This document shows, in pieces, positions 1 to 64,000 of a stretch of 64,000 nt of DNA. The position numbers and the translations under genes are program-made. How positions within the stretch are numbered: position 1 is the stretch's first letter; each line of letters starts with the position of its first letter. The stretch comes from a virus. The stretch covers positions 1-64,000 of the IMG/VR virus record IMGVR_UViG_3300034069_000341; one strand, given 5' to 3'. The notes under the pieces were generated by a model, which saw nothing but the letters and a program-made list of their open reading frames with translations, made no database searches and had not been told where the DNA came from.

Positions 1-140
1 GCCCTGTGCCCTGTGCCCTGTGCCCTGTGCCCTGTGCCCTGTGCCCTGTGCCCTGTGCCCTGTGCCCTGTGCCCTGTGCCCTGTGCCCTGTGCCCTGTGC
101 CCTGTGCCCTGTGCCCTGTGCCCTGTGCCCTGAGCCCTGT
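1..140. repeat. Tandem heptamer array (GCCCTGT)x20, one variant unit GCCCTGA at 127-133; truncated by window edge
   Basis: Read directly: perfect 7-nt periodicity from base 1 to 140, register ends at GCGGCGC. Confidence 0.95.
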
Positions 141-390
141 GCGGCGCTGGTAGAACTTTGGCCCGAGTGAGTGCGGGGTATCTTTGGCCCGACCAGGGTA
201 GGCAGCCCGACTACCATACGATAGGGCGGGATAGGGTATCCGATATAGGCCACGATACGCCGGTGCGCTATAGCCTACTCACCTCACTACTACTGTGCAG
301 CATACTACATAATACAATGGTCAGCCTTAGTGTAGTGCATTCGTCATAAGCATACTGCTCATTCATCACTATTGCTATTAGCATATCATC

Positions 391-446
391 ACATCATTCA
401 TTGCATTCATCATTAGCATAACATAACATCATTCATTGCATTCATC
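391..446. repeat. Two direct copies of 21-bp AT-rich unit ACATCATTCATTGCATTCATC (391-411, 426-446)
   Basis: Exact duplicate read in sequence, inside an unusually AT-rich ORF-free stretch (about 290-530). Confidence 0.9.
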
Positions 447-536
447 TAATCATTAAACAACTAAACAATGTTAATCAATCAAATGAATTGAATCATTGTA
501 TTACTTTGACTGTTACGCATCGTTACGATTAACGGA

Positions 537-565
537 TTGACATTCGTTCGCGTATGTCGTAGAGT
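537..565 (+). promoter_or_regulatory. Sigma70-like promoter TTGACA-17 nt-TAGAGT
   Basis: TTGACA 537-542, 17-nt spacer, TAGAGT 560-565; same -10 hexamer recurs at other intergenic promoters in this window. Confidence 0.5.
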
Positions 566-665
566 AGCGGTAATGGATCAACGGCAGCCATGTCGCTGAG
601 ATGTTTGGTAACTTCATAGAGATAGCGAATGCAAATGATTTCAGCTTCACGCATTTACTAATCCG

Positions 666-707
666 AAATTCGTTAAAGCAAATTCGTTAAAGCAAATTCG
701 TGAATGC
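666..707. repeat. 14-bp tandem repeat AAATTCGTTAAAGC x2 plus diverged third unit AAATTCGTGAATGC
   Basis: Read directly; lies in non-coding leader downstream of the 537-565 promoter. Confidence 0.9.
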
Positions 708-828
708 TAACCGATTAGCAGAAGCAAATATTTTACGAATGGGAATGGTTTGCTAATGAAAAGAATTCGCAGCCGGGGGCGCTTGAATTAGCAGATGCAC
801 CCGGGGGTACCCCTCCCCGTGGGACGCC

Positions 829-858
829 GCGCCTCCCCTGGCAAAGGCGCATTTTTTA
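829..858 (+). terminator. Candidate intrinsic terminator (GCGCCT/AGGCGC stem, then ATTTTTTA)
   Basis: 6-bp GC stem 829-834/845-850, 10-nt loop, T6 run 852-857; weak stem. Confidence 0.35.
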
Positions 859-1001
859 CACAGGCAAACGCACAGAAGCCCAACTGAAGTCACACGAACA
901 CAACATGCAGTGGCCGAGACCCCACACAACCCCACATCTTGTGCCCGCCAGCAGCACTAGGTAGACAGCCTACTTAGTTGCAAAATCAAGGGACTCGGGG
1001 G

Positions 1002-1093
1002 TGTGGAAAACCCAAATTGCATCTTTGAGCTGATCTGTCAAGCCAGTGCTGGCAATACTGTGATATAATTGCAAGTGCAAATGTGGAAAACCC
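1002..1093. repeat. Direct 12-bp repeats TGTGGAAAACCC (1002-1013, 1082-1093) flanking the 1059 promoter
   Basis: Exact repeat; AATTGCA also occurs next to each copy. Confidence 0.85.
1059..1069 (+). promoter_or_regulatory. Extended -10 promoter TGTGATATAAT (late-type motif)
   Basis: Member of recurring TGTGATATAATGG family; 48 nt upstream of HNH/terminase operon; no good -35. Confidence 0.55.
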
Positions 1094-1116
1094 TGTGTAT
1101 AACTTAAGGAGCGCGC

Positions 1117-1437
1117 ATGGCGGGCTACCGCAATGATCGGGAGTATGTCAAGAACCGAAACGCTCTCCGGCGGCAGACAATGGCCTACGGCCTTCCATGT
1201 GCTATATGCCACGGCGCAAGAGGACCCATCCTGTTCGACGTTGACCGGAATCACCCCCTCTCATTCGAGGCGGACCACGAGATACCAGTCTCGGTGGCTA
1301 TGGCTATGGGCATGTCTCAAGCGCGAGCGCAGCGAGGCAAACTCAGGCCCTCGCACCGAGTGTGCAATCAGAGCCGGGGGAACAAACCAGACCCGGACCC
1401 TAACAGGCTCGCATCAGACATAGAAGTGGAATGGTGA
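1117..1437 (+). CDS. HNH endonuclease (terminase-associated type)
   Basis: CAICHG...DHEIPVS...HRVCNQSRGNK: Cys pairs plus H-N-H spacing; AGGAG RBS; abuts small terminase. Confidence 0.8.
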   Translation: MAGYRNDREYVKNRNALRRQTMAYGLPCAICHGARGPILFDVDRNHPLSFEADHEIPVSVAMAMGMSQARAQRGKLRPSHRVCNQSRGNKPDPDPNRLASDIEVEW

Positions 1438-1438
1438 A

Positions 1439-1891
1439 ATGGCAAGACCAATTAAGTACCAGTGCGGTACTAAGCAAGCGTATCAACGGCACATCAAGCG
1501 CGGAGAGAATCCCTGCGCTAAGTGCATTACGGCAAAGCACGGGCGTATTGACGAGCGGAAAGAGGAAACCGAGTACATCACCGATGAACTCGGCGAGTGG
1601 CAAGAGAGCGATGATATGTTCATCAAGATCGGGCCTATTCTCGATGAGGACAACGCGCTTATCGAACTCGCCGATCTTCGGGAGAACTACAAACTGGTCC
1701 GGGAGAAGATGCTGACCTCCGGAGCGCGTGATCTTGCGCCTCTCTCTAAGCGCCGCGAGGAACTGATGGATCGCATTGTCGAGATTCAGGAGGCAATGGC
1801 TTCGGAGGGTCAGGAGGTTGTCGAGGAAAAGATGAGCATTGTTGATGAAATGGCGGCGCGCCGTCGCGCCCGACTGGATAAGGGGGCGTAA
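1439..1891 (+). CDS. Terminase small subunit (positional call)
   Basis: 150 aa, basic N-terminus with Cys pairs, acidic coiled C-half; directly precedes and overlaps (ATGA-type) the large terminase. Confidence 0.5.
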   Translation: MARPIKYQCGTKQAYQRHIKRGENPCAKCITAKHGRIDERKEETEYITDELGEWQESDDMFIKIGPILDEDNALIELADLRENYKLVREKMLTSGARDLAPLSKRREELMDRIVEIQEAMASEGQEVVEEKMSIVDEMAARRRARLDKGA

Positions 1892-3462
1892 TGGCAATCA
1901 ATCTTGATATCAACGAAGACAATGGGCTGAGAAAGGGGTCTCAGACCCCACGCTATTCCCATCACCCAACGTACTTCACGACTGCGGCGGACGATGCTAT
2001 CGACCTCGCCGCCGTTGCGGGGCTGAACCTCATGCCTTGGCAGGAGTACGTGCTTCGTAACTCTCTCGGCGAGAAGCCTGACGGCAAGTGGGCCTCCTTC
2101 GTCAACTGCCTGGTGATACCCAGACAGTCAGGAAAAAACGCTCTGATTGAGGCCCGCCAGTTGGCCGGTATGTACCTCTTCGGCGAGGACGTGCAGACGC
2201 ACACCGCGCACGAGGCGCAGACCGCCTCTAAGGCACAGATCGCACTCTCTCAGCGCATCCTCTCTACCCCGGCGCTCGCCGAGTACATCGAGGGCTACGA
2301 CGGCGACAAGGATCAGACGCTCAAGGACATTTCCGGCTTCCGTATGGGCAACGGAAAGCACATCAAGGGCATCTTCCATGTCAACGGAAAGCGTGTCGAG
2401 CGGATCATCGAGTACATCGCCCGAACGGGTACTGGTGGACGAGGCTTCACCGGAGACGTCCTGTATCTTGACGAGGCTTTCGCTATCAAGGAGTCTGAGA
2501 TGGGTGCTCTGCTGCCCACGCTCCGCGCTAAGTCCCTCATTGGAAACCCCCAGGTGTGGGTAACCTCCTCGGCGGGAATGGCAGACTCGGTGTACTTGGA
2601 GTCGCTTCGCCGTCAGGGGATTGAAGGCTCCGATCCTTCGCTGGCCTATTTCGAGTGGTCTGCGGATGATGAGACTATCCGCGACGAGGATGACCCGGTT
2701 GAGTGGGATCGTGATGAGTGGTATCGCTCTAATCCCTCGTTGGGGTACCTGGTCTCCGAGGACCACATGGCTAAGGAAATCAAGCAGTTGAGCGAGACGT
2801 CCGATGGTGTCGAGGAACTACGGCGAGAACTCCTTGGCATCTGGTCTACTGGTGCAGGAAGGCCGATCTTCAATCTCGGAACCTGGATGAACCGAAAGTC
2901 CACGGAAGAGAAGATCAAGTTGGACAAGCCGTGCTTCGCGGTGGACGTCAGCCCGGATCGCTCGGGGGCTTCCATCACTGTCACCGGACAGCACAACGGC
3001 AAGTACGTTACCCGTGTGCTGTACGACGACGAGGGTACCGGGTGGGTTCCCAGCCGACTCAAGTCTCTTGTGCTTGAGGGCGTTTCCAAGGGCGACGGGA
3101 AGATTCCGATTCTCGCCATTGGCAACTCAGCCGCACAGTCGCTTGAATCTGAGTTCAAGAAGGAGCGGCTGAACGTTCGGTGGATTTCCACGGCGCAGTA
3201 TGCACAGGCTTGTGGAAATATCTATGATATGATTTACCAGGATACTATGTCCCATACTGGTCAGCCGGTTCTTACGAATGCCGTTATGGCGCTTCGTCGT
3301 AAGGATAAGGGTGCTGGCCTTTTCGTGTGGGATAAGGCTACACCTATGAATGAGATTCGAGCCGCTGTGGCTATGACGGTCTCTACGTTCGGCGCAAAGG
3401 CTCGTAAGGATGCTTTCGCGGACGATAGTGTTGCCCGTAAGAACCGTAATCGCTCTTTCTGA
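1891..3462 (+). CDS. Terminase large subunit
   Basis: 523 aa; Walker A-like PRQSGKN, Walker B LYLDEAF, C-terminal nuclease-size domain; precedes portal. Confidence 0.85.
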   Translation: MAINLDINEDNGLRKGSQTPRYSHHPTYFTTAADDAIDLAAVAGLNLMPWQEYVLRNSLGEKPDGKWASFVNCLVIPRQSGKNALIEARQLAGMYLFGEDVQTHTAHEAQTASKAQIALSQRILSTPALAEYIEGYDGDKDQTLKDISGFRMGNGKHIKGIFHVNGKRVERIIEYIARTGTGGRGFTGDVLYLDEAFAIKESEMGALLPTLRAKSLIGNPQVWVTSSAGMADSVYLESLRRQGIEGSDPSLAYFEWSADDETIRDEDDPVEWDRDEWYRSNPSLGYLVSEDHMAKEIKQLSETSDGVEELRRELLGIWSTGAGRPIFNLGTWMNRKSTEEKIKLDKPCFAVDVSPDRSGASITVTGQHNGKYVTRVLYDDEGTGWVPSRLKSLVLEGVSKGDGKIPILAIGNSAAQSLESEFKKERLNVRWISTAQYAQACGNIYDMIYQDTMSHTGQPVLTNAVMALRRKDKGAGLFVWDKATPMNEIRAAVAMTVSTFGAKARKDAFADDSVARKNRNRSF

Positions 3463-3471
3463 GAGGCATAA

Positions 3472-5043
3472 ATGGCTAGGAAACTAACTACCGAAGAGGC
3501 TGAACTCTTCGAGACCATGCGCGGCATGATCCGAAATCACAAGAAGCACAATAACCTGCGTACCCGATTTCTTGAGGGCAAGGAGCACGTCAATGCCATG
3601 TCGGTGTCGATCCCTCCGCGACTGAAGTCGGATCAGACTCCTATCGGGTGGCCCAAGAAGACCGTTGAGAAGTTCTCTGAGCGGTTCCGCCTTGAGGGCT
3701 TCATGTCCCGCAAGGGGGGCTCGGATAGTGTGATCGAGGTCTTGACCGACCATTTCATCTCCCCCGCGGGTCAGGTGCAGTTCCGTATGGCGGTTGAGGG
3801 CGCGCTGACTCATGGACCGGCGTTCGTCTTCACGTCTCGCGGGCGCACGGACCTCGGTGAGCCTGAGTTCATCTCCACTACCCGCAGCGCGCTGACGGCC
3901 ACGGCCTTGTTCGATGGTCGCTCAGGCCGTGTCTCGGCGGCGCTTGAGTCTCTGCCGGATGACAAGTGGAACCTCTGGCTCCCTGGTCGAGTTCTTCTGA
4001 TCGGCAACAGCACGAATCCGCTTGAGCAGTGGGGTGTGCTCGATACGTTCGAGACGGGGGTGCCTCGCGTCCTGTGCTCGGTGTATCGTCACGACCCAAC
4101 TCCGGCTAACCCCTACGGGCAGTCGCGCATTACGCGCCCGCTCATGGGTTACACCATGAGCGCAGTGCGCACGATGCTGCGTCAGGAGTCCGCTGAGGAC
4201 GTCACGGCGGCACCGCGTATGGCGCTCCTCGGCGCGGTCGAGGAGATTTTCCAGGACGAGGACGGCAACCCTGTTGAGAAGTGGGATGCCATGACCGGCG
4301 CTATCTGGGGAGTCCCGGATATCACCGACCCGGAGGACCCGCTGGCAGAGCCGCGACGGCCGGAACTCAAGTCGTTCCCGCAGATGACTCAGCAGCCCTA
4401 CAACGACAAGTTGCGGATGCTGGTCGAGTTCGTCTCCGGCGAAACGTCGATCCCGGCCTCGGAGTTGGGTCTGTCGAATGACTCGAATCCGGCGTCGGCT
4501 GAGGCGGTGCAGGCGCACGAGGGCGCAATGATCCGAGCGGCGAACAAGCAACGAGAGTTCTTGGCAGAGGGCGTCATGTCCCATGCGCTCGATGTGCTCT
4601 CGCTGGCTTTCCCTGACGACGATCTTGCCAGCATCTCGGCGGGTATTCTCCCCCGATTCGCTGATCCTCGCACGATCAGCCCGATGGAGCAGTCGCAGTA
4701 CGTCGCCGCTCAGGTCGCGGCGGGCAACTTCTTGCCGGGTACGGCGGAGACTATGCGCGAACTGCCTCTTTCGGAGGAGGACGTGCAGTTGCATGTCCAG
4801 GCTAACACTAAGGCCCGCAATTCGGATGCGATCAACAGCCGTATCAACGGCGCGGACGACCCCCGGATCGCAGAGGCCGAACTTGAGGGAGTTGCTATGG
4901 ACAACTTCGGCAAGGCTATTCGAGCCGGTGTGACTTTCGAGTCCGCTGCAAGGCGGTATGGCCTTGATTGGGCTGAGGACAGCGGTCGAATTCCGACCAC
5001 CGTCAGGCTCCCCGCAGAGGAGAAGGAGGAGTTTGAGGAGTGA
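3472..5043 (+). CDS. Portal protein
   Basis: 523 aa directly after TerL; acidic C-terminus; canonical position. Confidence 0.75.
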   Translation: MARKLTTEEAELFETMRGMIRNHKKHNNLRTRFLEGKEHVNAMSVSIPPRLKSDQTPIGWPKKTVEKFSERFRLEGFMSRKGGSDSVIEVLTDHFISPAGQVQFRMAVEGALTHGPAFVFTSRGRTDLGEPEFISTTRSALTATALFDGRSGRVSAALESLPDDKWNLWLPGRVLLIGNSTNPLEQWGVLDTFETGVPRVLCSVYRHDPTPANPYGQSRITRPLMGYTMSAVRTMLRQESAEDVTAAPRMALLGAVEEIFQDEDGNPVEKWDAMTGAIWGVPDITDPEDPLAEPRRPELKSFPQMTQQPYNDKLRMLVEFVSGETSIPASELGLSNDSNPASAEAVQAHEGAMIRAANKQREFLAEGVMSHALDVLSLAFPDDDLASISAGILPRFADPRTISPMEQSQYVAAQVAAGNFLPGTAETMRELPLSEEDVQLHVQANTKARNSDAINSRINGADDPRIAEAELEGVAMDNFGKAIRAGVTFESAARRYGLDWAEDSGRIPTTVRLPAEEKEEFEE

Positions 5044-5750
5044 ATGAGGCAGACAAGTATCTCCGAGAGCGAGACAAGGCAGTAGCACGAGCAGAGGCCG
5101 AACTCGCTAAGTTCTACGCGGGAGTTGATTGGTCTGAACCGCTCCGTGCTAAGGAGCAGTTGACCCAGGAACTCCCAATTCTTGTGGAAGAGTGGTCGGC
5201 GATGATCGGGCAGATCGGGCTTGACTATGCGGCGGCTATGGGTACCCCGGCAAAATACCTCGTCCCCGTAGACAATCCGGTGTGGGATGCCATTGTCAAT
5301 TCGATCAAGTGGGCTATTGAGCCGCTGTTCGGCACGGATAAGCCCGATTCTGCGGGCGCTAAGCGGTTGCTGAACGGCTCCATGACCCGGCATATGCAGC
5401 AGGGGAACCGGGATAACCTGCGTAACATCGGTCGTCGGTATAAGGAATTGCGCTACGCGCGCGTCCTCCGGGGAGAGTATGACTGCGCTTTCTGCATTGT
5501 GCTAGCTTCCCGAGGCGATGTGTACCACACCAAGGAATCTGCTGGATACGATATCCGGGAAGTAGACGGCGATAAGTTCCACGACTGGTGTGACTGCGAC
5601 ATTATTCTCGTGAAGTCCGATGACGACTTCCCCGCAGGCTATGACCCCGAGCAGTATTTCGATATGTACGAGTCTGTTCACCAGAGTGGAGACACAATTT
5701 CAGACGTCGCGCAGCGCATGAGAGAGAAATTCGATCACATTACGCATTAA
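5040..5750 (+). CDS. MuF/SPP1 gp7-like head morphogenesis (minor capsid) protein
   Basis: 4-nt overlap with portal; C-terminal CAFC...FHDWCDCD resembles the H-x2-C-x-C end of Mu F-like domains. Confidence 0.6.
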   Translation: MNEADKYLRERDKAVARAEAELAKFYAGVDWSEPLRAKEQLTQELPILVEEWSAMIGQIGLDYAAAMGTPAKYLVPVDNPVWDAIVNSIKWAIEPLFGTDKPDSAGAKRLLNGSMTRHMQQGNRDNLRNIGRRYKELRYARVLRGEYDCAFCIVLASRGDVYHTKESAGYDIREVDGDKFHDWCDCDIILVKSDDDFPAGYDPEQYFDMYESVHQSGDTISDVAQRMREKFDHITH

Positions 5751-5763
5751 TGTGATATAATGG
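5751..5763 (+). promoter_or_regulatory. Extended -10 promoter TGTGATATAATGG
   Basis: Starts immediately after stop of 5040-5750; identical 13-mer at 23596. Confidence 0.6.
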
Positions 5764-5812
5764 TTTTCGACAAGTGTTCGGAAAGAACACAATATGACCC
5801 GAAAAGGGAGAT

Positions 5813-6337
5813 ATGATGAGCAAGGACGCAACTAGCACCGACGAGAAGGACGAGGCCGCAAAGGTCGCAACTGCTGAGTCGGAGGATTCTGAGGCCGCTG
5901 AGGAGACGGAGACCCCTGAGGTTTCCGAGGACGGCACCGAGGAATCCGGAGAGGATTTCCGCGCTAAGTACGAGGCTCAGCGAGAGCATTCTCGCACTTG
6001 GGAGTCTCGTGCTAAGGCCAACGAGAAGAAGTTGGAGAAGGAAATCCAGAAGAATCAGGACCTCACTAATGAGGTTGATTCGCTGAAGACGGAGATTGCC
6101 AACAAGGATCGAGAGGTCCTGGTGGCTAAGGTCTCCGCAGAGGAGGGCGTTCGCCCTCAGTTCCTCTCCGGCGAGACCGAGGAGGAACTTCGGGACTCGG
6201 CTAAGGTTTTTCTTTCCGAGTACCGTCCGGTGAAGAGCAATCCTGGTGGATATGTCGGATCGCACGGTAGTGCAGATGATTCGGCGACCAACACCGTTGA
6301 GAGTCCCGCTAAGCGTGCGGCTCGTTACAAGATTTAA
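5813..6337 (+). CDS. Scaffolding protein
   Basis: 174 aa, very acidic, Glu/Lys-rich coiled-coil character; between MuF-like and capsid genes. Confidence 0.6.
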   Translation: MMSKDATSTDEKDEAAKVATAESEDSEAAEETETPEVSEDGTEESGEDFRAKYEAQREHSRTWESRAKANEKKLEKEIQKNQDLTNEVDSLKTEIANKDREVLVAKVSAEEGVRPQFLSGETEEELRDSAKVFLSEYRPVKSNPGGYVGSHGSADDSATNTVESPAKRAARYKI

Positions 6338-6360
6338 TTCTCAACTTAGGAGATAAACAC

Positions 6361-6726
6361 ATGGCATCGTCTTACGATCCCGTTGTGTCGGATGACACGT
6401 TCACCGACATTAGTTACAAGTGGCTCGCGTCGCGTCACGGTCTTGCCAATGCTAAGACCTACCTGATTGACGCTGCGGCTTTCCCGGAGGGCACCTTCGA
6501 GAATGGCCGCGTCCGTGCGGGCCAGACCCTCTCGCTGAATGACTCCGGCGACAAGGTTGTTCCCTACGCGGAGGGCAAGACCTTCCTGGGCTGCCTTGCG
6601 TACGACCGCTCGGTGCGAAAGGGCGACGAGTTTGTGCCGGTCCTCCTGCACGGCATCGTCAACAAGGAGTTCCTGCCCAAGACTGCCGTCGTCCCCGCTG
6701 ACAGCGCGCACATTCTTTTCCGCTGA
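6361..6726 (+). CDS. Head decoration-like protein (DUF2190/gpD-like position)
   Basis: 121 aa between scaffold and E-like major capsid; AGGAGA RBS; fold not verifiable here. Confidence 0.45.
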   Translation: MASSYDPVVSDDTFTDISYKWLASRHGLANAKTYLIDAAAFPEGTFENGRVRAGQTLSLNDSGDKVVPYAEGKTFLGCLAYDRSVRKGDEFVPVLLHGIVNKEFLPKTAVVPADSAHILFR

Positions 6727-6746
6727 TACTGAGAGGCTGACTTACT

Positions 6747-7727
6747 TTGGCTACTATTCACTCTGAGTTCTCTCCCAATGATACGTCGGTTTTCGCACGT
6801 ACTCTGATTGAAGAGAACGACACTGCAATCCTGGGTCGTCTGTTCCCGAACAAGACCCAGAACTCGCGCTATGCGACGTGGACCGAGACTATCCCCGGTG
6901 GCAAGAACGTCGCCCTGTACCGTTCGCACGGTGCTGAGGTTCCGTTCGGCGAGATGAGCGGCGGCGGGCGCGAGAAGTCCGCTCGAATCGCTAATCTCGG
7001 CCTGAAGCTGCTGTACTCCGAGGACGACATTGTTGCTGTCCAGGAGGGCGTTGCCGACGAGCAGGCGATCATCGACCGTCTGACCGCTGAGGTCACCTCC
7101 TCGGTGATGAACGCTGTCAACCGTATGCGTGCGGATGCTTTCGAGAAGGCATCGTTCGTCCTCCAGGGCGAGAACTCGTTCGTTCCGGTGACGTTCGACC
7201 GTAACCCGGACCTGACGACTACCGCTCCGACCCTGTGGACCGATCCCACTGCTGACCCCATCCTCTACATCTCGAACCTTGCTGACAAGGTTCAGGAGGA
7301 GTCGGGTGTCCGCCCGAACACGATCATCACGTCTACCCGCGTTGCTTCCGAACTCCGCCGCCAGGCTGTCATGTTCGCCTACGCGGTTCAGGACAAGCAG
7401 GTCCCCTTCATCTCGCATGACGCCGTGCAGTCGGTCCTCGCCTCCTATGGCCTGCCGACTCTTGAGGTTTACGACGAGGTTGACTACAAGGGCGACCGCT
7501 TCTTCTCGGACGACAAGATCTTCCTGACGTCCTCGGCGGGCGTCGGCGATACCGTCTGGGGTCCGTCCACTGCGGCCCGCAACAGCCTTTCCCGTGGTCA
7601 GGCCCCCGGCATCTACGTCGGAGCCTACCAGGATCAGGACGCGGACACCACTTACATTCGTGCTGACGCTACTGTCATGCCGATTCTGACCAACCCGAAC
7701 GCTACTGCTGTTGCGAAGGTGATCTGA
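6747..7727 (+). CDS. Major capsid protein (lambda gpE-like size/position)
   Basis: 326 aa, TTG start after GAGAGG; follows scaffold/decoration genes. Confidence 0.75.
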   Translation: MATIHSEFSPNDTSVFARTLIEENDTAILGRLFPNKTQNSRYATWTETIPGGKNVALYRSHGAEVPFGEMSGGGREKSARIANLGLKLLYSEDDIVAVQEGVADEQAIIDRLTAEVTSSVMNAVNRMRADAFEKASFVLQGENSFVPVTFDRNPDLTTTAPTLWTDPTADPILYISNLADKVQEESGVRPNTIITSTRVASELRRQAVMFAYAVQDKQVPFISHDAVQSVLASYGLPTLEVYDEVDYKGDRFFSDDKIFLTSSAGVGDTVWGPSTAARNSLSRGQAPGIYVGAYQDQDADTTYIRADATVMPILTNPNATAVAKVI

Positions 7728-7728
7728 T

Positions 7729-7902
7729 ATGGCGAAGGTTCGTGACGATCTTACTGGCTCTGTGCTGGTGTCCAACGGCACGTTCCTCCATGCAGGCGAT
7801 GAGATTCCCGAGGGTATCACCCTCGGCGACCATCTGATTGCGGAGGGGGCCCCCAAGCCTCGTGCCAAGCGACAGACTAAGGCCGATTCCGACGACGAGT
7901 GA
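7729..7902 (+). CDS. Hypothetical 57-aa protein
   Basis: ATG 2 nt after capsid stop; MAKVRDDLTG...KADSDDE; below the ORF-track size cut-off, translated by hand. Confidence 0.45.
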   Translation: MAKVRDDLTGSVLVSNGTFLHAGDEIPEGITLGDHLIAEGAPKPRAKRQTKADSDDE

Positions 7903-7913
7903 GGCGGTGACCT

Positions 7914-8306
7914 ATGTGGCCCACCCCGGACGAGTTTTTGATTTCATGGGTCGGCGAGGATAAGCCCACCGACTCTGAAGAGACTATCCAATATTGGCTC
8001 GACAGAGCCGAGGTTGAGGCCCTTTCTGTTTCACCTAACTTGGAGAACCTTGTCTTTGAGGGCAAGATCAACCCGGTCAAGGTGAAAATGGTCATCATCT
8101 CAGCGGTCAATCGGGTTTTCCGAAACCCTGGAATGATCCGCTCCTACCAGGAGTCTATGGGCACTGGTGGTATCACCGGCCAGGCTTCTACTTCGTTTGC
8201 AGGTTCCCGCCTCGGAGAGTTGTATTTCTCGCCCGACGAGATTGCGGCTCTCCGAGGCAAGCCCCGTAGGCGCAGCGCTTTCAGTGTGATCCCAGGAGGC
8301 AAGTGA
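7914..8306 (+). CDS. Head-tail adaptor/connector protein
   Basis: 130 aa; position after capsid; overlaps next gene (ATGA). Confidence 0.45.
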   Translation: MWPTPDEFLISWVGEDKPTDSEETIQYWLDRAEVEALSVSPNLENLVFEGKINPVKVKMVIISAVNRVFRNPGMIRSYQESMGTGGITGQASTSFAGSRLGELYFSPDEIAALRGKPRRRSAFSVIPGGK

Positions 8307-8773
8307 TGAAACTGAAGATTTTTGCTTCAGATCGCTTGCCTTTTGCGGTACACACCATTACGGTTGTCCGCCCTAAGCCCGTACCTGAGTTGGGTACGGC
8401 TTTCGGCGGATTCGATGACGCAGAGCGATTCGATATTGAGGGTTGTAGCATTCAGCCAGGTGAGAAGTGGGAACACCACATCCGTGCGGCGAATGCTGTC
8501 AACCGCTTTTCTATCTGGCTTCCTATCGACTCGGATATCCGGTCTACGGATCGGGTGGATTTCACCCTGCATGGGCGCGAGTATCGCGGCATGTACGTAG
8601 ACGGGAATCCGGGTGTTTGGATTGACCCCCGAGGTATTCAGTCTCATCTCCTCATCAATGTGATTGACTCGCATGAGTTGGCATACGAGGATGAGTACGA
8701 GGCTGCCAGGGAAGCCGACGAGACCATGCCTGACCCATTCGCTCCCTCGGAGGATGGTGGTCTGTATGGCTAA
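8303..8773 (+). CDS. Head-tail connector (head closure) protein
   Basis: 156 aa in the connector gene run; translationally coupled. Confidence 0.4.
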   Translation: MMKLKIFASDRLPFAVHTITVVRPKPVPELGTAFGGFDDAERFDIEGCSIQPGEKWEHHIRAANAVNRFSIWLPIDSDIRSTDRVDFTLHGREYRGMYVDGNPGVWIDPRGIQSHLLINVIDSHELAYEDEYEAAREADETMPDPFAPSEDGGLYG

Positions 8774-9047
8774 GAAGATGAAGTGGGAATGGTATCCCGC
8801 TCAATTCGAGAAGCAACTGCATCGCGGCGAGGGAACTCAGCGGGTCATCAATCAGGTCGCTGGCGAGATTGCCGACGATGCGGCTTCCGGGTCCCACCGA
8901 AACAACCCGAAGTACGACGTTGAGGGGTACCAGGGCAAGACCCGATACACCGGAACAGTCGTGACTTCTAACTGGGCTTCCATGTGGGACGAGCGGCGGG
9001 ATCGTCTCCTGAGCCGTGCAGCATTCCAGCATCGAGGAGGTAAGTGA
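8766..9047 (+). CDS. Neck/tail-completion protein (HK97 gp10-like position)
   Basis: Start moved to ATG 8766 (MAKKMKWEWYP...), overlapping the previous stop; upstream part of the track ORF overlaps the previous gene. Confidence 0.4.
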   Translation: MAKKMKWEWYPAQFEKQLHRGEGTQRVINQVAGEIADDAASGSHRNNPKYDVEGYQGKTRYTGTVVTSNWASMWDERRDRLLSRAAFQHRGGK

Positions 9048-9415
9048 TGGATCATGTGCTTCATTTGCAGGTCGTCCATCAGATTCTCAAGGATGCTGGG
9101 ATTACTGCCTCGGTGAAGCGGGTCGAGGGGGCGGACCCCTTCATCCGCTTCATCCTGTTCGGCACTCACGAATCGGTGGGACGATGGATGGACCGAGCGG
9201 TTATCGAAATCGAGTCTTGGGCCTCTTCGCCCATGAAGGCTATGGAACAGCTCACAGTTGCCAAGGCGGCTTTTGATGATGCTGTTCTGCATAACCCGAA
9301 TGTTCGTGAAATCCGATATGACGAATTGATGCGTGAGTTGCCAACCGGAGAAGAGGGTTGGGAACGATATATCATGCGAATCTACATGAGGACTAGGAAT
9401 ACCGCTAATGGATGA
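9044..9415 (+). CDS. Tail terminator-like protein
   Basis: 123 aa, ATGA overlap on both sides, precedes major tail gene region. Confidence 0.4.
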   Translation: MMDHVLHLQVVHQILKDAGITASVKRVEGADPFIRFILFGTHESVGRWMDRAVIEIESWASSPMKAMEQLTVAKAAFDDAVLHNPNVREIRYDELMRELPTGEEGWERYIMRIYMRTRNTANG

Positions 9416-9635
9416 CGTCAATGTGCATGTTTCTGTGGACCGCGAGTTCGCAGGGTTCTCCCTGAAGGCCGGGGAGGACAATTACGTTCCGGCCAATGTG
9501 GCGCGGAACCTTGTGGCCTCTCGTAAGGCCGTTTATGCGGAGAAGGATGAACCGGAGACTAAGCCGGACGATGCTCCCGTGACCCCTACTCCGGTCGGTC
9601 GTCCCAAGGCTGACTCCGACCGTACTTCTAACTAA
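9408..9635 (+). CDS. Hypothetical protein
   Basis: 75 aa, overlaps previous gene, Pro/Asp-rich C-terminus. Confidence 0.4.
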   Translation: MDDVNVHVSVDREFAGFSLKAGEDNYVPANVARNLVASRKAVYAEKDEPETKPDDAPVTPTPVGRPKADSDRTSN

Positions 9636-9646
9636 GGAGATTAACT

Positions 9647-10231
9647 GTGGCGACTGAACTCCACCGTAATTCTGATAACGTTCGTATCTTCGGTGATCTG
9701 CGGGATGCCATTTGGCTCGCTCCCGTGGGCACCGCACTCCCGACCTCGCTTGAGGATGACCTCCCCTCGCCGTGGATCGCTGTCGGCTGGCTCTCGGAGG
9801 ACGGCATCACCTATGAGCCGTCTACCGACGTGGAGAAGTTCAAGGCTCACCAGGGCGGCGCTACTGTCCGCACCAAGGTGACCTCCACCGAGAAGACTCT
9901 CGGTTTCACCATGCTTGAGTCCAACCCGCTGACTCGTAAGATTTACGAGAACGCCGCCGATCCGGTGACCGTCTCTGAGGGCGTCGCCCGCATGGACCTG
10001 AAGGAGTCCATCGGCGTTGTCGAGTTCGCTGCGGTTGTGCAGAACTACGACGAGACCCCCACGGGTGACGTCGCTGAGTTCATGTGCATCGAGCGACTTG
10101 CTATCGGTGAGCGCGGCGAGACCACGCTCTCGAACGCTGATATTCGCGGCTTTGAGGTGACCGGCGACGTGCTGGGTCAGTCTTACATTCTGACCAACGC
10201 CCCGTCGATTGTCGAGGCCGCTCAGGCCTGA
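9647..10231 (+). CDS. Major tail protein
   Basis: 194 aa, AGGAGA RBS, between connectors and chaperones, followed by a strong terminator. Confidence 0.65.
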   Translation: MATELHRNSDNVRIFGDLRDAIWLAPVGTALPTSLEDDLPSPWIAVGWLSEDGITYEPSTDVEKFKAHQGGATVRTKVTSTEKTLGFTMLESNPLTRKIYENAADPVTVSEGVARMDLKESIGVVEFAAVVQNYDETPTGDVAEFMCIERLAIGERGETTLSNADIRGFEVTGDVLGQSYILTNAPSIVEAAQA

Positions 10232-10247
10232 TAGCCTGACTAAGACC

Positions 10248-10305
10248 AACCCCCTACCCTTTCATTTCCGTGGCGCGGATGAGAGGGTAGGGGGTTTTCT
10301 TTATT
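10248..10305 (+). terminator. Intrinsic terminator after major tail gene
   Basis: AACCCCCTACCCT / AGGGTAGGGGGTT 13-bp arms then TTTTCTTTATTT. Confidence 0.8.
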
Positions 10306-10309
10306 TGTA

Positions 10310-10318
10310 TGGTATAAT
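10310..10318 (+). promoter_or_regulatory. Extended -10 promoter TGGTATAAT(GGG)
   Basis: Immediately after terminator, 40 nt before chaperone gene; same family as TGTGATATAATGG. Confidence 0.5.
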
Positions 10319-10360
10319 GGGTGAGTACAATATAGCGCCACACTGAATGGAGAAATACTT

Positions 10361-10885
10361 ATGTCTGACGAGATTACTACCCCCACCGATATCCGAGAGC
10401 GTCGTCGCAGCCAGGCGGAGGCCGCCCCGCGACCGCGACCCCAGGATCATCTTGGAAAGGGTGGCGAGCCTCGGAACCAGGAGTTCCAGCCGCGAGACCT
10501 GTCTAAGCCGATTGAGGTGAAGTACCTGGACGAGACGTTCATGGTTTACCCCCGCGCGCTGGATGACTTCTCGCAGGTTGAGCGTCTTGCTGGTATCGAC
10601 CTGGACCTCAGCGAGAATTCCGAGCCGGTTCCCGGCTACGATGCTCTCCTCGCTGAGGATTCTCAGGTCGCAAGCATCTGGGATTCCCTGTGGCGATTCC
10701 TGGGCTGGGGGACTCTCGCAAACGAGGACGTGTATGAGGAGTACCGGGTTCTCCGAGCGGCTATCTACAAGAAGTACGGCTACTGCTCGACTCAGCTGGT
10801 TCTCAAGTTCTCGGAGGTTGCTGCTGAGGAGGCTCAGAAGGCTCTGGACCCTGAGGGAAACTCGAATCGTTCGCGTACTTCCTGA
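10361..10885 (+). CDS. Tail assembly chaperone (G-type)
   Basis: 174 aa between major tail and tape measure; contains slippery heptamer near 3' end. Confidence 0.75.
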   Translation: MSDEITTPTDIRERRRSQAEAAPRPRPQDHLGKGGEPRNQEFQPRDLSKPIEVKYLDETFMVYPRALDDFSQVERLAGIDLDLSENSEPVPGYDALLAEDSQVASIWDSLWRFLGWGTLANEDVYEEYRVLRAAIYKKYGYCSTQLVLKFSEVAAEEAQKALDPEGNSNRSRTS

Positions 10886-11385
10886 GGGAATGTCCCAACG
10901 CGGTGAGGGTTGACCTCTGGCGAGAGGGAATCGACCTAGATTCCTGGATCGCTGAGGGCCGATCCGCGTTGCTCTGCGCGAGCGTTCTCATGTCTTGCCC
11001 CTCCGGCTCCGAAATCTGGAAGGAAGCCGGAGGGTGGGTGGCATTGACGGACACTCAATTTGCCACGGTGCAGAACTCCTTTGGAGTCTCTATGCAACTC
11101 TGGGCCTCAGGTGACGCTAAGAAGTCTACTCAGCCCAAGGAGCCTAAGCCCCCGGTTGGTCGTATCAAGGAGCGCCAGACGGGGGTCAAGAAGGAGAAGT
11201 CCTTTGTCAGCAAGTCGCAGAACTTCATTGAACGCTTCGGCGGTATTGACACTGAAGAGATGAATGAGCGGCTTTCTGCATGGGGCGACGACTGGAAGAC
11301 CGCTCCGGCTAAGAAGCGGCATCAGGATTCCGCTCAGAGGCTTCTTGCTTGGCAGACCGAAGCCGCTGAGGCTCATAAGGAATGA
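10361..11385 (+). CDS. Tail assembly chaperone, frameshift-extended G-T form
   Basis: -1 shift at 10855-10861 reads GGG AAA CTC GAA TCG TTC ... GTG AGG GTT GAC, joining the 10903-11385 frame without stops. Confidence 0.65.
10855..10861 (+). other. Programmed -1 ribosomal frameshift slippery site G GGA AAC
   Basis: X XXY YYZ heptamer in the zero frame of 10361-10885 (GAG GGA AAC); -1 frame is open from here into ORF 10903-11385. Confidence 0.75.
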
Positions 11386-11394
11386 CGCATCCGG

Positions 11395-11433
11395 AAAGGG
11401 GCGCTGACTCATAGGGTCAGCGCCCCTTTATTC
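11395..11433 (+). terminator. Hairpin after chaperone genes
   Basis: AAAGGGGCGCTGAC / GTCAGCGCCCCTTT 14-bp arms, 7-nt loop, short T-rich tail. Confidence 0.55.
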
Positions 11434-11456
11434 GTAACTAAGGAAGAAGGTACTCT

Positions 11457-14400
11457 ATGGCTGGAAGGCAGCCACCTATTGCGACAGCCTGGGTTGCCGT
11501 CACCCCGGAGACTGTCGGTTTCCGAAAGAAGGTGGAAAAGGACCTACAGGACCTTAACACCACGGCGAGTCGAACTGGCTCGCAGGCGGGTACTAACTGG
11601 TCCAAGTCCTTTGTTGACGCATTCAAGAAGAACAAGGTCCGTCTCAGCGATACTGGTCTCGACCAGGCTGAGCGCGAGTACCTCGCAGCGCAGGCCCGGA
11701 TGGAGAAGACTACTCTCGCCGGAGCCAAGAAGCGAACCGACGCTGAGAAGAAGTATTCTGATGCGCTTGAGGATAGCGTCAAGGCTTCCAAGGAGTTCGG
11801 CCCCTGGTCGGGCGAGTACAAGAAGTCCCTAGACGCTGTAACTGATGCTCAGCGCAGGCTAAATCAGGTTACCAAGGAAACCGCCGAGGAGCAAGAGGCT
11901 CTTCAGGCGGAAGTGGAAGCATCCTCGGAGAGTCTGACGAAGCTCCGCAAGGAGATTGACGGCATTGAGAATGCGGCTGGGCCTGCATGGGCCAAGGGTA
12001 TTCGCAAGAACCTGCATATCGCCTTCACCTCGGTGGGCGAGATTGCGGATGACGCTGGCCGGGAAATGGGAGTACGGCTCAGCGAGTCGTTCAAGGATAC
12101 GATTCGGAAGCAGAACATCGGAGCGGCAGTCGGTGCGTCTTTGGGCCGTCTGTCGGGTGCTCGTGCGCTGATGGATTTCGCAGAGGCGGCTAAGGATTCG
12201 GCGCTGAACGCTGACCGACTCGCTGTTGCTGCGGGCAACGCGGGACTCCGAATCGGCGGCCTCGGCCTCGTCGCTGTCGGCGCTACAGGCAGCATCCTGG
12301 CACTGAGCGGAGGACTCGGCTCTATGCTGAGCACTGCCCTTGTGCTTCCCGGCATCTTGGCTGCCGTAGCGACTGGCGCGGTAGTCTTCCGTGTCGCCCT
12401 CTCGGATATTTCTAATGTTCTTCCTGACGTCACTGAGGCTTATAAGGGCCTAGGCGACATTATCAAGGAGAACTTCTGGGAGCGGGCGGCTGCGCCTATG
12501 CGGGACGCGGCTTTTCGGCTCCTCCCGGTTCTATCGGCTGGCCTCGCTGAAGTGTCAAATCAGTTTGGCGGTTGGGCTGTAGCGATTTCCTCGGTGGTCG
12601 GTTCCGCTAAGGGTCTTCAGTGGATCGGTGACATTCTCGAAAACATCGGGGTCATGGCCGACATTATGGGCGATGGAGTCGGGGCTTTTGCAAACGGACT
12701 CTTGGAGTTGACCTATGTTGGCTCTACCTATCTCCCCCGCCTCGGAGAGGCGCTGAGTGTACTTGCTTACAAGTTCGAGAATTTCGTCCAGATGAACACC
12801 GAGAACGGTAATATCTTCCGGTGGGTAGAGAACGGAATTACGGAGTTCAAGAACCTCGGCGCTGTGATTGCTGGGACGATCAGCATTTTTGGGTCGCTCT
12901 ATGAGGCGTCCCGGCGCGCAGGAGGCCCCTCGGGCTTCGGGTTCCTCCGGGCAGGTATTGATAGCGTGTCGAATGCGCTCAAGACCGCAGGCTGGCAGGA
13001 TGCTTTGACCAGTCTGTTCTCAGGCGCTTACGAGGGTCTGGGGTCCATCGGAGCGGGTCTTGTCGCCGTGGCAGACGGCTTCCGTGTCATCTCCCCGGCG
13101 CTAGGCACTGTCTTCTCCCTGGTTGGGGAAACTCTCGGGGTGCTTCTTCAGGGCCTCGGTGATTTCATGTCCCACCCTGCTGTCGCTGAAGGGCTAGTCA
13201 ATTTCTTCACCTCGGTGAAGAACGCGATTGCTGATACTATTCCCAGCATGGAACTGGTTGCCCCGGCGTTCAAGGCTATCGCTACTATGGCGGGGCAGTT
13301 GGTTGAGGCAGTCGGCGGTGTCATGGACGCGGCGCTGAACACCTTCGCACCGGCGTTCCTGACTATTTCCGAGGCGGCCGCGCCTCTGATCCCCATTCTG
13401 TCTGACATTGTTCAGAATATCATCGAGGGCATGGGTCCCGCTGTCAATTTCGTCGCAGGTCTGCTCGGCGATCTTCTCGACTTCATCGTCCCTCTTCTTG
13501 GACGACTCTCGGAGATGGAGTGGCTGTGGAAGGGGCTGGGCACGGCTATTAGCCTGGTCATTATCCCCCTCGTGGCTATTGCTGGCCCTCTTATGTTCCT
13601 TGTCGGGACTTTCTTTAGAGTTCTGGGCGTTGTCAGGCTTGTGGTTGGCGGTTTTATCAAGCTCGCCTCCGAGTTCCGTAACTTCGGCGGAGCAGTTAAG
13701 AATACAGTTTCTAATTCTAAGACGCTTACCGCCGCACTGAATGGCATCAAGAATGCCGCAAGCAAGGTGGGAAACTTCTTCAAGGCTATTTTCAAGCCCG
13801 CGATTGACGGGGTTGGGAAGGCGTTCGGTTTCCTGAAGGGCCACGTCGTGAAACTCATTGAGCAATTCGGCGGTAAGGGTCTTCTCTCCGTCCTGGGGTC
13901 CGTAGGTAAGCGGTTCATCGGACTTCTCGGGCCTATCGGACTCGTGATTTCGATTATCTGGCTCCTGGTTGACGGGGTTCGCTACGCCTGGAACAATTTT
14001 GAGTGGTTCCGGGATGGTGTGACGGGCGTGTGGAATTGGATCCGGGATGCGATTTCAAATGTCGTGACCTGGTTCATCGACACCGCTATGCCTGCCCTGG
14101 GAACCGCGCTTACTGCGGTCGGTGGATTCTTCTCCGGTCTGTGGGTCAATTATGTGCAGCCTGTCTGGGGATGGATTCAGACTACGGTCGGCGGATTCGT
14201 TAACTGGTTTACCCTAACTGCGATTCCGGCGGTTCAAAATGTCATTACAACCCTCGGAAACGCTTTCTCATGGCTCTACACGAGTATTGTTCAGCCAGTG
14301 TTCAACGGCATCCAGACGGCCATTGATATTGCTCTCTGGCCGGTCAGGGTCCTCCTTGGCGGGTTGTATCTGCTGATCCGTGATGTCATTGGCCCTGGGT

Positions 14401-16763
14401 TTGTGTGGCTGTATCAGAACGCCGTTAGGCCCGCCTTTACTGGAATCGGCAATGCTATATCTGGTGCCTGGAACAATGTTATCCGGCCAGTGTTTGGCTT
14501 CATTCACCGGGCAGTTGACGGCCTTGTCGGAGTGTTCCAGAATTCAGGTACCCACATTCGTAATGTGTGGACTAGTATTAGTAACGCTTTGCGCGCGGGC
14601 TATGTCTATATGAATAATCTGGTATTCAACCCGATGCGGCGCGCGGTGGGGTGGGTCGCAGATAGTTTCGCACAAGTTCGAGACCGAATTGGCGTTATCT
14701 GGAATAACCTTCGCGTGCGCCTGTATAATGGTTACGTGGCTATTAGTAACACAGCACTCAACCCCTTGCGTCGTGCAGTCTCCTGGGTCGGAGACCGTTT
14801 CGCTAGTGTTCGTGACCGAATCGGTATCATCTGGGGTAACCTCCGTGACTTGCTTCGCCGTGGTTACGAGGCGATCAATAACCAGGTTTTCCGGCCTCTT
14901 CATAATGCTCTAGGAGGTGTCCAGGATAGGTTCGCAACCGTCCGTGACCGTATCGCCTCTATTTGGGATAATATGCGGGACCACCTTCAGCGGGGCTGGG
15001 AGGCTATTAGTAATCGCGTGTTCACGCCCCTCCGTAATGGTGTCGCTCGGGTGCAAACTGCATTTGAGCGCGCTCAGGAAGGAATTGGCACCGCGTGGGA
15101 GCGCATCCGAGAGGCTGTTCGTCAGCCTGTCGCAGGCGTGGTCAACAACGTCATCAACCCGTTCATCGGCGGGTATAATGACTTGAACAATGCCTGGAGT
15201 GGCGACGACCTGGATCCGATCAAGGGATTCCACACTGGTGGTTACACTGGTCGCGGGTCTAAGTATCAGGCTGCGGGTATTGTCCACGCAGACGAGTACG
15301 TTGTGCGTAAGAAGGCACGTCGTAAGTTCGAGCGAGAGAATCCCGGCGTTCTGGATCACATCAATGCTACGGGTGAAATGCCCAAGAAGCAGCCGCGCAA
15401 GCACTCGGTGGATGGAATGTCCGCCGGTGTTCCGGGCGGACCCCGAGGCGGTATCTGGGGCCGAATTCAGCACGCTATGTCGCAGGCGGGACAGGTGACG
15501 TTCACCGGCTCCGCCCTCGGCGTGAATGTCAGTGACGCTGTGAAGGCTTGGCAGGGGCGCTCGGCGCTTCAGGTCAACGCTGGAAGCGGCGGGGGCCCCC
15601 GAATCTCGGCGGGCGCAGGCGGCGCAGGACCTTGGGGATACTACTCCGGGTCCAACCTGTTCCTGAACCCGCGTGGCCCTAGCTCCAAGAAGCAGAAGGT
15701 CGGCACGATGGTTCACGAGATGGGCCATGCTATGTCGCTGAACCACGCTGGCACTAACTCGGTTATGCACCCTATGATGAAGGGCGGCTGGTGGTCGCAG
15801 CCTGCGGACTGGGCTAAGATGGTCGAGGTCTTCGGTAAGCCTGGTGGCAAGGTCAAGACCTACTCCGCTTCGGAGGTTGGTCAGGACGGCGGCGGCAGTT
15901 GGATCGACCCGATCGGCTGGATCGTTGAGAAGTTCAATAAGATCATCGGCAAGACCCGCGAGAATGCGGCTAACTTGTTCGCGGGCAACACCTTTGCTAG
16001 TATGCCGCTGGGTCTGTTCGATCAGGCTGTGGAGAACCTGAAGAACTCCATCAAGGACAAGGTTGGCTCTTGGCTCAACCCGTTCGACGGTGGGGGCGGA
16101 GGTTCTAGCGATGACAAGAGTACTTCTGGTGCTAAGTCTCCGCGAGCCTGGAAGTCCACGGTTATCGAGGCGCTTGGCAAGGCGGGTCTTCCGAACAACG
16201 ATGCCTATGTGAACGCATGGATCGCGCAGATTGCCTCCGAGTCCGGCGGTAACCCGAGTGCTATTCAGCAGGTCAAGGACGTGAACAGCGGTGGTAATGA
16301 GGCCGCTGGCCTTGTCCAGGTGACCCCCGGAACGTTCGCGGCTCACCGAGACAAGTCGCTGCCGAATAACCGCCTTGACCCGCTTGCCTCTCTGGTCGCT
16401 GGCATGAACTATGCCAAGTCCAGGTATGGCAAGAACATGCTGTCCGTGATCGGCAAGGGCCACGGCTATTCGGAGGGTGGACGGGTTACCCCGTACAACC
16501 TGTTCGACAAGGGCGGGTTCCTCCGAAAGACCGGAGAGCCGCAGTTGATCCAGCACAAGAAGAGCCGACCTGATGCGGTCCTCACTGCTCAGCAGTGGAA
16601 GGACCAGCGGAAGATCGCTCAGGCGGCTGGAGAGCGCCTGACGGGCGTGAGCAAGGACAACATGGAGTTGCACGTCCACGCAAACGGTGTGGACGTTGAT
16701 GAGGTCGCTAGGCGCGGAGTCGAGGACTTTGCTTGGCACCTGAAGCACCAGATGGGAGGATAA
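11457..16763 (+). CDS. Tape measure protein with embedded zincin-type peptidase motif and lytic transglycosylase-like domain
   Basis: 1768 aa after chaperones; hydrophobic Gly/Ala/Val-rich middle; HEMGHAMSLNH at 15714-15746; AQIASESGGNP...GLVQVTPGTF about 16,200-16,340. Confidence 0.9.
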   Translation: MAGRQPPIATAWVAVTPETVGFRKKVEKDLQDLNTTASRTGSQAGTNWSKSFVDAFKKNKVRLSDTGLDQAEREYLAAQARMEKTTLAGAKKRTDAEKKYSDALEDSVKASKEFGPWSGEYKKSLDAVTDAQRRLNQVTKETAEEQEALQAEVEASSESLTKLRKEIDGIENAAGPAWAKGIRKNLHIAFTSVGEIADDAGREMGVRLSESFKDTIRKQNIGAAVGASLGRLSGARALMDFAEAAKDSALNADRLAVAAGNAGLRIGGLGLVAVGATGSILALSGGLGSMLSTALVLPGILAAVATGAVVFRVALSDISNVLPDVTEAYKGLGDIIKENFWERAAAPMRDAAFRLLPVLSAGLAEVSNQFGGWAVAISSVVGSAKGLQWIGDILENIGVMADIMGDGVGAFANGLLELTYVGSTYLPRLGEALSVLAYKFENFVQMNTENGNIFRWVENGITEFKNLGAVIAGTISIFGSLYEASRRAGGPSGFGFLRAGIDSVSNALKTAGWQDALTSLFSGAYEGLGSIGAGLVAVADGFRVISPALGTVFSLVGETLGVLLQGLGDFMSHPAVAEGLVNFFTSVKNAIADTIPSMELVAPAFKAIATMAGQLVEAVGGVMDAALNTFAPAFLTISEAAAPLIPILSDIVQNIIEGMGPAVNFVAGLLGDLLDFIVPLLGRLSEMEWLWKGLGTAISLVIIPLVAIAGPLMFLVGTFFRVLGVVRLVVGGFIKLASEFRNFGGAVKNTVSNSKTLTAALNGIKNAASKVGNFFKAIFKPAIDGVGKAFGFLKGHVVKLIEQFGGKGLLSVLGSVGKRFIGLLGPIGLVISIIWLLVDGVRYAWNNFEWFRDGVTGVWNWIRDAISNVVTWFIDTAMPALGTALTAVGGFFSGLWVNYVQPVWGWIQTTVGGFVNWFTLTAIPAVQNVITTLGNAFSWLYTSIVQPVFNGIQTAIDIALWPVRVLLGGLYLLIRDVIGPGFVWLYQNAVRPAFTGIGNAISGAWNNVIRPVFGFIHRAVDGLVGVFQNSGTHIRNVWTSISNALRAGYVYMNNLVFNPMRRAVGWVADSFAQVRDRIGVIWNNLRVRLYNGYVAISNTALNPLRRAVSWVGDRFASVRDRIGIIWGNLRDLLRRGYEAINNQVFRPLHNALGGVQDRFATVRDRIASIWDNMRDHLQRGWEAISNRVFTPLRNGVARVQTAFERAQEGIGTAWERIREAVRQPVAGVVNNVINPFIGGYNDLNNAWSGDDLDPIKGFHTGGYTGRGSKYQAAGIVHADEYVVRKKARRKFERENPGVLDHINATGEMPKKQPRKHSVDGMSAGVPGGPRGGIWGRIQHAMSQAGQVTFTGSALGVNVSDAVKAWQGRSALQVNAGSGGGPRISAGAGGAGPWGYYSGSNLFLNPRGPSSKKQKVGTMVHEMGHAMSLNHAGTNSVMHPMMKGGWWSQPADWAKMVEVFGKPGGKVKTYSASEVGQDGGGSWIDPIGWIVEKFNKIIGKTRENAANLFAGNTFASMPLGLFDQAVENLKNSIKDKVGSWLNPFDGGGGGSSDDKSTSGAKSPRAWKSTVIEALGKAGLPNNDAYVNAWIAQIASESGGNPSAIQQVKDVNSGGNEAAGLVQVTPGTFAAHRDKSLPNNRLDPLASLVAGMNYAKSRYGKNMLSVIGKGHGYSEGGRVTPYNLFDKGGFLRKTGEPQLIQHKKSRPDAVLTAQQWKDQRKIAQAAGERLTGVSKDNMELHVHANGVDVDEVARRGVEDFAWHLKHQMGG
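14484..15125 (+). repeat. In-frame about 132-nt (44-aa) tandem repeats inside tape measure (about 4-5 units)
   Basis: Units NP(M/L)RRAV.WV.D.FA.VRDRIG.IW.NLR..L..GY.AI.N..(F/L) at 14628, 14760, 14892, weaker flanking units. Confidence 0.8.
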
Positions 16764-16766
16764 CCT

Positions 16767-17633
16767 ATGGATAGGCACAGCCTACGTCGTGCGGAACTAT
16801 CGTGGGAGGGGAACACGCTGGTGTTCACCAACTATGAGGACCCGACTGCCCCTACCGCCGCGTACCTTACCACTCTTGACGGGTGGTACGGCGGGGTTGG
16901 TATTTCGGCAGAAGCGACGCAGCGCGCCGTCCATCATGGTCAGGTTGCGGCCAAGGGTCAGCGAACTGGACGTTCGCTGACCCTTGGCGCGCAGATGTAT
17001 TTTGAGCATGAGAGGGACCGAGACATTGCAGATCGCTTTGTCTCCGGCATCCTACAGGACGGCGATTTCGGCGAGTTGACTTACTCGGTAGACGGTGTAG
17101 AGGCTACGGCCTATGTACGCCTAGACGGTGAAGTCAAGCACGCTACTACAGGATATGACTACATTGAGTTGGAAGTTCCGCTCTTTGCACCTAATCCGTA
17201 CCTCTTCGGCAAGAAGAAGCGGATCACTATGCCCACTATCACCTCGGGCGCTGGCCTTGAATGGGATGGTGGGCTGTTCGCCGATGGAATTCTTGATTGG
17301 GGAGACTCAGCCCCTATTCCGGTCGCCGCGAACAACGGCAACGCGCCTTCGTGGATGACGTTCTCGGTGTCCGGTGAGATGGATTTCGGATTCGAGATTT
17401 CCATTGGCCGCAATCATATTGTCTGGCCGCATCACCTGAATTACAACAGAGGTGTTATAATTGATACAGGACGGGGACGAGTAACCCAGGGTGGAGTTGA
17501 TGTGACTCACATGTTGGAGTCGTGGGATTGGGCACCAATTCCGCCGTATTCCTCGGTGTCCCCAGTATTCAAGACTTTCACTCCGCACGCTTCAGGCTTT
17601 TGCCGCGCGGAGTGGAGCGACACTTACATCTAA
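16767..17633 (+). CDS. Distal tail protein (Dit-position minor tail protein)
   Basis: 288 aa, first gene after tape measure. Confidence 0.55.
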   Translation: MDRHSLRRAELSWEGNTLVFTNYEDPTAPTAAYLTTLDGWYGGVGISAEATQRAVHHGQVAAKGQRTGRSLTLGAQMYFEHERDRDIADRFVSGILQDGDFGELTYSVDGVEATAYVRLDGEVKHATTGYDYIELEVPLFAPNPYLFGKKKRITMPTITSGAGLEWDGGLFADGILDWGDSAPIPVAANNGNAPSWMTFSVSGEMDFGFEISIGRNHIVWPHHLNYNRGVIIDTGRGRVTQGGVDVTHMLESWDWAPIPPYSSVSPVFKTFTPHASGFCRAEWSDTYI

Positions 17634-17642
17634 GGAGAGATA

Positions 17643-18554
17643 GTGGCAGAGAAGATTGATATTGCAGTGCCTTGGGGTTGGCCCAACGCTACTGTGGGCG
17701 GTTTCAAAAAGGGCACGATGCCTAGCGACATGCAGCTGGTCCTCGCAACGATGTTCGAGTTCCACCCGTCGTCCAACGGCGGCACCACTCGTGCGGGCAT
17801 TTACCGTACTGACGGCGTGATCCTGAATGCTGACGCCACGCTCGGTGTGCATGAGGGGAGTGTGGTTCTTGACACTGGCGGTAACCGAGTGGTATGGGCA
17901 CCTATCCCGCATATCGCCAGTGTTCCGCATGACCTGGCCCCCGGCACAGCGGGTACGATCACGGTCTACGTGGCTCCTCCGACAGGGGATTCGCCCCAGG
18001 CAATCGTCGGGACCACCACGTCGTCTACGATCAACCCTTCGTGGGTCGTTCTGGATCGTATTCGACTCAGCTCCGGATGGGCGCGGACCAATCAGGGTTC
18101 TCGTGTCTGGGACAAGGAGTATGCAGTCCTTCAGGGCACCGGCAGCGGTGTCTTGTCCCAGGCGCGGGACTCGGATACTGCTATCCGACGAGAGGGATCG
18201 ACCTATCGGCGGATGCAGCAGACGTTCAGTCTGGCTACCGATGCTGAACTTTCGCTGTGCTTGACGTCCACTGTCCGCTCGGGGAACAGCACTGGAGGTT
18301 CTGTGATCTACGATATCTTCTTGGATGGAGTATTCCAGGCCTCGGTGGAGCGGAAGATTGATCCTATCACCGACTCCCTGTATTGGGAGTTCCCGGTTAC
18401 GGCCAGAGCTGGTAAGCATACCGTTTACGCCGAGTCTCGTGTGGGCGTCATCAATGAGCCCCGCGTGACGCTTCCGTGGTCGGTCGTCCAGGGCGGTTGG
18501 AGAAAGCACCTCGGGGACATTCTCCGAGTTAAGCATGAGGGAGTGAGCCGATAA
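17643..18554 (+). CDS. Minor tail protein
   Basis: 303 aa, GTG start, in tail-tip gene run. Confidence 0.5.
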   Translation: MAEKIDIAVPWGWPNATVGGFKKGTMPSDMQLVLATMFEFHPSSNGGTTRAGIYRTDGVILNADATLGVHEGSVVLDTGGNRVVWAPIPHIASVPHDLAPGTAGTITVYVAPPTGDSPQAIVGTTTSSTINPSWVVLDRIRLSSGWARTNQGSRVWDKEYAVLQGTGSGVLSQARDSDTAIRREGSTYRRMQQTFSLATDAELSLCLTSTVRSGNSTGGSVIYDIFLDGVFQASVERKIDPITDSLYWEFPVTARAGKHTVYAESRVGVINEPRVTLPWSVVQGGWRKHLGDILRVKHEGVSR

Positions 18555-18555
18555 T

Positions 18556-20880
18556 ATGGTCGCTGTTGAGTGGGGTAAGCCCTCTGCAACAGTCCGAAAG
18601 GTCATCAAGAATTTGACGGCCCGCGTTAAGCCCCGGAGTGGCGTTTTCCCGCCGCTTCCGGGGCGTTCCGCGTCGGACGACGGTTGGCGTGCGTACATGA
18701 TCCGCACGGCTACCGGAGAGGTCGGTGCCCAGTTGCATCCGGTAGATGGATCATGGGAAATTCCCTTGAATGGGATCGAGTCTTGGAAGGTCAAGGTCAG
18801 CATCGAGGACCTTGAAGGTGTGGACCGCGCATGGTATACGGAGGGCATCGGAGGAGTGCTCATTACCTGGACGGTTGACGGGAAGGAAATCCCGTGGATC
18901 GCTGGCCCTGTTACTCAGTGGGACGCGGAGACTAATGGGTTTTTGGAGTATAGCGGCGGAGGAATCCGCGAGTGGTATGCCCGTCTTGTCATCGCAACTG
19001 ACCTGAGGGTCCGTAACAAGTCGCTGGGTCAGATCATGTGGCTCATTGCTAAGCAAGCGGATCTTAAGCCCGGTGGTGGGCCTCCGATCTACGACGCTTC
19101 CCCTGACCCTCAGGGTAGGGGGCACGAACGGAACTACATGGCTTGGGACCTGGCTAACGGCGGCATGGACAAGCGAATGTCTGAACTGTCGGCGGTCATT
19201 GACGGGCCAGACGTGATGTTCCGTCCTGAGTGGGCAGATAAGGCTCATACTAGCATTCGGTGGGGCTGCTACCACGGAACGTCCCAGTCGGCGAGGATTC
19301 AGTCCCCGACCGTTCATGTGTTCGATACTACGTCGGCCTACGGCTCGCTGAGTTCGGTAGAGGTTCGCACGTCCTCTTCGTTCCTGGTCTCCCGCGTGTG
19401 GGCGACCGGTGCCGGTTCTGGTGCTGGAACGATGATCGCCCGAGCTGAGGACCATTCGCTGGTCAGTGCCGGGTTCCCTTTCTATGAGACGGTCATTTCC
19501 GACACGTCCGCTACGGCGGACACCGAGGACACGACTTCTCTTGGAACGGATAAGCGAGTTCCTATCGCCCTTTCGGTGGGTAATGGAGTTCGTAACGCGC
19601 CGCTGAAGGCGACTGTTCGTATCCCTCTGGCTCTCCGAACGGGCGTGAAGAAGTGGCGACTGCATATCGAGAATAGGAATCCGTCAACCTCTAACGGAAG
19701 CCCCAGGACTACCCATGTAAAGTTCGGTGACCTGTACATGGGTAGCAACTGGAATAATGGCGGAATGGGCGAACCTAAGAAGGTCGTTGACATTATTGAT
19801 ATCGCCGCTGGCTCCTCGGAGACTGTTACCGAGTGGGTCGAGGAGAATATTGAGGAGAACATTGTCTTCTCTTTCTCTTACGAGACTTCCTCGGCGCCCC
19901 ATGCTTGCTACGGCGGCGGGTGGGTTCGTAAGGACGTTCGAGAAGAGGAGCGTCAGGGATTCAAGGGTCAGGTGAAGACCACGGATATTCCCTTCCACGT
20001 GTGGATCGAAGCCTACGTTGAAGAGAGCACCCCGGTGGTCGCTATGGTCGGGTCGTCCTCCGCAGCTGGTTATGGCGCGAACCTCCCGGTTTTCGACTCG
20101 CCTCTTTCCTGGTTCTGCCGAGAGCACAAGGCTATTCCCGTGCACTATGCTATCCCCGGTGACACGATGCTCAACTCTCTTGATCCGTCAAAGTACAAGT
20201 GGACTAAATGGAACGGCATGTCAAGGCCGGATAAGGTTTTGATGTACCTCGGTTCTAATGACATTTTTGGGTCAGCATCACTTGATGAACTGAAGTCGAG
20301 GGCTGAACGAATCATTGATATCATTGCGGATAAGATGAGCACTCAAATCTATATGGTCACTATCCCTCCGCGTACAGCACGACAGGCCGAAGAGGGTAAG
20401 CGCCGGGAGTACAATAAGTGGCTGAATAGCGGTGAGGTTCCCATTTCCAAGGGGGTTTACGATTTCGTGACTCCAATCTCGTCCGATGATGAGACTATCC
20501 GCAAGGAGTATGACTCGGACGGGACCCACCTGAACTCTAAGGGCTACAAGGTTCAGGCCCGCGCTCTGTGGGGTCTGGTTGAGGCGCAGTACGAGGACGG
20601 AAAGACGATCTACGGAATGTCTCAGTCCAAGGAACTCGCCGAGCGTGCCCTCGGTGAGTTGGGCAAGCGGCAGGACGGAGTTGACCAGATTACCGTAGAG
20701 GTGTCGTCGTTCGACCCGCTCTACGGTCTCGGACAGTGGTACGTGGGCGATACCGCCCGTGTGAAGGTCAAGGGGTGGCTCTCGGTCCCTGACGGCGTTC
20801 ACAATACCCGGATCATCAATGCCTCCGGGGATTTCAAGGATACAGTTAAGATCGACTTCCAGGAAGCGGTGATTGTGTGA
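18556..20880 (+). CDS. Minor tail protein with C-terminal SGNH/GDSL-type hydrolase domain
   Basis: 774 aa; blocks VAMVGSSSAAGYG, YLGSNDIFG, DSDGTHLNSKGY match SGNH blocks I, III, V. Confidence 0.65.
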   Translation: MVAVEWGKPSATVRKVIKNLTARVKPRSGVFPPLPGRSASDDGWRAYMIRTATGEVGAQLHPVDGSWEIPLNGIESWKVKVSIEDLEGVDRAWYTEGIGGVLITWTVDGKEIPWIAGPVTQWDAETNGFLEYSGGGIREWYARLVIATDLRVRNKSLGQIMWLIAKQADLKPGGGPPIYDASPDPQGRGHERNYMAWDLANGGMDKRMSELSAVIDGPDVMFRPEWADKAHTSIRWGCYHGTSQSARIQSPTVHVFDTTSAYGSLSSVEVRTSSSFLVSRVWATGAGSGAGTMIARAEDHSLVSAGFPFYETVISDTSATADTEDTTSLGTDKRVPIALSVGNGVRNAPLKATVRIPLALRTGVKKWRLHIENRNPSTSNGSPRTTHVKFGDLYMGSNWNNGGMGEPKKVVDIIDIAAGSSETVTEWVEENIEENIVFSFSYETSSAPHACYGGGWVRKDVREEERQGFKGQVKTTDIPFHVWIEAYVEESTPVVAMVGSSSAAGYGANLPVFDSPLSWFCREHKAIPVHYAIPGDTMLNSLDPSKYKWTKWNGMSRPDKVLMYLGSNDIFGSASLDELKSRAERIIDIIADKMSTQIYMVTIPPRTARQAEEGKRREYNKWLNSGEVPISKGVYDFVTPISSDDETIRKEYDSDGTHLNSKGYKVQARALWGLVEAQYEDGKTIYGMSQSKELAERALGELGKRQDGVDQITVEVSSFDPLYGLGQWYVGDTARVKVKGWLSVPDGVHNTRIINASGDFKDTVKIDFQEAVIV

Positions 20881-23600
20881 GTGCAGGATACACTAATCTG
20901 CGTACAGTGAGTTACCGCGATACGATTGCGGAACTCCTCGACAGGGCTAAACAGACGCATACCCGTGCTACGGGCGTGCAGGTGTTCTCCCCCGGTGACG
21001 GCATGGCCTATGAGGACGCGGAGGGGTTTATCAACCCCATCAGTCCAGCGCTTTTTGATGACGCTAAGAGTCAGATTGCTGAGGCCTCTGAGGCTCTAGT
21101 CGCCGCTGAGGCCGAGCTGGAAGCGGCCCAGGTCCGGATTGATGAGACTTCGGAGCTGTTGGGGCAGCTGGATAAGTTGGCCGGGAAGACCTCGGAGGAA
21201 GTCGCTGGTGTTGTGAAGGACATGGAGGCTGACCGGACGCGGCTCACTGCGGCTCAGGCTGATCTTGACGATCTGAAGCCCCGCCTCGGGGACGTGGAGA
21301 GCGTTGTCTCCGCCTCGGATGCGAAGGCGTCTCAGGCGGTGGCGGATGCGGCCCAGGCTTTGCAGGAGGCTCAGCAGGCACGGGAGTACGCGGAGGGACT
21401 GGACCCGTCTACGGGTGACGGGTCGTATTCGGAGTCGATGCAGGCCGCACAGCAAGCGGCTCGGGATGCGCTGGCGGCGATGGAGCGGGCCAACCAGGCG
21501 GTGACCAGTGCGTCAGGGAAGTCGTCGGTGCGGAATACCACCTCGCCCCCGCAGGGCGTGGGCACCGCTGTTGGTGACACGTGGTTCCAGTGGACTGCGT
21601 TCCCCGGTGGGACGGTTACGGGCCAGTGGACGTGGGATGGTGCGGCGTGGCGTCCGGTCACGCTGTCGCATCAGGTGTTGTCCTCACTGGACTTGGGCAA
21701 GGCCACGGTCGGCGAACTTGAGGGTGGTCGGATCAAGGCGCATTCGGTGGAGGCCCACAGGCTGACTATCGGCGTCGGGCAGAATGCAATCGCTGATCCG
21801 ATGTTCTCCTCAGTTGACTTGACTAATCGCCGAATGTCCGAATCGGTTGGCGCGTGGACCCAGAATCGTGCTGGCGCTACTACGTTTGTGGAAACCACGG
21901 GCACCGGCGCAGTGACCTTCCGATACTCGGGCACGCTGGCGAGCAGCGCCATTCCCACAGTCGCCGGTCAGAAGTGGAGGATTCAGGCTCAAGTGAATCC
22001 GGGCGGCGGTCAGGTCAGGACTAAAGTTCGATGGTTCAATGCTGCGGGAGTTTCCTCATATGTGGACGCGAGTGCTTATGTCACCGGCAATGCGGACACG
22101 AGCATCAGTACAATCTGGGAAGCCCCCGCAACAGCCGTGGGGTTCCTCGTTGACTTGTATAGTCCGGAGTCTTCAACCCCCCGAACTGTACGCGTCTATG
22201 CTGGTATTTCAGTTCAGTCCATGACTGGTTCGGTGCATATCGAGGACGGCGCTATTACGGCCTCCAAGGTTAATGCTCAGGAGGTTGCTGGCGCAATCGG
22301 CTCCTTTGTCAATGTCAAGGCGGAGAACGTCGAGGTCACCGAGTCTCTTGCGGCTAAGGTCTTCTCGGCGACTACTGCTAAGGTCGCTGAGCAGTTTGTC
22401 ACTGACCGTATGGTCATCGGCACTGGGACTGACGCTATGGTTCTTGAGGTACTGGGCAATGCTGTGGTGAACGACCTTAATCTTCGCGGCACTCTCCGGG
22501 GCCGGGACGCTATCCTGACGGGTACGGTTGATGTTGCTCAGTTGAACGTCACCGGGGATATGGCGGCGGAGATTGGCCGTTACATGAGGCTGGAGACTAA
22601 GAAGTTGATTGTCACCGAGGCAGCAGTTATGCAGCATGTGACTGCTATCGAGGGGATCATCACCCCGAAGATCACCGCCTCCGAGGCTAAGATGGGAAGT
22701 CTCATCGCGCAGAAGGCCAGTATCGCGGACATCGAGGGCGGGAACCTCACCCTGACCGGGCACTTCCGATCCGGCGCGGTCGGGAAGCCAGGAGTGATTA
22801 TCCCGCAGAACTACACTACTCAGGCGGGGATGGAGCAGTTGGGCGTCTGGCTTGCGCCAGACGGCAAGGCCCCTTCTTTGGGCTCTGAGTGGGGTCGTAC
22901 TGCGGGAATGTGGCTGGACAACGCTTCTAATGTCGTGGGGTCAACTAACTCCTCCCCGCTATTCATCCGGGGTCAGGCCGGGGCGGGCGTCCGCATCATG
23001 GGTGGCCTCTCCGTCGGGGCCGGCAACGGGGACGCGCTAATCACCTCAGCTGGCTCGGGAGACATGGCTATTAACGCACGAAGCGGGGACGTCAACTTCC
23101 TCGCGGGGAAGCAGTTTAATTCCTATAGCTCTGCTATGACAATCCTTACTGGCTACACCGGGGTAGTTCTACGAACCAACGGGTATCACACCTTGCAAAA
23201 CTCGGCTGGATCAGCGTACCCGAGAGGGGCTGGAAGCAATTCATACGTTAATCTGCTGATGGATTCGTCTAATGGGCGGGTATACAGGTCCACTTCAGCC
23301 CGGAAATATAAGGCAGATATCCAACCCTTCACTCCACCGCAGGAGTGGTTGGATATGCCGGTGTATTCTTATCGAGCCATTGAGGACCCAGTAACCGGCA
23401 GAATACAGCTTGGTTCCCTCGCGGATGAGGCCGAAGAGTATGGCGCAGGTGCTCTCGTCTCTTATGGCCCTGAAGGTGAAGTCGAAGATTACCATTACTC
23501 ACGAGAAGTAGTGGTCCTGCGGTATTTCCTCCGCGAGCACCGAGACAAGATCGCGGACCTGGAAGCCCGTATCGCAGAACTTGAATCGGCCCTTCTGTGA
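20877..23600 (+). CDS. Tail fibre with coiled-coil N-region and C-terminal intramolecular-chaperone (peptidase S74-like) domain
   Basis: 907 aa; Ala/Glu/Gln heptad-like region about 21,050-21,500; C-end ...YRSTSARKYKADIQPF...LADLEARIAELESALL typical of auto-cleaving chaperone domains. Confidence 0.6.
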   Translation: MSAGYTNLRTVSYRDTIAELLDRAKQTHTRATGVQVFSPGDGMAYEDAEGFINPISPALFDDAKSQIAEASEALVAAEAELEAAQVRIDETSELLGQLDKLAGKTSEEVAGVVKDMEADRTRLTAAQADLDDLKPRLGDVESVVSASDAKASQAVADAAQALQEAQQAREYAEGLDPSTGDGSYSESMQAAQQAARDALAAMERANQAVTSASGKSSVRNTTSPPQGVGTAVGDTWFQWTAFPGGTVTGQWTWDGAAWRPVTLSHQVLSSLDLGKATVGELEGGRIKAHSVEAHRLTIGVGQNAIADPMFSSVDLTNRRMSESVGAWTQNRAGATTFVETTGTGAVTFRYSGTLASSAIPTVAGQKWRIQAQVNPGGGQVRTKVRWFNAAGVSSYVDASAYVTGNADTSISTIWEAPATAVGFLVDLYSPESSTPRTVRVYAGISVQSMTGSVHIEDGAITASKVNAQEVAGAIGSFVNVKAENVEVTESLAAKVFSATTAKVAEQFVTDRMVIGTGTDAMVLEVLGNAVVNDLNLRGTLRGRDAILTGTVDVAQLNVTGDMAAEIGRYMRLETKKLIVTEAAVMQHVTAIEGIITPKITASEAKMGSLIAQKASIADIEGGNLTLTGHFRSGAVGKPGVIIPQNYTTQAGMEQLGVWLAPDGKAPSLGSEWGRTAGMWLDNASNVVGSTNSSPLFIRGQAGAGVRIMGGLSVGAGNGDALITSAGSGDMAINARSGDVNFLAGKQFNSYSSAMTILTGYTGVVLRTNGYHTLQNSAGSAYPRGAGSNSYVNLLMDSSNGRVYRSTSARKYKADIQPFTPPQEWLDMPVYSYRAIEDPVTGRIQLGSLADEAEEYGAGALVSYGPEGEVEDYHYSREVVVLRYFLREHRDKIADLEARIAELESALL

Positions 23601-23608
23601 TATAATGG
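23596..23608 (+). promoter_or_regulatory. Extended -10 promoter TGTGATATAATGG overlapping the fibre stop codon
   Basis: Identical 13-mer to 5751-5763. Confidence 0.55.
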
Positions 23609-23663
23609 TATTGCCGAACCGTCCTCGGCCATTATCGTAGGAGAGTGATCCCCTATCTCGTCT

Positions 23664-23701
23664 AGCGCCCCCATTGTCTTAGGACAGTGGGGGCGCTTTT
23701 C
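23664..23701 (+). terminator. Intrinsic terminator
   Basis: AGCGCCCCCATTGTC / GACAGTGGGGGCGCT arms (one G.U), then TTTT. Confidence 0.75.
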
Positions 23702-23712
23702 GTGATATAATG
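23701..23712 (+). promoter_or_regulatory. Extended -10 promoter GTGATATAATG
   Basis: Directly after terminator; 40 nt before 23751 gene. Confidence 0.5.
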
Positions 23713-23750
23713 TAATTTGAAAACCGTTAATTGAATAGAAAGGGCATCAC

Positions 23751-24653
23751 ATGGCTTTCCCTTCGGGAGTAACCACTGCCACTATTTCTCTAGGAACAAT
23801 GTTCGACTTTCGCGGCAATGCTGTCGATAAGGTCACCGCTAAGGTCGAGGTGTTCCTCGGCGGAAATGCTACTAAGCTGAACTACCGGGGCACGGGTCAG
23901 ACTGTTGTCCCTTCAGTATTCACCGTGGAAGCGGTGGAGGGGATGGTCTCCTTCCAGTTGCCGCATGTCGATCAGCCCGGATTCTTTGCGGGGGACGGCA
24001 CTGAGGCTAAGTACTGGGCCTACATCATTTCCATTCAGGCTACGCCTCCAGGGTCAAAGGCCGTCAAGTGGGTCAAGCGACTTCAGCCCATCGTGGGGCA
24101 GGACTCCATTGATCTTGACAATGTTGTTGACGGTGAACTCACGTCGTTCGTCTCGACCCCGCAGGCTACTGTTACCTCGGTGAACGGGATGACAGGCGAC
24201 GTCTGGGTCTCCGGCGGTGGATCAGGTACACCTATCGACCTCTCCGAGTATGTCACTGAGGCTGAACTGGATGCGGCTATCCAGTCGGTGGACCTGTCGG
24301 TCGATACCACCGCAATCTACTCCCGAATCGATGAGGTGGAGTCGTCTATTCCGGACGTGAGCGCGTTCGTGACTCGGAACGAAATCCAGAATTATGCTCT
24401 TGCGGAGGATATTCCTGACACAAGCACGTTCGCGACCCGAAACGAGCTTCAGAATTATGCTCTCGCGGAGAGTATTCCGGATACGAGTAATCTGGCGACT
24501 AAGGACGAACTTCAGAACTACGCTCTTTCAGAGCACACGCACACTGACCTTGAGCAGCGCATCACAGCACTTGAAGGCGCCCCGTCCGGCGGGTCGGTTA
24601 CGCTGGTCGAGTCCCCGGCAGGGTCCGGGCTTTACGAGATTCAGGGGGTCTGA
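23751..24653 (+). CDS. Minor tail/fibre protein with 21-aa tandem repeats
   Basis: 300 aa; F(V/A)TRNE(I/L)QNYALAE(D/S)IPDTS(T/N) repeated; C-end HTHTDLEQRITALE...SPAGSGLYEIQGV. Confidence 0.55.
   Translation: MAFPSGVTTATISLGTMFDFRGNAVDKVTAKVEVFLGGNATKLNYRGTGQTVVPSVFTVEAVEGMVSFQLPHVDQPGFFAGDGTEAKYWAYIISIQATPPGSKAVKWVKRLQPIVGQDSIDLDNVVDGELTSFVSTPQATVTSVNGMTGDVWVSGGGSGTPIDLSEYVTEAELDAAIQSVDLSVDTTAIYSRIDEVESSIPDVSAFVTRNEIQNYALAEDIPDTSTFATRNELQNYALAESIPDTSNLATKDELQNYALSEHTHTDLEQRITALEGAPSGGSVTLVESPAGSGLYEIQGV
24366..24536 (+). repeat. 63-nt in-frame tandem repeat, about 2.7 copies
   Basis: Units start 24366, 24429, 24492. Confidence 0.85.
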
Positions 24654-24655
24654 GT

Positions 24656-26008
24656 ATGGTGAAGCTCATTGGAGTAGATGACGAAGGTCGAATCTCTGGT
24701 GACGGTGTTGCCGCCGTACAGATCGCCTCAGCAGCAGACCGATTGGCACTGGCGGCGAAACTCTCCGTGCCCAGGTTCAATCCGGAGCCTTCAACCGTAG
24801 CGGTCGATATCACAAGTTCCGCCGATGCCTCGGGGCAGGCGATCCAGGGGGGCATCGAGGTTAACGTCCATGCTCTGCGGTCTCAGCTGGGCGCATACCC
24901 GAATCCGGCGATGTGGCGCATCGAATATGGTCTGGCACCGCTTGAAATTATGGTTGACGGGTCTACGGGCGCGGAGTTCGAGATTCGTGGGGTCGGTCTC
25001 AACGCGCTGGCATCCCGCACGGTGGTATGGGTGGATGATCGACCACTGCCCATAGTCGAGACGCCAGGTGCGGGGACGAATATCGCATGGTTCTTCCGGG
25101 TGAAGTTCGCGGACCCCGGACGGCACCGGGTGCGTATCCATCAGCAAGGGGTCGCGGTTGAGGGTATCCGAACGCGGGATGCGAACACAACACTCTCACC
25201 GGCGGTGCGTCGCCCCGCAGTCGGGGCGGTGACGGACAGTTTCGGCGGCGCTACTGATTACGTGGAGGCAGCGGAAACGCCGTTGCAGGTGATCGAGGAA
25301 CGGCTGAACGTGAATCTGCTTCGCTCCACAATCGGTGGTTCCGGGTACCTGGCGGATGGGTCTTGGGTTCGGTTCGCCCACCCGGACCGGCTCGCCCCGT
25401 GGTCATCCGCTGAGCTTGACGCGGTGCTCTTCTTCGGGTCCATCAACGACCCGGCTGAAGCGACCGAGGACGAGTACAAGGTCGCAGCGACTCAGACCTG
25501 GGACGCATATGCGGACCTTCTTCCGGGGAAGCCGCTGGTCGTGTTCGGTATGCAGCCGTCGTCGGCGTATCGAACGGTGGAGGGCCCCGATGTGGCCCGA
25601 CTCAATCACTGGCTGTATGAAGCGGCGCAAGCGCACCCGGCGGTGACTGCGTTCGTGGATATGATCGGCACCGCTCGGGCCTTCTCTGGTCAGGAGCAAC
25701 CAGCCTGGGAGTCTGCTGCGACTTATCAGGCAGGGGATATCGTGCGGTTCCAGGGCGCTCATTACGCCTGCGTTACCCCGATGCAGTACGCGCCTCCGTC
25801 CACCGCCGCGTTCTGGCGTCAGGTCTCGTGGGTGTTCACGGGCACGGGGAAGCGCGGGGAGCCGACACAGGACGGCAACAGGGACGCTTTGCTCGGGGAG
25901 GACGGGACACACCCTACCGCTCTGGGTGCGCACGTATTCGGGCAGCAGATGTCACGATCTTTGGTGGAGGCGTTGTCTTCTCCTTTGGAGTTCACCTATG
26001 TTAACTAA
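24656..26008 (+). CDS. Tail-associated SGNH-type esterase with CBM5/12-like C-terminal motif
   Basis: 450 aa; shared N-terminal module MVKLIGVDDEGRISG...; VTDSFGG, FFGSINDP, GEDGTHPT blocks; AWESAATYQAGDIVRFQGAHYAC...FWRQV. Confidence 0.55.
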   Translation: MVKLIGVDDEGRISGDGVAAVQIASAADRLALAAKLSVPRFNPEPSTVAVDITSSADASGQAIQGGIEVNVHALRSQLGAYPNPAMWRIEYGLAPLEIMVDGSTGAEFEIRGVGLNALASRTVVWVDDRPLPIVETPGAGTNIAWFFRVKFADPGRHRVRIHQQGVAVEGIRTRDANTTLSPAVRRPAVGAVTDSFGGATDYVEAAETPLQVIEERLNVNLLRSTIGGSGYLADGSWVRFAHPDRLAPWSSAELDAVLFFGSINDPAEATEDEYKVAATQTWDAYADLLPGKPLVVFGMQPSSAYRTVEGPDVARLNHWLYEAAQAHPAVTAFVDMIGTARAFSGQEQPAWESAATYQAGDIVRFQGAHYACVTPMQYAPPSTAAFWRQVSWVFTGTGKRGEPTQDGNRDALLGEDGTHPTALGAHVFGQQMSRSLVEALSSPLEFTYVN

Positions 26009-26013
26009 GGGGT

Positions 26014-27165
26014 ATGATGACTCGGCTTCTCGGCGTCTCTGACTCGGGGGTTCTCGTGGGCGGGGCGGCCACTGCCGTGCAGGCGGCGGTCGCCCCACTG
26101 CTGAACTCAGAGTTCACCTACCCACAGGCATACGCCGCCGCCCCGAACGGGAACGATGATACAGACGTTCTGGCGGATGCGGCGGCTAAGGGCTTGGCCC
26201 TGCGTCCAGGGGTCTACCGGGCGACCCGACCGATTGACGTGTCCAATGCTGTCCTGGTCGGTGTCCCCCGCAAGACAGTCATCCACGTGACCAGCGAGAG
26301 CCTGCTCTCGACGTCCCGAGCGTGGGAGTCCCTGCACGTCTCTGGTATCAACTTTGAGGCGCGTAGCGACCTAGTACGGAACTTCCTGCGGTGTACTTAC
26401 ACAGGTATAGATGTAGCTAGCAAGAAGGTGATATCTGACTGCGAGTTTCGTGGCCACACTCGCGCCGCCGTATCCTGCGCGCAATATGACAATCCTTACG
26501 TCCTAGTAGACCGTTGTCAATTCCATGGAGCAAACATGACCACCTCATCGGGGGTTGCCTTGGCGGGGAACATGGACGGGTCCCGAATTCGAGACTGCGA
26601 CTTCCTGATCGGGAAGCATGGAGTTATTGTGGGTCAGGCCGGTATCACTATGGAAATTACCGGCTGCGATTTCGTTCACTTTGGACCCGGAAATAATCGA
26701 ACTAACGTTTGGGCCATTCCCCATGATAACTACGTCAACGCAGGCCACGGATTCCAGATCACCGACAACAAGTTCGGTAACGAGAATCTGGATGCGAGCG
26801 ACTACCGCGTTGTCTTCGCCGACAAGGGCGCGCCATTCGACGCCCAGGCATCCATCCCAGGTGACTGGGACATGTCCACTGCGGTGTCCGCCGGGTACGC
26901 TATCCAGGGGCAGATCACCGGGAATCGGTTCTGTGGTGGTCCCGAGGGGATGCGCTCTCCGGTCATCAGCCACACCCCACGTCTGTGGGCCTATACGATC
27001 CGGGACAACCCGGCTGTGGGGACTCCAGGGCCGTATGCGGTCGAGTTCGCCCCTGGTGCCCTGCCCACGCGGCAGACAAACACCCGCGTGCAGGCGGGGT
27101 CTACCATCCCGGGGAACACATCTCAGGCGGCGACGAATGCCGCCGAGTACATGATACTAGATTAA
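26014..27165 (+). CDS. Tail-associated right-handed beta-helix (pectate-lyase-fold) depolymerase-like protein
   Basis: 383 aa; shared N-terminal module; PbH1-like rungs ISDCEFRGH, VDRCQFHGAN, IRDCDFLIGKHG, ITGCDFVHFG, ITDNKFGN, ITGNRFCGG. Confidence 0.55.
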   Translation: MMTRLLGVSDSGVLVGGAATAVQAAVAPLLNSEFTYPQAYAAAPNGNDDTDVLADAAAKGLALRPGVYRATRPIDVSNAVLVGVPRKTVIHVTSESLLSTSRAWESLHVSGINFEARSDLVRNFLRCTYTGIDVASKKVISDCEFRGHTRAAVSCAQYDNPYVLVDRCQFHGANMTTSSGVALAGNMDGSRIRDCDFLIGKHGVIVGQAGITMEITGCDFVHFGPGNNRTNVWAIPHDNYVNAGHGFQITDNKFGNENLDASDYRVVFADKGAPFDAQASIPGDWDMSTAVSAGYAIQGQITGNRFCGGPEGMRSPVISHTPRLWAYTIRDNPAVGTPGPYAVEFAPGALPTRQTNTRVQAGSTIPGNTSQAATNAAEYMILD

Positions 27166-27175
27166 GAGGATTTTT

Positions 27176-27331
27176 ATGCCTAAGTTAATTGGAGTCGATG
27201 ACCAGGGCCACTTGGGCGAGCAAGCTACAGCCGCTATCGCTCAGGCGGGGTTCGCCTCAGTCGGGCACACGCACCAAATCTCGGGCGTTGAGGACCCCGC
27301 CGGGTCTGGTACTTATAGGATGGTGAACTGA
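27176..27331 (+). CDS. 51-aa mini tail-module protein (N-terminal adaptor motif only)
   Basis: AAGAGGA RBS, ATG 27176; MPKLIGVDDQGHLGEQATAAIAQAG...HTHQISGVEDPAGSGTYRMVN; hand-translated. Confidence 0.45.
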   Translation: MPKLIGVDDQGHLGEQATAAIAQAGFASVGHTHQISGVEDPAGSGTYRMVN

Positions 27332-27332
27332 T

Positions 27333-28067
27333 ATGGTACGTTTTATCGCTGTTGATGACAACGGCAAGATCACTGGCACCGTGGCTAAGCCCGCTATTGA
27401 GTCTGTGGCAAAGCCTCTGGTGGACGCTGCCGAGGCTAGGCTCACTCCGAAGCCTATTCTGAAGACTGCCGCTGTCCAGGCGGCGAAGGCAAATGGTGCT
27501 GCCGACGGCCCTACGAATCTCATGATGCGTATGATTGTGAACGTGAAGCCGGTGGCTACCCGTTGGCGGGTGCGAATCCGCAACGCTGGCGCGACAGCCC
27601 AGGGATCGGGGACGCTGAGTTCGGTGGGTATCTATCATGGCCCGACTGCTACCAACCCCGCACTGGTTGCGGCGAACCCCATCCTCCGAGCGGTCCCCGA
27701 ATTCACCATCACCGGCGCCACCGAATACGTCTCGCCCTGGGTGAGCGGAACCACATTTCCCCTCGGGGGTAGCAAGGACTACTCGATCAGCTTCAACTTC
27801 ACCGGGGCGACCACTACGGTGATGGGGGACGCAACCCTGCCCATCTACACCGCTCCTGGTACTAACAATGGCGGGGCTACGTGGGTGACCCCCACCCTGG
27901 CGACCCGCGTGCCTCTAGCCGTCACCGTGGAGTATGAGGCCGAGTACGCGCAGGGGGCTGTCGCTCAGGGAGGCATCATGCAGGTGACCCGCGAGGAGTA
28001 CCTTGCCGCCCGTACGGCGGGAACCCTCGACTCCGGGGTCTTCTACGCCGTCACGGAGTCTGTCTGA
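27333..28067 (+). CDS. Minor tail protein with shared N-terminal module
   Basis: 244 aa; MVRFIAVDDNGKITG...; C-end QVTREEYLAARTAGTLDSGVFYAVTE. Confidence 0.5.
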   Translation: MVRFIAVDDNGKITGTVAKPAIESVAKPLVDAAEARLTPKPILKTAAVQAAKANGAADGPTNLMMRMIVNVKPVATRWRVRIRNAGATAQGSGTLSSVGIYHGPTATNPALVAANPILRAVPEFTITGATEYVSPWVSGTTFPLGGSKDYSISFNFTGATTTVMGDATLPIYTAPGTNNGGATWVTPTLATRVPLAVTVEYEAEYAQGAVAQGGIMQVTREEYLAARTAGTLDSGVFYAVTESV

Positions 28068-29023
28068 TGGGTGTCGAGATCAACGGACGGAAGACCACGG
28101 GTCTCTACCTCGGTAAGAGGCCCGTGGAGATGCTATACGGGGGTACGCAGCCTGTCTGGCCTCCGCAGGGAGCACGACCTTCTGCGCCCCAGGGAACACT
28201 GCAACTCGACGGTCCTTTGATGTTCGACGCTGACTTCGGTAAGAACGGACTCGGCGACTACAAGAACCTTCACCCCATCAACGGTCCTGTTGGCTCAATC
28301 GAGCAGGGACTAGACGTAGGGACTTGTCTTGACCCAATTGACCAATCCCGAACGGTGTTCTGGGCAGACAATGGTCGCGGTCTCCATTCCGGAAACGGTC
28401 ACCCCCGAGCGCAGGCGGAAGGGCCGTTCTTCATCAAGCCGAAGAAGTGGGACAATACTGACTCTCGGTATGCCTGGTACACCGAGACACTGGTACCCAC
28501 CAAGTATGCCATGAAGTCGGGCGCGGAGTGGACTGGTATCGGCTCGGGGGCGCATGGAGCACCTTGGACCTTAGGTTCGGCCACAGGGCTGATGCTGACC
28601 TACGCGAACGGGAAGCACATTCTGCGAATGCACGACACCCCCTCATGGCTCGGTCCCAATGTCGAGTACCCCCTCGGCCAGTGGGTCGGGCTGCTGATCT
28701 ACACAAAGTACGAGCACGCCGTTGACGGCGGGTTCATTGAAATGGCGATCAACCGTACTAGGGACATGCGTACTGGGTGGGAGCAAGTCCCCATCGGCGG
28801 AGTCAAGCGATACTCTACCGACGTCATCAGCGACGACGAGGGCAACGGCTGGTGGAAGGACCCCTCTATCGCTCCCGCAAGCCCCCGCATTGGTCTTTAC
28901 GGATCCTATAAGGCTCGAATGTACTATGCCCACCACCGCATCGGACGCGCGCCTAAGGACGTGCTTCCCACCGGGTGGGACGGAAAGATTTCCGGCGAGA
29001 CTTTCGTAGAGGCCGCGAAGTAA
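28067..29023 (+). CDS. Tail-associated protein, possible polysaccharide lyase/lectin-fold enzyme
   Basis: 318 aa, ATGA overlap with previous gene; aromatic/Gly-rich beta-type composition; functional call is tentative. Confidence 0.35.
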   Translation: MGVEINGRKTTGLYLGKRPVEMLYGGTQPVWPPQGARPSAPQGTLQLDGPLMFDADFGKNGLGDYKNLHPINGPVGSIEQGLDVGTCLDPIDQSRTVFWADNGRGLHSGNGHPRAQAEGPFFIKPKKWDNTDSRYAWYTETLVPTKYAMKSGAEWTGIGSGAHGAPWTLGSATGLMLTYANGKHILRMHDTPSWLGPNVEYPLGQWVGLLIYTKYEHAVDGGFIEMAINRTRDMRTGWEQVPIGGVKRYSTDVISDDEGNGWWKDPSIAPASPRIGLYGSYKARMYYAHHRIGRAPKDVLPTGWDGKISGETFVEAAK

Positions 29024-29029
29024 ATCCCC

Positions 29030-29082
29030 ATATCACAAAGCGCCTCACTAAGCCAAATGCTTAGTGAGGCGCTTTGTGATAT
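29030..29082. terminator. 24-bp perfect inverted repeat (terminator hairpin whose right arm contains the next promoter)
   Basis: ATATCACAAAGCGCCTCACTAAGC-CAAAT-GCTTAGTGAGGCGCTTTGTGATAT. Confidence 0.8.
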
Positions 29083-29086
29083 AATA
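29075..29086 (+). promoter_or_regulatory. Extended -10 promoter TGTGATATAATA
   Basis: Late-type motif before lysis cassette. Confidence 0.55.
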
Positions 29087-29124
29087 GGTGAGACCGAATA
29101 TTGTCTTATCAGGAGGCTTACATA

Positions 29125-29271
29125 ATGGCTGAACTCACGTATGAGCAGATGCAGCAGAAGGTCAATGTCCTGGTTACTCAGAACGCTCAGTTGCAGAGTG
29201 CTATTCTTGACTACCAGATTATCGACGCGGCGCGGGAGACTGAGGCCCAGGGTAGTACGGATGACGCATGA
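29125..29271 (+). CDS. Hypothetical 48-aa coiled-coil protein
   Basis: AGGAGG RBS 29111-29116, ATG 29125; MAELTYEQMQQKVNVLVTQNAQLQ...; ATGA overlap with next gene. Confidence 0.5.
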   Translation: MAELTYEQMQQKVNVLVTQNAQLQSAILDYQIIDAARETEAQGSTDDA

Positions 29272-29762
29272 GACTCTTCACCCCTCTTCACGATCCCCCT
29301 GATTTACGGGATCGACTCCTAGGGTATGGGAGTGAGATACTGGTTTCCGTATGGACCCTTCTCAGCGGTGTCATGTTCGTCCTAGACCCGTTTGTCACCC
29401 CGGATCTGTTCTCACAGACCTTCGGAGTGTTCGCCCCCGAGGTTCTGATCTTCGTCGGGGTACTTGCTCTCGTAGGAAGTATCATGGTCCTGTATGGGCT
29501 ATTGGCAGAAAAGCACCCCCTATCCCGTCGATGGAAGGCTGAGAAGGCTGGGTGGTGGCTCATTGGGGCGACCTGGCTCTCGTACGCCGTCATTGTAGTT
29601 TCGGTGTACCCGTTGTCATTCATTTCATGGGGTCTTGCTTTTATCCTTGTTCTCGCGTCGATTCGGAGACTCATTCTCCTGCATGTGATTGAACGTAACC
29701 TCCGAAACACTAAGCGCCGCATTAATACAGCAGAAATGGCCCTTATCAGTAAGGAGACGTAA
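29268..29762 (+). CDS. Membrane protein (about 4 TM segments), holin candidate
   Basis: 164 aa with four long hydrophobic stretches; in lysis cassette. Confidence 0.5.
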   Translation: MRLFTPLHDPPDLRDRLLGYGSEILVSVWTLLSGVMFVLDPFVTPDLFSQTFGVFAPEVLIFVGVLALVGSIMVLYGLLAEKHPLSRRWKAEKAGWWLIGATWLSYAVIVVSVYPLSFISWGLAFILVLASIRRLILLHVIERNLRNTKRRINTAEMALISKET

Positions 29763-29763
29763 T

Positions 29764-30153
29764 TTGGACCCCGCACTGGCGTCAGTTATTGTTGGCCTGG
29801 TTGGGGTGGGGGGTCTGGGAGGCCTTTACAAGTCGCTCTTTGGCGGCAAGAATGATGAGAAGATCACGGACAAGGAAGCTGATGAGGGTCTTATCGACCC
29901 TGCCTACGCTTTTATTGTGGAGCAGGTAGCCGAAATTAGAGCCGACCTTGACGAGGAGCGCGACTCCCACAGGGAGACTAAAGAGAAGGTTGAAGCGTTA
30001 GCCGCTAAGAATGCGGCTTATGAAAAGAACATATTGAGGCTTCAATGGAGCCTGCATTCTTTTATCGCCTGGGCGCATGATCTTGAACTCAACTGGGAGT
30101 TTCACCGCGCGCGAGAAGACCCCCCTACCCCTCCCGACATTCAGGCAGACTAA
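29764..30153 (+). CDS. N-terminally anchored coiled-coil protein (lysis accessory candidate)
   Basis: TTG start 2 nt after previous stop (LDPALASVIVGLVGVGGLGGLY...), then charged helical region; the track's longer ORF overlaps the previous gene. Confidence 0.4.
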   Translation: MDPALASVIVGLVGVGGLGGLYKSLFGGKNDEKITDKEADEGLIDPAYAFIVEQVAEIRADLDEERDSHRETKEKVEALAAKNAAYEKNILRLQWSLHSFIAWAHDLELNWEFHRAREDPPTPPDIQAD

Positions 30154-30202
30154 TATATTAAGGAAGGCTTATGGCCTATTGAACGAATCCGGCGACAAAA
30201 AA

Positions 30203-30238
30203 GCCCCGACCGCCAAGTATTACTTGGTGGTCGGGGGC
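30203..30238. terminator. Strong hairpin, terminator for the antisense HNH gene
   Basis: GCCCCGACCGCCAAGTA / TACTTGGTGGTCGGGGGC; A6 on + strand gives T6 after the hairpin on - strand. Confidence 0.75.
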
Positions 30239-30243
30239 GAGGG

Positions 30244-30867
30244 TCAGGTGGCAACGGGCTCACGGTATTCAGGGTCCCGATACGGATGATACTTCGATTC
30301 TCCGGCCTTACGCGCGGCGATAGCGTCGTCCAGGTTGGCGAAGTAACCTAGGTGGGCGGTGGTCCCCCCGACCGTAATCTGTGCTTTCCACTTTTCGTAT
30401 CGCTTTTCCCAGTAGACGCCGATATGCCCGGAGGTGTTATTGGCTTGAAGATTCGGTCGGTTTTGCTGATTTCCTGCATGGCTCACCTGGCGCAGGTGAG
30501 CCGGGTTGCAGCACGCCTTCGAGATGCAAGCAATGTGGTCGACCTGGAGGCCTTCCACTAGCGGCCCAACAAAAACCGAGAATACCAGGCGGTGGACATA
30601 CCACATCTTTCCTTGGAAGCTCACCACACCATACTCTTTCCAGTTGAGCGCTCGCGTCCAAATCCAGCAGCCGCTATCGGGATCGACTTCGACCTGCTCG
30701 ATGATCCATCTCCCCATCTCTTCGGCGCTCATATTTCGCTTCCTAATGGGGCGTAAGGGCTGTAGGGCGCGCCCCTTCCACTGCTGTTCGTAGTGACCTT
30801 TACACAGCCCCTTGGCATATAGGACGCGATCGCACTGAGGTCCAACGCAGGATTTCTTCTCACCCAT
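30244..30867 (-). CDS. HNH (HNH_3-type) homing endonuclease with AP2-like DNA-binding domain
   Basis: 207 aa; VDHIACISKACCNPAHLRQVSHAGN; C-end GVYWEKRYEKWKAQITVGGTTAHLGYFANLDDAIAARK; only - strand gene in the + arm. Confidence 0.8.
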   Translation of the reverse strand: MGEKKSCVGPQCDRVLYAKGLCKGHYEQQWKGRALQPLRPIRKRNMSAEEMGRWIIEQVEVDPDSGCWIWTRALNWKEYGVVSFQGKMWYVHRLVFSVFVGPLVEGLQVDHIACISKACCNPAHLRQVSHAGNQQNRPNLQANNTSGHIGVYWEKRYEKWKAQITVGGTTAHLGYFANLDDAIAARKAGESKYHPYRDPEYREPVAT

Positions 30868-30963
30868 ATTTTCCTTCTTCCTTTAGGAGGTTACGCAAAC
30901 TATTTGTTCTTATCACCTATTGTACCACCATTACCTGAACGTTACCTGAAAGAAAGGAAGCTT

Positions 30964-32430
30964 ATGACTAAATACTGCACTACAGACGCTCAGGCTACTG
31001 CCGAAATTGAAGAGTTCATCGCAACCTCTGCGGGCATGTCGCTCTTGGGGAAGTGGGGAGCACAGTGCGTCCTGCTGCCCCAGCATTATGCGAAGATCCT
31101 CCTTGGAAAGTCGCCTTATGACACGCTTGGCTACGGCCACGCAAACGCCCTGCTAGCTGGGGCGTCTAACGATTACTTCGATAAGACCTTCAATGATCCG
31201 TCTAAACCCGATCTCCTGCCACGTAGGGGCGATATAATCGTCTGGCGCGGTAAGCCTCTGTGGGACGGCGGGGTCTACGGGCATATCGCCGTCGTGACCT
31301 CTGTCGGCAAGACTACTGTGACGGTTCAACAGCTCGACGGGGCAGCAGCTCCCACGCGGGTTTACCCGGATGGATACGCGTACTCCGTGAAGCCGGTTCA
31401 CACCGCGACGTTCGCCTACGTCGGCTCTGCTACGGTCGGCGATGTGCTCGGATGGATGCGTCCGAAGTGGCAGAAGGTGGTCTACACGGGAGCCGACAAG
31501 CGAGGCTATGGCACTGCTCCTGCCAAGAAGGCTCCTGCCAAGAAGGCCGCAGCATCGACTGCTCAGTCTTCTGCCTACACCCTCGACCACAATCCGTCCA
31601 GCAACTACTACACGCCCACCGAGTCCCTGACCGTGTACAAGCAACCTCGCAAGGTACTCGGTGTGACCATCCATTGGTGGAACGATCCTAAGAACGCCGG
31701 TACGCATGACGGAACCGCGGCCTACCTGGCCCGTAAGGGCGGGGACACGTCGGCGCATTACGTCGTCTCTCCGGGGCGCGTTACCCGTCTGGTGGACGAC
31801 AAGAACGCCGCGTGGCACGCGGGTAATGCAACCGGCAACGCTACCACGATTGGAATTGAGTGCAACCCTCACGACGTTGAGGGGACCCTGCCCACGGTGG
31901 CCGCGCTGATCCGTGATCTTGAGAAGAAGCACGGTGATCTGAAGGTCTACCGGCATCGTGATTGGCGATCTACTACTTGTCCCGGTGCCTATTCCAACCA
32001 GATTGACAAGTTGGTCAACCTGGTAAATTCCGCGCCGTCCAGTAAAGCAACGAGCGCTAAGACAGAAACACTAGAGGAGTATATCATGAATAACGAAGCG
32101 AAGATCCGCCAGATCATCCGTGAGGAAATCTCTGGCACTATTAACCATTTGACTGCCGGGGTTGATGACCGTGGCAAGAAGGTCATGGCCCGTACCGCAG
32201 TAGCAGCCGGTAACGGCGTTCGGGACATTGTGATCCCGGCCAAGGGTGATGCCAAGGGCAAGATGACCCTGGGGGAGCACCTGGCCTGGTCTCGGGATCA
32301 CCGAGCGAAGGAGATTGCTAACCGCGCAGAGGTCGATGAGAAGTTGGCCTCGCTGGCTAAGGGCATCAACGCAGCCCTGGATCTACTGGACGAGCACAAG
32401 GCAGAGCACGACAAGACGGAGGAGAACTGA
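30964..32430 (+). CDS. Endolysin: CHAP peptidase + N-acetylmuramoyl-L-alanine amidase (amidase_2/PGRP) + C-terminal extension
   Basis: GAAAGGAAG RBS, ATG 30964; GAQCVLLPQHY...YGHIAVV (Cys/His); AKKAPAKKAAA linker; SAHYVV...AWHAG...IGIECN...HRDW..TTCPG. Confidence 0.85.
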   Translation: MTKYCTTDAQATAEIEEFIATSAGMSLLGKWGAQCVLLPQHYAKILLGKSPYDTLGYGHANALLAGASNDYFDKTFNDPSKPDLLPRRGDIIVWRGKPLWDGGVYGHIAVVTSVGKTTVTVQQLDGAAAPTRVYPDGYAYSVKPVHTATFAYVGSATVGDVLGWMRPKWQKVVYTGADKRGYGTAPAKKAPAKKAAASTAQSSAYTLDHNPSSNYYTPTESLTVYKQPRKVLGVTIHWWNDPKNAGTHDGTAAYLARKGGDTSAHYVVSPGRVTRLVDDKNAAWHAGNATGNATTIGIECNPHDVEGTLPTVAALIRDLEKKHGDLKVYRHRDWRSTTCPGAYSNQIDKLVNLVNSAPSSKATSAKTETLEEYIMNNEAKIRQIIREEISGTINHLTAGVDDRGKKVMARTAVAAGNGVRDIVIPAKGDAKGKMTLGEHLAWSRDHRAKEIANRAEVDEKLASLAKGINAALDLLDEHKAEHDKTEEN

Positions 32431-32431
32431 C

Positions 32432-32911
32432 ATGGCACAGGCTGGAATTCCTAATGAGGCGCGCCCGGAGGCGGTGTCCCCGAAGGTCAAGGCGGTTGGT
32501 TGGTCGGGATTCGCACTGACGGCGGCCCTGGTGGTCGTGGTGGCTTTCCTCTCGGCGATCCCGAGTGCGGCGTTCGCCGGTCTCGGAATCTGGGCTGTCC
32601 CGGCGAGCACCGCCGTGGCTTCCCTGGTGAACTTTCTCTCTGGCTATCTGAAGGCGGACCCGGCGCGTGAGCCTACGGTGATCCAGGAGACCGCTATCGC
32701 GGCTCCTGTGGACCCCGAGGCCGAGGCTACCGTGGCCGTACCGGACGTTGACTCGGATTCCGAGTCGGAGACCAGTGACGGTATCAGCGGAGTATGGTAT
32801 ACCCCTGACGCTGACTCGGAGACCGCTGGAGGTTCCACGGTCGCTGAGGTTGACGAGTTCGCCCGGCTGAACCAGAGTACCGGGAATACCCCTAAGCATA
32901 GGGCTGATTGA
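32432..32911 (+). CDS. Holin-like membrane protein (2 TM, acidic tail)
   Basis: ATG 32432 just after lysin stop; WSGFALTAALVVVVAFLSAIP and GLGIWAVPASTAVASLVNFL hydrophobic spans. Confidence 0.5.
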   Translation: MAQAGIPNEARPEAVSPKVKAVGWSGFALTAALVVVVAFLSAIPSAAFAGLGIWAVPASTAVASLVNFLSGYLKADPAREPTVIQETAIAAPVDPEAEATVAVPDVDSDSESETSDGISGVWYTPDADSETAGGSTVAEVDEFARLNQSTGNTPKHRAD

Positions 32912-32923
32912 TAACTGCATATG

Positions 32924-32967
32924 AAAAAGCGCCCCACCTACTCGAACTGAGTAGGTGGGGCGCTTTT
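32924..32967. terminator. Bidirectional intrinsic terminator at the convergence of + and - blocks
   Basis: A5-GCGCCCCACCTACTC-GAACT-GAGTAGGTGGGGCGC-T4. Confidence 0.85.
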
Positions 32968-33105
32968 CTATGATGCTGCGATGACTGCGATGCTCACCAG
33001 TGCAAGCACCGCACCAGCAAACGTCACGGCCTCAATGCCGAGGATAGCCCCTCCGAAGAGAAGCGGGATGCTGACAAAGTAAGCCGCTGAGCCGAAGTCC
33101 CGCAT
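32968..33105 (-). CDS. Small membrane protein (45 aa)
   Basis: Start moved to ATG 33105 (MRDFGSAAYFVSIPLLFGG...), 4 nt after previous stop, GAAGAGG RBS. Confidence 0.4.
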   Translation of the reverse strand: MRDFGSAAYFVSIPLLFGGAILGIEAVTFAGAVLALVSIAVIAAS

Positions 33106-33109
33106 GGCG

Positions 33110-33463
33110 TCACGCCTCTTCATCAAACTCTTCCCCGTACCAGTACACCTCTTCACCGTTCAGGTCAACGTCGTCCAGCAGCGCGCCGGTGAAGTCAACC
33201 TGGTCCAGTCCCTCACAGTCGGTGAACTCGACCCCCTGAAGGGTACTCGCCGAGAAGTCGGCCTTGTCGAAGTCACACCGGATGAAGATGACTCCTCGCA
33301 GCGTTGCTCCGTGGAAGTCGGACTCCCGGAGGTCACAGTCAATGAACCGGTCGCCCGACAGGTCTGAGCCGGAGAGATTCATCTCACGCAAATCCTCATG
33401 GTCGCACTCGACCACATAGCCGTCGTCCACCTTGGAATACACGTCGTAGATAGCACTGCTCAT
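33110..33463 (-). CDS. Pentapeptide-repeat protein
   Basis: 117 aa; consecutive A(D/N)LxX-type quintets: LSGSD LSGDR FIDCD LRESD FHGAT LRGVI FIRCD FDKAD FSAST LQGVE FTDCE; acidic tail. Confidence 0.8.
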   Translation of the reverse strand: MSSAIYDVYSKVDDGYVVECDHEDLREMNLSGSDLSGDRFIDCDLRESDFHGATLRGVIFIRCDFDKADFSASTLQGVEFTDCEGLDQVDFTGALLDDVDLNGEEVYWYGEEFDEEA

Positions 33464-33675
33464 GCCGGGATTTCCTTGATCTTGTCCGGTCGGAAGCCAG
33501 TCCAGACCTCGCCGTTTGCGACAACGATGGGCAGCGACAGATACCCCTGCTCGCGGAAGCTATCCGCAGTCTCTTCGTCAGTCTCAATCTCCATGTACTC
33601 CAGGTCACGCTTCTTCAGCGCCGCCTTAGTGCGGGTGCACTGTACGCAGTTGTCTCGTGTGTAAACAGTAATCAT
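33460..33675 (-). CDS. nrdH: NrdH-type glutaredoxin-like protein
   Basis: 71 aa; MITVYTRDNCVQC redox motif; next to RNR genes. Confidence 0.8.
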   Translation of the reverse strand: MITVYTRDNCVQCTRTKAALKKRDLEYMEIETDEETADSFREQGYLSLPIVVANGEVWTGFRPDKIKEIPA

Positions 33676-34052
33676 GCAGTCTCCTTAAGTGAGTCGTAAA
33701 AGACACTCACCGCGCCCATTGCGAGGTGAATTGTCTCGTCTGTAGAGTATAGCACAGCCTTACCGGCCATTGCACGCAGGGACGCGCCCGAGTGAATCGC
33801 CGGGGCGTGGAGGAACGTGTACGCCGTGTTGGCATACAGGCCACTCTCCGAGAGGTCATTCAGATAGTACATCGCCTTGTCAAGGTCCTCTTGCCAGCCA
33901 CCCTTTGACCCAGCGCGATAGATGTACTTGAATGCGTTCCCCTGGGAGAATCCCAGCAGCCTCGAATAGTCAATGCACTCAGCCGTGAAACCCTCGGGGA
34001 ACACCGAGTAATGCGGCGGGTGGTTCACCATATCAGCCATTGACAGATGCAC
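33672..34052 (-). CDS. DUF3310-like protein
   Basis: 126 aa; HPPHY...ECIDY...GNAFKYIYRAG.KG...DL.KA.YYL pattern recalled for that family. Confidence 0.5.
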   Translation of the reverse strand: MHLSMADMVNHPPHYSVFPEGFTAECIDYSRLLGFSQGNAFKYIYRAGSKGGWQEDLDKAMYYLNDLSESGLYANTAYTFLHAPAIHSGASLRAMAGKAVLYSTDETIHLAMGAVSVFYDSLKETA

Positions 34053-34566
34053 CTCGCAGAGTAAGGATCAAGTATTCGAGAGAGGGACCCGTGTCAACGC
34101 CCTGTAGGTAGTTGACTAGGGCCTCGATGTGCCCATTGCGATACGCCCGGTAGGACTCATCCTCACCCTCCCAGAGTCGGTGATCCAGGTACAAGCGTTC
34201 CGCCGCCGCGAGTCCCTTACGCACCGAGTGTGGGTCCCAGTTGTCGAAGGCGAGCACGTTGAGCACATCGTCAATATCCGACGTGCCTCCTGAGGGTCGC
34301 TTCTCTGCCTGGTTCTCCGCACTGGTCACGGCGAGCAGATGCTCGGGTCTGACGCAGCTGCGGTTGTGGCAGGTGTGGTGGACGATCTGATCCGTAGCGT
34401 CCCCGACAAGCATCTCGTAGACGAGTCGGTGGGCCTTGTGGTTCTTGCCACCATACCATGCGCGACCGTAGCCGTCTGCTGTTCGTGCCTGAGTCCACTG
34501 CCAGCAGCCGTTATTAGCCACATAGACTCGGGCACTGAGCCAGTTCTCAAAGGGTGTAGTAGTCAT
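34033..34566 (-). CDS. HNH (HNH_3-type) homing endonuclease
   Basis: 177 aa; CWQW...GYGR...HRLVYE...VHHTCHNRSCVRPEHLLAVTSAEN. Confidence 0.75.
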   Translation of the reverse strand: MTTTPFENWLSARVYVANNGCWQWTQARTADGYGRAWYGGKNHKAHRLVYEMLVGDATDQIVHHTCHNRSCVRPEHLLAVTSAENQAEKRPSGGTSDIDDVLNVLAFDNWDPHSVRKGLAAAERLYLDHRLWEGEDESYRAYRNGHIEALVNYLQGVDTGPSLEYLILTLRGASVNG

Positions 34567-34605
34567 CGGTTCTCCTCCGTTTCGTCAATCCAGTCAATGA
34601 CCATA

Positions 34606-35827
<1,222 letters not shown>

Positions 35828-35856
35828 ATCAGTTCTCCTTTGTTCGTCAACGGGAA

Positions 35857-35910
35857 AGCCCCGCTTGCTGTGTGACTACACTGTAGCACATAGCAAGCGG
35901 GGCTTGTCAA
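35857..35910 (-). promoter_or_regulatory. Promoter-in-hairpin cassette (TTGACA-19-TGC-TACAGT inside 13-bp inverted repeat)
   Basis: Arms AGCCCCGCTTGCT 35857-35869 / 35892-35904; -10 at 35880-35885 in the loop; preceded by TTGTGACTTGACCAC. Confidence 0.55.
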
Positions 35911-35925
35911 CATCCGGTGGTCAAG

Positions 35926-36522
35926 TCACAATACCGTCCGCGCTGCTCGTGCCTCGCAGAGCGCCACGAAGGCGAGCAGCTCCGGGCGGGCTTCCTCGAT
36001 ATCCTCGGGCGGTGTCTCCACCCACTCGTCAGACTCGGCCAGGGCGCGCAGCTCCGGGATTGACCCTGACCAGCACCCCACCCGGACACGCCAGGAGCCG
36101 TCCCCCTGACGAAACGCTGTCACGCGGAGAGCTCGGGTGGTGTATATCACCCCGGTGAGGAAATGGGCGCTACCGTCGATCTGGGCGCTACCGTCGATCT
36201 GGGCAACGCCGGAGACCCTGGCGTTGCCGTAAACCCAGGCGCTGCCGGAAACCCAGGAGTCCCCGAAGATCCGGGCGTCGCCGTAAATCCAGGCGTCGCC
36301 AGAGGCGTGTGCTTCGCCGCCGATCCAGGAGCCACCGAAGATCCAGGCATCGCCGTAAATCCAGGCGTCTCCGTCCTGCGAGAGGTTGCTCTCAGACTCG
36401 ACCCACCCACCGAGGTCACCTGCCTGCACTCCGTGTCGCGGAATGTCCCGCAGGGCACGGATTCGGCGCAGGGTGCGACCGTACGGTTGGAAGGTCTCAT
36501 CTGTCAGTTCGTACTTGCTCAT
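35926..36522 (-). CDS. Hexapeptide-repeat (beta-helix-like) protein
   Basis: 198 aa; 12 consecutive hexads GDAWIY GDAWIF GGSWIG GEAHAS GDAWIY GDARIF GDSWVS GSAWVY GNARVS GVAQID GSAQID GSAHFL. Confidence 0.7.
   Translation of the reverse strand: MSKYELTDETFQPYGRTLRRIRALRDIPRHGVQAGDLGGWVESESNLSQDGDAWIYGDAWIFGGSWIGGEAHASGDAWIYGDARIFGDSWVSGSAWVYGNARVSGVAQIDGSAQIDGSAHFLTGVIYTTRALRVTAFRQGDGSWRVRVGCWSGSIPELRALAESDEWVETPPEDIEEARPELLAFVALCEARAARTVL
36160..36380. repeat. 18-nt periodic DNA repeats encoding the hexapeptide array
   Basis: e.g. GGGCGCTACCGTCGATCT x2 exact at 36163-36198, then diverged units. Confidence 0.8.
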
Positions 36523-36550
36523 ACTGTTCTCCTTTGCTCGTATACGGGGA

Positions 36551-36602
36551 AGCCCCCTGTCGTGTGCCCGTATAGTAGCACACGACAGGGGGCTGTGGTC
36601 AA
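36551..36602 (-). promoter_or_regulatory. Promoter-in-hairpin cassette (TTGACC-19-TGC-TACTAT inside 17-bp inverted repeat)
   Basis: Arms AGCCCCCTGTCGTGTGC 36551-36567 / 36578-36594; -10 36572-36577 in loop; -35 36597-36602; preceded by TTGTGACTTGACCAC overlapping nrdE stop. Confidence 0.55.
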
Positions 36603-36603
36603 G

Positions 36604-38703
36604 TCACAAGGCGCAGGATACACAGCCCTCGACCTCCGTACCCGAGAGCGCCGTCTGGCGCAAGCGAACGTAGTACAGGGTCTTGATCCCCTTGCGCCAC
36701 GCGTAAATCTGAGCGCGGTTAAGGTCTCGCGTGGTCGCATCGTCCTTGAAGAACAGAGTCATCGATAGGGACTGATCGACGTACCTCTGCGCGACGGAGT
36801 AGACGTCGATGATCTTCTCTGCCCCGATTTCGTACGCATCCTTGAACAGGTGCATGTTGTCCTCGGTGAGCCCAGGGGCCGGGTAGTACACTCGGCCCAG
36901 CTTACCTTCCTTCCTAATTTCCACTGGGGCAACCGCCGGATGGATGCTTGCCGTAGCGTGGTTGAGGTAGGAAATTGAGCCGGTTGGCGGGACGGCTTGG
37001 AGATAGGCGTTGTAGAGGCCATGCTCCGTGACGTCACGTTTCAGGGTCTCCCAGTCGGAGTTGGTCGGGATGTCGATACCCTCGAACAGGTGCGCGATGC
37101 TCGGGTCAAGAACCCAGTCCTCGGCGATCAGATCGTCAAAGAACTCCCCGGAGGCGTAGCGAGACTTCGGGAAGTCGGCATACGGGCTGCCAGTCTCCTT
37201 GGACAGTTCCATGCTTGCGGTGAGCGTGTGGAAGAGGATCATCCGGAAGTAGGCATCGGTGAATGCGATACTCTCTGGCGAGCCGTACTCCATCCCCGCC
37301 GAGGCAAAATAGCCGTGGAGGTTCATCTGCCCCAGGCCAATCGCTCGGGACATTTCGTTGCCGCGACGGATGGAAGGCACCGAGTCGATATCGCTCATGT
37401 CCGCAACTGCTGACAGGGCGCGTACGGCAGTATGGACCGTCTCTCCGGGATCGTCATGGCTCATCACGTTAGCGACGTTCAGGCTTCCAAGATTACACTG
37501 AATGTCCCGGCCCACGTGGGAATAAGACAGATCAGCATTGAACTCGGAAGGAGTAGTTACCTGTGCAATCTCTGAACACAAGTTACTTAGGGTAACCTTA
37601 CCTTCGTTCTGATGCGCCTTGTTCACCGAGTCCTCAAACATGATGTAGGGGTACCCCGATTCAAACTGCACCTCGGCGACCGTCTGAAGGAAATCACGTG
37701 CGCTGATCTTCTTCTTGCGAATTTCCGGGCGGTCAACCAGGTCGTAATAGATTTCCGAGACGTTCACGTAAGCAAACGGCTTGCCGTAGATTCGTTCGAC
37801 GTCATATGGGGAGAAGAGGTACATGTCCTTGTTAGCTCGCGCCAACTCGAACGTGATGTCGGGAATGACTACTCCAAGCGAAAGCGTCTTGATACGCAAC
37901 TTCTCGTCAGCGTTCTCTCGCTTAGTGTCAAGGAACTTCAGGATATCGGGGTGATGGGCGTGGAGGTACACCGCCCCGGCGCCCTGACGAGACCCTAGCT
38001 GGTTGGCGTAGGAGAACGAATCCTCCAGCAGCTTCATGACGGGGATGATGCCCGAGGACTGCCCCTCAATCTTCTTGATGGGTGCACCCTCCTCACGAAT
38101 ATTCGAGAGGCTCAGAGCCACGCCCCCGCCGCGCTTAGAGAGCTGAAGAGAAGAATTAATCGCTCGACCAATCGACTCCATGTTGTCCTGCACGTCCATA
38201 AGGAAGCACGAGACCATTTCGCCGCGCTGCTTTTTGCCTGCGTTCAGGAAAGTAGGGGTAGCAGGCTGAAATCGACCCGTGATGATTTCGGTGACGATGT
38301 TCTTGGCCTCAGAGGTGTTGCCCCGAGCGAGGTATAGCGCGACCATAGAAACACGGTCCTCGTAGCGTTCAAGGAATCGCTCACCATCGAAAGTCTTCAG
38401 CGCGTAAGACGTGAAGAACTTGTACGCTCCGAGAAAAGACTGGAAGCGGAACTTAAACGAGTACGCGTGCTTAAACACGTCCTTCACCGACTCGAAATCG
38501 TACTGGTCCAGGACCTCAGACTCGTAGTAATTATTCTCCTGGAGATAGTCAAGCTTCTCTCGGAGGTTCCCGAAATACACCGTATTCGGATTTACGTGCT
38601 CAAGGAAGTAAGCCTTAGCCGCCTCATTATCCTTGCCGATTTGCATGCGCCCGTCGGCATCGTAAAGATTTACCAATGCATTAAGGTTGTGATAATTAAC
38701 CAT
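36604..38703 (-). CDS. nrdE: Ribonucleotide reductase class Ib alpha subunit
   Basis: 699 aa; active-site NLCSEI, C-terminal CVSCAL pair; followed upstream by nrdI. Confidence 0.9.
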
Positions 38704-39093
38704 TCAGATAGTCCTCTCATCCATTTTGGTCAAGCCGTTTCTCACGGCGATTACGTCTTCGTCTGTACCGGCAAGCTCAAACCGGTAAAGCATGTCTACC
38801 CCGAGCTTATCGGCGATCTTCCGGGCGCTGATACCGTACAACTTGCCGAAATTCAGGTTGCCTGAACCCACGACACCTTGCAGCATATCACGGTTCTCCT
38901 GGTCACTCAAGAACCGCTTCACCTGCGGCGGGACGTCATTACGCCCAGTGCCATACGAAGGCACGACAAGCACATAGGGGATATACATGCGCGGGGGGTC
39001 GCCGTGAATGGGTATTCGAGTCCTAGACACGCCGAGCTTATCAACGAACCTCTTTGTATTCCCGGTGAGGTTACTGAAGTACACTACATGCAT
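38704..39093 (-). CDS. nrdI: NrdI flavodoxin-like protein
   Basis: Start set to ATG 39093 (MHVVYFSNLTGNTKRFV...); abuts nrdE. Confidence 0.8.
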   Translation of the reverse strand: MHVVYFSNLTGNTKRFVDKLGVSRTRIPIHGDPPRMYIPYVLVVPSYGTGRNDVPPQVKRFLSDQENRDMLQGVVGSGNLNFGKLYGISARKIADKLGVDMLYRFELAGTDEDVIAVRNGLTKMDERTI

Positions 39094-39098
39094 ACCGA

Positions 39099-40340
39099 TC
39101 ACTCTCCAATCTTCTCTAGGAACCAACGTTCAATCTCTTTGACCGTATGCTCAATACTATCAGACTCAGTTGCATGGTAGTCATGTCGGAACTGGTAAAA
39201 TCTGTCATGTGCCAAATTCAGATCGGGCAAATCGTTCTCCCGGATTCGGGCGTGAAGGATGTTATCCCCGAGGGACAGGAGGGCGCGCGACTTCTCGGTG
39301 TCCAATTCAGTCTTTTCCCGGTGCCAATAACTTCCATCGTACTCGACCAGTAGGTAGCGGTGGTTGTAGTAGAAGATCATGTCTACCTCGACTCCGACCC
39401 TTCCGGAGGCGTAGGTCAACTGATTTAGTCGCAGTCCGTGCGCGGTCAGGGTGAGTTCGGTTTGCTCAGTGAACGCCTCGATAAAGCGACCCTCGATCTG
39501 GCTAGTTCGTTTAGCACATTTTGGGCAGCCATTCCCAGTTGCCCGACTATCGACTCTCGCCTGCCAAGAGTGACCTTCAGCGCACTTCCACCAAGCCTTA
39601 TTATGGGAAGATGCGGATACATCCCCCGGAGTCAGTTCATTCCTATCGAAATCCCATTCTCGCGCCAGTTCAGGGTTATTAATTGACAACCTATTGGCAT
39701 CTGATGCCCGCCGACCACTACAAAAAGGACAGCCACTTCCTCTTGATCGGTCACCAATTATTGCCTGCCAGGAGTGATCGTCTGAACATATCCACCAAGC
39801 CGTCTTGTCAGAGGACACAGTTACGTCACGGGGGGTCAGTTCATTCTTAACGAAATCCCATTCCCTTGCGAGTTCAGGTCTATTGGTCGATAACCTATTA
39901 GTGTCTGTAACCCGTCGTCCGCTGCAAAAAGGGCACCCGCGCCCTCTTGACCGGTCACAAATTTTAGCCTGCCAAGAGTGCCCCTCCGAGCACGCCCACC
40001 AAGCCTTCTTATTAGAAGATATAGCTACCTCATCTGGAGTCAATTCATTTTTGTCGAAATCCCATTCTCTTGCGACCTCAGGATTGTTAATCGACAGACT
40101 GTTAGCGTCTGATACTCTGCGACCACTACAAAAAGGGCACCCCTTTCCACCTGACCGACTATTAATTGCTGCCTGCCAAGAGTGCCCGCTAGAGCACGCC
40201 CAAACCAACTTCATCCTGCTACCATGAGTCAAAGAGTCCAGTCTAGCATACGTCTCCGGGAACATCTCGGATGATCCGTCGTGGTCAATATCACCCCACA
40301 GCGCTACGTCCTTCAAGTACACCTTTTCCCGCGTAGCCAT
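39099..40340 (-). CDS. Four tandem zinc-ribbon (DUF4379-like) repeats fused to a C-terminal Vsr/DUF559-like PD-(D/E)XK nuclease domain
   Basis: 413 aa; W.C..GHSWQA......G.GCP.C every about 64 aa x4; C-end VEVDMIFYYNHRYLLVEYDGSYWH...D. Confidence 0.6.
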   Translation of the reverse strand: MATREKVYLKDVALWGDIDHDGSSEMFPETYARLDSLTHGSRMKLVWACSSGHSWQAAINSRSGGKGCPFCSGRRVSDANSLSINNPEVAREWDFDKNELTPDEVAISSNKKAWWACSEGHSWQAKICDRSRGRGCPFCSGRRVTDTNRLSTNRPELAREWDFVKNELTPRDVTVSSDKTAWWICSDDHSWQAIIGDRSRGSGCPFCSGRRASDANRLSINNPELAREWDFDRNELTPGDVSASSHNKAWWKCAEGHSWQARVDSRATGNGCPKCAKRTSQIEGRFIEAFTEQTELTLTAHGLRLNQLTYASGRVGVEVDMIFYYNHRYLLVEYDGSYWHREKTELDTEKSRALLSLGDNILHARIRENDLPDLNLAHDRFYQFRHDYHATESDSIEHTVKEIERWFLEKIGE

Positions 40341-40343
40341 AAA

Positions 40344-42278
40344 TCACAACCTCCACTTCTCCTTGTAGTTAGCAAATCCCCACGTGCCGTCAGCCTTGCG
40401 GTATCGAGCAATCGGTCCAGCGCCTTCCGCTGCAAGAGGGAAGTTGGACATCCAATTCGGTGCTGTCGTCATAATCTCACCGATCCGGTGCAGCTCGCTC
40501 TCGGTGCTCGCTTCAACGATCACCTCATCATGAACTGATCCTACAGTACGGAAGCCTTCACGGTCAAGGCGTACCAGCGCATCGGTGAGAACGTCCCTGG
40601 CGTACGCCTGAACCAAATTTTCGCAGATGATACCGCCCCATACCTTGACAGGAAACCCCTTCTTGCGGTAGTCCTTTCGGTAAATTACCTCCTGCTCTTT
40701 TCCAGTGAAGGGGTTGACCTCGGTGCGCTTAGTGCAATTCCTATAAACAATGCTGCGCCCAGAAGGCAAAACCAAATGACGATTCGATCCATCCTTGAAG
40801 AAGGACACGTCACCGACTGACCCGCCTTCCTTGAACGCTGTCATAAGGTCCCGCCAGTATTGGACGATACTCTCATTAGCGTTTCGCCACTTGTAGACGA
40901 TATCCATGAGGTCCTCGTCAGTACCTGGGGCACCGAATGCCTTGAGCGCACCCTTAGAGCCGCCGTATCCGAGTGCAAGAGTTGCGATCTTGCCTTGCTT
41001 GCGGTACTTGGCCTTAGCCTCTTCGTATGAAACATCATACATTCGAGACGCCGCAGAAGAGTACAGGTCCTCTCCGCTGAAGAAGGCGTCAATCGCCCAC
41101 TGCTCACCGGCCAAATGTGCCAGGACCCTGGCCTCGATTTGGCTATAATCCACGACGGCGAAAGGCCCAACAAGCGATGAACGAATCATTCGCTTCAAAT
41201 CCACCTGGGGAGTTGAGAGTCCCAACTTCAAGTCAATGATCCGGGCTTCAACTTCGGTGTCATCATCAGCGATGCCCTCGGAGGGTAGATTCTGCAACTG
41301 AAGCCTGCGCCCCGAGAAGCGTCCGGTGTGCGCCCCGTAGTACATGAGCGTACCTCGGATTCGACCGTCAGAACTCACCGAGTCAAGTTCCGCCTGGTAC
41401 TTGGCCGACGACGACAGGGCCACATGCTGCCGGAGTTCAAGCACCTCTCGAACATCGGCGGGAAGATCGTCCTGCTCCAAGAACTCCTCGACCGCAGCCT
41501 TATTGAGCGAATCGACCTCAAGACCCTGCTCTCGGAGCCAGCCACCCAACTGCGAGACCGAGTTGGGGTTAGGCAGGTCGGTGAGTTCCGCCATGCGGTC
41601 AAGAGCCGTTTGCTTGTTGCTCTCGGACATGGCAACCGCTGCTAGGGCCATATCGACGTCGATCCTCACTCCGCGATCATTCGTTCGCTCAGAGACATGC
41701 CACGTCTCCACCTCGAAATCGGTGACCGAAGGCTTGAGCTTCTTGTGGATATCGCGCATCGCGATAACATCTTGCGCACAATAGTCTACAAAGGATTGCC
41801 ACCGCTCGATATCATCTTCCGGTGTGCGGAAGGTTCCGTCCTTTTTCGGGGTGCAGAAGAACCTAATAAGCGCCGAACCCGCCTCGTCCTTGAGTTCTCC
41901 TCCCATAGCCTTAGCAAGTTCCTTCAGCGACAGCGGAAGCCCAGACCACGCGGCAAGCACCATCGTGTCCTCAAAGACCTCGGGAGGAATATACGAACCG
42001 ACCGGCATTCCGATGTAAGACGAGAAGCACACGCGCTCGAACCCGGTGTTATGGGCGATGACCTTGAAGTCCTCACCGCGATCGTGTCGCTCAAGGATAT
42101 CTCGGATGATGCCCCGCATCTCATCGGGGTCCGTGCTCGTCTGCATCGGCTCGTCATTCCACGCCCATGCAAGCATGAGGATATCGAACTTCTCGTCCTC
42201 GGCGTATCGGTAGACGCCCGTCTTCTTCAGGTCTGCGCCTGAGCGCGTCTCGATATCGAGATAAAGGCAGTCACCCAT
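40344..42278 (-). CDS. Family A DNA polymerase with 3'-5' exonuclease domain
   Basis: Exo I LYLDIETRS; motif A VVDYSQIEARVLA; motif B RKQGKIATLALGYGGS; motif C GSVHDEVIVE; start set to ATG 42278 (MGDCLYLD). Confidence 0.9.
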   Translation of the reverse strand: MGDCLYLDIETRSGADLKKTGVYRYAEDEKFDILMLAWAWNDEPMQTSTDPDEMRGIIRDILERHDRGEDFKVIAHNTGFERVCFSSYIGMPVGSYIPPEVFEDTMVLAAWSGLPLSLKELAKAMGGELKDEAGSALIRFFCTPKKDGTFRTPEDDIERWQSFVDYCAQDVIAMRDIHKKLKPSVTDFEVETWHVSERTNDRGVRIDVDMALAAVAMSESNKQTALDRMAELTDLPNPNSVSQLGGWLREQGLEVDSLNKAAVEEFLEQDDLPADVREVLELRQHVALSSSAKYQAELDSVSSDGRIRGTLMYYGAHTGRFSGRRLQLQNLPSEGIADDDTEVEARIIDLKLGLSTPQVDLKRMIRSSLVGPFAVVDYSQIEARVLAHLAGEQWAIDAFFSGEDLYSSAASRMYDVSYEEAKAKYRKQGKIATLALGYGGSKGALKAFGAPGTDEDLMDIVYKWRNANESIVQYWRDLMTAFKEGGSVGDVSFFKDGSNRHLVLPSGRSIVYRNCTKRTEVNPFTGKEQEVIYRKDYRKKGFPVKVWGGIICENLVQAYARDVLTDALVRLDREGFRTVGSVHDEVIVEASTESELHRIGEIMTTAPNWMSNFPLAAEGAGPIARYRKADGTWGFANYKEKWRL

Positions 42279-42480
42279 CAATCCTCCAAGCGATTCGCTG
42301 CATTGTCCGCTGAGCCATATACGCGGCTGTCGGTGAGTCATATGGCCCAGTTCGCCACATACCGTCAACGACCTGTACCCCTGCATAGTACTTCATCGGC
42401 TCAGGGTCACGCAACCCAGCCTCCACTCGCCACGATGACTCTAGACCTTCGGTGGGGTGATACGTCTTCTCGTTGTCCAT
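42271..42480 (-). CDS. Hypothetical protein
   Basis: 69 aa, AAAGGAGAAC RBS, overlaps polymerase start. Confidence 0.5.
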   Translation of the reverse strand: MDNEKTYHPTEGLESSWRVEAGLRDPEPMKYYAGVQVVDGMWRTGPYDSPTAAYMAQRTMQRIAWRIDG

Positions 42481-42500
42481 GTGTTCTCCTTTCCGAGACG

Positions 42501-42540
42501 ACTAAACGGCGCACGGCCCGTAAGCCATGCGCCGTTTAGT
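42501..42540 (-). terminator. Hairpin between small genes
   Basis: ACTAAACGGCGCA / TGCGCCGTTTAGT 13-bp arms, 14-nt loop. Confidence 0.5.
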
Positions 42541-42553
42541 CAGTAATGCTATG

Positions 42554-42763
42554 TCAGAGTTGATCCATCAGACGGTAGACGATTGCCTTGAAGTCTTCGG
42601 TACTACTATCGTCTAGCATTCCGTTTTGCTCCGCATCGTCAATCATGGCCTGTAGAAGGTCACGAACGACTCGCTTGGTCTTCTGTAGGTCCCTATTGTA
42701 GTCACCGAGGTAATAGGGGTCGAGACCGTGCCCCGTCCCGTAGCCCGCCGCGAAGACCGTCAC
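42554..42763 (-). CDS. Hypothetical protein
   Basis: 69 aa, overlaps upstream gene stop. Confidence 0.45.
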   Translation of the reverse strand: MTVFAAGYGTGHGLDPYYLGDYNRDLQKTKRVVRDLLQAMIDDAEQNGMLDDSSTEDFKAIVYRLMDQL

Positions 42764-43305
42764 AGCAGAGCCTCGTCGTCATCGTCCTCCGTGTCGAACG
42801 CCTCGAACTCGGACTCGGCGCGAATAGCCCCTGCGCCGAACGGCTCGCCGTCCTTGACCTTCTGGACGTTGCCCAGCGACCAACCGATGCCCTTCACGCC
42901 CTCGAAGTTGTAGGCGAACGCGGTCACCGTGGCGTTGACGTAGCAGCCCGCGTAAATCTCCGACTGGTCGAGGATCGGGTTCACCTGGGCGTCAACCACC
43001 TGGGGCTTAACCTTGTTACGGGCGGAGATGAACATGCAACCCTGGAACTCAGCGCCGTCCTTCTCCTCGCCGTCGCGGATCGGATCGTTCTTGAACTTCT
43101 TCGGGGCCTTGCCCTCGAACTTCTTGGCCGTACCCTCGGCGACCGCCTCCTCAACGGCCTGCTCAAGTCGATCCAGGTTGGCCTTGTCGTCCTTGGGGAT
43201 CAGGAACGTGGCCTGGTACTTCGGCTCACCGCCCTGGAAGGACGTCGGCTCAAAGAGCGACGGGAAAGAGAGGCGGACGTTCTTCAGCATAATACGAGTA
43301 GACAT
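42760..43305 (-). CDS. ssDNA-binding protein-like (DUF2815-type)
   Basis: 181 aa; acidic C-terminal tail DTEDDDDEALL typical of SSBs; close to polymerase. Confidence 0.5.
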   Translation of the reverse strand: MSTRIMLKNVRLSFPSLFEPTSFQGGEPKYQATFLIPKDDKANLDRLEQAVEEAVAEGTAKKFEGKAPKKFKNDPIRDGEEKDGAEFQGCMFISARNKVKPQVVDAQVNPILDQSEIYAGCYVNATVTAFAYNFEGVKGIGWSLGNVQKVKDGEPFGAGAIRAESEFEAFDTEDDDDEALL

Positions 43306-43319
43306 ATATCAGTTTCCTT

Positions 43320-43508
43320 TCAGAGAGTTCCGAAGACGGTCATGTCATCGGCGTAAATATCGGACCAGTCGTAGAACCTCGACCAGTCGGGGGTGGACCA
43401 CCGCTTGCCCTCGTCGTTCGAGAGCGGGTCGCGGCGGACGTATCGGTGAACCTTGTCATCGCGGGTATACCCGACGATCAGGCCAATCTTGCTTGGCTCA
43501 TCTTCCAT
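43320..43508 (-). CDS. Hypothetical protein
   Basis: 62 aa, AAAGGAGG RBS. Confidence 0.45.
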   Translation of the reverse strand: MEDEPSKIGLIVGYTRDDKVHRYVRRDPLSNDEGKRWSTPDWSRFYDWSDIYADDMTVFGTL

Positions 43509-43525
43509 GTCAAGCCTCCTTTTCT

Positions 43526-43831
43526 TCAGACTGCAACTACGCCCTTTAGCGTAGGGTGAGGATTATACCCTGTCACCTTGAAGTTGTCAATGGTGAAGTC
43601 ATCAATGTAATCAATGTTATCAACGTCACCGACAATCTCAAGTTCGGGGAGGGGCACGTGCTCCCGGCTCAACTGCTCCTTCACCTGGTCTCGGTGATTG
43701 TCGTAGATGTGACAATCACCTCCGACCCAGATGAGCCTACCGACACCATACCCGGTGACGTGAGCCACCATGTGAGTCAGCAGCGCATACGATGCCAGGT
43801 TGAACGGTACACCGAGGAACATGTCTGCGGA
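43526..43831 (-). CDS. thyA: Thymidylate synthase, exon 2 (proposed)
   Basis: SADMFLGVPFNLASYALLTHMVA...GGDCHIY...HP motifs continue ThyA exactly where exon 1 stops. Confidence 0.8.
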   Translation of the reverse strand, partial: SADMFLGVPFNLASYALLTHMVAHVTGYGVGRLIWVGGDCHIYDNHRDQVKEQLSREHVPLPELEIVGDVDNIDYIDDFTIDNFKVTGYNPHPTLKGVVAV

Positions 43832-44887
43832 CTTTTCCTTCGCCTGTGTTCGCTAGGCACAGACCGCCATACGGCTGCTGCATGTCGCCATGCAGAAGAG
43901 ACTATATCACGACCCCTAGGGGTCCCCACCATTTCCGCCCGCTTGGGCGTACTCCCTTTCGGGATAGTCGTTAGGCATTTATGAATCTAGGTCAGACCAT
44001 TTACTCCACTTATCAGACTTGGAGGCTATGCGATTACCCACCGTTGCTACGGCAATTCCGTAGTACTTGGCCGCAGCGGTTCTAGATGGATAAACAGTAC
44101 CCTCGATTACTACGGCTTTGGTGTTCGGAGGTAAAACCCCCAAACGAGCGATAGAGAGTGCCCTTTTTGTCTCTTCAGTGTGCTTCTTTCCGTAGAAGGA
44201 GTTTTTATCCCCAGTACGTTCAGAGGCCACCTTGGACAACTTCTCTCGTTGCTCCGGAGTACGCTTATGCCCCTTAGCCCAAGAGTTACCCAAAGCCCGT
44301 TCACGGGCAGCTGATTTTACTTCGTCGGAGTGAGTCCTACCAGTCATTCCGTTAATATGGCTCCCGTGGATAACCTTACGATCTTCCGGAGACATTGACT
44401 CGTAGCGCTCATTAATAGCGTCCGTAATTCTACTTACTATATCGTCCCGATCAGGATTGAACGTTAGATTATCTCCGCAAGTAGATGGACCTATATTATA
44501 CAAGTCCTTCCCCCGCCCAGAATCTAAAAGACTCTGTTCAGCGAATACCGCGTCCTCCAAGTTTTCAACCTCAGACAAGATTGAAAACGTGAACGCGGGT
44601 TCTCCGAATTCACCCCAGTCCCTTTGGAGACTTGAATTGTGGTGTGTATTGTTCCGGAGGTCTGACTTGTGCCTACTCGTCCGTGCACGGTATCTTGATG
44701 TCCTACCAACATACCGCTTGCCATTAACAGTGTTCTTGATTTCGTAGATGATGTATGTCATGCGTACATCATACCACACTTTTGAAAGGTAGTCCCAGAT
44801 TCAATTTAGCACGGGATCGTCTGCTAGAGAGGTTCCCCGTTTAGATGGGTTTGCTACGCCGGTTTCCCGACGAAGGCGCTCTTACGA
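43832..44887 (-). mobile_element. Group I intron (T4 td-like, about 1056 nt) in thyA
   Basis: Separates two halves of ThyA; carries GIY-YIG ORF; core strings CUAAACGGGGAACCUCUCUAG.AGAC.AUCCCGUGCUAAAUUG and AUAAAUGCCUAACGACUAUCCC...GAUAUAGUCU.CU.UGCAUGG.GACAUGCAGC; U at -1 and terminal G at the proposed splice sites. Confidence 0.8.
43979..44761 (-). CDS. Intron-encoded GIY-YIG homing endonuclease (I-TevI-like architecture)
   Basis: MTYIIYEIKNTVNGKRYVGRT...; three NUMOD3-like GRTHSDEVKSAAR / GHKRTPEQREKLS / GKKHTEETKRALS; C-terminal HTH-like AAKYYGIAVATVGNRI. Confidence 0.8.
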   Translation of the reverse strand: MTYIIYEIKNTVNGKRYVGRTSRYRARTSRHKSDLRNNTHHNSSLQRDWGEFGEPAFTFSILSEVENLEDAVFAEQSLLDSGRGKDLYNIGPSTCGDNLTFNPDRDDIVSRITDAINERYESMSPEDRKVIHGSHINGMTGRTHSDEVKSAARERALGNSWAKGHKRTPEQREKLSKVASERTGDKNSFYGKKHTEETKRALSIARLGVLPPNTKAVVIEGTVYPSRTAAAKYYGIAVATVGNRIASKSDKWSKWSDLDS

Positions 44888-45406
44888 ACGCTGGTAGACC
44901 TGGATCGACAGAACATCATCTTCCTCCACGTAGAACTGGAACATGATGTGACACGGTGCCAGCGCCATTTCCGGAATCGCCGTAGGATTCCACGTGGACA
45001 CAACGTGTCGGCGGGAGTACGGGTCGGTCTTGACGGACTCGATCACCTGAGCAATCTGGTCAACGCCGGGAATCAGCCCGTAGTCATCGTAGTCCTCGCC
45101 CCACCGCCTCCACTGGAACCCGTACATAGGTCCAATGTAACCGTACTTGTCTGCCCACTCGTCCCAGATATGAACGTCGCGATCCTGAAGATACCTAATG
45201 TCCTCCTCCCCTCGGAGGAACCACAGCAGCTCCTCGGCAACCAGACGGAACGGGACTCGCTTGGACGTGATGAGCGGGAACCCGTTTCGCAGGTCATACT
45301 CAATGCGACCCCCGAAGAGCGATGTAGTCCCAGTACCAGTCCGGTCGGGACGACTACTGCCCTCCATCAGGACTTCTCGTAGCATGGTCTCATAGGAGTT
45401 AGCCAC
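44888..45406 (-). CDS. thyA: Thymidylate synthase, exon 1 (proposed)
   Basis: GTG start after GGAGG; DRTGTGT, FPL.T.KR, DEWAD, ALAPCH catalytic Cys, ends ...VYQR. Confidence 0.85.
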
Positions 45407-45517
45407 TATATCGTACCTCCTTCACTCGGGGGTCGTACCCCACGTATGTCGCCAAGTGCCGAAGCACCTTGGACTCTGTAGTCGTAGCGTACACGATGAG
45501 CCATGTTGCAAGCAACC

Positions 45518-45682
45518 TCATCGGCGAGTTCCCTCCGTCTCACTCGCCCCGAGGAAGAAAGCCCCCATCAGGAACAGAATGATAGCGGAGATGAGGAACT
45601 GAAGCCACAGCCCCGAAACCCAAACGGCGAGCATCATACTCACCGCAGCCATGATGAACATGAAGATAGACATAATCCTCAT
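45518..45682 (-). CDS. Small membrane protein (54 aa)
   Basis: ATGA overlap with MazG stop; MRIMSIFMFIMAAVSMMLAVWVSGLWLQFLISAIILFLMGAFFLG; hand-translated. Confidence 0.45.
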   Translation of the reverse strand: MRIMSIFMFIMAAVSMMLAVWVSGLWLQFLISAIILFLMGAFFLGASETEGTRR

Positions 45683-46149
45683 CGGTCATCACCAGACCCG
45701 GTGATCTTACCCCGGTCTCGGCGAGACTGCAACTTAGCGAGGTTCATCTCAAGCACCTCGTCAAGCGTGTAGCCGACTCCGTGAGCAAGAGTCGCAATGG
45801 CGTCAAACAGGTCAGGGAAGTCAGTCCGAATGGTCGCATCAAGTAGGTCATCTACCCATCCCGTAAGTGTCCGGGCAGAATATATGACCTCTGCGTCGTT
45901 GAGATGAGTCGTGAAGTCGTCCCCGGCATCCATGAACATAGCGGACGATGCGACGAACCAGATGACGTCACCGAGTTCCTTGGCAACTGCCGTCTTGTCG
46001 AGTTCGGTCTCGTCCCGAATCGACTTAGCCGCAAGACTAACCAACTCACCGACCTCGCCCCACAGACCCAGTGACAGGTAATTCACATCCCGCGCCGAGG
46101 GGAGCGCAAACTCCCATGCCTGCTCAGCGTAAGTGTCTCGAATACTCAT
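45679..46149 (-). CDS. MazG-like nucleoside triphosphate pyrophosphohydrolase
   Basis: LWGEVGELV ... ELGDVIW (EXXE...EXXD pattern). Confidence 0.7.
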   Translation of the reverse strand: MSIRDTYAEQAWEFALPSARDVNYLSLGLWGEVGELVSLAAKSIRDETELDKTAVAKELGDVIWFVASSAMFMDAGDDFTTHLNDAEVIYSARTLTGWVDDLLDATIRTDFPDLFDAIATLAHGVGYTLDEVLEMNLAKLQSRRDRGKITGSGDDR

Positions 46150-46150
46150 A

Positions 46151-47272
46151 TCAGTTCTCCTCCTTTTCCCGGACCAACTTTGGTCCTCCTCCTGTATACC
46201 CTAGCGTGTCACCCAGCAGAGTGTCAAGGTCATCTCCGTCTTCCATGACCTTCTTCAAGGCAGTGATGCCGTTGACCTTCACCGAAGCGATCTGGTCAAA
46301 ATAATACCCGGCTTCCTGAAGCCTGTCAATAGCCCCATCGGAGTCCAGAATCTTCCGCGTACCCCGACCCTGATCCACTCGGTAGCCGGGGATATCCTCG
46401 AACTCAGCGCGCAGCAGAGCATTGGCCTTCACCTGCTCAATCCACTTCTGGATATCAGGCAACTTGGGCAGGACCTCCGCAATGTCCTTGCCCTTCATCA
46501 TCTCCGGCTCAGTACCGAAGTCGTGGCGCAACTCCATCGCCGCACGAGCCTTGCAGAAGCCCGCAGCGGGGCACCAACGGCAGTTGGACGCCGAAGGGGC
46601 CAGATGACCATGCGAGGACAGAGCCTCACGCGCAGCCGGGGCCACAACCTCATCAGCCCAGAACTGAAGCCACTGGGACGTCACCGAGTAGGACGACACC
46701 CCATCACGGACTCGGGGCTGATATACGCTGACGATCACTCGCTCGGCGTCAGGGTGGAACTTCCTCATGGCCCCAAGGCCGTAGAGGAGCAACTGGGGGT
46801 TGCGCTCGGCGGACACGGGGACCCCAGAGCCGTACTTGAAGTCGATCACATGGATAGTCTTCTCGGAGACCAGAATAGCATCTGCCGTTCCCCACACCTC
46901 GGGGATTCCGGTCTCAACGCGCTCCTCGAAGAAGTACGTCTCGGCGTTCATGAACTCCGACTGCTCGAAGATGAAGTCCGCGTATCCCTGCGCGTGCCCC
47001 ATCATCTCTCGGTGACGCGCAGGGTCAACGCCGTACTCCGGCTTGAACTCGTGGTCCTCCCAGGCAGTGAGCATGTGATCTACTGACTCACCCATGGCCC
47101 TACGGGCCAGAATCTCACCGAGTGAGTGGGCGATAGTGCCCTCAGTGGCCCACGGCGATCCTTCGTCCGTTTGCACAGCGTGCTCAGACATTCGCAGCGA
47201 CCCAGGGCAGTTGATCCACCGATGGGCGCTAGACGGACCCAAGCGTGCGTGCTTAGTCGGTTCGTCAGTCAT
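46151..47272 (-). CDS. Cas4/RecB-family PD-(D/E)XK exonuclease with Fe-S cysteines
   Basis: Start set to ATG 47272 (MTDEPTKHARLGPSSAHRWINCPGS); IHVIDFKYG; C-terminal CRWCPAAGFC (C-x2-C-x5-C). Confidence 0.7.
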   Translation of the reverse strand: MTDEPTKHARLGPSSAHRWINCPGSLRMSEHAVQTDEGSPWATEGTIAHSLGEILARRAMGESVDHMLTAWEDHEFKPEYGVDPARHREMMGHAQGYADFIFEQSEFMNAETYFFEERVETGIPEVWGTADAILVSEKTIHVIDFKYGSGVPVSAERNPQLLLYGLGAMRKFHPDAERVIVSVYQPRVRDGVSSYSVTSQWLQFWADEVVAPAAREALSSHGHLAPSASNCRWCPAAGFCKARAAMELRHDFGTEPEMMKGKDIAEVLPKLPDIQKWIEQVKANALLRAEFEDIPGYRVDQGRGTRKILDSDGAIDRLQEAGYYFDQIASVKVNGITALKKVMEDGDDLDTLLGDTLGYTGGGPKLVREKEEN

Positions 47273-47510
47273 CTGCCCTCTTTCCGTCCATGAATCCGTC
47301 GGTGTACCCGTCGTAGGCACCGTCATCATACCCACTATCGTAACCGACGTCCATACCGTTGTCGTAAGCGTCATCCTGCGCGTCCTTAACACGATCCTCA
47401 ATCTCTTCCTCTGAGGGGGAAGAGTCAATCATCTCAAGGAGTTCGTCAATAATCTCCCACGTCGGCTCACCCTTGTGTAGCCGAATCGGAATCAGGTCAA
47501 TTTCCCTCAT
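47265..47510 (-). CDS. Acidic protein with (D/E)GY-type repeats
   Basis: Start set to ATG 47510 (MREIDLIP...), GGAAGGGG RBS; C-end YDNGMDVGYDSGYDDGAYDGYTDGFMDG. Confidence 0.5.
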   Translation of the reverse strand: MREIDLIPIRLHKGEPTWEIIDELLEMIDSSPSEEEIEDRVKDAQDDAYDNGMDVGYDSGYDDGAYDGYTDGFMDGKRADD

Positions 47511-47628
47511 GGTCGCCCCTTCCGTCCTCAACGCCCAGCCAATAGCCCTCCTTGTACCCGTCCTCCCTACCATCCTCGTAACCGTCACGGTAGCCGTCGC
47601 GGTACATGGTGTCACCGATTCTGCTCAT
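47497..47628 (-). CDS. 43-aa DGY-repeat peptide
   Basis: Hand-translated: MSRIGDTMYRDGYRDGYEDGREDGYKEGYWLGVEDGRGDHEGN; starts 1 nt after previous stop. Confidence 0.35.
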   Translation of the reverse strand: MSRIGDTMYRDGYRDGYEDGREDGYKEGYWLGVEDGRGDHEGN

Positions 47629-47629
47629 G

Positions 47630-47839
47630 TCAATCATCCTCACTCTCCATATAGTAGTCGTCTAACTCCGCTCGGAGTTCAGCTCTCTTCTCCCGACGCT
47701 CGCGCCGGTTGGTCTGAATCTTACCCCACTTCGCAGCGCCAGGGGCGTCCATGAGACATAATACATGCCTCCACCCAGTATGCACGTCTTCGTCAAACCA
47801 CGTCTTGATGACTCTTCGCTCAGTGTTAGAGCTGTCCAC
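47630..47839 (-). CDS. Hypothetical basic protein
   Basis: Start trimmed to GTG 47839 after GGAAAGG RBS, because the longer track ORF would overlap the tRNA. Confidence 0.4.
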   Translation of the reverse strand: MDSSNTERRVIKTWFDEDVHTGWRHVLCLMDAPGAAKWGKIQTNRRERREKRAELRAELDDYYMESEDD

Positions 47840-47860
47840 GGTGCCGCCTTTCCTTGCAAG

Positions 47861-47936
47861 TCCCCCTGCCCGGACTCGAACCGGGATCACATTTATTTTG
47901 AGTAAATGCCCTCGTGCCTAATTGGGGTACAGGGGG
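47861..47936 (-). tRNA. tRNA, anticodon loop CUCAAAA (anticodon CAA, Leu-type) but short 5-nt variable region
   Basis: Hand fold: acceptor CCCCCUG/CAGGGGG, A73, anticodon stem AUUUA/UAAAU, T-arm CCCGG-UUCGAGU-CCGGG. Confidence 0.75.
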
Positions 47937-47939
47937 TAG

Positions 47940-48014
47940 TGCGGGCGATGGGAGTCGAACCCAACATCAAGACCATGATACGCCTTGTCGATACCGTATC
48001 ACCTCTTCGCCCGT
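47940..48014 (-). tRNA. tRNA-like gene, anticodon arm non-canonical by eye
   Basis: Acceptor (A)CGGGCG/CGCCCG(C), T-arm UGGG-UUCGACU-CCCA; best anticodon arm is 6 bp with 8-nt loop GUAUCAUG; D-arm poor. Confidence 0.45.
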
Positions 48015-48016
48015 CG

Positions 48017-48087
48017 TCCCCTTCCCCGGACTCGAACCGGGACTGTCACGGTTATTCCCGCTGCCTCTGCCGTTGGGCTAGAAGGGG
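48017..48087 (-). tRNA. tRNA-like gene, 71 nt, anticodon loop appears 6 nt (GAAUAA)
   Basis: Acceptor CCCCUUC/GAAGGGG, A73, T-arm CCCGG-UUCGAGU-CCGGG perfect; anticodon arm GCGG/CCGU. Confidence 0.45.
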
Positions 48088-48138
48088 TGGTGCCGGACTT
48101 TCACCGGCTGCGCTAGATTCTAGCACGTAGTATGGCGA

Positions 48139-48300
48139 TTAGTCAACATCGCCATAGTAGGCCTCGGTGATCCACCACTTAGGCGCGGGGTAGTCCCCGA
48201 GGCGATCCTCAGCGTACCGAAGGTCCTCCTCAGTCATCTCCTTGATGGATTCCAGGTCCTCGTCAGTCAGGGACCCGTTGGGGTCAGAGTTCTCAGTCAT
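48139..48300 (-). CDS. Hypothetical acidic 53-aa protein
   Basis: Hand-translated MTENSDPNGSLTDEDLESIKEMTEEDL...WWITEAYYGDVD; 8-nt overlap with upstream gene; stop lies in a 9-bp hairpin. Confidence 0.45.
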   Translation of the reverse strand: MTENSDPNGSLTDEDLESIKEMTEEDLRYAEDRLGDYPAPKWWITEAYYGDVD

Positions 48301-48670
48301 CAAGAGCCTCCATGAACTCGGTGATCTTGTCCTCGGGAATCGCGGAGACGCGAGTCGCCCCGACCGCCGAGAGAGCCGTCTTCAGGCGAGCCTTGCCGCC
48401 GTCCTCAGACATGACCTCCTTAGCCCGAGCAACAGCGTCCTCCATCGTCGGAACCGCGTCAGTCTCCGGGGAGTCATCCCCGGAATCCTCAAGGGCTGCC
48501 GGGGTGTCCTCCTCCTGCTCCTCGACGTCCTCCGGGGTATCCTCCTCCGGCTCCTCGACGTCCTCCGGGGTAGTCTCGGCCTCATCGACCTTAGGCCAGT
48601 CTGTCTTCATTTCCTCTCGGACGATAGCCGCGATGAACTCGCGCAGTGCATCCTCAAGATTCATAGTCAT
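48293..48670 (-). CDS. Highly acidic protein with PEDVEE(P/Q)EEDTP tandem repeat
   Basis: 125 aa; GAAAAGGAGAC RBS; 33-nt DNA duplication about 48,505-48,575. Confidence 0.55.
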   Translation of the reverse strand: MTMNLEDALREFIAAIVREEMKTDWPKVDEAETTPEDVEEPEEDTPEDVEEQEEDTPAALEDSGDDSPETDAVPTMEDAVARAKEVMSEDGGKARLKTALSAVGATRVSAIPEDKITEFMEALDD

Positions 48671-48697
48671 TTGTCAGTCTCCTTTTCTCTTCTTGTA

Positions 48698-48850
48698 TCA
48701 GGTCAGTTCCGCAAGCATCTTGTCAACGATATCCTCGGCGATCTTGCGAGAGGTCTTCTCCGGGTCGGAGTATACGACCTTGAGCCAAGGGTACAGTGCC
48801 TTAGCCGTGGTGTCAACAAGCCGTTCATACGAATCGGTGTAGTCAGTCAT
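48698..48850 (-). CDS. Hypothetical 50-aa protein
   Basis: Hand-translated MTDYTDSYERLVDTTAKALYPWLKVVYSDPEK... Confidence 0.4.
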   Translation of the reverse strand: MTDYTDSYERLVDTTAKALYPWLKVVYSDPEKTSRKIAEDIVDKMLAELT

Positions 48851-48859
48851 GTCACATCC

Positions 48860-49078
48860 TCAATCGTCAATATTCGCCGTGACAATATTCGCCGTGACAA
48901 TACTGGCGAAAAACGTCAGCCACGACAGCGGGTACATCGCTGCCCCGATTAGGCAGACCTTCAGCGACAGCGGCCACGACCAGAGGATCAGCCCGTAGAT
49001 GATCGCTCCCCAACCTCCGAGGAACAGCATCACCGAGGCACACAGAAGCACAAAGGCAATGATCTTAGCCATGCTCAA
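48860..49078 (-). CDS. Small membrane protein
   Basis: 72 aa, two hydrophobic spans; contains 15-bp tandem duplication (IVTANIVTAN). Confidence 0.5.
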   Translation of the reverse strand: MSMAKIIAFVLLCASVMLFLGGWGAIIYGLILWSWPLSLKVCLIGAAMYPLSWLTFFASIVTANIVTANIDD

Positions 49079-49097
49079 ACAATCTTCCCGTCACTCA

Positions 49098-50390
49098 TCA
49101 TCGTACCCCTTTCAGGTAGTCGAACAAGGCCTGTTGCCCTGTTGCCTTTCGATCCAACGCTGCCACCTTAGCATGGTCCACCGTCTCATGTCCAACGAGC
49201 CGGTGAGTGATGACCGTTCGTGTCTGACCCTGACGGGCTAGACGTGCTAGTGACTGCTCATACAACTCCAAGGACCACGGTAGTGAGAAGTACACCGCCG
49301 TGCAACCCCCCTTCTGCAAGTTGACCCCGTGGCCCAGTGACGCCGGGTTGGAGTACATCACCGGGACCTTACCACGGTCCCAGTCGTCCAGCGCACCCTT
49401 CTCCGACGCAGAACGGGCTTCGGGGAATGCCTTGCGGATCATCTCGGCCTCAGCCTTGTACGTGATCCACACTAGCACAGGTCCGCCAGCGTCGTCCACA
49501 ATCTCCCGCAGAACGTCCAACTTGGCCTCATGCAGCCACGTCGTGTCTCTGTCCTCATCGTAGATGAACCCCGAGGACACCTGCCCCAACTTGTTAGTCA
49601 GTGTTGCAGGCTGAAGCGCAACAACCTCGGTGGACTTGAACTCAGCGATTGCTTCTCGCTTGAACTCATCGTACACCTTCCGGACCTTCGGAGGAAGAGT
49701 TACTTCAATATCATTCACCAGGTGGGGAATCTCGATAGCCGGGGCCTCCGAGAACGTGATATCGGCAACAGCCTTGTGGATCGAATCATCCGCTCCCGGC
49801 TTCAGCTTATATTGTATCACAACTCCTGTGGGAAGCGTTGCAGCAGGATAGAAATACCGAGCACGGAACTTCGTCAGTGACGTCTCAAGACGCTCCCCCT
49901 CATCCAGCACAGCGTACTGTGCCCACAGGTCCATCAGCGAGTTTGCAGCCGGGGTGCCGCTGAGAAGCCACCGATTATCAGCGGGCTTAGTCAGTCGTCG
50001 GACTTCCTTCCACCGCTTCGTTGACTTGTTCTTGATCCCCGACGCCTCATCCACTACCACAGTCTTGTAGTTGGCCGGGGCATCGGCGATATTGGAGAAG
50101 CCGATTGTGGTGATGTCGGCGTTCTTCGCAAATGCTTCCTGCCGCTTCTTCGGAGTACCCGCAGCGACAGCGTAAGACAGGTCAGGTCGCCACTTGGCAA
50201 CCTCCTTGGGCCATGAGTCCTCAGCGACGCGCTTAGGTCCGATGACCAGTACGGGAAGGTCTTCAGGCCGCAGCGCGCTCAGAACGCTCAGGGTCTTCCC
50301 CGCGCCCATCCGCAGAGCGAGATAGGCGCGGGGATTCTCGTGCAGGAACTCAACGGCTCGTTTCTGATAGTCGTGTAGTTCTGCTGTCAT
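49098..50390 (-). CDS. SNF2/DEAD-like helicase
   Basis: Start set to ATG 50390 (MTAELHDYQKRAVEF); LRMGAGKT Walker A, VVVDEAS motif II, C-terminal helicase motifs QSLARLARQGQ. Confidence 0.8.
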   Translation of the reverse strand: MTAELHDYQKRAVEFLHENPRAYLALRMGAGKTLSVLSALRPEDLPVLVIGPKRVAEDSWPKEVAKWRPDLSYAVAAGTPKKRQEAFAKNADITTIGFSNIADAPANYKTVVVDEASGIKNKSTKRWKEVRRLTKPADNRWLLSGTPAANSLMDLWAQYAVLDEGERLETSLTKFRARYFYPAATLPTGVVIQYKLKPGADDSIHKAVADITFSEAPAIEIPHLVNDIEVTLPPKVRKVYDEFKREAIAEFKSTEVVALQPATLTNKLGQVSSGFIYDEDRDTTWLHEAKLDVLREIVDDAGGPVLVWITYKAEAEMIRKAFPEARSASEKGALDDWDRGKVPVMYSNPASLGHGVNLQKGGCTAVYFSLPWSLELYEQSLARLARQGQTRTVITHRLVGHETVDHAKVAALDRKATGQQALFDYLKGVR

Positions 50391-50438
50391 AGATTCACCT
50401 CCTCCGCACAGCAAGAACAAAAGTGCCACTCATCCTCG

Positions 50439-50448
50439 ACTATATCAC
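50439..50448 (-). promoter_or_regulatory. Extended -10 promoter (G)TGATATAGT on - strand
   Basis: About 45 nt upstream of helicase start in a 130-nt gap. Confidence 0.45.
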
Positions 50449-50523
50449 CAACAGTATAGCCCAAAGAAATGCCGCACCTGCTACACAATAACTCAAACAC
50501 GGCCTCATACATGAAACGCTTTG

Positions 50524-50751
50524 TCACACCACAGCCCCCTCATCTCCTAGATTCAGACCCTTCTCCGTGGAGCACTCCTCGCAGAAGTCGCCTCCTGCGA
50601 CGACCGTCCACCCTTCCTCGACCGCATCAAAAAGCGCGCTGGAGATGAAGTCCTCAAGAACCTGACCCGACTCCATAAAGTCCATGCTGCTGATGTTCTC
50701 CTTGACTCCGCACACGTCGCACGTCAGTTCCATAGTCCTCCTCAGACTCAC
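50524..50751 (-). CDS. Small Cys-pair (zinc-ribbon-like) protein
   Basis: 75 aa; CDVCGV ... CEEC. Confidence 0.45.
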   Translation of the reverse strand: MSLRRTMELTCDVCGVKENISSMDFMESGQVLEDFISSALFDAVEEGWTVVAGGDFCEECSTEKGLNLGDEGAVV

Positions 50752-51260
50752 AGTTCAACTCCTTTGCTCAGAACCTTGATGTAATCGTACCGTCCGTCAA
50801 GAACCATGGACGAGATACTGTCCCAGTTAAATTCTGAGCGGCCCCACGGTCCCGACCACGGCCATACCCAGTTCGGTCCAGTCTTCACAGCGTACCGGCT
50901 AAGGTATCGCCAGTCCAAGGAATTTACACACACCACCGCACCCACGCCCTTAGGCTCATCGGGGATAGCGTCTATGACCTCGTACAGTTCAACGGATGTG
51001 TCCTTCGCATACTCAGGACACTTGACTACATGAGCCGTTGCGGGGTCGCTCCTGAATGAGACTCTGCCGTAGTCGTCTAACGCGAAACCCCCATTACTAC
51101 CCCTCCGCCACCCCTGGAAGATAGATAGCACCGTTCCCTCAACATCGGACTTGATCCCTGGCCCCTCAGTGATGATACGCAATGTCATTCCTTTGCGAAC
51201 ATCCTCATAGCCGATCTTGTTGTAGACCTTAAGACTGATGCTCACAGCGCCTCCCTCCAA
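50748..51260 (-). CDS. Hypothetical protein (shares IPDEPKG.G motif with next gene)
   Basis: 170 aa; internal IPDEPKGVGAVVCV similar to N-terminus of 51242-51538. Confidence 0.5.
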   Translation of the reverse strand: MEGGAVSISLKVYNKIGYEDVRKGMTLRIITEGPGIKSDVEGTVLSIFQGWRRGSNGGFALDDYGRVSFRSDPATAHVVKCPEYAKDTSVELYEVIDAIPDEPKGVGAVVCVNSLDWRYLSRYAVKTGPNWVWPWSGPWGRSEFNWDSISSMVLDGRYDYIKVLSKGVEL

Positions 51261-51538
51261 ATATAGTCCTTGATGTGGTGCCCGAAGGAATCATACTTCT
51301 CGGCAGCCCCAAAGCCCTCATAGACAACCTCGAACACCTCGGCCTCATCGAACTTGACGATCTGCAACATCTGCTTCCAGGTGAACTCGTCTGCACCGTC
51401 ACTGACATACTCCACCCACCGACCGGGGTATGCGCCAACGTAGAAAGCCTCAGCGTCACATGCCCCAGGGTCCTTGAACACTACACGGATAATAGACCCG
51501 ATGCCCTTAGGCTCCTCGGGAATTTCGGTTCCGCTCAT
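51242..51538 (-). CDS. Hypothetical protein
   Basis: 98 aa; MSGTEIPEEPKGIGSIIRVV... Confidence 0.5.
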   Translation of the reverse strand: MSGTEIPEEPKGIGSIIRVVFKDPGACDAEAFYVGAYPGRWVEYVSDGADEFTWKQMLQIVKFDEAEVFEVVYEGFGAAEKYDSFGHHIKDYIWREAL

Positions 51539-51807
51539 TTCAGCTCCTCCTCAATCCACCGATCAACGTCGGCCTTTCCGTAGAGCACATGGACATGTAC
51601 TCCGAACGTCTCCACCTTCTTGTGCCACCATATCTGAATCTTGCTCAGTGATCCGGTGTCTGTCTTCAACTCTACCAGGTAGATGATCCCATTGCAAAGG
51701 ACCATTCGGTCAGGGACGCCTGTCTGTGTCGGCATGAGTTTGATAGCCCACCCACCGGCGTCCCTGACGCTCTTCTGGAAATGCTGCTCTAGTCTGTTCT
51801 CCCGCAT
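51535..51807 (-). CDS. VRR-NUC domain nuclease
   Basis: 90 aa; GVPDRMVL...IYLVELK PD-(D/E)XK core. Confidence 0.7.
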   Translation of the reverse strand: MRENRLEQHFQKSVRDAGGWAIKLMPTQTGVPDRMVLCNGIIYLVELKTDTGSLSKIQIWWHKKVETFGVHVHVLYGKADVDRWIEEELK

Positions 51808-52112
51808 GTGCTCGTTACGTCCTCTGGTCTGATCCTGAACTCCCCCGTGGGGGGTAATGTTAAAAGACCAGTATACAGCATAGGGGTCACATGGTAGTCG
51901 GGTTGGGGCGTGGGGTCAAGGTCTTCCTCGGAGATGTAACCTATTTCCTCCCACCCAGGCCCTAGATCGTTTAGTTCCTCGGTATCGTATACAGGCCCTC
52001 CCGGTTCCCCCAGAAAACACCAGTAGGACGTGATGACATTGCCGTTCTTGTCAACAAAAGTGTACTCGACTGCATCGTCAGGCGGGTAGAAGATTCCAAT
52101 GAAGTCTTCCAT
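51789..52112 (-). CDS. Hypothetical protein
   Basis: 107 aa, AAGGAGAC RBS. Confidence 0.5.
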   Translation of the reverse strand: MEDFIGIFYPPDDAVEYTFVDKNGNVITSYWCFLGEPGGPVYDTEELNDLGPGWEEIGYISEEDLDPTPQPDYHVTPMLYTGLLTLPPTGEFRIRPEDVTSTCGRTD

Positions 52113-52158
52113 ATCGTCTCCTTCTCTCGGTGTCTTCCACTACATTGTACAGCATACG

Positions 52159-52198
52159 CTAAACGCCTCACTGGGTCATAGGGCAGTGAGGCGTTTAG
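52159..52198 (-). terminator. Hairpin between paralogue-array genes
   Basis: CTAAACGCCTCACTG / CAGTGAGGCGTTTAG 15-bp arms. Confidence 0.6.
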
Positions 52199-52216
52199 TC
52201 AGCGAGCGATGCAGGG

Positions 52217-52855
52217 TCACTCGACGCGTTCCCCACGAGTCCACGGTCCCAAGACCGGCTTGAGGCGGCGGACGGCATCAGGTGTCCATGCCCAGCCAGC
52301 CCTGCGAGTCTCTTCGGCGTACCAACACCACCGGTAGTCCAAGTGGCCGATCCACTCCCACCCACGAAGGTGCTCGTCGTCGTCGGGCCACTCGCCCACC
52401 TCGATGCGCTCCGGCACCTCGGGGGTCTCGTCGGGCCAGCGGGGCGGGTCCGACACGATGACCTGACGACCACCAGCGCGGGACAGGACCTCCTCCCAGC
52501 CTATCCAGTCGCCGTTGACGGCGCGGATCGGCGGCATATCTTCCGGGTCAGCGACGACTCCCAGCAGCTCGCGGGACTCTTTGATCCAGATGCACTGCCC
52601 GAGGATCGTGGGTTCGTCCGGCTGCACCACCGGAGGCGGGGTGATGACCTTGACCGGGACGTGTCGGTAGGCGCACTTGACGCCCCTCTCCACCGTCGCC
52701 AGCTTCACCAGTATCGAGTCGTCATGCTTGATCCTGTCGAGCCGGAGCCTGTGGATGATGCCCTCGATCGGCCCGACCTCGATGAATGCTCCCAGGTAGT
52801 CGTCCGTCAGATCACCCACCGTCAGGGTGTCACCTGCGTTGATCTTCTTGCTCAT
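52217..52855 (-). CDS. Paralogue-family protein A (unknown function)
   Basis: 212 aa; N-end MSKKINAGDTLTVGDLTDDYLGAFIEV aligns with 53464 and 54123 genes. Confidence 0.55.
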   Translation of the reverse strand: MSKKINAGDTLTVGDLTDDYLGAFIEVGPIEGIIHRLRLDRIKHDDSILVKLATVERGVKCAYRHVPVKVITPPPVVQPDEPTILGQCIWIKESRELLGVVADPEDMPPIRAVNGDWIGWEEVLSRAGGRQVIVSDPPRWPDETPEVPERIEVGEWPDDDEHLRGWEWIGHLDYRWCWYAEETRRAGWAWTPDAVRRLKPVLGPWTRGERVE

Positions 52856-52879
52856 GTTATTCTCCCTTGCTCGTCTTCA

Positions 52880-53116
52880 TCAGTACCGCTCCCCAAGCAC
52901 TCGCATCCTGTGCTCTACGACCATCTTAGCAAGGTCGAAAGCCTTGTCAAGGTCTACGTTCTCCTCCACATTAAGAATCTTCATGGACTCCCGCATGTCC
53001 GCTGCGACCTGCTCAGTCAACTCCCGAAGGGTCGAGAGTTCGGAAACAGGGTCCACCTCGACCTCACCGTAGTGTCGCTCCTGGTCCTCGTAGTCTCCGA
53101 AAACGTCTGTTGCCAT
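52880..53116 (-). CDS. Small acidic protein, paralogue of 53142-53381
   Basis: Start set to ATG 53116; leader CGAGCGAAGGAGAAGCATAGATATGG nearly identical to that of its neighbour. Confidence 0.5.
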   Translation of the reverse strand: MATDVFGDYEDQERHYGEVEVDPVSELSTLRELTEQVAADMRESMKILNVEENVDLDKAFDLAKMVVEHRMRVLGERY

Positions 53117-53141
53117 ATCTATGCTTCTCCTTCGCTCGTCT

Positions 53142-53381
53142 TCACTTGTTCTCCTCAACATATCGGACAGTGATTCCCCGTAGGTCCTTCCTCGCCTGCT
53201 TAAGGATCTGGTCAAGATCGTCGTCAAGCAACTGCTCGTCATCAGGAAGGTCCTCAAGCCAATCGGGGTCAAGGGTCTCCACAAGATCAGACGCGCACAT
53301 CAAATCTCCCGCTGCGTCCAGTACATCTTCCATGTACTCAGTAGCCATTCTACGGATTTCCGAATCAGTCAGATTTCCCAT
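53142..53381 (-). CDS. Small acidic protein
   Basis: Start set to ATG 53381 (MGNLTDSEIRRMATEYMEDV...); leader CGAGCAAAGGAGAAGCATAGATATGG. Confidence 0.5.
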   Translation of the reverse strand: MGNLTDSEIRRMATEYMEDVLDAAGDLMCASDLVETLDPDWLEDLPDDEQLLDDDLDQILKQARKDLRGITVRYVEENK

Positions 53382-53416
53382 ATCTATGCTTCTCCTTTGC
53401 TCGTCTTGCTCGGTGG

Positions 53417-53467
53417 GCCTCACGGCCTGTAGTACAAGAGTATACAGGCCGTGAGGCGTGGGGTCAA
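53417..53467 (-). promoter_or_regulatory. Promoter-in-hairpin cassette (TTGACC-17-TATACT with 15-bp inverted repeat)
   Basis: Arms GCCTCACGGCCTGTA 53417-53431 / 53443-53457; -10 53439-53444; -35 53462-53467 overlapping the stop of the upstream gene. Confidence 0.6.
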
Positions 53468-54126
53468 GAAATCTCTTCGTCCTTTGGGACAAGACGGAGG
53501 GGGACGTGATACCTGGGGGCACCAGCATAAACCCAACGACCACAACCTAGTCGGGAATAGCCCCACGCCTTGTCCCGAAAGGACCAGATATCCCCCTGCC
53601 AGTCCTCCCACTGACGGGTGCGGTACAGTTCCTCCTTGCTAGGGTCCCAGTCGTCACAGGTATCGATATCGGTGAGACCGTCGTCATAGGACGCCGTTGG
53701 CTTGTGGACAAGAATCTTTGCGCCCAGTATGTCGGCGTTGCGCTTGACAGTATCCCAGGTGAGATGATTTGCACTCTCCAGACTCAGAATGTCCCCGTAG
53801 TAGTCCACCACACATGTACTATCTGGGTCGCCTTCGATCTGAATGATAGTGCCCATCTCGGTAGGCTGCTCGGGATGGTGACCCCACGGGGGAGTGAGGA
53901 TAGTCACCTCAGTATAAACTCCAACAAAGGTGAAGGCCCTGTTCTCACCCCCCTCTGGGTACAGGTCTATCATTGTATTTTCGTAGGACGCCCGGTGCCT
54001 CTTCAGCACCATAATGGACTTGACTCCCGGCCACTTCTCGAACTCAATCTCCGACCCCCAGTAGTCCTCAGTCAGGTCCTTGGCGAGAACCACATCGCCC
54101 TTGCTAATCTTCGTGCTCATACTCAC
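53464..54126 (-). CDS. Paralogue-family protein B
   Basis: 220 aa; MSMSTKISKGDVVLAKDLTEDYWGSEIEF; C-end W-rich GDIWSFRDKAWGY. Confidence 0.55.
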   Translation of the reverse strand: MSMSTKISKGDVVLAKDLTEDYWGSEIEFEKWPGVKSIMVLKRHRASYENTMIDLYPEGGENRAFTFVGVYTEVTILTPPWGHHPEQPTEMGTIIQIEGDPDSTCVVDYYGDILSLESANHLTWDTVKRNADILGAKILVHKPTASYDDGLTDIDTCDDWDPSKEELYRTRQWEDWQGDIWSFRDKAWGYSRLGCGRWVYAGAPRYHVPLRLVPKDEEIS

Positions 54127-54587
54127 TCACCAATCTTTTCCCAGGAAGGCTCCGCGACATAAATCGGGCGCCCCGCAGCCTTCTCCTTGATCCAGGTCCA
54201 GGAATGAAGGTGAGAACTGCTGGCTGCCCGGAAGACCTCATCCCCAGGTCGCCATGGGGCGCTCTCTGCGAAGAAGGTAATCTCATCGCTACCCTCGCCG
54301 AAACGGACAACCGCGCCCTTAGCAGTAGGCATACCCTTGTCCTTAATGTCAAGGATTTCGACACGCATGTCGCTTCTAACCATTGCTCCGCCGTTTGCCG
54401 GAGTACCCACCGGGCTGAAGAACGGGAACCCATAGTCATCCTCCGTCACACTTGCGAGGGTCATCTGTGCGAAACTAGTACGGGTCCAGTAGACCTTGAT
54501 TTCTGCCCCGATGAACGCCGGGTTGTCATCCTCGACGTCCTTCACAGTGTACACCTCGCCGAGATGAATCTTCCTCTGGTTATCCAT
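54123..54587 (-). CDS. Paralogue-family protein C
   Basis: Start set to ATG 54587 after GAGGAGGAAG; MDNQRKIHLGEVYTVKDVEDDNPAFIGAEIKV. Confidence 0.5.
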   Translation of the reverse strand: MDNQRKIHLGEVYTVKDVEDDNPAFIGAEIKVYWTRTSFAQMTLASVTEDDYGFPFFSPVGTPANGGAMVRSDMRVEILDIKDKGMPTAKGAVVRFGEGSDEITFFAESAPWRPGDEVFRAASSSHLHSWTWIKEKAAGRPIYVAEPSWEKIGE

Positions 54588-54634
54588 TCTACTTCCTCCT
54601 CTGCTCTGCGGGCCTCTTGCCCTTCGTCTCCACG

Positions 54635-54662
54635 ACTCTACCACACGTCGGTGCGGTGTCTA
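54635..54662 (-). promoter_or_regulatory. Promoter TAGACA-16-TGG-TAGAGT
   Basis: -10 at 54635-54640, -35 54657-54662 (- strand). Confidence 0.5.
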
Positions 54663-54704
54663 CCACTACTCTGTCACATTTTGTCATATAGTAGTGGAGT
54701 GCTG

Positions 54705-55226
54705 TCAGTCGCCGACGTTCTCCACAACGGTCAGGGGGAGGCTATCCTCAAGAGTTTCACGATACTCTGCGGTGCGCCACGCCGCACCAGGGAGGGATGA
54801 CGCGAACGACCAGTTCCACTGCCCATCCCGATACATCCAGTAGTCCCCGGCGCGATCCTTAAGCACCACCTGCTTAAGGTAGTCCTCGTACTCCCCGAAC
54901 TGATCCATCGTCTTAATGACCATAGGGGCCTTCACCTCCGTCTTAGTACCATCGTCGTAGTGCGTGATGGTCACCGTCTCGGTGCGGACGATCTTCGGCT
55001 TCGGGGCGTCTTCCAGGAGGAGGATATAGTATTCATGCGAGTCATCAGCAAAAATCGTAACCTCGTCCCCCACTTCCTCTCCCAGGTCAACCTCGCCCTG
55101 GTCAAGTCTAGTCTTAAGAACCTTGCCCTCATACATCGCAATGTGGGAGGGGTACCACTCTACGACCCGAATCCGCTGCCCCTTCTCCACGTCCTCAAGT
55201 GCGATCTTCTTGTAGTCCTCGCTCAT
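54705..55226 (-). CDS. Paralogue-family protein D
   Basis: 173 aa; C-end LKDRAGDYWMYRDGQWNW matches LKDSEGDVWAYIDGKWNY of the next gene. Confidence 0.55.
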   Translation of the reverse strand: MSEDYKKIALEDVEKGQRIRVVEWYPSHIAMYEGKVLKTRLDQGEVDLGEEVGDEVTIFADDSHEYYILLLEDAPKPKIVRTETVTITHYDDGTKTEVKAPMVIKTMDQFGEYEDYLKQVVLKDRAGDYWMYRDGQWNWSFASSLPGAAWRTAEYRETLEDSLPLTVVENVGD

Positions 55227-55259
55227 GGTGTTCTCCTCTCGTTGGCTTGTTGCTAATCT

Positions 55260-55268
55260 ACTCTACCA
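55260..55268 (-). promoter_or_regulatory. Extended -10 promoter TGGTAGAGT
   Basis: GGTAGAGTAGATTAGCAACAAGCCA leader resembles that at 55680. Confidence 0.5.
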
Positions 55269-55276
55269 GGGTGATG

Positions 55277-55630
55277 TCAGTCAAGGCTGTCTACGATAGT
55301 GAGTCCGTCCACGACGTACTTCTCGATTGGAATGTTCGAGTACCAAGCGCCGCACTCCCGGTAATTCCACTTGCCGTCAATGTACGCCCAGACGTCACCC
55401 TCGGAGTCCTTAAGCCTCTTGTCGCGGAGCCTAGGCTCGTGGCGCTCCCAGTGCTCTACACCAGCAAAGCGAAGAATACCAGTATCCTCAAAGTACGTCA
55501 GCCCGCCGTGTTTCGTGTCGCTCAGGAAGACATACGACTCCCCTCGGTCCGACTCCACGCGCACCGATCCGCTGGCAAGGACGGTCATCGTCAGGCTCAG
55601 CGGCGTGGTCTTATCCTCGTTATCGCTCAT
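55277..55630 (-). CDS. Paralogue-family protein E
   Basis: Start set to ATG 55630 (MSDNEDKTTPL...), GAGAGGAGAAC RBS. Confidence 0.5.
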   Translation of the reverse strand: MSDNEDKTTPLSLTMTVLASGSVRVESDRGESYVFLSDTKHGGLTYFEDTGILRFAGVEHWERHEPRLRDKRLKDSEGDVWAYIDGKWNYRECGAWYSNIPIEKYVVDGLTIVDSLD

Positions 55631-55679
55631 GGTGTTCTCCTCTCGTCTCACCAGCACCTCTTGCTGGCTGGTTGCTACT

Positions 55680-55708
55680 ACTCTACCCCACCCGCTCACC
55701 GAGTGCAA
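55680..55708 (-). promoter_or_regulatory. Promoter TTGCAC-17-TAGAGT
   Basis: -10 55680-55685, -35 55703-55708 (- strand). Confidence 0.55.
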
Positions 55709-55753
55709 GACCCCTGCACACGATTTCTTGTACGGGCCGAACTGCTCAGTTGC

Positions 55754-55999
55754 TCAGTAGTATACCCGACGCCAGTTGACCTCATAATAGAAGTAGGAAT
55801 AGGACCTGCGACGCCATGAGCCAGTGCTCCATGTCCTATGCAGATCATACGTCAACTCCCACCACTGAGCGCACTTCTCGCACTCCCAGATGCTTCGCTC
55901 CGGGTACCAATCCTCCTTGCTAGGCGACTCGACCCGATCCCCCTGCCTCGGGGGCTCACACACGTGCTTCTTCGGCGGCACATACACAATCGGACTCAT
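55754..55999 (-). CDS. Hypothetical Trp/Cys-rich protein
   Basis: 81 aa; CEPP...CEKCAQWW. Confidence 0.45.
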   Translation of the reverse strand: MSPIVYVPPKKHVCEPPRQGDRVESPSKEDWYPERSIWECEKCAQWWELTYDLHRTWSTGSWRRRSYSYFYYEVNWRRVYY

Positions 56000-56108
56000 G
56001 TCTAGTTCTCCTCACTCTCAGTGGTAAGTTGCTAAGTCATCTATCCTGTCCCAGTACGCCTTGAAGATAGCATACCGTCCCATGTAGACAAAGGCTTCCA
56101 ATATGGCT

Positions 56109-56447
56109 TCATCGCAATCCATTCTCTCGCGCGTGCTTCTCTACCTCACGGACAAGTCGGTCAATGTCGCTTGCCTTTGGGCCGTATCCGAACTCATCAT
56201 CGTAGTCTGTGGACTCATCCCGCAGTCCCCGGACCACGCCGCGCCACGACTTCGGGGAGGGTAGATTATAGGCAAACCACTCGAACTCGTTGCAACTGCA
56301 ACCGGCCTGTTCGTCCCAATAGTAATTCTGGGTGCCAGGTGAATAACACACCTGAATTTCCCACCACTCCCACCCTCCACCAGAAGCCATTGCCACAAGC
56401 TCCCAGTCCTCAGTGCCGGGGACGTGGCTACCTTCGTAATCTTCCAT
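56109..56447 (-). CDS. Hypothetical Trp-rich acidic protein; first gene of the - block
   Basis: 112 aa, GAGGAGAAC RBS. Confidence 0.5.
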   Translation of the reverse strand: MEDYEGSHVPGTEDWELVAMASGGGWEWWEIQVCYSPGTQNYYWDEQAGCSCNEFEWFAYNLPSPKSWRGVVRGLRDESTDYDDEFGYGPKASDIDRLVREVEKHARENGLR

Positions 56448-56486
56448 ATCAGTTCTCCTCGCTCTCGACTTCCTCGTACACCGAGC

Positions 56487-56514
56487 ATCCTACCACACGA
56501 TCCGACGAGCGCAA
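56487..56514 (-). promoter_or_regulatory. Promoter TTGCGC-16-TGG-TAGGAT (leftward)
   Basis: -10 56487-56492, -35 56509-56514; about 40 nt upstream of 56447 start. Confidence 0.5.
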
Positions 56515-56672
56515 CCCCCACTCCCCGAGGGGGTCGTGAGGTCATGCTGTGATAGTCTCAGTTGACCGACTGGCCATCTGGGAGTCCATGACTTGTTTCA
56601 GCCTTTTTTGTGCCCTATGTCACAGCCTCATGAGAGCCAGTGCAGACCTTCACCGTTGGACGCTCACGGACT

Positions 56673-56702
56673 GTCACACTGTGAATTTAGTCACAGTGTG
56701 AC
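56673..56702. promoter_or_regulatory. 12-bp-arm palindrome GTCACACTGTGA-ATTTAG-TCACAGTGTGAC (candidate operator)
   Basis: Perfect inverted repeat centred in the divergent intergenic region; GTCACA half-sites recur nearby. Confidence 0.5.
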
Positions 56703-56740
56703 CTTCTGACGACCTCCGGCCCCCACGATATAGGAACCTA

Positions 56741-56749
56741 TGGTATAGT
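56741..56749 (+). promoter_or_regulatory. Extended -10 promoter TGGTATAGT (rightward)
   Basis: About 90 nt upstream of 56840 gene. Confidence 0.5.
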
Positions 56750-56839
56750 GGACGTATACACGGGGGGATCTCCATCCCCCCGAGACCCTGAGACCTACAG
56801 GTTCTCTGCAACACAACCCGAAAAAGAAGGAGCAACACA

Positions 56840-57046
56840 ATGCCAGCTGCTACCCCCGAACTAAACCGAGCATCCACTCGAATCCACTACTGGGCCGATA
56901 CCCTGAATCTCGACATCATCCGCAATAAGGGAAGCTGGACGCTGATCGACCCTCAAAAACCTGAACTTCTGGCCTACCGCCTGGACTCCCCGGAGATGGA
57001 AGACTTCCTGGCCCGTATGCGCGCTCGCGGTGCGCAAGCATCATGA
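56840..57046 (+). CDS. Hypothetical protein; first gene of right arm
   Basis: 68 aa, AAGGAG RBS. Confidence 0.5.
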   Translation: MPAATPELNRASTRIHYWADTLNLDIIRNKGSWTLIDPQKPELLAYRLDSPEMEDFLARMRARGAQAS

Positions 57047-57516
57047 AAAAGACAGTGGAAGAGCGGTTCTGGAGTAAAGTGGATAAGACCGATGAGTGCT
57101 GGCGGTGGACAGCCTCCTGTTACTCTAGTGGCTACGGCCAGTTTTGGCGTGATGGAGGGATGGTCCTCCCCCACCGACTCGCCTACGAGTGGGCGCACGG
57201 CGAGATTCCAGAGGGTATGCAGGTCGACCACCGATGCTTCCATCGCAATTGCGTTCGGCCGGATCACTTGAGACTAGTGACCCACGCACAGAACCAGCAA
57301 AATCGACGCGGAGCGCAAAGCAATAACACCACCGGAGTCCGTGGCGTCAGTTGGCACAAGCCCACTCGAAAGTACCGGGCGCAGGCGGGCCTCGGCGGCA
57401 AGAAGCACTATGTAGGCCTCTTCGACACTATCGAAGATGCTGAGTCCGCCGTGATCGCCAAGCGACGCGAACTTTTCACTCACGACGATTACGCAGATTG
57501 GGCGGCTTCCGCCTAG
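57043..57516 (+). CDS. HNH (HNH_3-type) endonuclease with AP2-like domain
   Basis: CWRW...GYGQ...HRLAYE...VDHRCFHRNCVRPDHLRLVTHAQN; GVSWHKPTRKYRAQAGLGGKKHYVGLFDTIEDA. Confidence 0.8.
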   Translation: MKKTVEERFWSKVDKTDECWRWTASCYSSGYGQFWRDGGMVLPHRLAYEWAHGEIPEGMQVDHRCFHRNCVRPDHLRLVTHAQNQQNRRGAQSNNTTGVRGVSWHKPTRKYRAQAGLGGKKHYVGLFDTIEDAESAVIAKRRELFTHDDYADWAASA

Positions 57517-57539
57517 ATTCGACGGACAAGGAGAGCATC

Positions 57540-58394
57540 ATGCACACAGCATCGCAGGAGCAACTGGCCATCTGGGAGTCCATGACCGACATTGGATTGC
57601 AACTGTTCCCCGTGCGAGGCCGAGGTGGAGTACCGAAGTCACCGGCATTCGGGGTCAAGTGGCAGGAGGTTGCCACCGACGACATGGACCAGATTGCCAC
57701 CTGGGCCAAGAAGACTATGGCGATGGGGGTCTCCTGCGCTCATAGCCGTCTGCTCGTGGTCGATATCGACACGCACGGATCGACTTCCGGCTTTGACACC
57801 CTCGGGATGACTTACGATGAGATGAAGAAGGTATGCACCTACTCGGTGTCCACGCCCTCCGGAGGCGAGCACCTGTACTTCCGACTGCCTCTGGGAGTGC
57901 GTGTCAAGAACTCCCAGGGTAGGTTGGCAATAGGGGTTGACGTGAGGGGCTTCGGCGGGTACGTCGTTGCCGGCGGGTCTGTCCTGGACAACCTGGGGGC
58001 CTACGAGTTGTCCGATGAGGCTGAGATGCTCGGGGAGATTTCGGATGCTCCCGACTGGCTTATCGCCGAGGCGTCCGGTGTCGCGGGCCAGGACCCGGTT
58101 GCTCAGGCACGACGACGAATGGACTCAATCATCGAGCGCGCTCTCAACCCCGAGGGGGGTCTCGCCGAGGGTATCGTCAACAAAGCGCTTGACGATGTGC
58201 AGTGGTCCATCGAGGGCGAGCGCCGCTCTACGCTGCGCGACGCCGCATTCGGGCTGACCCTGAGGGGGATTCTCACCGATGAGGTTGCCGGGAGGCTCAT
58301 GGCTCTGTCCATCAAGCCCGGATTCACTGAGGACGAGGCGTTCAAGACGATCAAGGACGCACACCGAGACGCTATGCGAAAGAGGGAGTTCTGA
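57540..58394 (+). CDS. Bifunctional primase-polymerase (prim-pol) domain protein
   Basis: Start set to ATG 57540 after AAGGAGAG; LLVVDIDTHG catalytic D-x-D, GGYVVAGGS. Confidence 0.7.
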   Translation: MHTASQEQLAIWESMTDIGLQLFPVRGRGGVPKSPAFGVKWQEVATDDMDQIATWAKKTMAMGVSCAHSRLLVVDIDTHGSTSGFDTLGMTYDEMKKVCTYSVSTPSGGEHLYFRLPLGVRVKNSQGRLAIGVDVRGFGGYVVAGGSVLDNLGAYELSDEAEMLGEISDAPDWLIAEASGVAGQDPVAQARRRMDSIIERALNPEGGLAEGIVNKALDDVQWSIEGERRSTLRDAAFGLTLRGILTDEVAGRLMALSIKPGFTEDEAFKTIKDAHRDAMRKREF

Positions 58395-59803
58395 TGGAGG
58401 AGCACGACACGACAGTCCAGGAATACGCGGCGATGTTCCGAGACGTCGGAATCCCGCGTCGCCGTGAGGTCCTTGCCACGTACCAGGAGGTCACGGGCGA
58501 TGTGGGCGCGGAAGAGGAGTTCGAGGCGCTGAGCGGTTTTGGCCCGGAGGAGACGCCGCTTGAGACCCCCGAGGTGAAGACCGACGACCCTGACCACATT
58601 CCCACGGCACAAGAAGAGTTCACGGCTCTGTCCCCCGAGGGGGACCCGTCCTACGTCGCCACGGACGATATGACCGATGAGATGACGGACCAGGAGCGCC
58701 GGAAGTTCGAGCGCGATGTGGAGCGCCGTCGATACGAGGCTCTGGTCTCTCGCACTGCTAATCGTCTGGACGCTGCTGAAGCGTTCTCCGCCGAGGACTC
58801 AGGGCAGACGGAGGTATGGGGCGATGAGATGCTGGACGCCGAAATCCCCGACGAGTCGTTCCTCGTTGAGGGCCTGTGGCCTATGTCCGGTCGAGTCAAC
58901 TTCTCCGCTCAGGCCAAGACCGGCAAGACCACGACTACCGGCGCGCTCGTCTATTCGCTGCTGTCTGGCGAGCCTTTCCTCGGGAAGTGGCCTGTTCGCA
59001 AATTGGACGAGCACGAGTCCATCACCATTTTCGATGTGGAGTCCACGCGCGAACAGGTGATGAAGGCTTATCGCCGAGCGTTCGAATTGCGTACTGGTCG
59101 GCTGCGAGTGGTGCGCTTCCGTGAGAACCGAGCTGGCTTGAACTTCATGGTTGACGCCGCACGTGAGCATATGCTAGACACCTACTCTGGCTCTAGGGTC
59201 TACGTCATGGACAACCAGACACGACTCGCTAAGGCGATGGGCCTTGACACCGACTCGGCAATCGAGGCTGCGTCTATGCTCGCCGCGTGGGATCAACTCG
59301 TGCTCGACATGGGCGGTGAGGAGTCCCTGTGGGTCAATCACGCTGGGCACGATGGTACGCGCTCTCGTGGCTCGTCTGTGCTGCGCGATGACGCTGATGC
59401 TCTGTGGCTCATGGCGAAGGATGCTAGCGGCAAGCGGACCTTCTCCGCCGAAGGTCGAATCGAGGAGGTCTCCAAGGTCAAGGTCGAACTGGTTGACGGC
59501 GTTCCGCTCGTGAACGAGGCTGGGTCCTCTCAGTACGAGCCTCATCAGGCGGAGGATTATGTGCGCCGAGTCCTCATGGAGATTAGCTCGGAGGAAGAGG
59601 GTATGAAGCACAAGGCTCTTTGGGAAGCGGCTCACGGACTCGCCGAGCAGGAGGGCGCTAAGGTCTCGCAGCGGAAGATCAAGGACGCTATTACCAACAT
59701 GATCGAGGACGGATTGATCGACACCGAGGAGGCCCCACGTACTGAGGCAGGTCACGGTGGGGGCACTCTCCACCGACTCTCCGACCTGGAACGGCTGGGC
59801 TGA
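58394..59803 (+). CDS. RepA/DnaB-like (RecA-fold) NTPase with C-terminal winged-helix-like domain
   Basis: 469 aa; Walker A AQAKTGKTT; VYVMDN Walker B-like; C-end EGMKHKALW...VSQRKIKDAI...GGGTLHRL. Confidence 0.65.
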   Translation: MEEHDTTVQEYAAMFRDVGIPRRREVLATYQEVTGDVGAEEEFEALSGFGPEETPLETPEVKTDDPDHIPTAQEEFTALSPEGDPSYVATDDMTDEMTDQERRKFERDVERRRYEALVSRTANRLDAAEAFSAEDSGQTEVWGDEMLDAEIPDESFLVEGLWPMSGRVNFSAQAKTGKTTTTGALVYSLLSGEPFLGKWPVRKLDEHESITIFDVESTREQVMKAYRRAFELRTGRLRVVRFRENRAGLNFMVDAAREHMLDTYSGSRVYVMDNQTRLAKAMGLDTDSAIEAASMLAAWDQLVLDMGGEESLWVNHAGHDGTRSRGSSVLRDDADALWLMAKDASGKRTFSAEGRIEEVSKVKVELVDGVPLVNEAGSSQYEPHQAEDYVRRVLMEISSEEEGMKHKALWEAAHGLAEQEGAKVSQRKIKDAITNMIEDGLIDTEEAPRTEAGHGGGTLHRLSDLERLG

Positions 59804-59827
59804 AAAGCCGGGTCCCATGCCGCGTTC

Positions 59828-59854
59828 CATGGAACCCGGATACATGGAACCCGG
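59828..59854. repeat. 12-bp direct repeat CATGGAACCCGG x2 (15-bp period)
   Basis: 59828-59839 and 59843-59854; GCGTTCCA also occurs three times in 59,822-59,994. Confidence 0.85.
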
Positions 59855-59941
59855 TAAGAAGCCGGGATTCACTCAAAGTCAGTTTTTGGGAAAGTGGAAT
59901 CCGGCCGCATCCGCATGATTCCGGGCTTTTTCGCACCCTTA

Positions 59942-60000
59942 GACCCCGCGTTCCACTATACCCCCCCCCCTTTAGGGGGGGTATAGTGGAACGCGGGGTC
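59942..60000. repeat. 26-bp perfect inverted repeat (hairpin/cruciform)
   Basis: GACCCCGCGTTCCACTATACCCCCCC-CCCTTTA-GGGGGGGTATAGTGGAACGCGGGGTC. Confidence 0.95.
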
Positions 60001-60129
60001 GTGGGGGGCGAAGCCCCGGTTGTTTAATAAGGGTAGCCTAAGTTGTTTGAAGAGCGAGTTGTGCCCGGAGAAGCGGAGGGTGATCTTCTCCTCGGTGGGC
60101 CGGTCGCTTCGCAGGGAGCGGGGATCTAC

Positions 60130-60157
60130 TTGACACCTCTTCGGTGGGTGGTAGAGT
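60130..60157 (+). promoter_or_regulatory. Promoter TTGACA-16-TGG-TAGAGT
   Basis: -35 60130-60135, -10 60152-60157, 60 nt before 60219 start. Confidence 0.6.
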
Positions 60158-60218
60158 GGGGGACATACGGTTCACCGGCTCGGTGGGTCGTAGGGCGTAT
60201 AGCGTGAAGGAGGAAGAG

Positions 60219-60725
60219 ATGAAGACGTGGAAGCAGATTGACCCCGAGCATTTCGATTCGGTGAGGGCTGGTCAGACCGTTAGGGTAAAGTGGGAGGATG
60301 GTCCGGCAGTGATCGAGGCTGAGGGCTATGTGACCTTTGTCTCCGGAAACTTCGGGGACCCGGTAGACCTCTCGCATATGGTCGAGGACTACCGGGAGTT
60401 GCGCATCCTGCACCACCATGAAACATTCTGGTACAAGATAATCGGTTTCATGGATGTCTGGGTTCTGGAGGACGAGACTGGGACGCATGGCGTTGTTGAC
60501 GCAAAGCGCTACATCATTGATGTTCTTTCTCGTCCCGAAAATTCGGAGGGTATGAAGCACAGGGATCTGTGGAGGTCAGCATGGGAGTTGTCTGAACGAC
60601 GGGTGTCCCAGAGGAAGATCAAGGCTGCGATCGCTGAGATGGTATACTCCGGGGAGATCCGAGTAGCGGGGGGAAACGGGGGAACTCTGCATTTTCTCGG
60701 AGGGGCGGGATTCAGCAATGAGTGA
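60219..60725 (+). CDS. Small protein whose C-terminal half duplicates the winged-helix-like tail of the 58394 NTPase
   Basis: Start ATG 60219 after GAAGGAGGAAG; EGMKHRDLW...VSQRKIKAAI...NGGTLHFL. Confidence 0.6.
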   Translation: MKTWKQIDPEHFDSVRAGQTVRVKWEDGPAVIEAEGYVTFVSGNFGDPVDLSHMVEDYRELRILHHHETFWYKIIGFMDVWVLEDETGTHGVVDAKRYIIDVLSRPENSEGMKHRDLWRSAWELSERRVSQRKIKAAIAEMVYSGEIRVAGGNGGTLHFLGGAGFSNE

Positions 60726-60828
60726 TGAAGAGCGTAGTCTGGTCCACACCTCGGAGTTCCTGGTAGGTAGAGCCTTAGAACGGCTCACAGGGCCTCGGCA
60801 AGTACACAACAACGAGAAAGGAAAGTAA
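60718..60828 (+). CDS. Possible 36-aa ORF
   Basis: ATGAGTGA overlap with previous stop; ends 2 nt before the methylase start; no other support. Confidence 0.3.
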   Translation: MSDEERSLVHTSEFLVGRALERLTGPRQVHNNEKGK

Positions 60829-60829
60829 C

Positions 60830-61939
60830 ATGAATGGCAAAGAGAACAAGATTAAAGGCGAGGTCAACACCTTGAACCTGGATAAGCAGGCCACTATTCA
60901 CCACGACGACTGCCTCACCGCGCTGCGCGCCATGCCCGACGCTTCGGTGGACTCGATCGTCACCGACCCGCCATACGGGCTGTCGAAAACAGACCCCGCG
61001 TCCGTCGCCGACACCCTCACGAAGTGGGCAACGGGCGACCGCGAGCACGTCCCCACAGGGCGCGGGTTCAGGGGCAAGTCCTGGGATTCGTTTGTGCCCC
61101 CGCCAGCAGTGTGGGACGAGTGCCTGCGAGTCCTCAAGCCGGGCGGGCACATGGTCGTGTTCGCCGGGTCCCGTACTCAGGACCTCATGGGCCTGTCCAT
61201 CCGACTCGCCGGGTTCGATATCCGCGACTCCGTGGCCTGGCTCTACGGGTCCGGGTTCCCGAAGTCGATGAACGTCGCCAAGGCGATCGACAAGACGGCT
61301 GGCGAGTGGTCCAGCGGGGTAGCCCCCCAGTGGGATGGATGGGGGACGGCGCTGAAGCCAGCGCACGAGCCGATCATCGTGGCCCGTAAGCCCCTCGCCG
61401 GAACCGTGGCCGGGAACGTTCTGGAGCATGGCACCGGGGCGCTGAACATCGACGCCTGCCGGGTTGGGACAGAGCGGCGACTCAACTCACCCGCAGGCAA
61501 CCCGTCTGGCGCAGAGGGCACCGTAGCAATGGGTGGGCGCTGGCGAAAAGACGCGACGGCGCAGGAGGCTGTCGGTCGTTGGCCTGCGAACGTAGTGCTG
61601 GACGACTCCCAGGCCGCAGCACTCGACCAGCAGTCGCCCGACAAGGACGGCGCGTCCCGGTTCTTCTACACCGCGAAGGCATCTAAGTCGGAGCGCCCAG
61701 TGGTGGACGGAACGGCTCACCCCACGGTCAAGCCCCTGGCCATCATGCGCTGGCTGATCCGCCTCATCACCCCACCCGGAGGCCTGGTCCTGGACCCGTT
61801 CGCCGGGTCGGGTACCACGATCGAAGCTGCGATCCTCGAAGGCTTTCCCGTGATCGGCGTCGAACGGGAGTCGGACTACCTGCCGCTCATCCAAGACCGC
61901 ATCGATCGGGCTACTGCGCTCACTCCGCCACCGGAGTGA
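60830..61939 (+). CDS. DNA methyltransferase (beta-class N6A/N4C, DPPY motif)
   Basis: SIVTDPPYG (motif IV) near N-terminus, LDPFAGSGTT (motif I) near C-terminus. Confidence 0.85.
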   Translation: MNGKENKIKGEVNTLNLDKQATIHHDDCLTALRAMPDASVDSIVTDPPYGLSKTDPASVADTLTKWATGDREHVPTGRGFRGKSWDSFVPPPAVWDECLRVLKPGGHMVVFAGSRTQDLMGLSIRLAGFDIRDSVAWLYGSGFPKSMNVAKAIDKTAGEWSSGVAPQWDGWGTALKPAHEPIIVARKPLAGTVAGNVLEHGTGALNIDACRVGTERRLNSPAGNPSGAEGTVAMGGRWRKDATAQEAVGRWPANVVLDDSQAAALDQQSPDKDGASRFFYTAKASKSERPVVDGTAHPTVKPLAIMRWLIRLITPPGGLVLDPFAGSGTTIEAAILEGFPVIGVERESDYLPLIQDRIDRATALTPPPE

Positions 61940-61953
61940 GGGGTGCCCCAGAT

Positions 61954-61982
61954 TTGACCAAAATCGGTCTGGAAACTACACT
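61954..61982 (+). promoter_or_regulatory. Promoter TTGACC-17-TACACT
   Basis: Hexamers at 61954-61959 and 61977-61982. Confidence 0.55.
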
Positions 61983-62083
61983 TAGTAGTAGAATTCTAGA
62001 AATAAGACCTCTCGGGAGTACCCCCGGAGGGTCCGATCCCGAAAACCCTACTTACTGTAGGGAAAACGACGAAAGGAGTAGCC

Positions 62084-62383
62084 ATGTCTTTGACAGCGGC
62101 AGAACGAGAGACAGTGATCCAGGTGGACGACAGCCGAGGGGACGTGCAGTTGTACTCCGCACAGCGCCCGGTGATTCGGCGAGTGCTGGACGACGACCGA
62201 TGGACTGTGATCGAACACGGTGAGTTCGACGGTTCGGAGTTCATCAAGGCTACGTGCGCCTACAAGGACTGGTCCCCTATCGGGGGCATGAAGCGCAAGT
62301 CCCGGCCCATGACTGAAGAGGAGCGGGCGGCTGCGGGGGCTCGCCTTCAGAAGGCTCGTGAGAGCCGAGCACAGCACGACTGA
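62084..62383 (+). CDS. Hypothetical protein
   Basis: 99 aa; AACGACGAAAGGAG leader shared with the 62745 gene. Confidence 0.55.
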   Translation: MSLTAAERETVIQVDDSRGDVQLYSAQRPVIRRVLDDDRWTVIEHGEFDGSEFIKATCAYKDWSPIGGMKRKSRPMTEEERAAAGARLQKARESRAQHD

Positions 62384-62385
62384 CC

Positions 62386-62398
62386 TGTGCTATAATGG
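62386..62398 (+). promoter_or_regulatory. Extended -10 promoter TGTGCTATAATGG
   Basis: Late-type motif immediately after a stop codon, heads a 350-nt ORF-free region. Confidence 0.5.
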
Positions 62399-62567
62399 TC
62401 CCAAGCGTTCTCCGCCTCGGTCTCCGAAGGCGTGTGCTCTGCCGTTGGCAACACTGACCCTGCTCGGGTTGAGGATTTCTAGGTGACGTTCCGACGTCAC
62501 CGGGCTAGAGCATCGGCAGAGGGGATTTTGGCCCTGCTACCCGGTTCGATACCGGCTGCCGAGCAAA

Positions 62568-62579
62568 GTGTGGTATACT
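62568..62579 (+). promoter_or_regulatory. Extended -10 promoter GTGTGGTATACT
   Basis: Sits in loop of small GCAAAG/CTTGC hairpin, 165 nt before the 62745 start. Confidence 0.4.
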
Positions 62580-62744
62580 TGCTTACGAGCGGTTGAGAAC
62601 GGCAGGACGTGTCTTTCCCTCCTTTCCCTCGTCTAGGCCAGTCTCCCGCTCACGAGCAGTCTCCCTCCCTGGGTCGAGTTACCTCCCCGGGGAGGGGGAC
62701 CTCGCCAACTTTGGAAAGAGGAAGAACGACGAAAGGAAGATGAT

Positions 62745-63038
62745 ATGAGGAATGATACGAACGGCCAGACAGTTATCGAACTCAAGGTCTATTGGAAACT
62801 GTTCAAGAAGCTACTCCCGTTTTTGGTCTTCCCCCGTAAATACCACCTAAAGCGGTGGGACTCTGGTTTCTGGTACTTTATGGGCTATGAGATTGCTGGT
62901 AAGGACAGGTACCTTCTAGGGCACCAGGAGGAGCTTGTCAAAATCTTCCGGGAGTGGGATGAGCGTCCGCCCTCGGCGGCGGACATTGAGACCTTTAAGC
63001 GGGGCATGGCTGACCGGGCTTCGGAGGACCAGCGATGA
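62745..63038 (+). CDS. Hypothetical protein
   Basis: 97 aa; purine-rich RBS GAAAGGAAG. Confidence 0.55.
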   Translation: MRNDTNGQTVIELKVYWKLFKKLLPFLVFPRKYHLKRWDSGFWYFMGYEIAGKDRYLLGHQEELVKIFREWDERPPSAADIETFKRGMADRASEDQR

Positions 63039-63544
63039 GGGCAATTTGGGCAGAGAGCATGGACGGCATCTTCTCCCCGATCTTCTGGGACGTGCCAGAG
63101 GACCTGAAGCACTTCAAGGAGAAGACGCTCGGCGGTTCGGTGGTCATGGGCCGAGGTACCTGGGAGTCCATTGGCAGGAAGCCGCTGAAGGGTCGGGACA
63201 ACTACGTTGTTACCTTGTCGGCCCTTTACTACTCAGGGAGGTTCGGCCCGGAGACGGAGTTCATTGAGATTCTGTCCGATGCCCCCTCAGATGCCTGGGT
63301 CATCGGAGGCGCTGCACTGATTGACGAGGCGTTCGATGCGGGACTCATTGACGAGTTCTATGTGACCACCGTAGGCGTTTGGGGTCGGGATAGTGATGTT
63401 CCGAACCGCCCCGAGTCGGAGGCTATGGATGAGTTCAGGATGGCCTCATTCGAGACTCAACGCTCGATTACCGGGGTTGACTACACTATCGCCCACTTCG
63501 TTCGGCCCGAGTCCGCCGACACCGAGGAGGCCTCCGATGCGTGA
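63035..63544 (+). CDS. folA: Dihydrofolate reductase
   Basis: 169 aa; IWAES.DG....W.VPEDLKHFKEKTLGGSVVMGRGTWESIG...VIGGA. Confidence 0.85.
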   Translation: MRAIWAESMDGIFSPIFWDVPEDLKHFKEKTLGGSVVMGRGTWESIGRKPLKGRDNYVVTLSALYYSGRFGPETEFIEILSDAPSDAWVIGGAALIDEAFDAGLIDEFYVTTVGVWGRDSDVPNRPESEAMDEFRMASFETQRSITGVDYTIAHFVRPESADTEEASDA

Positions 63545-63785
63545 CCCCAAGACCTACGCCAAGATCCTCGCCAAGCGTGAGGACGCCCTGGATAGAGCAG
63601 CCTTTGATGCCCGCCGCGCCGGTGACCAGTGGAGGGCCGTCCGGGCGACGGTGCTACAGGGCCAGTTGCAAGTGAAGATCTACGACTGGCGCGACCGCAC
63701 CGGGTGGGTCTACTCGCCCGGGCATGACCTGGAGCCCCACTGGACGCACATCACGATCATCCCTGACACCGAGGAGGGCGCATGA
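63537..63785 (+). CDS. Hypothetical protein
   Basis: Start set to ATG 63537 (MRDPKTYAKIL), 8-nt overlap with DHFR. Confidence 0.5.
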   Translation: MRDPKTYAKILAKREDALDRAAFDARRAGDQWRAVRATVLQGQLQVKIYDWRDRTGWVYSPGHDLEPHWTHITIIPDTEEGA

Positions 63786-64000
63786 GCGACTGGACTGACG
63801 AGAAGCACCGGGCTGCAAGGGAGGAGGCGGAGGGATTCATAGGGCATGGCGGGCATCGCATCCGAAACATCACCCTGTCCGACTCACTGGACGAGATTGA
63901 GCGGATGTGCGCCATCCTGGAGCGGATGCGCGCCTTCCTGGACGAGCAGAAGCGGATGCGCGACGCCCTGGAACACGTTATCAATCCCGAGGCGGATGCC
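63782..64000 (+). CDS. Hypothetical protein, 3' end beyond window
   Basis: ATGA overlap start; frame open to the window end (MSDWTDEKHRAAREEAEGF...). Confidence 0.45.
   Translation, partial: MSDWTDEKHRAAREEAEGFIGHGGHRIRNITLSDSLDEIERMCAILERMRAFLDEQKRMRDALEHVINPEADA

Follow-up and report, generated by a model that had tools for sequence, protein, structure and literature searches.

Four consecutive tail genes of a virus begin with the same few residues and continue into unrelated bodies. The initial annotation of this locus, which lies in a window of 64,000 nucleotides (positions 1 to 64,000 of IMG/VR record IMGVR_UViG_3300034069_000341), took the common start for a module docking interchangeable enzymes onto one baseplate site. 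Is the similarity real, what does the shared sequence carry, and where may it dock? The reading we favour, and consider fairly likely, is that the region 23751-29023 is an exchangeable host-recognition cassette, in which a C-terminal hairpin of the fibre protein gp300 would act as the socket and the N-terminal peptide as the plug. The phage is probably a siphovirus-type actinophage of oral Micrococcaceae, e.g. Rothia. The features discussed are collected in Table 1.

Table 1. Position of the cassette genes, of their boundary elements and of candidate docking partners outside the cassette
Feature	Position	Strand	Description
Dit	16767-17633		candidate partner outside the cassette
gp303			candidate partner outside the cassette
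Tal	18556-20880		candidate partner outside the cassette
907-aa fibre	20877-23600		candidate partner outside the cassette
Upstream boundary	23597-23711	+	two exact GTGATATAAT motifs (extended -10-like) at 23597 and 23702
gp300	23751-24653	+	300 aa; anchor-and-stalk fibre directly upstream of the first carrier
gp300 C-terminal connector	24597-24650	+	VTLVESPAGSGLYEIQGV; proposed socket, conserved in the family
gp450	24656-26008	+	450 aa; docking peptide 24656-24727, then putative SGNH-type esterase body and CBM5/12
gp383	26017-27165	+	382 aa (383 from alternative start 26014); peptide 26017-26088, then probable right-handed beta-helix
Stub	27176-27331	+	51 aa; 5' part 27176-27296, docking peptide and HTHQISGVE; 3' part 27286-27331, connector-like end EDPAGSGTYRMVN
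gp244	27333-28067	+	244 aa; docking peptide 27333-27404
gp318	28067-29023	+	318 aa; conserved last cassette gene, without docking peptide
Downstream boundary	29033-29085	+	perfect 21-bp inverted repeat 29033-29079, overlapping a GTGATATAAT motif at 29076-29085

The shared N-terminal peptide

All four open reading frames exist as first described; for gp383, a second ATG at 26017 brings the gene into register with the other carriers, and an independent gene call agrees with it. Their shared N-termini are real. The pattern M-x-[KR]-[LF]-[ILV]-[GA]-[VI]-[DSN]-D-x-G-x-[ILV] has exactly four matches among the 1720 six-frame segments of the window, all of them at the start codons of consecutive tail genes (24656, 26017, 27176 and 27333), and its back-translated DNA pattern matches three times in the window and never in 100 shuffles. 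In leave-one-out HMMs the omitted copy was each time the top match outside the training set (E = 1.6e-6, 0.021, 1e-5 and 8e-4, the second value belonging to gp383, the most divergent copy), while the next best match had E >= 0.4: composition therefore does not account for the similarity. A scan for the peptide in 1.84 billion (1.84e9) representative proteins gave 16 matches with E < 1e-3, nine of them true carriers and the others repeat proteins; the peptide falls within residues 1-33 in all nine carriers, the match beginning at residue 1. The initial annotation had itself named chance and GC bias as what might undo the similarity. Beyond the Ala-rich, low-information stretch which follows residue 15 nothing was found in favour of such an origin, and the start-codon matches, the shuffles, the leave-one-out values and the uniform position in the true carriers refute it, so that we give it a negligible probability.

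Paralogous copies in the window are only 45-62% identical pairwise over 14 codons (42 nucleotides), and each pair differs by 2-4 synonymous changes. D9 and G11 never vary across the 21 distinct DNA instances that relatives provide, and V7 hardly does, with all four Gly codons, and likewise all four Val codons, in use: the peptide is thus conserved at the amino-acid level. The module is shorter than the about 25 residues originally attributed to it, since only about 14-16 are common to all four N-termini and identity extending to 24-45 residues is confined to sub-families. It has no signal-peptide features, and is predicted to fold into a hairpin with a short helix after it.

The bodies behind the peptide

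The bodies first assigned to the four genes hold in part. In gp450, CBM_5_12 (PF02839) matches residues 350-387 with 31.5 bits, above the Pfam cut-off of 26.2, and a PDB sequence search relates this stretch to the CBM of chitin deacetylases. Lipase_GDSL_2 stays below its cut-off (24.9 against 32.9 bits), with TDS(FG), GSIND and DGTH, candidates for the SGNH catalytic blocks I, III and V, readable in the translation. Phage homologues of the gp450 body (residues 107-441) are without the docking peptide. The gp383 body is probably a right-handed beta-helix, as suggested by a weak Beta_helix (PF13229) match (19.9 bits, cut-off 25.9, E = 6e-4) and by similarity to the phrog_2234 tail spike (E = 5e-4); a PDB sequence search with gp383 gave no match. 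The "lyase" cargo is borne out for no member, and nothing supports the "fibre-like" label of gp244. The latter, the commonest carrier, has nearly invariant residues 1-45 and ends in a sequence which, by eye only, is like a tail-tip motif (..EEYLAA..LDSGVFYAVTE); the 26-residue C-terminal profile PF24243 (Phage_tail_C) matched neither gp244 nor gp300 of the window at E <= 1. Among relatives, PF24243 scores 36.9 bits in gp356 of contig L021 and 22.7 bits, against a cut-off of 23.7, in protein P0005.

The stub, counted at first as a member in its own right, is instead the scar of an in-frame microhomology deletion in a full-length tailspike, with plug and socket both kept. The window aligns as far as 27296 with contig L014, where the gene runs on for at least 185 aa, and from 27286 onward with large enzymes of L010 and L011, at their 3' ends; the microhomology CGT[T/G]GAGG lies at the junction. 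A protein end identical to that of the stub is also present in L017, and stub relatives have a fibre-type HTHQISGVEGLDDAL segment immediately behind the peptide. An uninformative single-chain model of the stub (pLDDT 62) features no plug-socket contact.

The upstream fibre and its conserved end

The protein encoded directly upstream, gp300, begins with an N-terminal beta-sandwich (about residues 1-130) and continues as a helical stalk, which includes three 21-aa repeats and an HTH..LEQRITALE segment; the fibre repeats contain H-x-H segments, and no enzymatic domain is found in it. Annotated minor tail proteins of Arthrobacter phages have N-termini homologous to its N-domain, which recurs at the start of tail fibre and minor tail proteins of actinophages; such proteins are also what Foldseek retrieves from BFVD with the gp300 model. 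An anchoring function may thus be attributed to this domain. The AF2 model is confident for residues 1-130 only (pLDDT 75-91).

Within the gp300 family, 64 members in all, the last 15 residues (LVESPAGSGLYEIQG) are 87-100% identical where the N-domain is 31-47% and the stalk 12-28% identical, and the connector shows 2-7 synonymous codon differences between genomes. Docking peptide and gp300 C-terminal peptide are both nearly invariant. The six-frame translation of the window contains the motif [ED][SD]P.GSG.[YF] only twice, each time 1-2 nt before a carrier gene, and in 6 out of 6 cases the conserved gp300 end lies 1-2 nt upstream of a carrier gene. Relatives of gp300 devoid of the C-terminal motif (P0050, P0052, P0058 and Pureglobe5 gp50) have a distal domain of their own on the same chain. 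The end is modelled as a beta-hairpin with low confidence (pLDDT about 55). It is similar to PF24243, the widespread C-terminal "phage tail tip" motif, and might be no more than the fold in which this fibre ends.

No T4gp10-like docking or branching domain was found by Pfam, by PDB sequence search or by Foldseek of the part of the gp300 model that is confident, residues 1-130. In particular, Pfam recognizes no family in gp300 or in the 907-aa fibre at E <= 0.01, and only unrelated sub-cut-off matches in gp300 at E <= 1; the scan of eight further tail proteins yielded the families GDSL/SGNH, CBM_5_12 and Beta_helix, of which none is gp10-like. PDB sequence searches gave no match for gp300 and the 907-aa fibre and no gp10-like match for gp450, and Foldseek of the gp300 model against PDB retrieved generic beta-sandwiches only.

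Arrays in related phages

In related metagenomic phages at least eight unrelated bodies follow the peptide. Taken together with those of the window, the bodies comprise gp244, SGNH with CBM5/12, SGNH proteins of 408, 419 and 420 aa, the probable 383-aa beta-helix, a pectate-lyase-like spike, DUF4874 with DUF4832, Spherulin4 and a CBM4_9 (CBM_4_9) protein. Across the gene junction the genomes are 94-97% identical in nucleotide sequence as far as codon 25, and the bodies beyond are unrelated. In every array read across both genes the carriers lie between the gp300 and gp318 genes, and their number varies from one (L016, L022) to two (L021), three (L017) and four (window). The final carrier is gp244 in all five arrays read from gp300 to gp318 (window, L016, L017, L021 and L022); in L010 and L012 its position is held by a 284-285-aa protein with the same peptide and a different body, and one carrier gene of L012 is preceded by an intergenic hairpin, not by a socket-bearing gene. 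A short adaptor on exchangeable tail proteins, as first proposed, is thereby supported by the N-terminal exclusivity of the peptide, the diversity of bodies, the breaks of homology and the variable copy number; the T4gp10-like domain of known systems is missing from the picture.

Conservation within the cassette is uneven. Between L022 and the window, Dit is 39%, Tal 56% and gp300 42% identical, versus 84% for both gp244 and gp318; between L021 and the window, gp300 is 37% and gp244 70% identical. The gp300 anchor tracks the phage backbone, whereas the distal parts of the cassette do not: gp244 stays 70-84% identical across backbones 0-56% identical. L021 has an unrelated tail backbone, in whose TMP-to-lysin region tblastn with Dit, gp303, Tal and the 907-aa fibre finds no counterpart, and yet carries the peptide on two genes, the cassette alone being shared. 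Conserved candidate partners of the peptide in L021 are therefore found only inside the cassette, and the gp300 C-terminal 15 residues are a likelier docking site than the baseplate originally suggested.

The gp318 family follows directly after the last carrier in every array read to the downstream end. Without Pfam or PHROG match, gp318 starts with another conserved sequence, MGVEINGRK..LG..PV.MLYGG..VWPP. The cassette is bordered on both sides by elements likely to be promoters and terminators. Exact GTGATATAAT copies are found on the + strand only, at 1060, 5752, 23597, 23702 and 29076, and 11 matches are counted with at most one mismatch, versus 1.3 expected. A GC-rich hairpin with a T-run (about 23666-23700) lies between the two upstream copies, and the downstream element is also present in L010 and, twice, in L012.

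Proposed mechanism and alternatives

We suggest that gp300 would form a trimeric stalk in the virion, anchored by its N-terminal beta-sandwich to the tail tip of a given phage backbone, and that its invariant C-terminal hairpin would be a universal socket, on which a plug of about 14 aa (M-x-K/R-L/F-I-G/A-V-D-D-x-G-x-I/L) would physically mount each downstream protein, whether in a branched or a serial arrangement or with the proteins occupying one site alternatively. The commonest core member would be gp244; esterases, beta-helix enzymes and glycosidase-like proteins would be accessory, gained and lost through recombination or deletion at plug and socket sequences. Plugs outnumber sockets, four to two in the window and two to one in L021, and simple one-to-one docking therefore cannot hold; large enzymes whose own end repeats the socket (..VEDPAGSGTYRMVN) could make the site available to the protein that follows, the stub being such an enzyme minus its body.

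The excess of plugs, the resemblance of the gp300 end to the PF24243 "tail tip" motif, and the fact that most characterised systems place receptor-binding proteins on baseplate or adaptor proteins (PMC6872550) would all suit a peptide that docks outside the cassette, on a protein of the baseplate or tail tip, gp300 being an independent fibre with its tip as the conserved end. We hold this unlikely: L021 keeps two peptide genes with none of these proteins detectable, L022 keeps the peptide despite the divergence of its Dit and Tal (39-56% identity), and no peptide-sized element other than the gp300 C-terminus equals the plug in strength of conservation. Less probable still is that the conserved gene ends serve chiefly as recombination joints for body swapping, with no specific role in protein-protein docking. 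The near identity of the junction (a gene end and the next 25 codons) between genomes with unrelated flanking bodies, as well as the deletions ending in plug or socket sequences represented by the stub and by a scar in L009, are what this would produce, but exchange at such joints would be expected anyway of functional connectors. Moreover, the identity of the paralogous copies over 42 nt is insufficient for homologous recombination, all synonymous codons are used at invariant peptide residues, and the amino acids of the gp300 end are kept through up to 7 synonymous changes.

Location is what speaks for carriers that are soluble enzymes degrading cell envelope or exopolysaccharide, produced late and released at lysis, with the N-terminus serving oligomerisation, folding or export. 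The cassette of L021 and L022 has holin-like genes, encoding membrane proteins, on one side and the amidase lysin on the other, which leaves room for a role outside the virion, and esterases occur in actinophage lysis cassettes, e.g. LysB in mycobacteriophages. We assign it an equally low probability, as gp300 shares its N-domain with proteins annotated as minor tail or tail fibre proteins, the H-x-H repeats of gp300 and the HTHQISGVEGLDDAL segment right behind the peptide in stub relatives are of the fibre type, two carrier relatives end in the PF24243 tail tip domain, and the peptide does not look like a signal peptide.

A bolder version of the plug-and-socket arrangement, rather doubtful in our view, has the fibre assembled from separate segments through two orthogonal pairs, with enzymes branching at repeated sockets. 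One pair would be the C-terminal ..VESPAGSGLYEI hairpin with N-terminal M-x-K-L-I-G-V-D-D-x-G, the other a C-terminal PF24243-like "tail tip" motif with the N-terminal "G.K.V..LYGG..VW" hairpin repeat; motifs of the second pair are also found in two unrelated low-GC phage contigs (L040 and L042). If this were true, many Gram-positive phages would use the "tail tip" domain not as a tip but as a general socket for the product of the next gene.

Comparison with known systems

Short N-terminal docking peptides are already known; the parts proposed here differ. In the anchor-branch systems of Klebsiella and E. coli podoviruses, such as KP32 gp37/gp38 and G7C gp66/gp63.1, docking peptides of 7-29 aa stay constant while bodies swap, and a T4gp10-like branching domain is the hallmark (Latka et al. 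2019, PMC6872550); the docking peptide is reported to have been validated (PMC13352976). The window and its relatives share with KP32 and G7C adjacent genes with different enzymatic bodies, a short conserved N-terminal peptide on secondary proteins whose bodies vary across related phages, and a primary protein with a backbone-specific, putatively anchoring N-terminus (31-47% identity in gp300, 70-84% in distal genes). The stub, too, has a parallel in the 69-aa protein of KpV767, a truncated secondary protein retaining only the peptide (PMC6872550). Unlike in those systems, no T4gp10-like domain is detectable, the peptide is unrelated in sequence, a C-terminal hairpin of 18 aa that terminates a stalk is the proposed socket, up to four carriers occur, with sockets repeated at the ends of some of them, and the phage is a siphovirus of a Gram-positive (actinobacterial) host. 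In K1-5, K1E and SP6, a small T4gp10-like adaptor carries two tailspikes through N-terminal peptides of 7 and 11 residues (PMC6872550). A separate non-enzymatic adaptor and alternative anchorless enzymes on very short N-terminal peptides would recur here; that adaptor sits directly on the podovirus tail, while gp300 is a fibre with anchor, helical stalk and terminal hairpin.

Among siphoviruses, the present phage may be compared with the T5-like DT57C and DT571-2, with two receptor-recognising proteins per fibre, the second on the first, as would be the case here. These have branched lateral tail fibres in which LtfB is attached to LtfA, both recognising receptors; their proteins are unrelated and their hosts Gram-negative, and we know of no short terminal plug-and-socket pair in LtfA/LtfB. 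In the Gram-positive siphovirus TP901-1, the baseplate protein BppU, of about 300 aa (tail-tip N-domain, helical linker, C-terminal holder), carries BppL trimers via their N-termini. An adaptor of similar size for separately encoded receptor-binding proteins would thus be common to both, with no detectable sequence or family relationship (gp300 has no Pfam family); the TP901-1 holder is a C-terminal domain, with no array of alternative enzymes, in place of an 18-aa end. In the long tail fibre of T4, a myovirus with unrelated proteins, gp34, gp35, gp36 and gp37 are joined end to end; its segments are fixed rather than interchangeable enzymes, and what the two would have in common is the joining, through their termini, of separately encoded segments from consecutive genes.

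The shared N-terminal peptide

The four tail genes lying between the fibre gene gp300 and gp318 share, as the initial annotation had proposed, a common N-terminus: their ORFs start with MVKLIGVDDEGRISG, M(M)TRLLGVSDSGVLVG, MPKLIGVDDQGHLGE and MVRFIAVDDNGKITG. The pattern M-x-[KR]-[LF]-[ILV]-[GA]-[VI]-[DSN]-D-x-G-x-[ILV] finds 4 matches in the 1720 six-frame segments of the window, all at start codons, while its back-translated DNA version finds 3, against 0 in 100 shuffles. With leave-one-out HMMs the omitted copy was every time the top non-training match (E 1.6e-6 to 0.021). The shared module therefore stands, better than chance under the prevailing composition, but it is shorter than the 25 or so residues originally assigned, the stretch common to all copies being about 14–16 aa.

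A composition effect is ruled out by these pattern counts, shuffles and E-values. A recent DNA duplication is ruled out as well, the four copies being only 45–62% identical in nucleotides and their synonymous codons varied. Across 21 distinct DNA instances D9 and G11 never vary, and Gly and Val are each encoded by the full set of four codons; together with the low nucleotide identity, this indicates that selection acts on the peptide itself.

Searches for further copies depended on the method. Run as a word-indexed protein search, the N-terminal profile retrieved the stub alone, such searches being blind to a 14-aa module, and the exact degenerate DNA pattern gave five matches in IMG/VR, all by chance, none at the start of a tail gene. 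Scanning 1.84 billion representative proteins in full with HMMER, a check of the kind suggested initially, gave 16 matches at E < 1e-3: nine are carriers, featuring the peptide at residues 1–33, and the other seven are repeat proteins. The carriers include close homologues of the four proteins of the window.

Carriers and arrays

Behind the peptide lie different bodies: DUF4874+DUF4832 (P0004), a CBM4_9-type body (P0005 and P0008, 284–285 aa) or an SGNH hydrolase (P0006 and P0011, 419–420 aa), and, on other contigs, a Spherulin4 enzyme, a pectate-lyase-like spike and a 408-aa SGNH protein. Homology between genomes ends where the peptide ends: window positions 27324–27413 are 96.7% identical to contig L010, identity to L011 stops at 27406, and past the peptide the bodies of gp244 and of the CBM4_9 protein are unrelated. 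The gp450 body (residues 107–441) is found without the peptide in Gordonia and other phages. Judged from sequence, the module is rare, confined to N-termini and transferable.

Longer contigs, located through gp300 homologues, allowed arrays to be compared.

Gene order in the cassettes (brackets, peptide plus body)
Locus	Gene order	Remark
L016	gp300, gp244, gp318	one carrier
L017–L020	gp300, [peptide+Spherulin4 enzyme], [peptide+SGNH 419], gp244, gp318
Window	gp300, gp450, gp383, stub, gp244, gp318
L021	gp300-like, [peptide+SGNH 408], gp245, gp318-like
L022–L025	gp300-like, gp248, gp318

Each of the five arrays that could be read from end to end has gp244 as its final carrier; in L010 and L012 its position is held by a 284–285-aa protein with the same peptide and a different body. 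Carriers other than gp244 are accessory, and the array is variable within a constant frame. Stop-start spacing is 1–2 nt, or an overlap, throughout.

In the distant contigs L021 (9049–16570) and L022 (8893–13459), of 66–67% G+C, the gp300-gp244-gp318 cassette is part of the lysis region, flanked by holin-like membrane proteins and the amidase lysin, unlike that of the window, which is upstream of the holin-like genes. In L017 (10960–13243, identical in L018–L020) a frameshift at a G run (..CCGGGGGGGTGAGG..) breaks the peptide-bearing Spherulin4 enzyme into ORFs of 95 and 684 aa. The same split occurs in contigs from four samples, and could reflect a pseudogene, an artefact of assembly, or slippage or phase variation.

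The conserved end of gp300 as proposed docking partner

Proteins of the gp300 family are tripartite: an N-terminal domain is followed by a stalk that varies in length and by a nearly invariant end, LVESPAGSGLYEIQG. Among distant members, identity is 31–47% in the N-domain, 12–28% in the stalk and 87–100% over the last 15 aa, with 2–7 synonymous changes in the end between genomes. In BFVD the modelled N-domain matches tail fibre and minor tail proteins of actinophages, and the same domain forms the N-terminus of proteins annotated as minor tail proteins in Arthrobacter phages. The gp300 model, good for the N-domain only and weak at the termini, gave no T4gp10-like or BppU-like structural match. 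Relatives devoid of the conserved end (P0050, P0052, P0058 and Arthrobacter phage Pureglobe5 gp50) have a distal domain of their own in the chain, and a "Rosetta stone" search among gp300 relatives found none with this end and the peptide fused, the longer ones simply lacking the former. The window has only two copies of the motif [ED][SD]P.GSG.[YF], one ending gp300 and the other ending the stub, both directly 5' of a carrier gene.

The initial annotation placed the docking site on the baseplate, as in branched tailspike systems. Against the window, L022 is 39% identical in Dit, 41% in gp303, 56% in Tal and 42% in gp300, and 84% in both gp244 and gp318. L021 gives no match at all to Dit, gp303, Tal or the large fibre, yet keeps the peptide intact on two genes, with 37% identity in gp300, 70% in gp244 and 100% in the gp300 end. 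Since any partner of the peptide has to be retained along with it, the cassette alone qualifies in L021, which argues against a baseplate protein; within this cassette, it is the end of gp300 whose conservation parallels that of the peptide. Mainly from this comparison we infer that the peptide binds the C-terminal end of gp300: the terminal hairpin LVESPAGSGLYEI, at the end of the stalk, would be a socket, and the KLIGVDD.G hairpin of the carriers the plug. Both sequences are nearly invariant across relatives, and plugs are more numerous than sockets.

The stub as a deletion remnant

The 51-aa stub, initially listed as one of the four shared-module proteins, is a remnant rather than a member by design. 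The window is 88.5% identical to L014 up to 27296, beyond which the L014 gene continues to at least 185 aa in all, with the peptide, HTHQISGVEGLDDAL and the first part of a pectate-lyase-like beta-helix. The stretch from 27286 on is 94–96% identical to the 3'-terminal 46 nt of genes for large enzymes in L010 and L011, and the L017 enzyme ends like the stub (..FVEDPAGSGTYRMVN). The two homologies overlap at CGT[T/G]GAGG; the stub has therefore arisen from a full-length tailspike by in-frame microhomology deletion. It retains 40 residues of the N-terminus and 13 of the C-terminus, which comprise both proposed plug and socket; its single-sequence structure model is of low confidence.

A similar, out-of-frame scar is found in L009 (1318–1413), directly 3' of a peptide-bearing SGNH gene, where 'MYSPIGVDNNGT' is read in one frame and '..APEYELVESPAGSGLYTIQQKE' in the following one; it seems to be another deletion from plug to socket, independent of the first.

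A possible second connector pair

Some proteins end with a PF24243-like "tail tip" (..EY.AL...D...[LFT]Y.[IV]T[ED]) and, in every case with a readable next gene, are followed after 0–25 nt by a hairpin-repeat N-terminus (M..I.G.K....LG..PV.MLYGG..VWP), possibly forming a second connector pair. The cases comprise eight distinct loci plus duplicates, including two unrelated low-GC IMG/VR contigs (..LTQTEYDALPSKDANTLYFIKE, then MIKLGEINISSVKLGDSNISKVYQGETLIFGG). L021 also contains a 35-aa ORF consisting of this N-terminus alone.

Genome setting

By gene order the phage is siphovirus-type.

Location of features (window coordinates unless a contig is named)
Feature	Position	Strand	Remark
Terminase	1891–3462
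Portal	3472–5043
Tape measure protein	11457–16763		1768 aa
Dit	16767–17633		followed by gp303 (303 aa)
Tal-like protein	18556–20880		774 aa; own GDSL/SGNH domain: Lipase_GDSL_2, 47 bits, above cut-off, residues 496–671
Fibre	20877–23600		907 aa; then gp300-gp318 region, holin-like genes, HNH gene, lysin
gp300	23751–24653
gp318	28067–29023
HNH_3 gene	30244–30867	-	Pfam annotation of identical gene in L001
tRNA-Leu(CAA)	47860–47936		ARAGORN
tRNA-like gene	48016–48087	-	ARAGORN; adjoins tRNA-Leu(CAA); 2-nt undetermined "anticodon"
GTGATATAAT copies	1060, 5752, 23597, 23702, 29076	+	exact motif count
Hairpins	about 23666–23700 and 29033–29079
Second-pair loci	window 28000–28160		gp244 end / gp318 start
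	L010 2001–3772; L012 762–2566
	L021 12735–13916; L040 7686–10193; L042 5549–7975

Given the domain in the Tal-like protein, the particle may carry two esterases. Counterparts of the 907-aa fibre are very variable in length (1119, 1312 and 1344 aa). The HNH gene, between holin-like genes and lysin, is on the minus strand in an otherwise plus-strand late region.

The exact motif GTGATATAAT (extended -10-like, TGnTATAAT) occurs only on the plus strand of the structural arm; at up to one mismatch there are 11 matches against 1.3 expected. Its copies and hairpins bracket gp300-gp318, which suggests a separate transcription unit. These elements were identified by sequence reading and motif count; scanning the region for consensus promoters and terminators gave no more than shuffled sequences did. 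The 29023–29100 element is also found in L010 and, in two copies, in L012.

Megablast of 23751–29023 against 50,697 phage records gave no match, nor did tblastn of gp244; no cultured phage is a near relative in DNA sequence. At the protein level the nearest are Arthrobacter phages and Rothia phage Spartoi, the closest cultured one by Tal (40% identity), where plug and socket are both absent; with the G+C of 57%, these relatives suggest a host among Micrococcaceae such as Rothia. A gp300 alignment search of GTDB genomes and IMG/VR returned distant N-domain relatives only, none with plug or socket, and so no host genome. IMG/VR searches for related loci with the beta-helix protein gp383 and a gp318 alignment gave nothing; the latter found one 2.8-kb locus in JGI metagenomes. 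The window sequence is also present in Logan assembly SRR23972078 and on a 69-kb JGI contig.

Comparison with known systems

Our literature search surfaced such systems in Gram-negative hosts only (Klebsiella, Acinetobacter, E. coli), none in actinobacteriophages. Docking-peptide branched and multi-enzyme systems have been worked out almost solely in Klebsiella, E. coli and Salmonella phages, and now guide plug-and-play host-range engineering. If true, the plug and socket would be a minimal connector, of about 14 plus about 18 aa, already used across unrelated backbones in nature, making exchangeable host-recognition modules readable in uncultured actinophage genomes. It would also yield a catalogue of surface-glycan-active enzymes (esterases, beta-helix, Spherulin4-like, DUF4832-like) for targets on oral Micrococcaceae-type hosts, and document loss of a receptor-binding protein by microhomology deletion with both connectors kept. 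An analogous 69-aa remnant is described in Klebsiella phage KpV767 (Latka et al., PMC6872550).

The branched-tailspike logic proposed initially holds in part. As in the KP32, G7C and K1-5 anchor-branch/adaptor systems (PMC6872550), a short conserved N-terminal peptide is joined to exchangeable enzymes, with a backbone-specific anchor. The T4gp10-like docking domain that defines those systems was sought here and not found; the proposed socket is instead a terminal hairpin on a stalk. Moreover, the virus is a siphovirus, probably of a Gram-positive actinobacterium, with up to four carriers, some of them featuring a second predicted socket.

Follow-up and report, generated by a model that had tools for sequence, protein, structure and literature searches.

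The locus analysed here raises the question of how a gene of variable occurrence came to lie between nrdE and nrdF, with a promoter set inside a hairpin before it, another after it, and a copy of the same 15-mer at each of the two boundaries. The window, i.e. the whole stretch of DNA that was analysed, comprised positions 1-64,000 of the IMG/VR record IMGVR_UViG_3300034069_000341 (64,000 nt), and all of its cassette sites are on the minus strand. Its source is an uncultured actinobacteriophage which appears to be lytic. Three large pieces compared to deposited phages by megablast identified no close relative, returning nothing or short unrelated matches, and the portal protein was at most 37% identical to those of Arthrobacter phages. 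Searches of IMG/VR with NrdE and with the protein encoded between nrdE and nrdF returned distant phages only, and a PolA query returned one partial contig (L069). Comparisons were conducted on a set of 15 related contigs from independent samples, and contig L018 was found to be the same phage as that of the window (100% identity). The lineage was also found in human-skin metagenome assemblies. A degenerate cassette pattern was matched by none of the viral contigs, by none of 185,579 species genomes and by one extra metagenome contig; no isolate genome in this pattern search carries the cassettes.

The slot is bounded upstream by nrdE, the class Ib RNR large subunit gene (699 aa, 36604-38703, minus strand; Pfam RNR_N, Ribonuc_red_lgN and Ribonuc_red_lgC, E = 3e-162), and downstream by nrdF, the RNR small subunit gene (319 aa, 34606-35565, minus strand; Pfam Ribonuc_red_sm, E = 3e-90), the start of which was set at the ATG at 35565 following the gene calls in L018 and L071. 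The original prediction had placed a single "hexapeptide gene" between them; the slot actually contains two genes. The first is a variable cargo gene of 198 aa (35926-36522, minus strand) whose Pfam match (PF18836, E = 2e-10) is to the YdcK-type beta-solenoid repeat and not to a classical hexapeptide transferase, and it is referred to below as the solenoid gene. The second is an 83-aa ORF (MDDKT...RIDDK; 35576-35827, minus strand) which was found in all relatives (21 protein clusters at 70-89% identity) and is paralogous to an 89-aa gene found in L071 and in L074 (35% identity, E = 2e-9). The nrd locus of these phages is rich in HNH, DUF4379 and GIY-YIG genes, and L074 carries inteins.

The 15-mer TTGTGACTTGACCAC occurs in exactly two copies, at 36595-36609 and 35917-35931 on the minus strand, and each copy spans a last Leu codon, a TGA stop and the hexamer TTGACC. 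In copy 1 these are the final codon and stop of nrdE and the -35 of the cassette that follows (cassette A); in copy 2 the codon and stop belong to the solenoid gene and are followed by a TTGACC which is off promoter distance, 12 nt upstream of the true -35 TTGACA of the second cassette (cassette B). The 15-mer thus ends both genes as had been proposed, and the reading of its TTGACC as a -35 is retained for copy 1 and withdrawn for copy 2. The border YTGTGACYTGACCMC was present after nrdE in every relative, and the position of copy 2 is occupied by CTGTGACCTGACCCC in L074 and by ATGTGACCTGACCCC in L089. Identity at 15/15 positions is limited to the genome of the window, the two copies in L074 agreeing at 12/15, and the three variable positions were polymorphic in all combinations among the relatives. 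The 15/15 identity was considered as proof of recent gene conversion; this is weakened by the border polymorphism, and the identity is treated here as suggestive. The border Leu codons are both TTG in the window; the codon is CTG in most relatives, TTG in L082 and ATG in L089. At up to 3 mismatches, 2 matches to the 15-mer were found compared to 1.6 expected, i.e. without enrichment.

After each of the two genes the same layout was read, confirming the proposed arrangement at both sites: TTGAC(C/A) with a 19-nt spacer, a hairpin that has TGC-TAC(TAT/AGT) at its apex, and the leader ACGA(G/A)CAAAGGAGAAC before the next ATG. In cassette A, the -35 TTGACC (36597-36602, identical in L074) lies 19 nt upstream of the -10 TACTAT (36572-36577), which is preceded by TGC and sits in the loop (10 nt) between the arms of a perfect 17-bp inverted repeat (36551-36567 / 36578-36594; whole hairpin 36551-36594) with an RNA fold of -45.3 kcal/mol (z = -6.55). 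Changes to this hairpin in L074 are confined to the loop and the closing pair. The leader of cassette A (36523-36550) consists of TTCCCCGTAT, ACGAGCAAAGGAGAA (36527-36541, containing the SD) and CAGT, and is followed by the ATG. In cassette B, the -35 TTGACA (35905-35910, invariant in 8 genomes) lies 19 nt upstream of TACAGT (35880-35885), again with TGC before it and again at the hairpin apex. The inverted-repeat length predicted for cassette A (17 bp) was correct, and that for cassette B (13 bp) was revised: its stem is 19 bp with one A.C mismatch (35856-35874 / 35887-35905; whole hairpin 35856-35905), to which the RNA fold adds four inner pairs (-43.4 kcal/mol, z = -5.19). The leader of cassette B (35828-35855) consists of TCCCGTTG, ACGAACAAAGGAGAA (35833-35847, containing the SD) and CTGAT, and is followed by the ATG. 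A C-to-T change in L082 mends the sole mismatch of the stem of cassette B, and in L084 its inner stem is damaged. The two cassettes agree at 27/31 nt of the 3' flank and at the outer and inner stem ends. Over cassette B, from -35 to SD, 8 genomes of different sample origin agree at 95-99%; in the same comparison, identity is 83-88% for the nrdE 3' ends, 78-87% for the 83-aa gene and 75-97% for nrdF.

Additional copies were found both in the window and in a relative. Cassette C (53377-53467, minus strand; ATG at 53379-53381, fold z = -5.04) is the third copy of the original prediction, with TTGACC (53462-53467), 17 nt and TATACT (53439-53444), a perfect 15-bp inverted repeat (53417-53431 / 53443-53457) and the upstream TGA stop (53464-53466) inside the -35, all as described. 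In L074 the hexamers of cassette C are kept (TTGACA / TATGCT) and its stem is degraded. Cassette D, found in L081, has TTGACA, 19 nt and TACATT at the apex of a perfect 18-bp stem; the stem is unrelated to those of A and B, the layout is the same, and the cassette accompanies a different gene (222 aa). A variant, cassette E (48117-48159, minus strand), has TTGACT (48141-48146), 18 nt and TGC-TAGAAT (48117-48122), with a 12-bp hairpin (48128-48159) whose loop holds the -35; it lies upstream of tRNA genes and the upstream TAA stop adjoins its -35. All copies fall within the minus-strand early/replication/nucleotide-metabolism arm (35-54 kb), at 3-5 copies in 64 kb, and Rfam gave no match at any cassette. 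The 15-nt leader ACGARCAAAGGAGAA is exact at 36527-36541, 35833-35847 and 53390-53404, 4-8 nt before the ATG, and copies with one mismatch precede small early genes at 53125-53139 and 52860-52874 (minus strand), there lacking both promoter and hairpin. When as many as 3 mismatches were allowed, the leader had 10 matches compared to 2.35 expected, a number reached by 0 of 100 shuffles. In each of the four leaders predicted for promoter-initiated transcripts, the SD is free of pairing. Small 5'-UTR hairpins predicted in all four leaders were no better than shuffles (z -0.2 to +0.5) and were dropped.

The placement of a hairpin apex on a -10 was evaluated against chance. The pattern TTGACN-16..19-TANNNT has just 19 matches in the window, and of 17 strong hairpins, 3 place their apex no more than 6 nt from the -10 of such a match, where ~0.07 would be expected if hairpins and promoters were independent; in 20 simulated sequences, no such case was found. 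Fold z-scores are -6.6, -5.2 and -5.0 for A, B and C, respectively. The -35 and -10 sequences agree with the sigma-A consensus of C. glutamicum, ttgnca / TAnnnT (PMC5483222), and A, B, D and E have TGC directly before the -10. Promoter spacers are normally 17 +/- 1 nt, a length exceeded by the 19-nt spacer, so the -35 may contribute little; in a promoter scan limited to 16-18-nt spacers, A and B were not called and cassette C scored 10/12. Cassettes A, B and D have flanks in common. In a hand-anchored alignment of their paralogous stems, the self-complementarity of which was known beforehand, 7 of 14 apex-anchored pairs differ on both sides and 97% of cells are paired, compared to 21-57% of cells in slid control alignments. 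As MAFFT failed to align cassette C with the other three, it was excluded from this tally. Common to the arms of all four cassettes are just the CCCC/GGGG ends and TGTGC/GCACA. No T-tract follows the stems of A, B and C (0-3 T in the following 9 nt) and an intrinsic-terminator scan did not list the cassette hairpins. T-tracts do follow several other hairpins of the phage, which makes it doubtful that those of the cassettes are efficient intrinsic terminators.

The slot after nrdE showed at least 8 gene arrangements in the 15 contigs and is thus hyperplastic, whereas the 10-kb flanks of the relatives showed no dense cassette array. The solenoid gene is absent in L070, L071 and L082-L085, and the order in L070, L071, L082, L083, L084, L085 and L088 is nrdE, YTGTGACYTGACCMC, cassette B. 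Each genome that lacks the solenoid gene has one border copy and no second. The three carriers have a border on each side of the gene wherever the contig covers both sides: L074 is arranged as the window, with a border copy on either side of a 283-aa ortholog, and L089 shows the C-terminus of an ortholog followed by a border, the upstream side lying beyond the contig. Presence or absence of the gene exactly at the repeated border, which the original prediction had expected of relatives, was thereby observed. In place of the solenoid gene, L088 has a 63-aa gene and L081 a 222-aa gene. The replacement in L081 is a module of cassette D, the 222-aa gene and a 33-aa gene, bounded by the nrdE stop and the leader; its right-hand junction falls in CGTTGACGAACAAAGGAGAAC, and the promoter and hairpin of cassette B are missing. 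The occurrence of the solenoid gene is discordant with phylogeny, the polymerase of the window being 91% identical to that of L071 (gene absent) and 63% to that of L074 (gene present).

Every junction in the slot falls on a short gene-boundary repeat, and crossovers map to the border and the leader of the cassettes, outside the promoter and hairpin. The indel of a 46-aa gene is flanked by a perfect 37-nt repeat, that of the 89-aa gene by a ~27-nt repeat and that of the 63-aa gene by a 14-nt repeat; none has a hairpin, and all three repeats are plain SD/start/stop sequence. Recombination between cassettes, as originally suggested, therefore stands in part: cassettes bound indels, but the junctions are in border and leader, and three indels occur without hairpins. 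Since these three use hairpin-free repeats, short repeats at gene boundaries appear to be all that recombination needs, and the hairpins may play no part in it. The loss of the C stem in L074, the damage to the B stem in L084 and the absence of the B promoter and hairpin from L081 suggest that the hairpin is dispensable. A similar arrangement was found in L008 and L009, two unrelated viral contigs of ~45% GC, where a solenoid homolog lies between 65-nt direct repeats that are 98% identical; the repeat consists of a TTGACG-16-TAAACT promoter-in-hairpin and an SD.

It is probable that these elements are composite gene-boundary expression cassettes which are exchanged, as gene-plus-cassette modules, at their edges. 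Each cassette would comprise ~85 nt from a stop codon to the next start codon and would combine a host sigma-A-type promoter (TTGACa/c, extended -10 TGnTAnnnT), a GC-rich inverted repeat and an unstructured SD leader. The promoter would restart transcription for the downstream gene, with a predicted start ~7 nt past the -10, in the right arm; because of this position, the promoter-initiated transcript would lack the hairpin and its SD would be free. Read-through transcripts from upstream would hold both arms and fold into the hairpin, which could act as an attenuator, a weak terminator, or a structure that stabilises the upstream message at its 3' end or serves its processing there. Each gene would thereby be a semi-autonomous unit. 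With the stop-side border YTGTGACYTGACCMC and the start-side leader/SD recurring, as proposed, at several gene boundaries, short-repeat recombination would insert, delete or replace gene-plus-cassette modules and leave the expression of neighbours intact, the deletion variant being nrdE joined straight to CGGATGTTGACA. Such recombination between edge repeats would explain why the solenoid gene has a cassette on either side of it in the slot. In this scheme, promoter activity, the start site, the part played by the hairpin (termination, its coupling to initiation and occlusion of the -10 included), and the mechanism and direction of recombination are predictions from sequence. The slot is a clean natural experiment on how tailed phages shuffle accessory genes inside an essential operon and leave it unbroken.

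Three other explanations were weighed. An unlikely one is that the hairpins are ordinary transcript-end structures (terminators, RNase III or 3'-protection hairpins) of the upstream gene that overlap promoters in tight space with no functional link, the gene flux being due to ordinary repeat recombination or to homing endonucleases and inteins and the cassettes having no special role in it. The three hairpin-free slot indels (37, ~27 and 14 nt repeats) would be expected on this account, as would the decay of the cassette C hairpin in L074 while its promoter persists, the mosaic identity to L071 (nrdE 71%, polA 87%), the crowding of the locus with HNH, DUF4379 and GIY-YIG genes, and the L074 inteins; exact short gene-boundary repeats are also common genome-wide (27 pairs of non-tandem exact repeats of at least 15 nt compared to ~2.6 simulated, mostly at gene boundaries). 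It does not account for four independent cassettes, each with a stem of its own, having the apex on the -10, nor for the identical 19-nt spacing in three of these, since random overlap predicts only the ~0.07 cases given above. Each foreign insert (the solenoid and 222-aa genes) brings its own promoter-in-hairpin, an unrelated phage likewise has such cassettes on both sides of a solenoid-family gene, and the missing T-tracts speak against simple terminators.

The second explanation, distinctly unlikely, holds that the inverted repeats are operators at which a dimeric phage or host regulator over the -10 represses or times the promoters, base pairing being irrelevant and the symmetry that of the protein. 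A regulator bound over the -10 is the classical geometry of repression, and A, B and D have a common inner palindrome TGTGC(TAC)...(GTA)GCACA centred on the -10, with GCTAG-aat-CTAGC over the -10 in E; however, the extended -10 itself accounts for the common left half TGTGCTAC, and complementarity to that half accounts for the right one. Beyond the inner 5 bp, the arms of A-D are unrelated yet self-complementary, with 7 of 14 pairs changed on both sides, and arms of 17-19 bp far exceed one operator half-site. No sequence of the window came within 3 mismatches of the consensus NrdR box, acaCwAtATaTwGtgt. A CRP/GlxR site was also considered for the inner TGTG...CACA and was ruled out on inspection, the spacing being 10-12 nt rather than 6. 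The operator account has a precedent in the ESAS repeats of Cluster K mycobacteriophages, for which Pope et al. (2011) favoured a protein-binding site because departures from the arms are non-compensatory (PMC3203893). The compensatory stem changes found here point to nucleic-acid structure, beyond a protein-binding site alone, and are evidence previously missing from the mycobacteriophage ESAS literature. The last explanation, that the 15-mer and layout reflect coincidence or functional convergence (a stop being required by every gene and a -35 by every promoter) without shared history or recombination, would fit the lack of enrichment of the 15-mer and a 15/15 identity drawn from shuffled common alleles of a polymorphic border, but is very improbable and already contradicted by the comparison with relatives, as function does not account for the unused TTGACC of copy 2, A and B are alike also in the 3' flank and stem ends, relatives without the gene have a single border copy at the predicted junction, and both Leu codons are TTG in the window against CTG in most relatives.

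A promoter-in-hairpin cassette is a kind of phage feature that is already known, and its closest published analogue is the ESAS/SAS system of Cluster K mycobacteriophages, ahead of the PeSLs. The function of ESAS/SAS is still unproven (PMC12699233). Both systems are found in actinobacteriophages and are confined to the non-structural (early) arm, and in both a conserved SD-containing leader motif lies shortly before the start codon (3-9 nt in SAS). A subset of SAS leaders follows an imperfect ~17-bp inverted repeat with a ~4-14-nt spacer and SigA-like hexamers (2024 Adephagia study, PMC11373665), and the cassettes here, with 17-19-bp arms, 10-12-nt loops and the -10 in the loop, are like these repeats; the Cluster K phage Anaya, which was checked, has TTGACA-18-TACTGT inside the repeat. 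The two differ in that ESAS arms follow one consensus per subcluster whereas the arms here differ between cassettes and are compensated, and in that the ESAS -35 is within the left arm with a spacer of 17-18 nt whereas in A, B and D it is outside the stem at 19 nt. The 13-bp SAS consensus GGGATAGGAGCCC differs from the leader ACGARCAAAGGAGAA, the position being equivalent; ESAS/SAS are present in 7-19 copies per Cluster K genome compared to 3-5 here; and ESAS have not been reported at indel junctions, where the cassettes here are found.

The resemblance to PeSLs, which had been the basis of the original interpretation, holds for layout and for coincidence with indels, PeSLs being defined by a stop codon, sigma-70-type promoter, stem-loop, SD and start codon in that order (PMC2839356). 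PeSLs also flank accessory ORFs, bound indels between close relatives and typically have G/C-run stems (GGGG...CCCC), and like the hairpins here their stem-loops are commonly between the hexamers or over the -10. They are, however, elements of T4-like myoviruses of Gram-negative hosts with unrelated sequences (Arbiol et al., 2010, PMC2839356; Comeau et al., 2014, PMC4122927). PeSLs are numerous and clustered in hyperplastic regions, whereas few cassettes were found here (A, B, C and D plus one variant), and the -35 of A, B and C adjoins or overlaps the stop of a GC-rich ORF, an AT-rich stretch GGTACGTAACATAACTTCATA being present in D alone. Promoter and terminator activity and mini-circles have been demonstrated experimentally for PeSLs. 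The idea of a promoter-plus-stem-loop cassette is widened here from T4-like phages to an uncultured actinophage lineage. Morons are accessory genes with their own promoter and a flanking hairpin, set within a conserved operon and variably present among relatives; they were reportedly described in lambdoid and HK97-like phages (Juhala/Hendrix, 2000), and are typically prophage-expressed with a canonical terminator. In contrast, the phage here seems lytic, the hairpin overlaps the promoter and there is no U-tract. The 17-bp palindromes of Cluster O mycobacteriophages are likewise repeated dyad-symmetric elements of an actinophage genome, but are invariant, mostly off promoters and uninvolved in indels, and the cassettes are the opposite on all three points (PMC4351075).

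A broader reading, tentative and possible rather than probable, is that promoter-in-hairpin-plus-leader cassettes are a general vehicle for accessory ("moron") genes in very different phage lineages, the hairpin insulating the gene and marking the site of excision as a circle and re-insertion by a single crossover. The hairpin would then be selected for base pairing and always centred on the promoter, and single-crossover re-insertion would leave the cargo between two cassette copies. If so, ESAS, PeSLs and the present cassettes would be convergent solutions to one problem, and the unexplained ESAS motifs would gain a testable function. If active, cassettes of ~85 nt would be compact, insulated expression units for engineering Corynebacterium or Mycobacterium phages. 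A search for L008-type cassettes without a cargo gene returned L008 and L009 alone. Bracketing of cargo by two cassettes was observed for the same beta-solenoid family in this actinophage and in L008.

In the window (57% GC), structural genes lie on the + strand (~1-29 kb), and those for replication and nucleotide metabolism on the - strand (~30-56 kb). A DNA-level search of deposited phages with the window gave no close match, and its portal protein is at most 37% identical to that of any deposited phage, the nearest matches all being actinobacteriophages. A Microbacterium phage record among the DNA-similarity matches (only 65% identity over the RNR genes) has no bearing on the cassettes. One Logan assembly (L018, the same phage) contains a 15-kb stretch identical to the window (100%), and the window's polymerase cluster is also found on a 69-kb contig. 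Related contigs, from ENA and Logan metagenome assemblies of which at least one is labelled human skin, were recruited by polymerase (identity classes of 90-94% and ~63%) and by the 83-aa protein of the nrdE-nrdF slot (21 clusters). On the - strand the slot is reached through polA (40344-42386), a DUF4379 gene (39099-40340), nrdI (38704-39126) and nrdE (36604-38703), followed by cassette A, a YdcK-type beta-solenoid gene (35926-36522), cassette B, an 83-aa ORF (35576-35827), nrdF (34606-35565) and an HNH gene (34033-34566). Two genes are thus present between nrdE and nrdF, where the original prediction had a single one.

All elements named in that prediction were found in the window by direct reading. 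The border 15-mer TTGTGACTTGACCAC (Leu codon, TGA stop, TTGACC) occurs in exactly two copies. Cassette A comprises TTGACC, 19 nt and TGC-TACTAT; its 17-bp stem is perfect, and the -10 is in the 10-nt loop. Cassette B comprises TTGACA, 19 nt and TGC-TACAGT at the apex of an inverted repeat that is present as described, except that its stem is 19 bp with one mismatch and not 13 bp. The TTGACC of the 15-mer, described as -35-like in both copies, is a -35 in the first (cassette A); in the second, the real -35 is 12 nt downstream of it. The third copy at 53417-53467 (cassette C) was confirmed in its hexamers (TTGACC, 17 nt, TATACT), its perfect 15-bp stem and its stop overlap, the upstream TGA lying inside the -35. 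The SD-containing leader ACGARCAAAGGAGAA is enriched (10 matches vs 2.35 expected), and short exact repeats are frequent at gene boundaries in the window genome. At a further promoter (48146-48117), ahead of the tRNA genes, the -35 is in the loop of a 12-bp hairpin and the -10 at the apex of a short palindrome. When all 17 strong hairpins were compared with all 19 TTGACN-16..19-TANNNT matches on both strands, the hairpin apex fell within 6 nt of the -10 in three cases, against ~0.07 expected under independence and none in 20 simulated sequences; hairpin folds scored z = -5.0 to -6.6 against shuffles. The promoter-in-hairpin observation is real and non-random.

The slot 3' of nrdE takes at least eight states among the related contigs, given here with genes named by product length in aa: nrdE, B, 83, nrdF (L084, L085); nrdE, B, 77, 46, nrdF (L082); nrdE, B, 89, 83 (L070, L071, L083); nrdE, B, 63, 83 (L088); nrdE, A, solenoid-198, B, 83 (the window); nrdE, A, solenoid-283, B, 89, 83, 46 (L074-L078, L080); solenoid, B, 83 (L089, upstream side off view); and nrdE, D, 222-aa, 33-aa, leader only, 77 (L081). 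Solenoid-less genomes have a single border copy YTGTGACYTGACCMC immediately 3' of nrdE; the solenoid module has a border copy at each side in the window and L074, and the downstream copy is the only one visible in L089. As originally predicted, the solenoid gene is present or absent exactly between the repeated borders. Its presence does not track relatedness (the window's closest relative, L071, is solenoid-less), which argues for several events or horizontal transfer. Cassette D has a stem unrelated in sequence (CCCCGCCGATGTGCTACA / TGTAGCACATCGGCGGGG) with the same geometry, TTGACA-19-TACATT, and the right end of this replacement falls within the shared leader, CGTTGACGAACAAAGGAGAAC.

The edges of the solenoid module are the copies of the 15-nt border repeat; those of the D module are the nrdE stop on one side and the leader on the other. 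The remaining indels of the slot have flanking repeats without a hairpin: the 46-aa gene between the 83-aa gene and nrdF (L074 18375-18601; also L082) lies between perfect copies of a 37-nt direct repeat, CCGCATTGACGACAAGTAAGGAGACACAGATGACTGA, that takes in the upstream ORF end, SD and start; the 89-aa gene, which is paralogous to the 83-aa gene, has a repeat of ~27 nt and the 63-aa gene has AGGAGAACGACATG. Because hairpin-less repeats also bound indels, the general rule is exchange at short repeated gene-boundary sequences, and the promoter-hairpin cassettes are the boundary versions that accompany foreign, self-expressed cargo. That the two borders of the window match at 15/15 positions, with TTG as the Leu codon in both, hints that one was recently copied from the other; it is no proof, since the variable border positions occur in all combinations in relatives. 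Identical 16-24-nt translation-initiation regions, e.g. GAGGAGAACTGATATGGA, are also shared by several unrelated genes (35823-35839, 46147-46162 and 56443-56460; 53113/53378; 55219/55623) and are potential crossover sites like those of the slot.

The cargo idea is independently strengthened by unrelated ~45% GC viral contigs with a solenoid homolog (L008, L009, L086, L087). In L008 (5928-5992, 6638-6702) and L009 the homolog has a 65-nt direct repeat on both sides, 98% identical, the repeat itself consisting of an SD and a 10-12-bp hairpin that contains TTGACG-16-TAAACT. A search for relatives of this type without the solenoid gene found none. In another contig, L001, the promoter upstream of the solenoid homolog has a stem-loop in its spacer. 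Window ORF 52217-52855, which adjoins the other cassette cluster, has a distant homolog in the 222-aa cargo of L081 (28% identity, E = 2e-9).

From -35 to SD, cassette B is 95-99% identical across eight genomes, against 75-97% for the adjoining coding DNA; the 55-nt core of promoter and hairpin shows no differences among six of these genomes. Changes in cassette A between the window and L074 are confined to the loop and closing pair. Cassettes A and B agree at 27/31 nt of their 3' flanks, at the outer stem ends (AGCCCC/GGGGCT) and at the inner ones (TGTGC/GCACA), and by these sequences are clearly related; their mid-stem sequences differ, with compensation. Tallied with the apex as anchor, A, B and D had 7/14 pairs changed on both sides and 97% of cells paired (slid controls, 21-57%), in a hand-anchored alignment of stems known beforehand to pair. 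In L082, a C-to-T change mends the one stem mismatch of cassette B. These compensated changes and this repair point to base pairing, in RNA or DNA, as the selected property, as opposed to a single protein-binding sequence. Counter-examples are L074, whose cassette C stem has decayed with the hexamers kept, L084, whose inner stem is damaged, and L081, which has wholly lost the cassette B promoter and hairpin.

All cassette -10 hexamers are preceded by TGn, forming an extended -10, which can make up for a long 19-nt spacer. The hexamers match the actinobacterial sigma-A consensus, ttgnca / TAnnnT (PMC5483222). Transcripts would start ~7 nt past the -10, inside the right arm, so that promoter-initiated RNA would lack the hairpin, and the SD is predicted to be unpaired in such transcripts in 4/4 cassettes. 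Both arms would be present only in read-through transcripts from upstream, and the hairpin must consequently act on those transcripts or on DNA. No T-tract follows the stems of A, B or C, which makes strong intrinsic termination doubtful. The leading candidate role would be attenuation, or stabilisation or processing of the upstream message 3' end; an operator would come second and a cruciform third. Attenuation or RNA-end formation as the hairpin's specific role is proposed tentatively, at slightly under even confidence; the composite-cassette explanation as a whole is judged fairly probable, and the mechanistic claims, as read from the DNA, are plausible.

PeSLs of T4-type phages run in the order stop codon, AT-rich region, sigma-70 promoter, stem-loop (variable in position, often over the -10), SD and ATG (PMC2839356), and they bound indels and form mini-circles (PMC2839356; PMC4122927). 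By layout and by coincidence with indels, the window-phage cassettes may work like PeSLs, and to that extent the resemblance originally drawn stands; they differ in having no AT-rich element, in their few copies and in belonging to an unrelated phage group. The ESAS/SAS of Cluster K mycobacteriophages are a closer published analogue. The SAS leader is conserved at start codons, about half being preceded by ~17-bp inverted repeats (PMC3203893), and ESAS repeats are now recognised to hold SigA-like hexamers 17-18 bp apart (PMC11373665). In Mycobacterium phage Anaya (L090, JF704106), TTGACA is in the left arm and TACTGT lies 18 nt downstream at the loop/right-arm boundary, which fits the promoter interpretation that has been published for Adephagia (PMC11373665). 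ESAS/SAS function is still unproven (PMC12699233). ESAS differ in that their arms follow a consensus without compensation, whereas the window-phage stems are compensated, in having the -35 inside an arm, and in having no published link to indels. Cluster O palindromes are a different thing; no NrdR box was matched in the window and no Rfam family matched the cassettes. The cassettes thus belong to an already described kind of phage regulatory/recombination cassette and are not a new kind of system; their informative twist is the compensated stems together with eight natural arrangements of one slot.

Several other features were observed. The DUF4379 ORF (39099-40340, -), a treble-clef zinc finger protein gene with four internal repeats between polA and nrdI, is in two pieces in L070 and L071; L083 and L084 have a shorter form of it, and L081 has an unrelated 213-aa ORF in its place. 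It looks like another variable element, possibly endonuclease-like. The window nrdE and nrdF are intein-free; in the ~63% polymerase relatives, nrdE (L074 13593-16856, 1087 aa) has a LAGLIDADG-domain intein and nrdF (L074 18571-20553, 660 aa) is twice normal length, probably through another intein. Thymidylate synthase (43526-45406, -) is interrupted by a GIY-YIG/NUMOD3 endonuclease gene, where Rfam gives a group I intron match below threshold (21 bits) at 43878-44069 and positions 43876-43990 have 85-86% identity to unannotated Bacillus phage DNA; the interruption is probably a mobile group I intron. The gene is intact in L074 (272 aa) and split differently in L070, and the locus is also covered by L072. 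A perfect consensus promoter, TTGACA-17-TATAAT (12/12), lies at 43562-43590 (-) inside the thyA 3' exon/intron region. A tRNA-Leu(CAA) gene (47860-47936, -) and a second tRNA-like gene with an aberrant anticodon loop by ARAGORN (48016-48087, -) have an 18-nt exact repeat in common. The window's longest hairpin (59930-60012, intergenic) has a perfect stem of 26 bp (59942-60000), a C7/G7 run at its apex and no T-tract. Positions 1-132 are a perfect tandem array of ~19 copies of the heptamer GCCCTGT, possibly a repeat connected with the genome end or with packaging, or else an assembly artefact at the end of a contig. A candidate operator, the perfect 12-bp palindrome GTCACACTGTGA-N6-TCACAGTGTGAC (56673-56702), lies in the intergenic region 56447-56840 between divergent leftward and rightward genes.

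Follow-up and report, generated by a model that had tools for sequence, protein, structure and literature searches.

Why does a phage genome carry thyA as two ORFs on the minus strand, and what is the sequence that separates them? The locus lies in the window analysed here, a 64,000-nt stretch of IMG/VR virus record IMGVR_UViG_3300034069_000341. The upstream ORF (44882-45406, minus strand) has the C-terminus ...LSIQVYQRS followed by a stop codon, and the downstream ORF (43526-43822, minus strand) begins with MFLGVPFNLASYALL and is directly preceded by TCC GCA GAC; gene callers list two separate ThyA fragments. The initial annotation took the two ORFs for one split thymidylate synthase gene with an insert of 1056 nt, and both statements hold. 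The insert measures exactly 1056 nt (43832-44887). The Pfam Thymidylat_synt profile (266 positions) is matched at positions 2-169 by the exon 1 piece (E 2e-66) and at positions 167-266 by the exon 2 piece (E 3.5e-37), and the two pieces therefore abut in the profile.

Exon 1 starts with GTG, with AAGGAGG 5' of the start, and ends in TAC CAG CGT (Y-Q-R), whose last four bases, GCGU, are the exon strand of P1. Exon 2 opens with TCC GCA GAC ATG TTC CTC GGT (S-A-D-M-F-L-G) and contains its own in-frame ATG at 43822. The coding sequence is conserved in both fragments. Joined, the exons encode a ThyA of 274 aa that matches solved ThyA structures from end to end, the junction YQR|SADMFLGVPFN included (residues 4-274 with PDB 4h0r, E 1e-96). 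The predicted spliced junction reads ...TACCAGCGT|TCCGCAGAC, and the intron-less form of the site is GATGTTCTGTCGATCCAGGTCTACCAGCGTTCCGCAGACATGTTCCTCGGTGTACCGTTC. The features of the locus are summarized in Table 1.

Table 1. Predicted features of the split thyA locus, in window coordinates
Feature	Position	Strand	Basis
thyA exon 1 (173 codons)	44888..45406	-	coordinates, Pfam Thymidylat_synt
Group I intron, IA2-like (phage td type), 1056 nt	43832..44887	-	blastn, alignment and consensus fold, pair counts, Rfam
In-frame UAA stop, two codons into the intron, within the P1 loop	44882..44884	-	sequence
Internal guide GAGCGC	44876..44881	-	complementarity table
P2 hairpin CGUCGG-GAAA-CCGGCG, GNRA loop	44857..44872	-	complementarity table
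5' catalytic core: P3 5' strand, P4, P5, P6 5' strand (UGGG)	44795..44849	-	alignment, fold, pair counts
GIY-YIG homing endonuclease gene (260 aa), in the P6 loop	43979..44761	-	Pfam, I-TevI, PDB, PHROG
3' catalytic core: P6 3' strand to terminal G	43832..43978	-	Rfam, alignment, fold, pair counts
thyA exon 2 (101 codons and stop)	43526..43831	-	Pfam Thymidylat_synt

With the insert as blastn query, 468 of 50,697 phage records gave matches, annotated td introns included; the matches came in two pieces, on the 5' core and on the 3' core, at a best E of 2e-29. The core helices P1-P9.2 could all be placed by homology, and RNAalifold, given seven ORF-deleted introns (the window and six relatives), found P3, P4, P5, P6, P7.1, P7.2, P8, P9, P9.1 and P9.2 unaided. 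With P7 added by hand, pairing was observed in 99.5% of 374 pair cells, and 21 of the 54 pairs were changed on both sides. As controls, sliding the partners by 1-3 columns left 35-45% paired, and the covariation score was attained in none of 500 shuffles. The MAFFT alignment was unreliable for P1-P2, so these helices were checked by hand and left out of the pair count; complementarity of P1, P10 and P2 was seen throughout the members, together with compensatory changes, and P2 has in every relative a different yet complementary stem and a GNRA loop.

The 5' strand of P3 (CCCAUC) occupies 44844-44849, and four P3 pairs carry compensatory changes. The 3' core comprises, in order, the P6 3' strand, the P7 5' strand (GACUA), P7.1, P7.2, the P3 3' strand (GGUGGG), P8, the P7 3' strand (within GAUAUAGUC, 43900-43908), P9 (43878-43895), P9.1, P9.2 and the terminal G. 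The extra helices of subgroup IA lie between P7 and the P3 3' strand (P7.1, CCC-GAAA-GGG; P7.2, CGCC(C)-AAGC-(G)GGCG). Pairs changed on both sides are present in each of P7.2 (three pairs), P8, P9, P9.1 and P9.2; P4-P7 are invariant, so that their support comes from homology to T4 td and not from covariation. Judged by the blastn matches, the likeness of the insert to phage introns is not due to chance, and by alignment and fold the insert is assigned to the group I introns of the phage IA2 (T4 td) type.

The Rfam model Intron_gpI (RF00028) scored 21.4 bits on the window (E 0.0078, in the 3' half), below the gathering threshold of 50 bits, a shortfall to be expected, by the controls, of an intron with an ORF in P6 (here 810 nt), and in gathering mode the whole window gave zero matches. 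This blank was rejected as evidence against an intron, since the same mode misses the proven T4 td intron; it also misses the TimeGriffin intron and the window's own tRNA, the latter scoring 43.7 bits in E-value mode. As controls, the ORF-less TimeGriffin homologue reached 64.6 bits and the ORF-containing T4 td intron 40.3 bits.

The intron begins with UCGUAAGAGCGC... and ends in ...GGAAAAG, with the terminal G at 43832. In P1, the guide GCGC (44876-44879) pairs with exon GCGU around an 8-nt loop, with a U.G at the splice site (U44888) that is kept in all same-site relatives; one of these (L006) shows a compensatory change (exon ACGU, guide GCGU). In P10, GA (44880-44881) pairs with UC, the first two bases of exon 2 (1-3 bp in relatives), and at the 3' splice site, ...GGAAAAG|UCC, the terminal G and the P10 pairing with exon 2 are both present. 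The splice sites proposed in the initial annotation (...GCGU| with U.G, ...AAAAG| with terminal G, a 4-bp P1 with an 8-nt loop) are borne out by these pairings. The shortness of P1 (4 bp only) and of P10 (2 bp only) was counted against the splicing reading. Translation of unspliced RNA would stop at the UAA in the P1 loop; the T4 td intron and every same-site relative likewise have an in-frame stop no more than a few codons into the intron.

The ORF in the P6 loop runs with its final codons and stop into the beginning of the 3' core; it matches the Pfam families GIY-YIG (PF01541), NUMOD3 and I-TevI_DNA-bd (PF20987, residues 207-255), and its PHROG class is homing endonuclease. The predicted GIY-YIG protein with three NUMOD3-like repeats and a C-terminal helix-turn-helix was recognized correctly at the outset: the repeats can be made out at residues ~136-157, 158-183 and 186-208, and the DNA-binding domain, on a long linker, is present by PF20987 and by a match to PDB 1i3j over residues 180-255, in addition to 1mk0 for the catalytic domain (E 1e-8). 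Identity to I-TevI is 28% over 251 aa (E 3e-30). Residues Y6, Y17, R27, H31, H40 and N89 are invariant in the endonuclease alignment, and E75 aligns one column off E75 of I-TevI. The zinc finger of I-TevI is absent, its Cys-rich FCKCG...CSKC aligning with Cys-free NUMOD3 repeats, and the enzyme is therefore I-TevI-like in plan and not an I-TevI orthologue. By its sequence the endonuclease is full length and apparently intact; its expression is uncertain because no clear Shine-Dalgarno sequence was found 5' of the ATG at 44761. Around the start codon an 8-bp hairpin is predicted (AUGAUGUA/UACAUCAU), and a regulatory role for it was kept as a hint only, as the fold of the region is no better than shuffles (z -0.57). 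To our knowledge, no YQR|S-site endonuclease has been characterised biochemically. In Acinetobacter phage Apostate, a related endonuclease gene is free-standing beside td; such an arrangement was rejected for the present locus because the intron core flanks the ORF.

The insert had been proposed to occupy a new site in the gene, and this proposal does not survive comparison. At the YQR|S position, related introns are present in two Bacillus phages, Bobb and TimeGriffin, as well as in the metagenomic phages L006/L007, L008/L009 and L010; the junction is CGT|TC in every carrier, and insertion after the Arg codon of YQR is common to all six carriers. The alleles of L012, L014 and L015 read CGC|AGC, with codon choices of higher GC. 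The site is shared with the Bacillus-phage introns, which are therefore the nearest relatives rather than T4 td. Bobb (NC_024792) and vB_BspH_TimeGriffin (MW749007) belong to the Herelleviridae, Bastillevirinae, and their introns agree with that of the window in insertion site (tac cag cgt | tc.), P1 guide GCGC, helix set, and the position of the ORF in the P6 loop, ending in a common ...GAUUCAUAAAUGCC segment. The cores of TimeGriffin are 86% identical to those of the window, and its intron, which has no ORF, keeps a remnant of the ORF 3' end, UUAGAUUCAUAAAUGCC. Bobb encodes the GIY-YIG endonuclease gp222, which has the same domain order and is 43-44% identical to the window enzyme (tblastn 43.3%, MAFFT 44%); same-site endonucleases as a group are 43-49% identical to it, versus 28-29% for I-TevI. 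The two Bacillus phages differ in being low-GC myovirus carriers, in contrast to a ~57% GC actinophage-like siphovirus here, and in their P2, P8 and P9.1-P9.2 sequences, which are unlike those of the window but compensated; in Bobb, additional insertions lie around P7.1 and P7.2.

The T4 td intron (NC_000866) shares the gene, the IA2 architecture (P7.1 and P7.2, ORF in P6, in-frame stop at the start) and, in I-TevI, the same catalytic and C-terminal DNA-binding domains. The RNA segments quoted earlier as td-like lie within 2 nt of the positions given for them and do match this intron, which agrees with that of the window at 84% identity in P3-P7 and at 60% across its full ORF-deleted length; P3-P7 are 87% identical to Melville, and P7.2-P9 are 80% identical to TimeGriffin versus 60% to T4. 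The td intron differs in its peripheral helices, in its site (FLG|LPFN, the window insertion lying 21 nt, or seven codons, upstream, as was first reported), and in I-TevI, which is 28% identical and has a zinc finger where the window endonuclease has three NUMOD3 repeats. The designation as a td-like group I intron with an I-TevI-like GIY-YIG endonuclease is upheld by blastn, core pairing and Pfam.

The thyA group I intron of Bacillus mojavensis encodes I-BmoI, a GIY-YIG endonuclease with NUMOD3-type repeats and without a zinc finger. That intron, which we take to be at the td site, is bacterial and not of phage origin, and is likened to the present one by its described features. The thy group I intron of the Bacillus subtilis phage beta22 was reportedly described as td-like with a GIY-YIG ORF remnant by Bechhofer, Hue and Shub in 1994 (PNAS 91:11669). 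Its presumed position, at a distance of 21 bp from the td site, would be equal to YQR|S. Its ORF is degenerate, in contrast to the intact ORF here, and the beta22 entry gives an intron of 392 nt with a pseudo-ORF (PMC1995217). The split thyA of Bobb has been described before and compared with the beta22 thy intron (PMC4528723). A precedent for group I introns in such phages is set by the mycobacteriophages of Cluster J (PMC3706429), whose introns interrupt capsid and tail genes and contain a LAGLIDADG-like ORF or none; these introns are not td-type, and no sequence relationship to them was seen.

The best matches of TerL, PolA and ThyA are all actinophage proteins, by which the carrier is classed as actinophage-like. 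The initial description as a GC-rich actinophage-like genome stands in its second part, and GC-rich overstates a window GC content of 57%. The exons have 56% GC, the intron 49% and the endonuclease gene 48%, and the lower GC content of the intron fits a foreign origin. A near-identity search of INPHARED for the carrier phage gave short intron-core matches only, hence no close cultured relative is known. No relatives of the endolysin were found in bacterial genomes, and there were no actinophages among the sampled blastn matches of the intron.

One relative (L011), ~93% identical, carries the same intron. Identity between the two is 99.1% in the intron, 86.2% in exon 1 and 93.1% in exon 2. Of the fourfold-degenerate sites, 1/118 differ in the endonuclease gene; the thyA exons have 20/122 and the flanking genes together 48/296, with Fisher p values of 1e-5 and 8e-7. 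The 3' non-coding part of the intron has two differences, one in P9.1 (C-G to U.G) and one at a loop base, and five of the seven differing endonuclease codons are non-synonymous. Exon 2 first differs at just 4 nt from the 3' splice site, which leaves room for no more than a very short co-conversion tract. By this comparison, the intron is deduced to have moved recently between two related phages; in principle, gene conversion or strong selection could instead account for a near-identical intron in two relatives. A nearly identical intron within exons that are ~10-20% apart at silent sites is usable evidence of recent movement in uncultured phages.

With a probability of about 0.9, we regard the insert as a mobile, self-splicing td-type group I intron of the Bobb/TimeGriffin lineage that has moved recently and resides in an actinophage-like carrier. 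The lineage is the one that occupies the same site of thyA in Bacillus phages Bobb and TimeGriffin. It interrupts the active-site region of thyA, with the Arg codon of YQR|S on one side and the Ser codon on the other. By anatomy and homology, P1 (exon GCGU, guide GCGC) would set the 5' splice site at the U.G, and free guanosine, bound in helix P7 of the P3-P8 core, would attack at 44888|44887. The freed exon 1 would then attack after the terminal G (43832), aligned by the 2-bp P10 (UC/GA), and ligation of CGU|UCC would yield the intact 274-aa ThyA, while the UAA two codons into the intron would halt ribosomes on unspliced RNA. In a mixed infection, the endonuclease may cut intron-less thyA near the site, and repair off the intron-bearing genome would copy the intron in (homing).

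Other explanations draw on parts of the same evidence. That the locus does not splice, thyA being dead or assembling from two polypeptides with a free-standing endonuclease gene between them, would agree with the two annotated ThyA fragments, the in-frame ATG (43822) available to exon 2 and the free-standing endonuclease relatives beside td, as in Apostate. It is scarcely credible, given a complete group I core around the ORF (99.5% pairing, with compensatory changes), P1, P10 and a terminal G positioned exactly so that joining restores the invariant YQRSxDxFLGxPFN active-site motif, and two fragments that are both conserved as coding sequence; a break within the active-site region is unlikely for a working split protein, and self-splicing is established for the homologous T4 td intron. 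We consider it very improbable that the insert is a T4 td orthologue with a T4-like phage as its direct source, as the initial annotation implied: its insertion point is 21 nt off td and identical to that of the Bacillus-phage introns, the endonuclease is far closer to the same-site enzymes than to I-TevI, P7.2-P9 favour TimeGriffin, and the ORF 3'-end remnant is shared with it, against which stand a P4-P5 nearly identical to T4 td and the P3-P7 identities to T4 and Melville given above.

A spliced intron with a decayed, silenced or repurposed endonuclease, now inherited only vertically, is unlikely. The ORF is full length with intact catalytic residues and DNA-binding domain, and intron and ORF are far younger than their flanks at fourfold sites, as expected of recent homing and hard to obtain by vertical descent. 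In favour of such a loss are the ATG at 44761 without an obvious ribosome-binding site, the predicted hairpin enclosing it (though at z -0.57 against shuffles), the preponderance of non-synonymous codon differences from the ~93%-identical relative, and the ORF-less TimeGriffin derivative, by which endonuclease loss does occur in the lineage.

For the mobile, self-splicing intron preferred here, the findings are modestly new: the actinophage-like carrier, the recent mobility and the CGT|TC junction in every carrier. The host range of the td/Bobb-type intron family now includes an actinophage-like genome, and the understanding of how such elements work is unchanged. For phages of Actinomycetota, it is a possible, if somewhat doubtful, first case of a td/Bobb-type thyA intron whose GIY-YIG homing endonuclease is intact, and perhaps it is homing among them now; if true, one intron lineage has crossed phages of three phyla (Pseudomonadota, Bacillota, Actinomycetota). 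The I-TevI cleavage site, which we take to be 23-25 nt upstream of the td site, would place the window insertion 2 nt from the equivalent position. Owing to this proximity, the two thyA intron lineages could destroy each other's target and so be mutually exclusive, and capture of an intron at a cleavage site could be the origin of the YQR|S lineage. What is annotated as two "thymidylate synthase" fragments and a "group I intron endonuclease" is best read as one gene and one mobile element, and the related contigs L005 and L011 need the same correction.

The thymidylate synthase gene is split into two ORFs on the - strand, as the initial annotation had described: ORF 44882-45406 terminates in ...LSIQVYQRS-stop, whereas ORF 43526-43822 opens with MFLGVPFNLASYALL and is directly preceded by TCC GCA GAC. 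Of the Pfam profile Thymidylat_synt, positions 2-169 match the first ORF (E 2e-66) and positions 167-266 the second (E 3.5e-37), hence the two pieces abut. Exon and insert boundaries were set by reading the bases; the joined exons encode a 274-aa protein, of which residues 4-274 align with the solved thymidylate synthase PDB 4h0r (E 1e-96), unbroken over the junction ...LSIQVYQR/SADMFLGVPFN... (slashes mark splice junctions). A UAA two codons into the intron, with an equivalent stop in every relative, ends translation of unspliced RNA. Inside the 3' end of exon 2, a perfect sigma-70 consensus (TTGACA, 17 nt, TATAAT; 12/12) is located upstream of a 62-aa ORF; it may have arisen by chance, or may serve the SSB operon downstream as an internal promoter.

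Features of the split thyA locus and of the carrier genome (window positions)
Feature	Position	Strand	Basis or remark
thyA exon 1	44888-45406	-	base reading
Insert, 1056 nt	43832-44887	-	base reading
thyA exon 2	43526-43831	-	base reading
Stop codon UAA in intron	44882-44884	-	
Intron ORF, 260 aa	43979-44761	-	Pfam GIY-YIG, NUMOD3, I-TevI_DNA-bd
Start-codon hairpin	44744-44776	-	predicted, 8 bp
Terminal intron base G	43832	-	
Sigma-70 consensus	43562-43590	-	
62-aa ORF	43320-43508		
Endonuclease-like ORF	39099-40340	-	PHROG
tRNA-Leu(CAA) and tRNA-like gene 80 nt upstream	48016-48087, 47860-47936	-	ARAGORN
AAA_25 helicase-like gene	58394-59803		
Palindrome	59935-60005	both	miRNA-precursor models
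Structural and lysis genes	~1.9-32 kb	+	orientation, GC skew
Replication and nucleotide-metabolism genes	~34-57 kb	-	orientation, GC skew
Primase-polymerase, AAA_25 and DNA methylase genes	57-64 kb	+	orientation, GC skew

The insert matched 468 phage records by blastn, usually in two pieces on either side of the ORF (query ~36-90 and ~900-1007), and annotated td introns of T4-like phages were among the matches. Rfam in gathering mode gave no matches in the window; this result has no weight, since the same mode misses the established T4 td intron, two relatives, and the window's own tRNA. With laxer filters, Intron_gpI (gathering score, 50 bits) scored 21.4 bits (E 0.0078) for the 3' half in the window, 40.3 bits for the ORF-containing T4 td intron, and 64.6 bits (E 4e-16) for the ORF-less homologue in Bacillus phage vB_BspH_TimeGriffin; this order attributes the shortfall in the window to the 810-nt ORF in P6. 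The RNA segments initially likened to the td intron match the true T4 td sequence, which is 84% identical to the window intron in the P3-P7 region and 60% identical when the two introns are compared in full with their ORFs deleted.

Seven introns were aligned with the ORF removed (window; L011, a related IMG/VR contig; TimeGriffin; two metagenomic introns; T4 td; Melville td). P3, P4, P5, P6, P7.1, P7.2, P8, P9, P9.1, and P9.2 were found unguided by RNAalifold, and the P7 pseudoknot was entered by hand before pairs were counted. With P7 included, standard pairs occupy 99.5% of 374 pair cells, and 21 of the 54 pairs changed on both sides; pairing fell to 35-45% when partners were slid by 1-3 columns, and the observed covariation score was reached in 0 of 500 shuffles. 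P4-P7 is invariant across the alignment, and its support is therefore homology to td, not covariation. P1, P10, and P2 were checked by hand, the MAFFT alignment being poor there. In P1 the guide GCGC pairs with exon GCGU, with U.G at the splice site, and the metagenomic same-site carrier L006 has a compensatory change (guide GCGU with exon ACGU); in P10, GA pairs with UC of exon 2; P2 is a 6-bp stem with a GNRA loop, complementary in every member though different in sequence in each. Because it has P7.1 and P7.2, the intron falls in subgroup IA, like td; the initial description as td-like is right. No pair of splice sites other than the one proposed initially puts a U ahead of the 5' cut and a G ahead of the 3' cut while keeping the reading frame intact.

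The site itself, initially regarded as new in thyA, is already occupied in other phages. The best DNA match to the insert was TimeGriffin (cores 86% identical, blastn), in which the annotation gives thymidylate synthase as two separate CDS. The bases there read ...tat cag cgt/taacaaatgagcgcc...gataatg/tca ggg gac, the same YQR/S position. The 298-nt TimeGriffin intron lacks an ORF and retains the final bases of an endonuclease ORF, ttagattcataaatgcc, which identifies it as a deletion derivative. The best cultured-phage protein match to the endonuclease was gp222 of Bacillus phage Bobb (43%), located between two thyA fragments with the same junction (cag cgt/...atg/tca gca gac); a published account of the Bobb gene describes it as split and draws the comparison with the beta22 intron (PMC4528723). 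The next-closest endonucleases in a collection of 5.8 billion proteins (49%, 43%, and 43%) are all in thyA at the same site in metagenomic phage contigs. The window element thus belongs to the intron lineage that occurs in Bacillus phages. From the window junction to the T4 td site, further downstream, the distance is 21 nt; if the beta22 intron is likewise 21 bp away from td, it would be the founding example. YQR/S is ~2 nt from the position at which I-TevI cuts, 23-25 nt ahead of the td insertion point, so that the two intron lineages may each destroy the target of the other.

An alignment of the intron ORF with I-TevI, the T4 td intron endonuclease, spans 251 residues at 28% identity (E 3e-30), and the two I-TevI domains with solved structures (1mk0, catalytic; 1i3j, DNA-binding) are both matched. 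Y6, Y17, R27, H31, H40, and N89 do not vary across six relatives; the protein also has the catalytic Glu, and the gene looks intact. The I-TevI zinc finger is replaced by three NUMOD3 repeats, a plan resembling that of I-BmoI. No clear Shine-Dalgarno sequence was found upstream of the ATG, which is located in the loop of the predicted hairpin AUGAUGUA/UACAUCAU; the hairpin, which is without statistical support, recalls the translational control of I-TevI.

Evidence for recent movement came from L011 (3300010003_000017), which is ~93% identical to the window over 3.4 kb and carries the same intron. Nucleotide identity is 100% in the intron 5' part, 99.1% in the endonuclease gene, and 98.5% in the intron 3' part, against 86.2% in thyA exon 1 and 93.1% in exon 2. 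Fourfold sites differ at 1/118 in the endonuclease gene, 16/77 in exon 1, 4/45 in exon 2, and 48/296 in all flanking genes together (Fisher's test for the endonuclease, p = 1e-5 versus the exons and 8e-7 versus all flanks); they are not applicable to the non-coding intron parts, where the two changes in the 3' part (C-G to U.G in P9.1, and a loop base) keep the structure. The intron ancestor shared by window and L011 is therefore much more recent than that of the surroundings, exactly the pattern expected when an intron homes from one genome into a diverged one. Any co-converted tract is short, since window and L011 already differ in exon 2 at 4 nt from the splice site. The junction is CGT/TC in all intron carriers, as required by P1 and P10. 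Uninterrupted thyA is found in the relatives L012, L014, and L015 (53-55% ThyA identity; 61-62% GC); the intron-less L012, L014, L015, and L025, the most GC-rich contigs (61-66% GC), have CGC/AGC, and the intron-less L013, L016, L017, and L024 have other codon pairs, including CGT/TC.

By the reading we favour, guanosine-initiated self-splicing would restore ThyA, the endonuclease would cleave intron-less thyA, and repair of the cut gene would copy the intron in. That the insertion does not splice, or leaves a split protein, is very unlikely given a complete covarying core exactly at the active-site motif. An intron that splices with a dead endonuclease is less far-fetched, though still improbable: the lack of an evident ribosome-binding site and a possible start-codon hairpin put expression in doubt, but the ORF is intact and the intron differs in age from its flanks. 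Precedents exist for the mechanism, for the target gene and the position within it, and for the endonuclease family; the carrier lineage and so clean a natural example of recent movement are new.

A near-identity search of INPHARED found no cultured phage close to the window at the DNA level. The best matches were to Corynebacterium, Gordonia, Arthrobacter, Rhodococcus, and Mycobacterium phages for the large terminase (30-35% identity), Glutamicibacter and Brevibacterium phages for the DNA polymerase (43-46%), and Arthrobacter and Gordonia phages, all unsplit, for spliced ThyA (~57%). The initial description as actinophage-like is therefore fair; GC-rich is generous at 57% GC. A search of bacterial genomes with the endolysin yielded no relatives that would point to a host. 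The intron (49% GC) and endonuclease gene (48%) are lower than the exons (56%), as would suit an element of foreign origin. When IMG/VR was scanned with a P7-P9 core motif, at least 120 contigs matched, mostly in other genes, and only two exceed 55% GC; among the blastn-positive cultured phages, a spread sample of 486 contained no actinophages. Introns that share this P7-P9 core but lack an ORF were observed in four moderately GC-rich uncultured phages (L132, IMG/VR 3300031867-type, 58% GC; L053; L127; L090) in genes other than thyA, apparently structural; the family is thus not confined to low-GC phages or nucleotide-metabolism genes.

By gene orientation and GC skew, the window falls into three blocks; no integrase was found among the ORFs scanned. 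In the replication module, an ORF matching the PHROG families 'endonuclease' and 'HNH endonuclease' probably encodes another homing-type endonuclease, in this case a free-standing one. Of the two genes predicted by ARAGORN, only tRNA-Leu was confirmed by Rfam (43.7 bits); the other has an abnormal two-base 'anticodon' and may be a tRNA that is unusual or has degenerated. Just after the AAA_25 gene, a long near-perfect hairpin (~36 bits versus miRNA-precursor models) may be a terminator or origin-like element.
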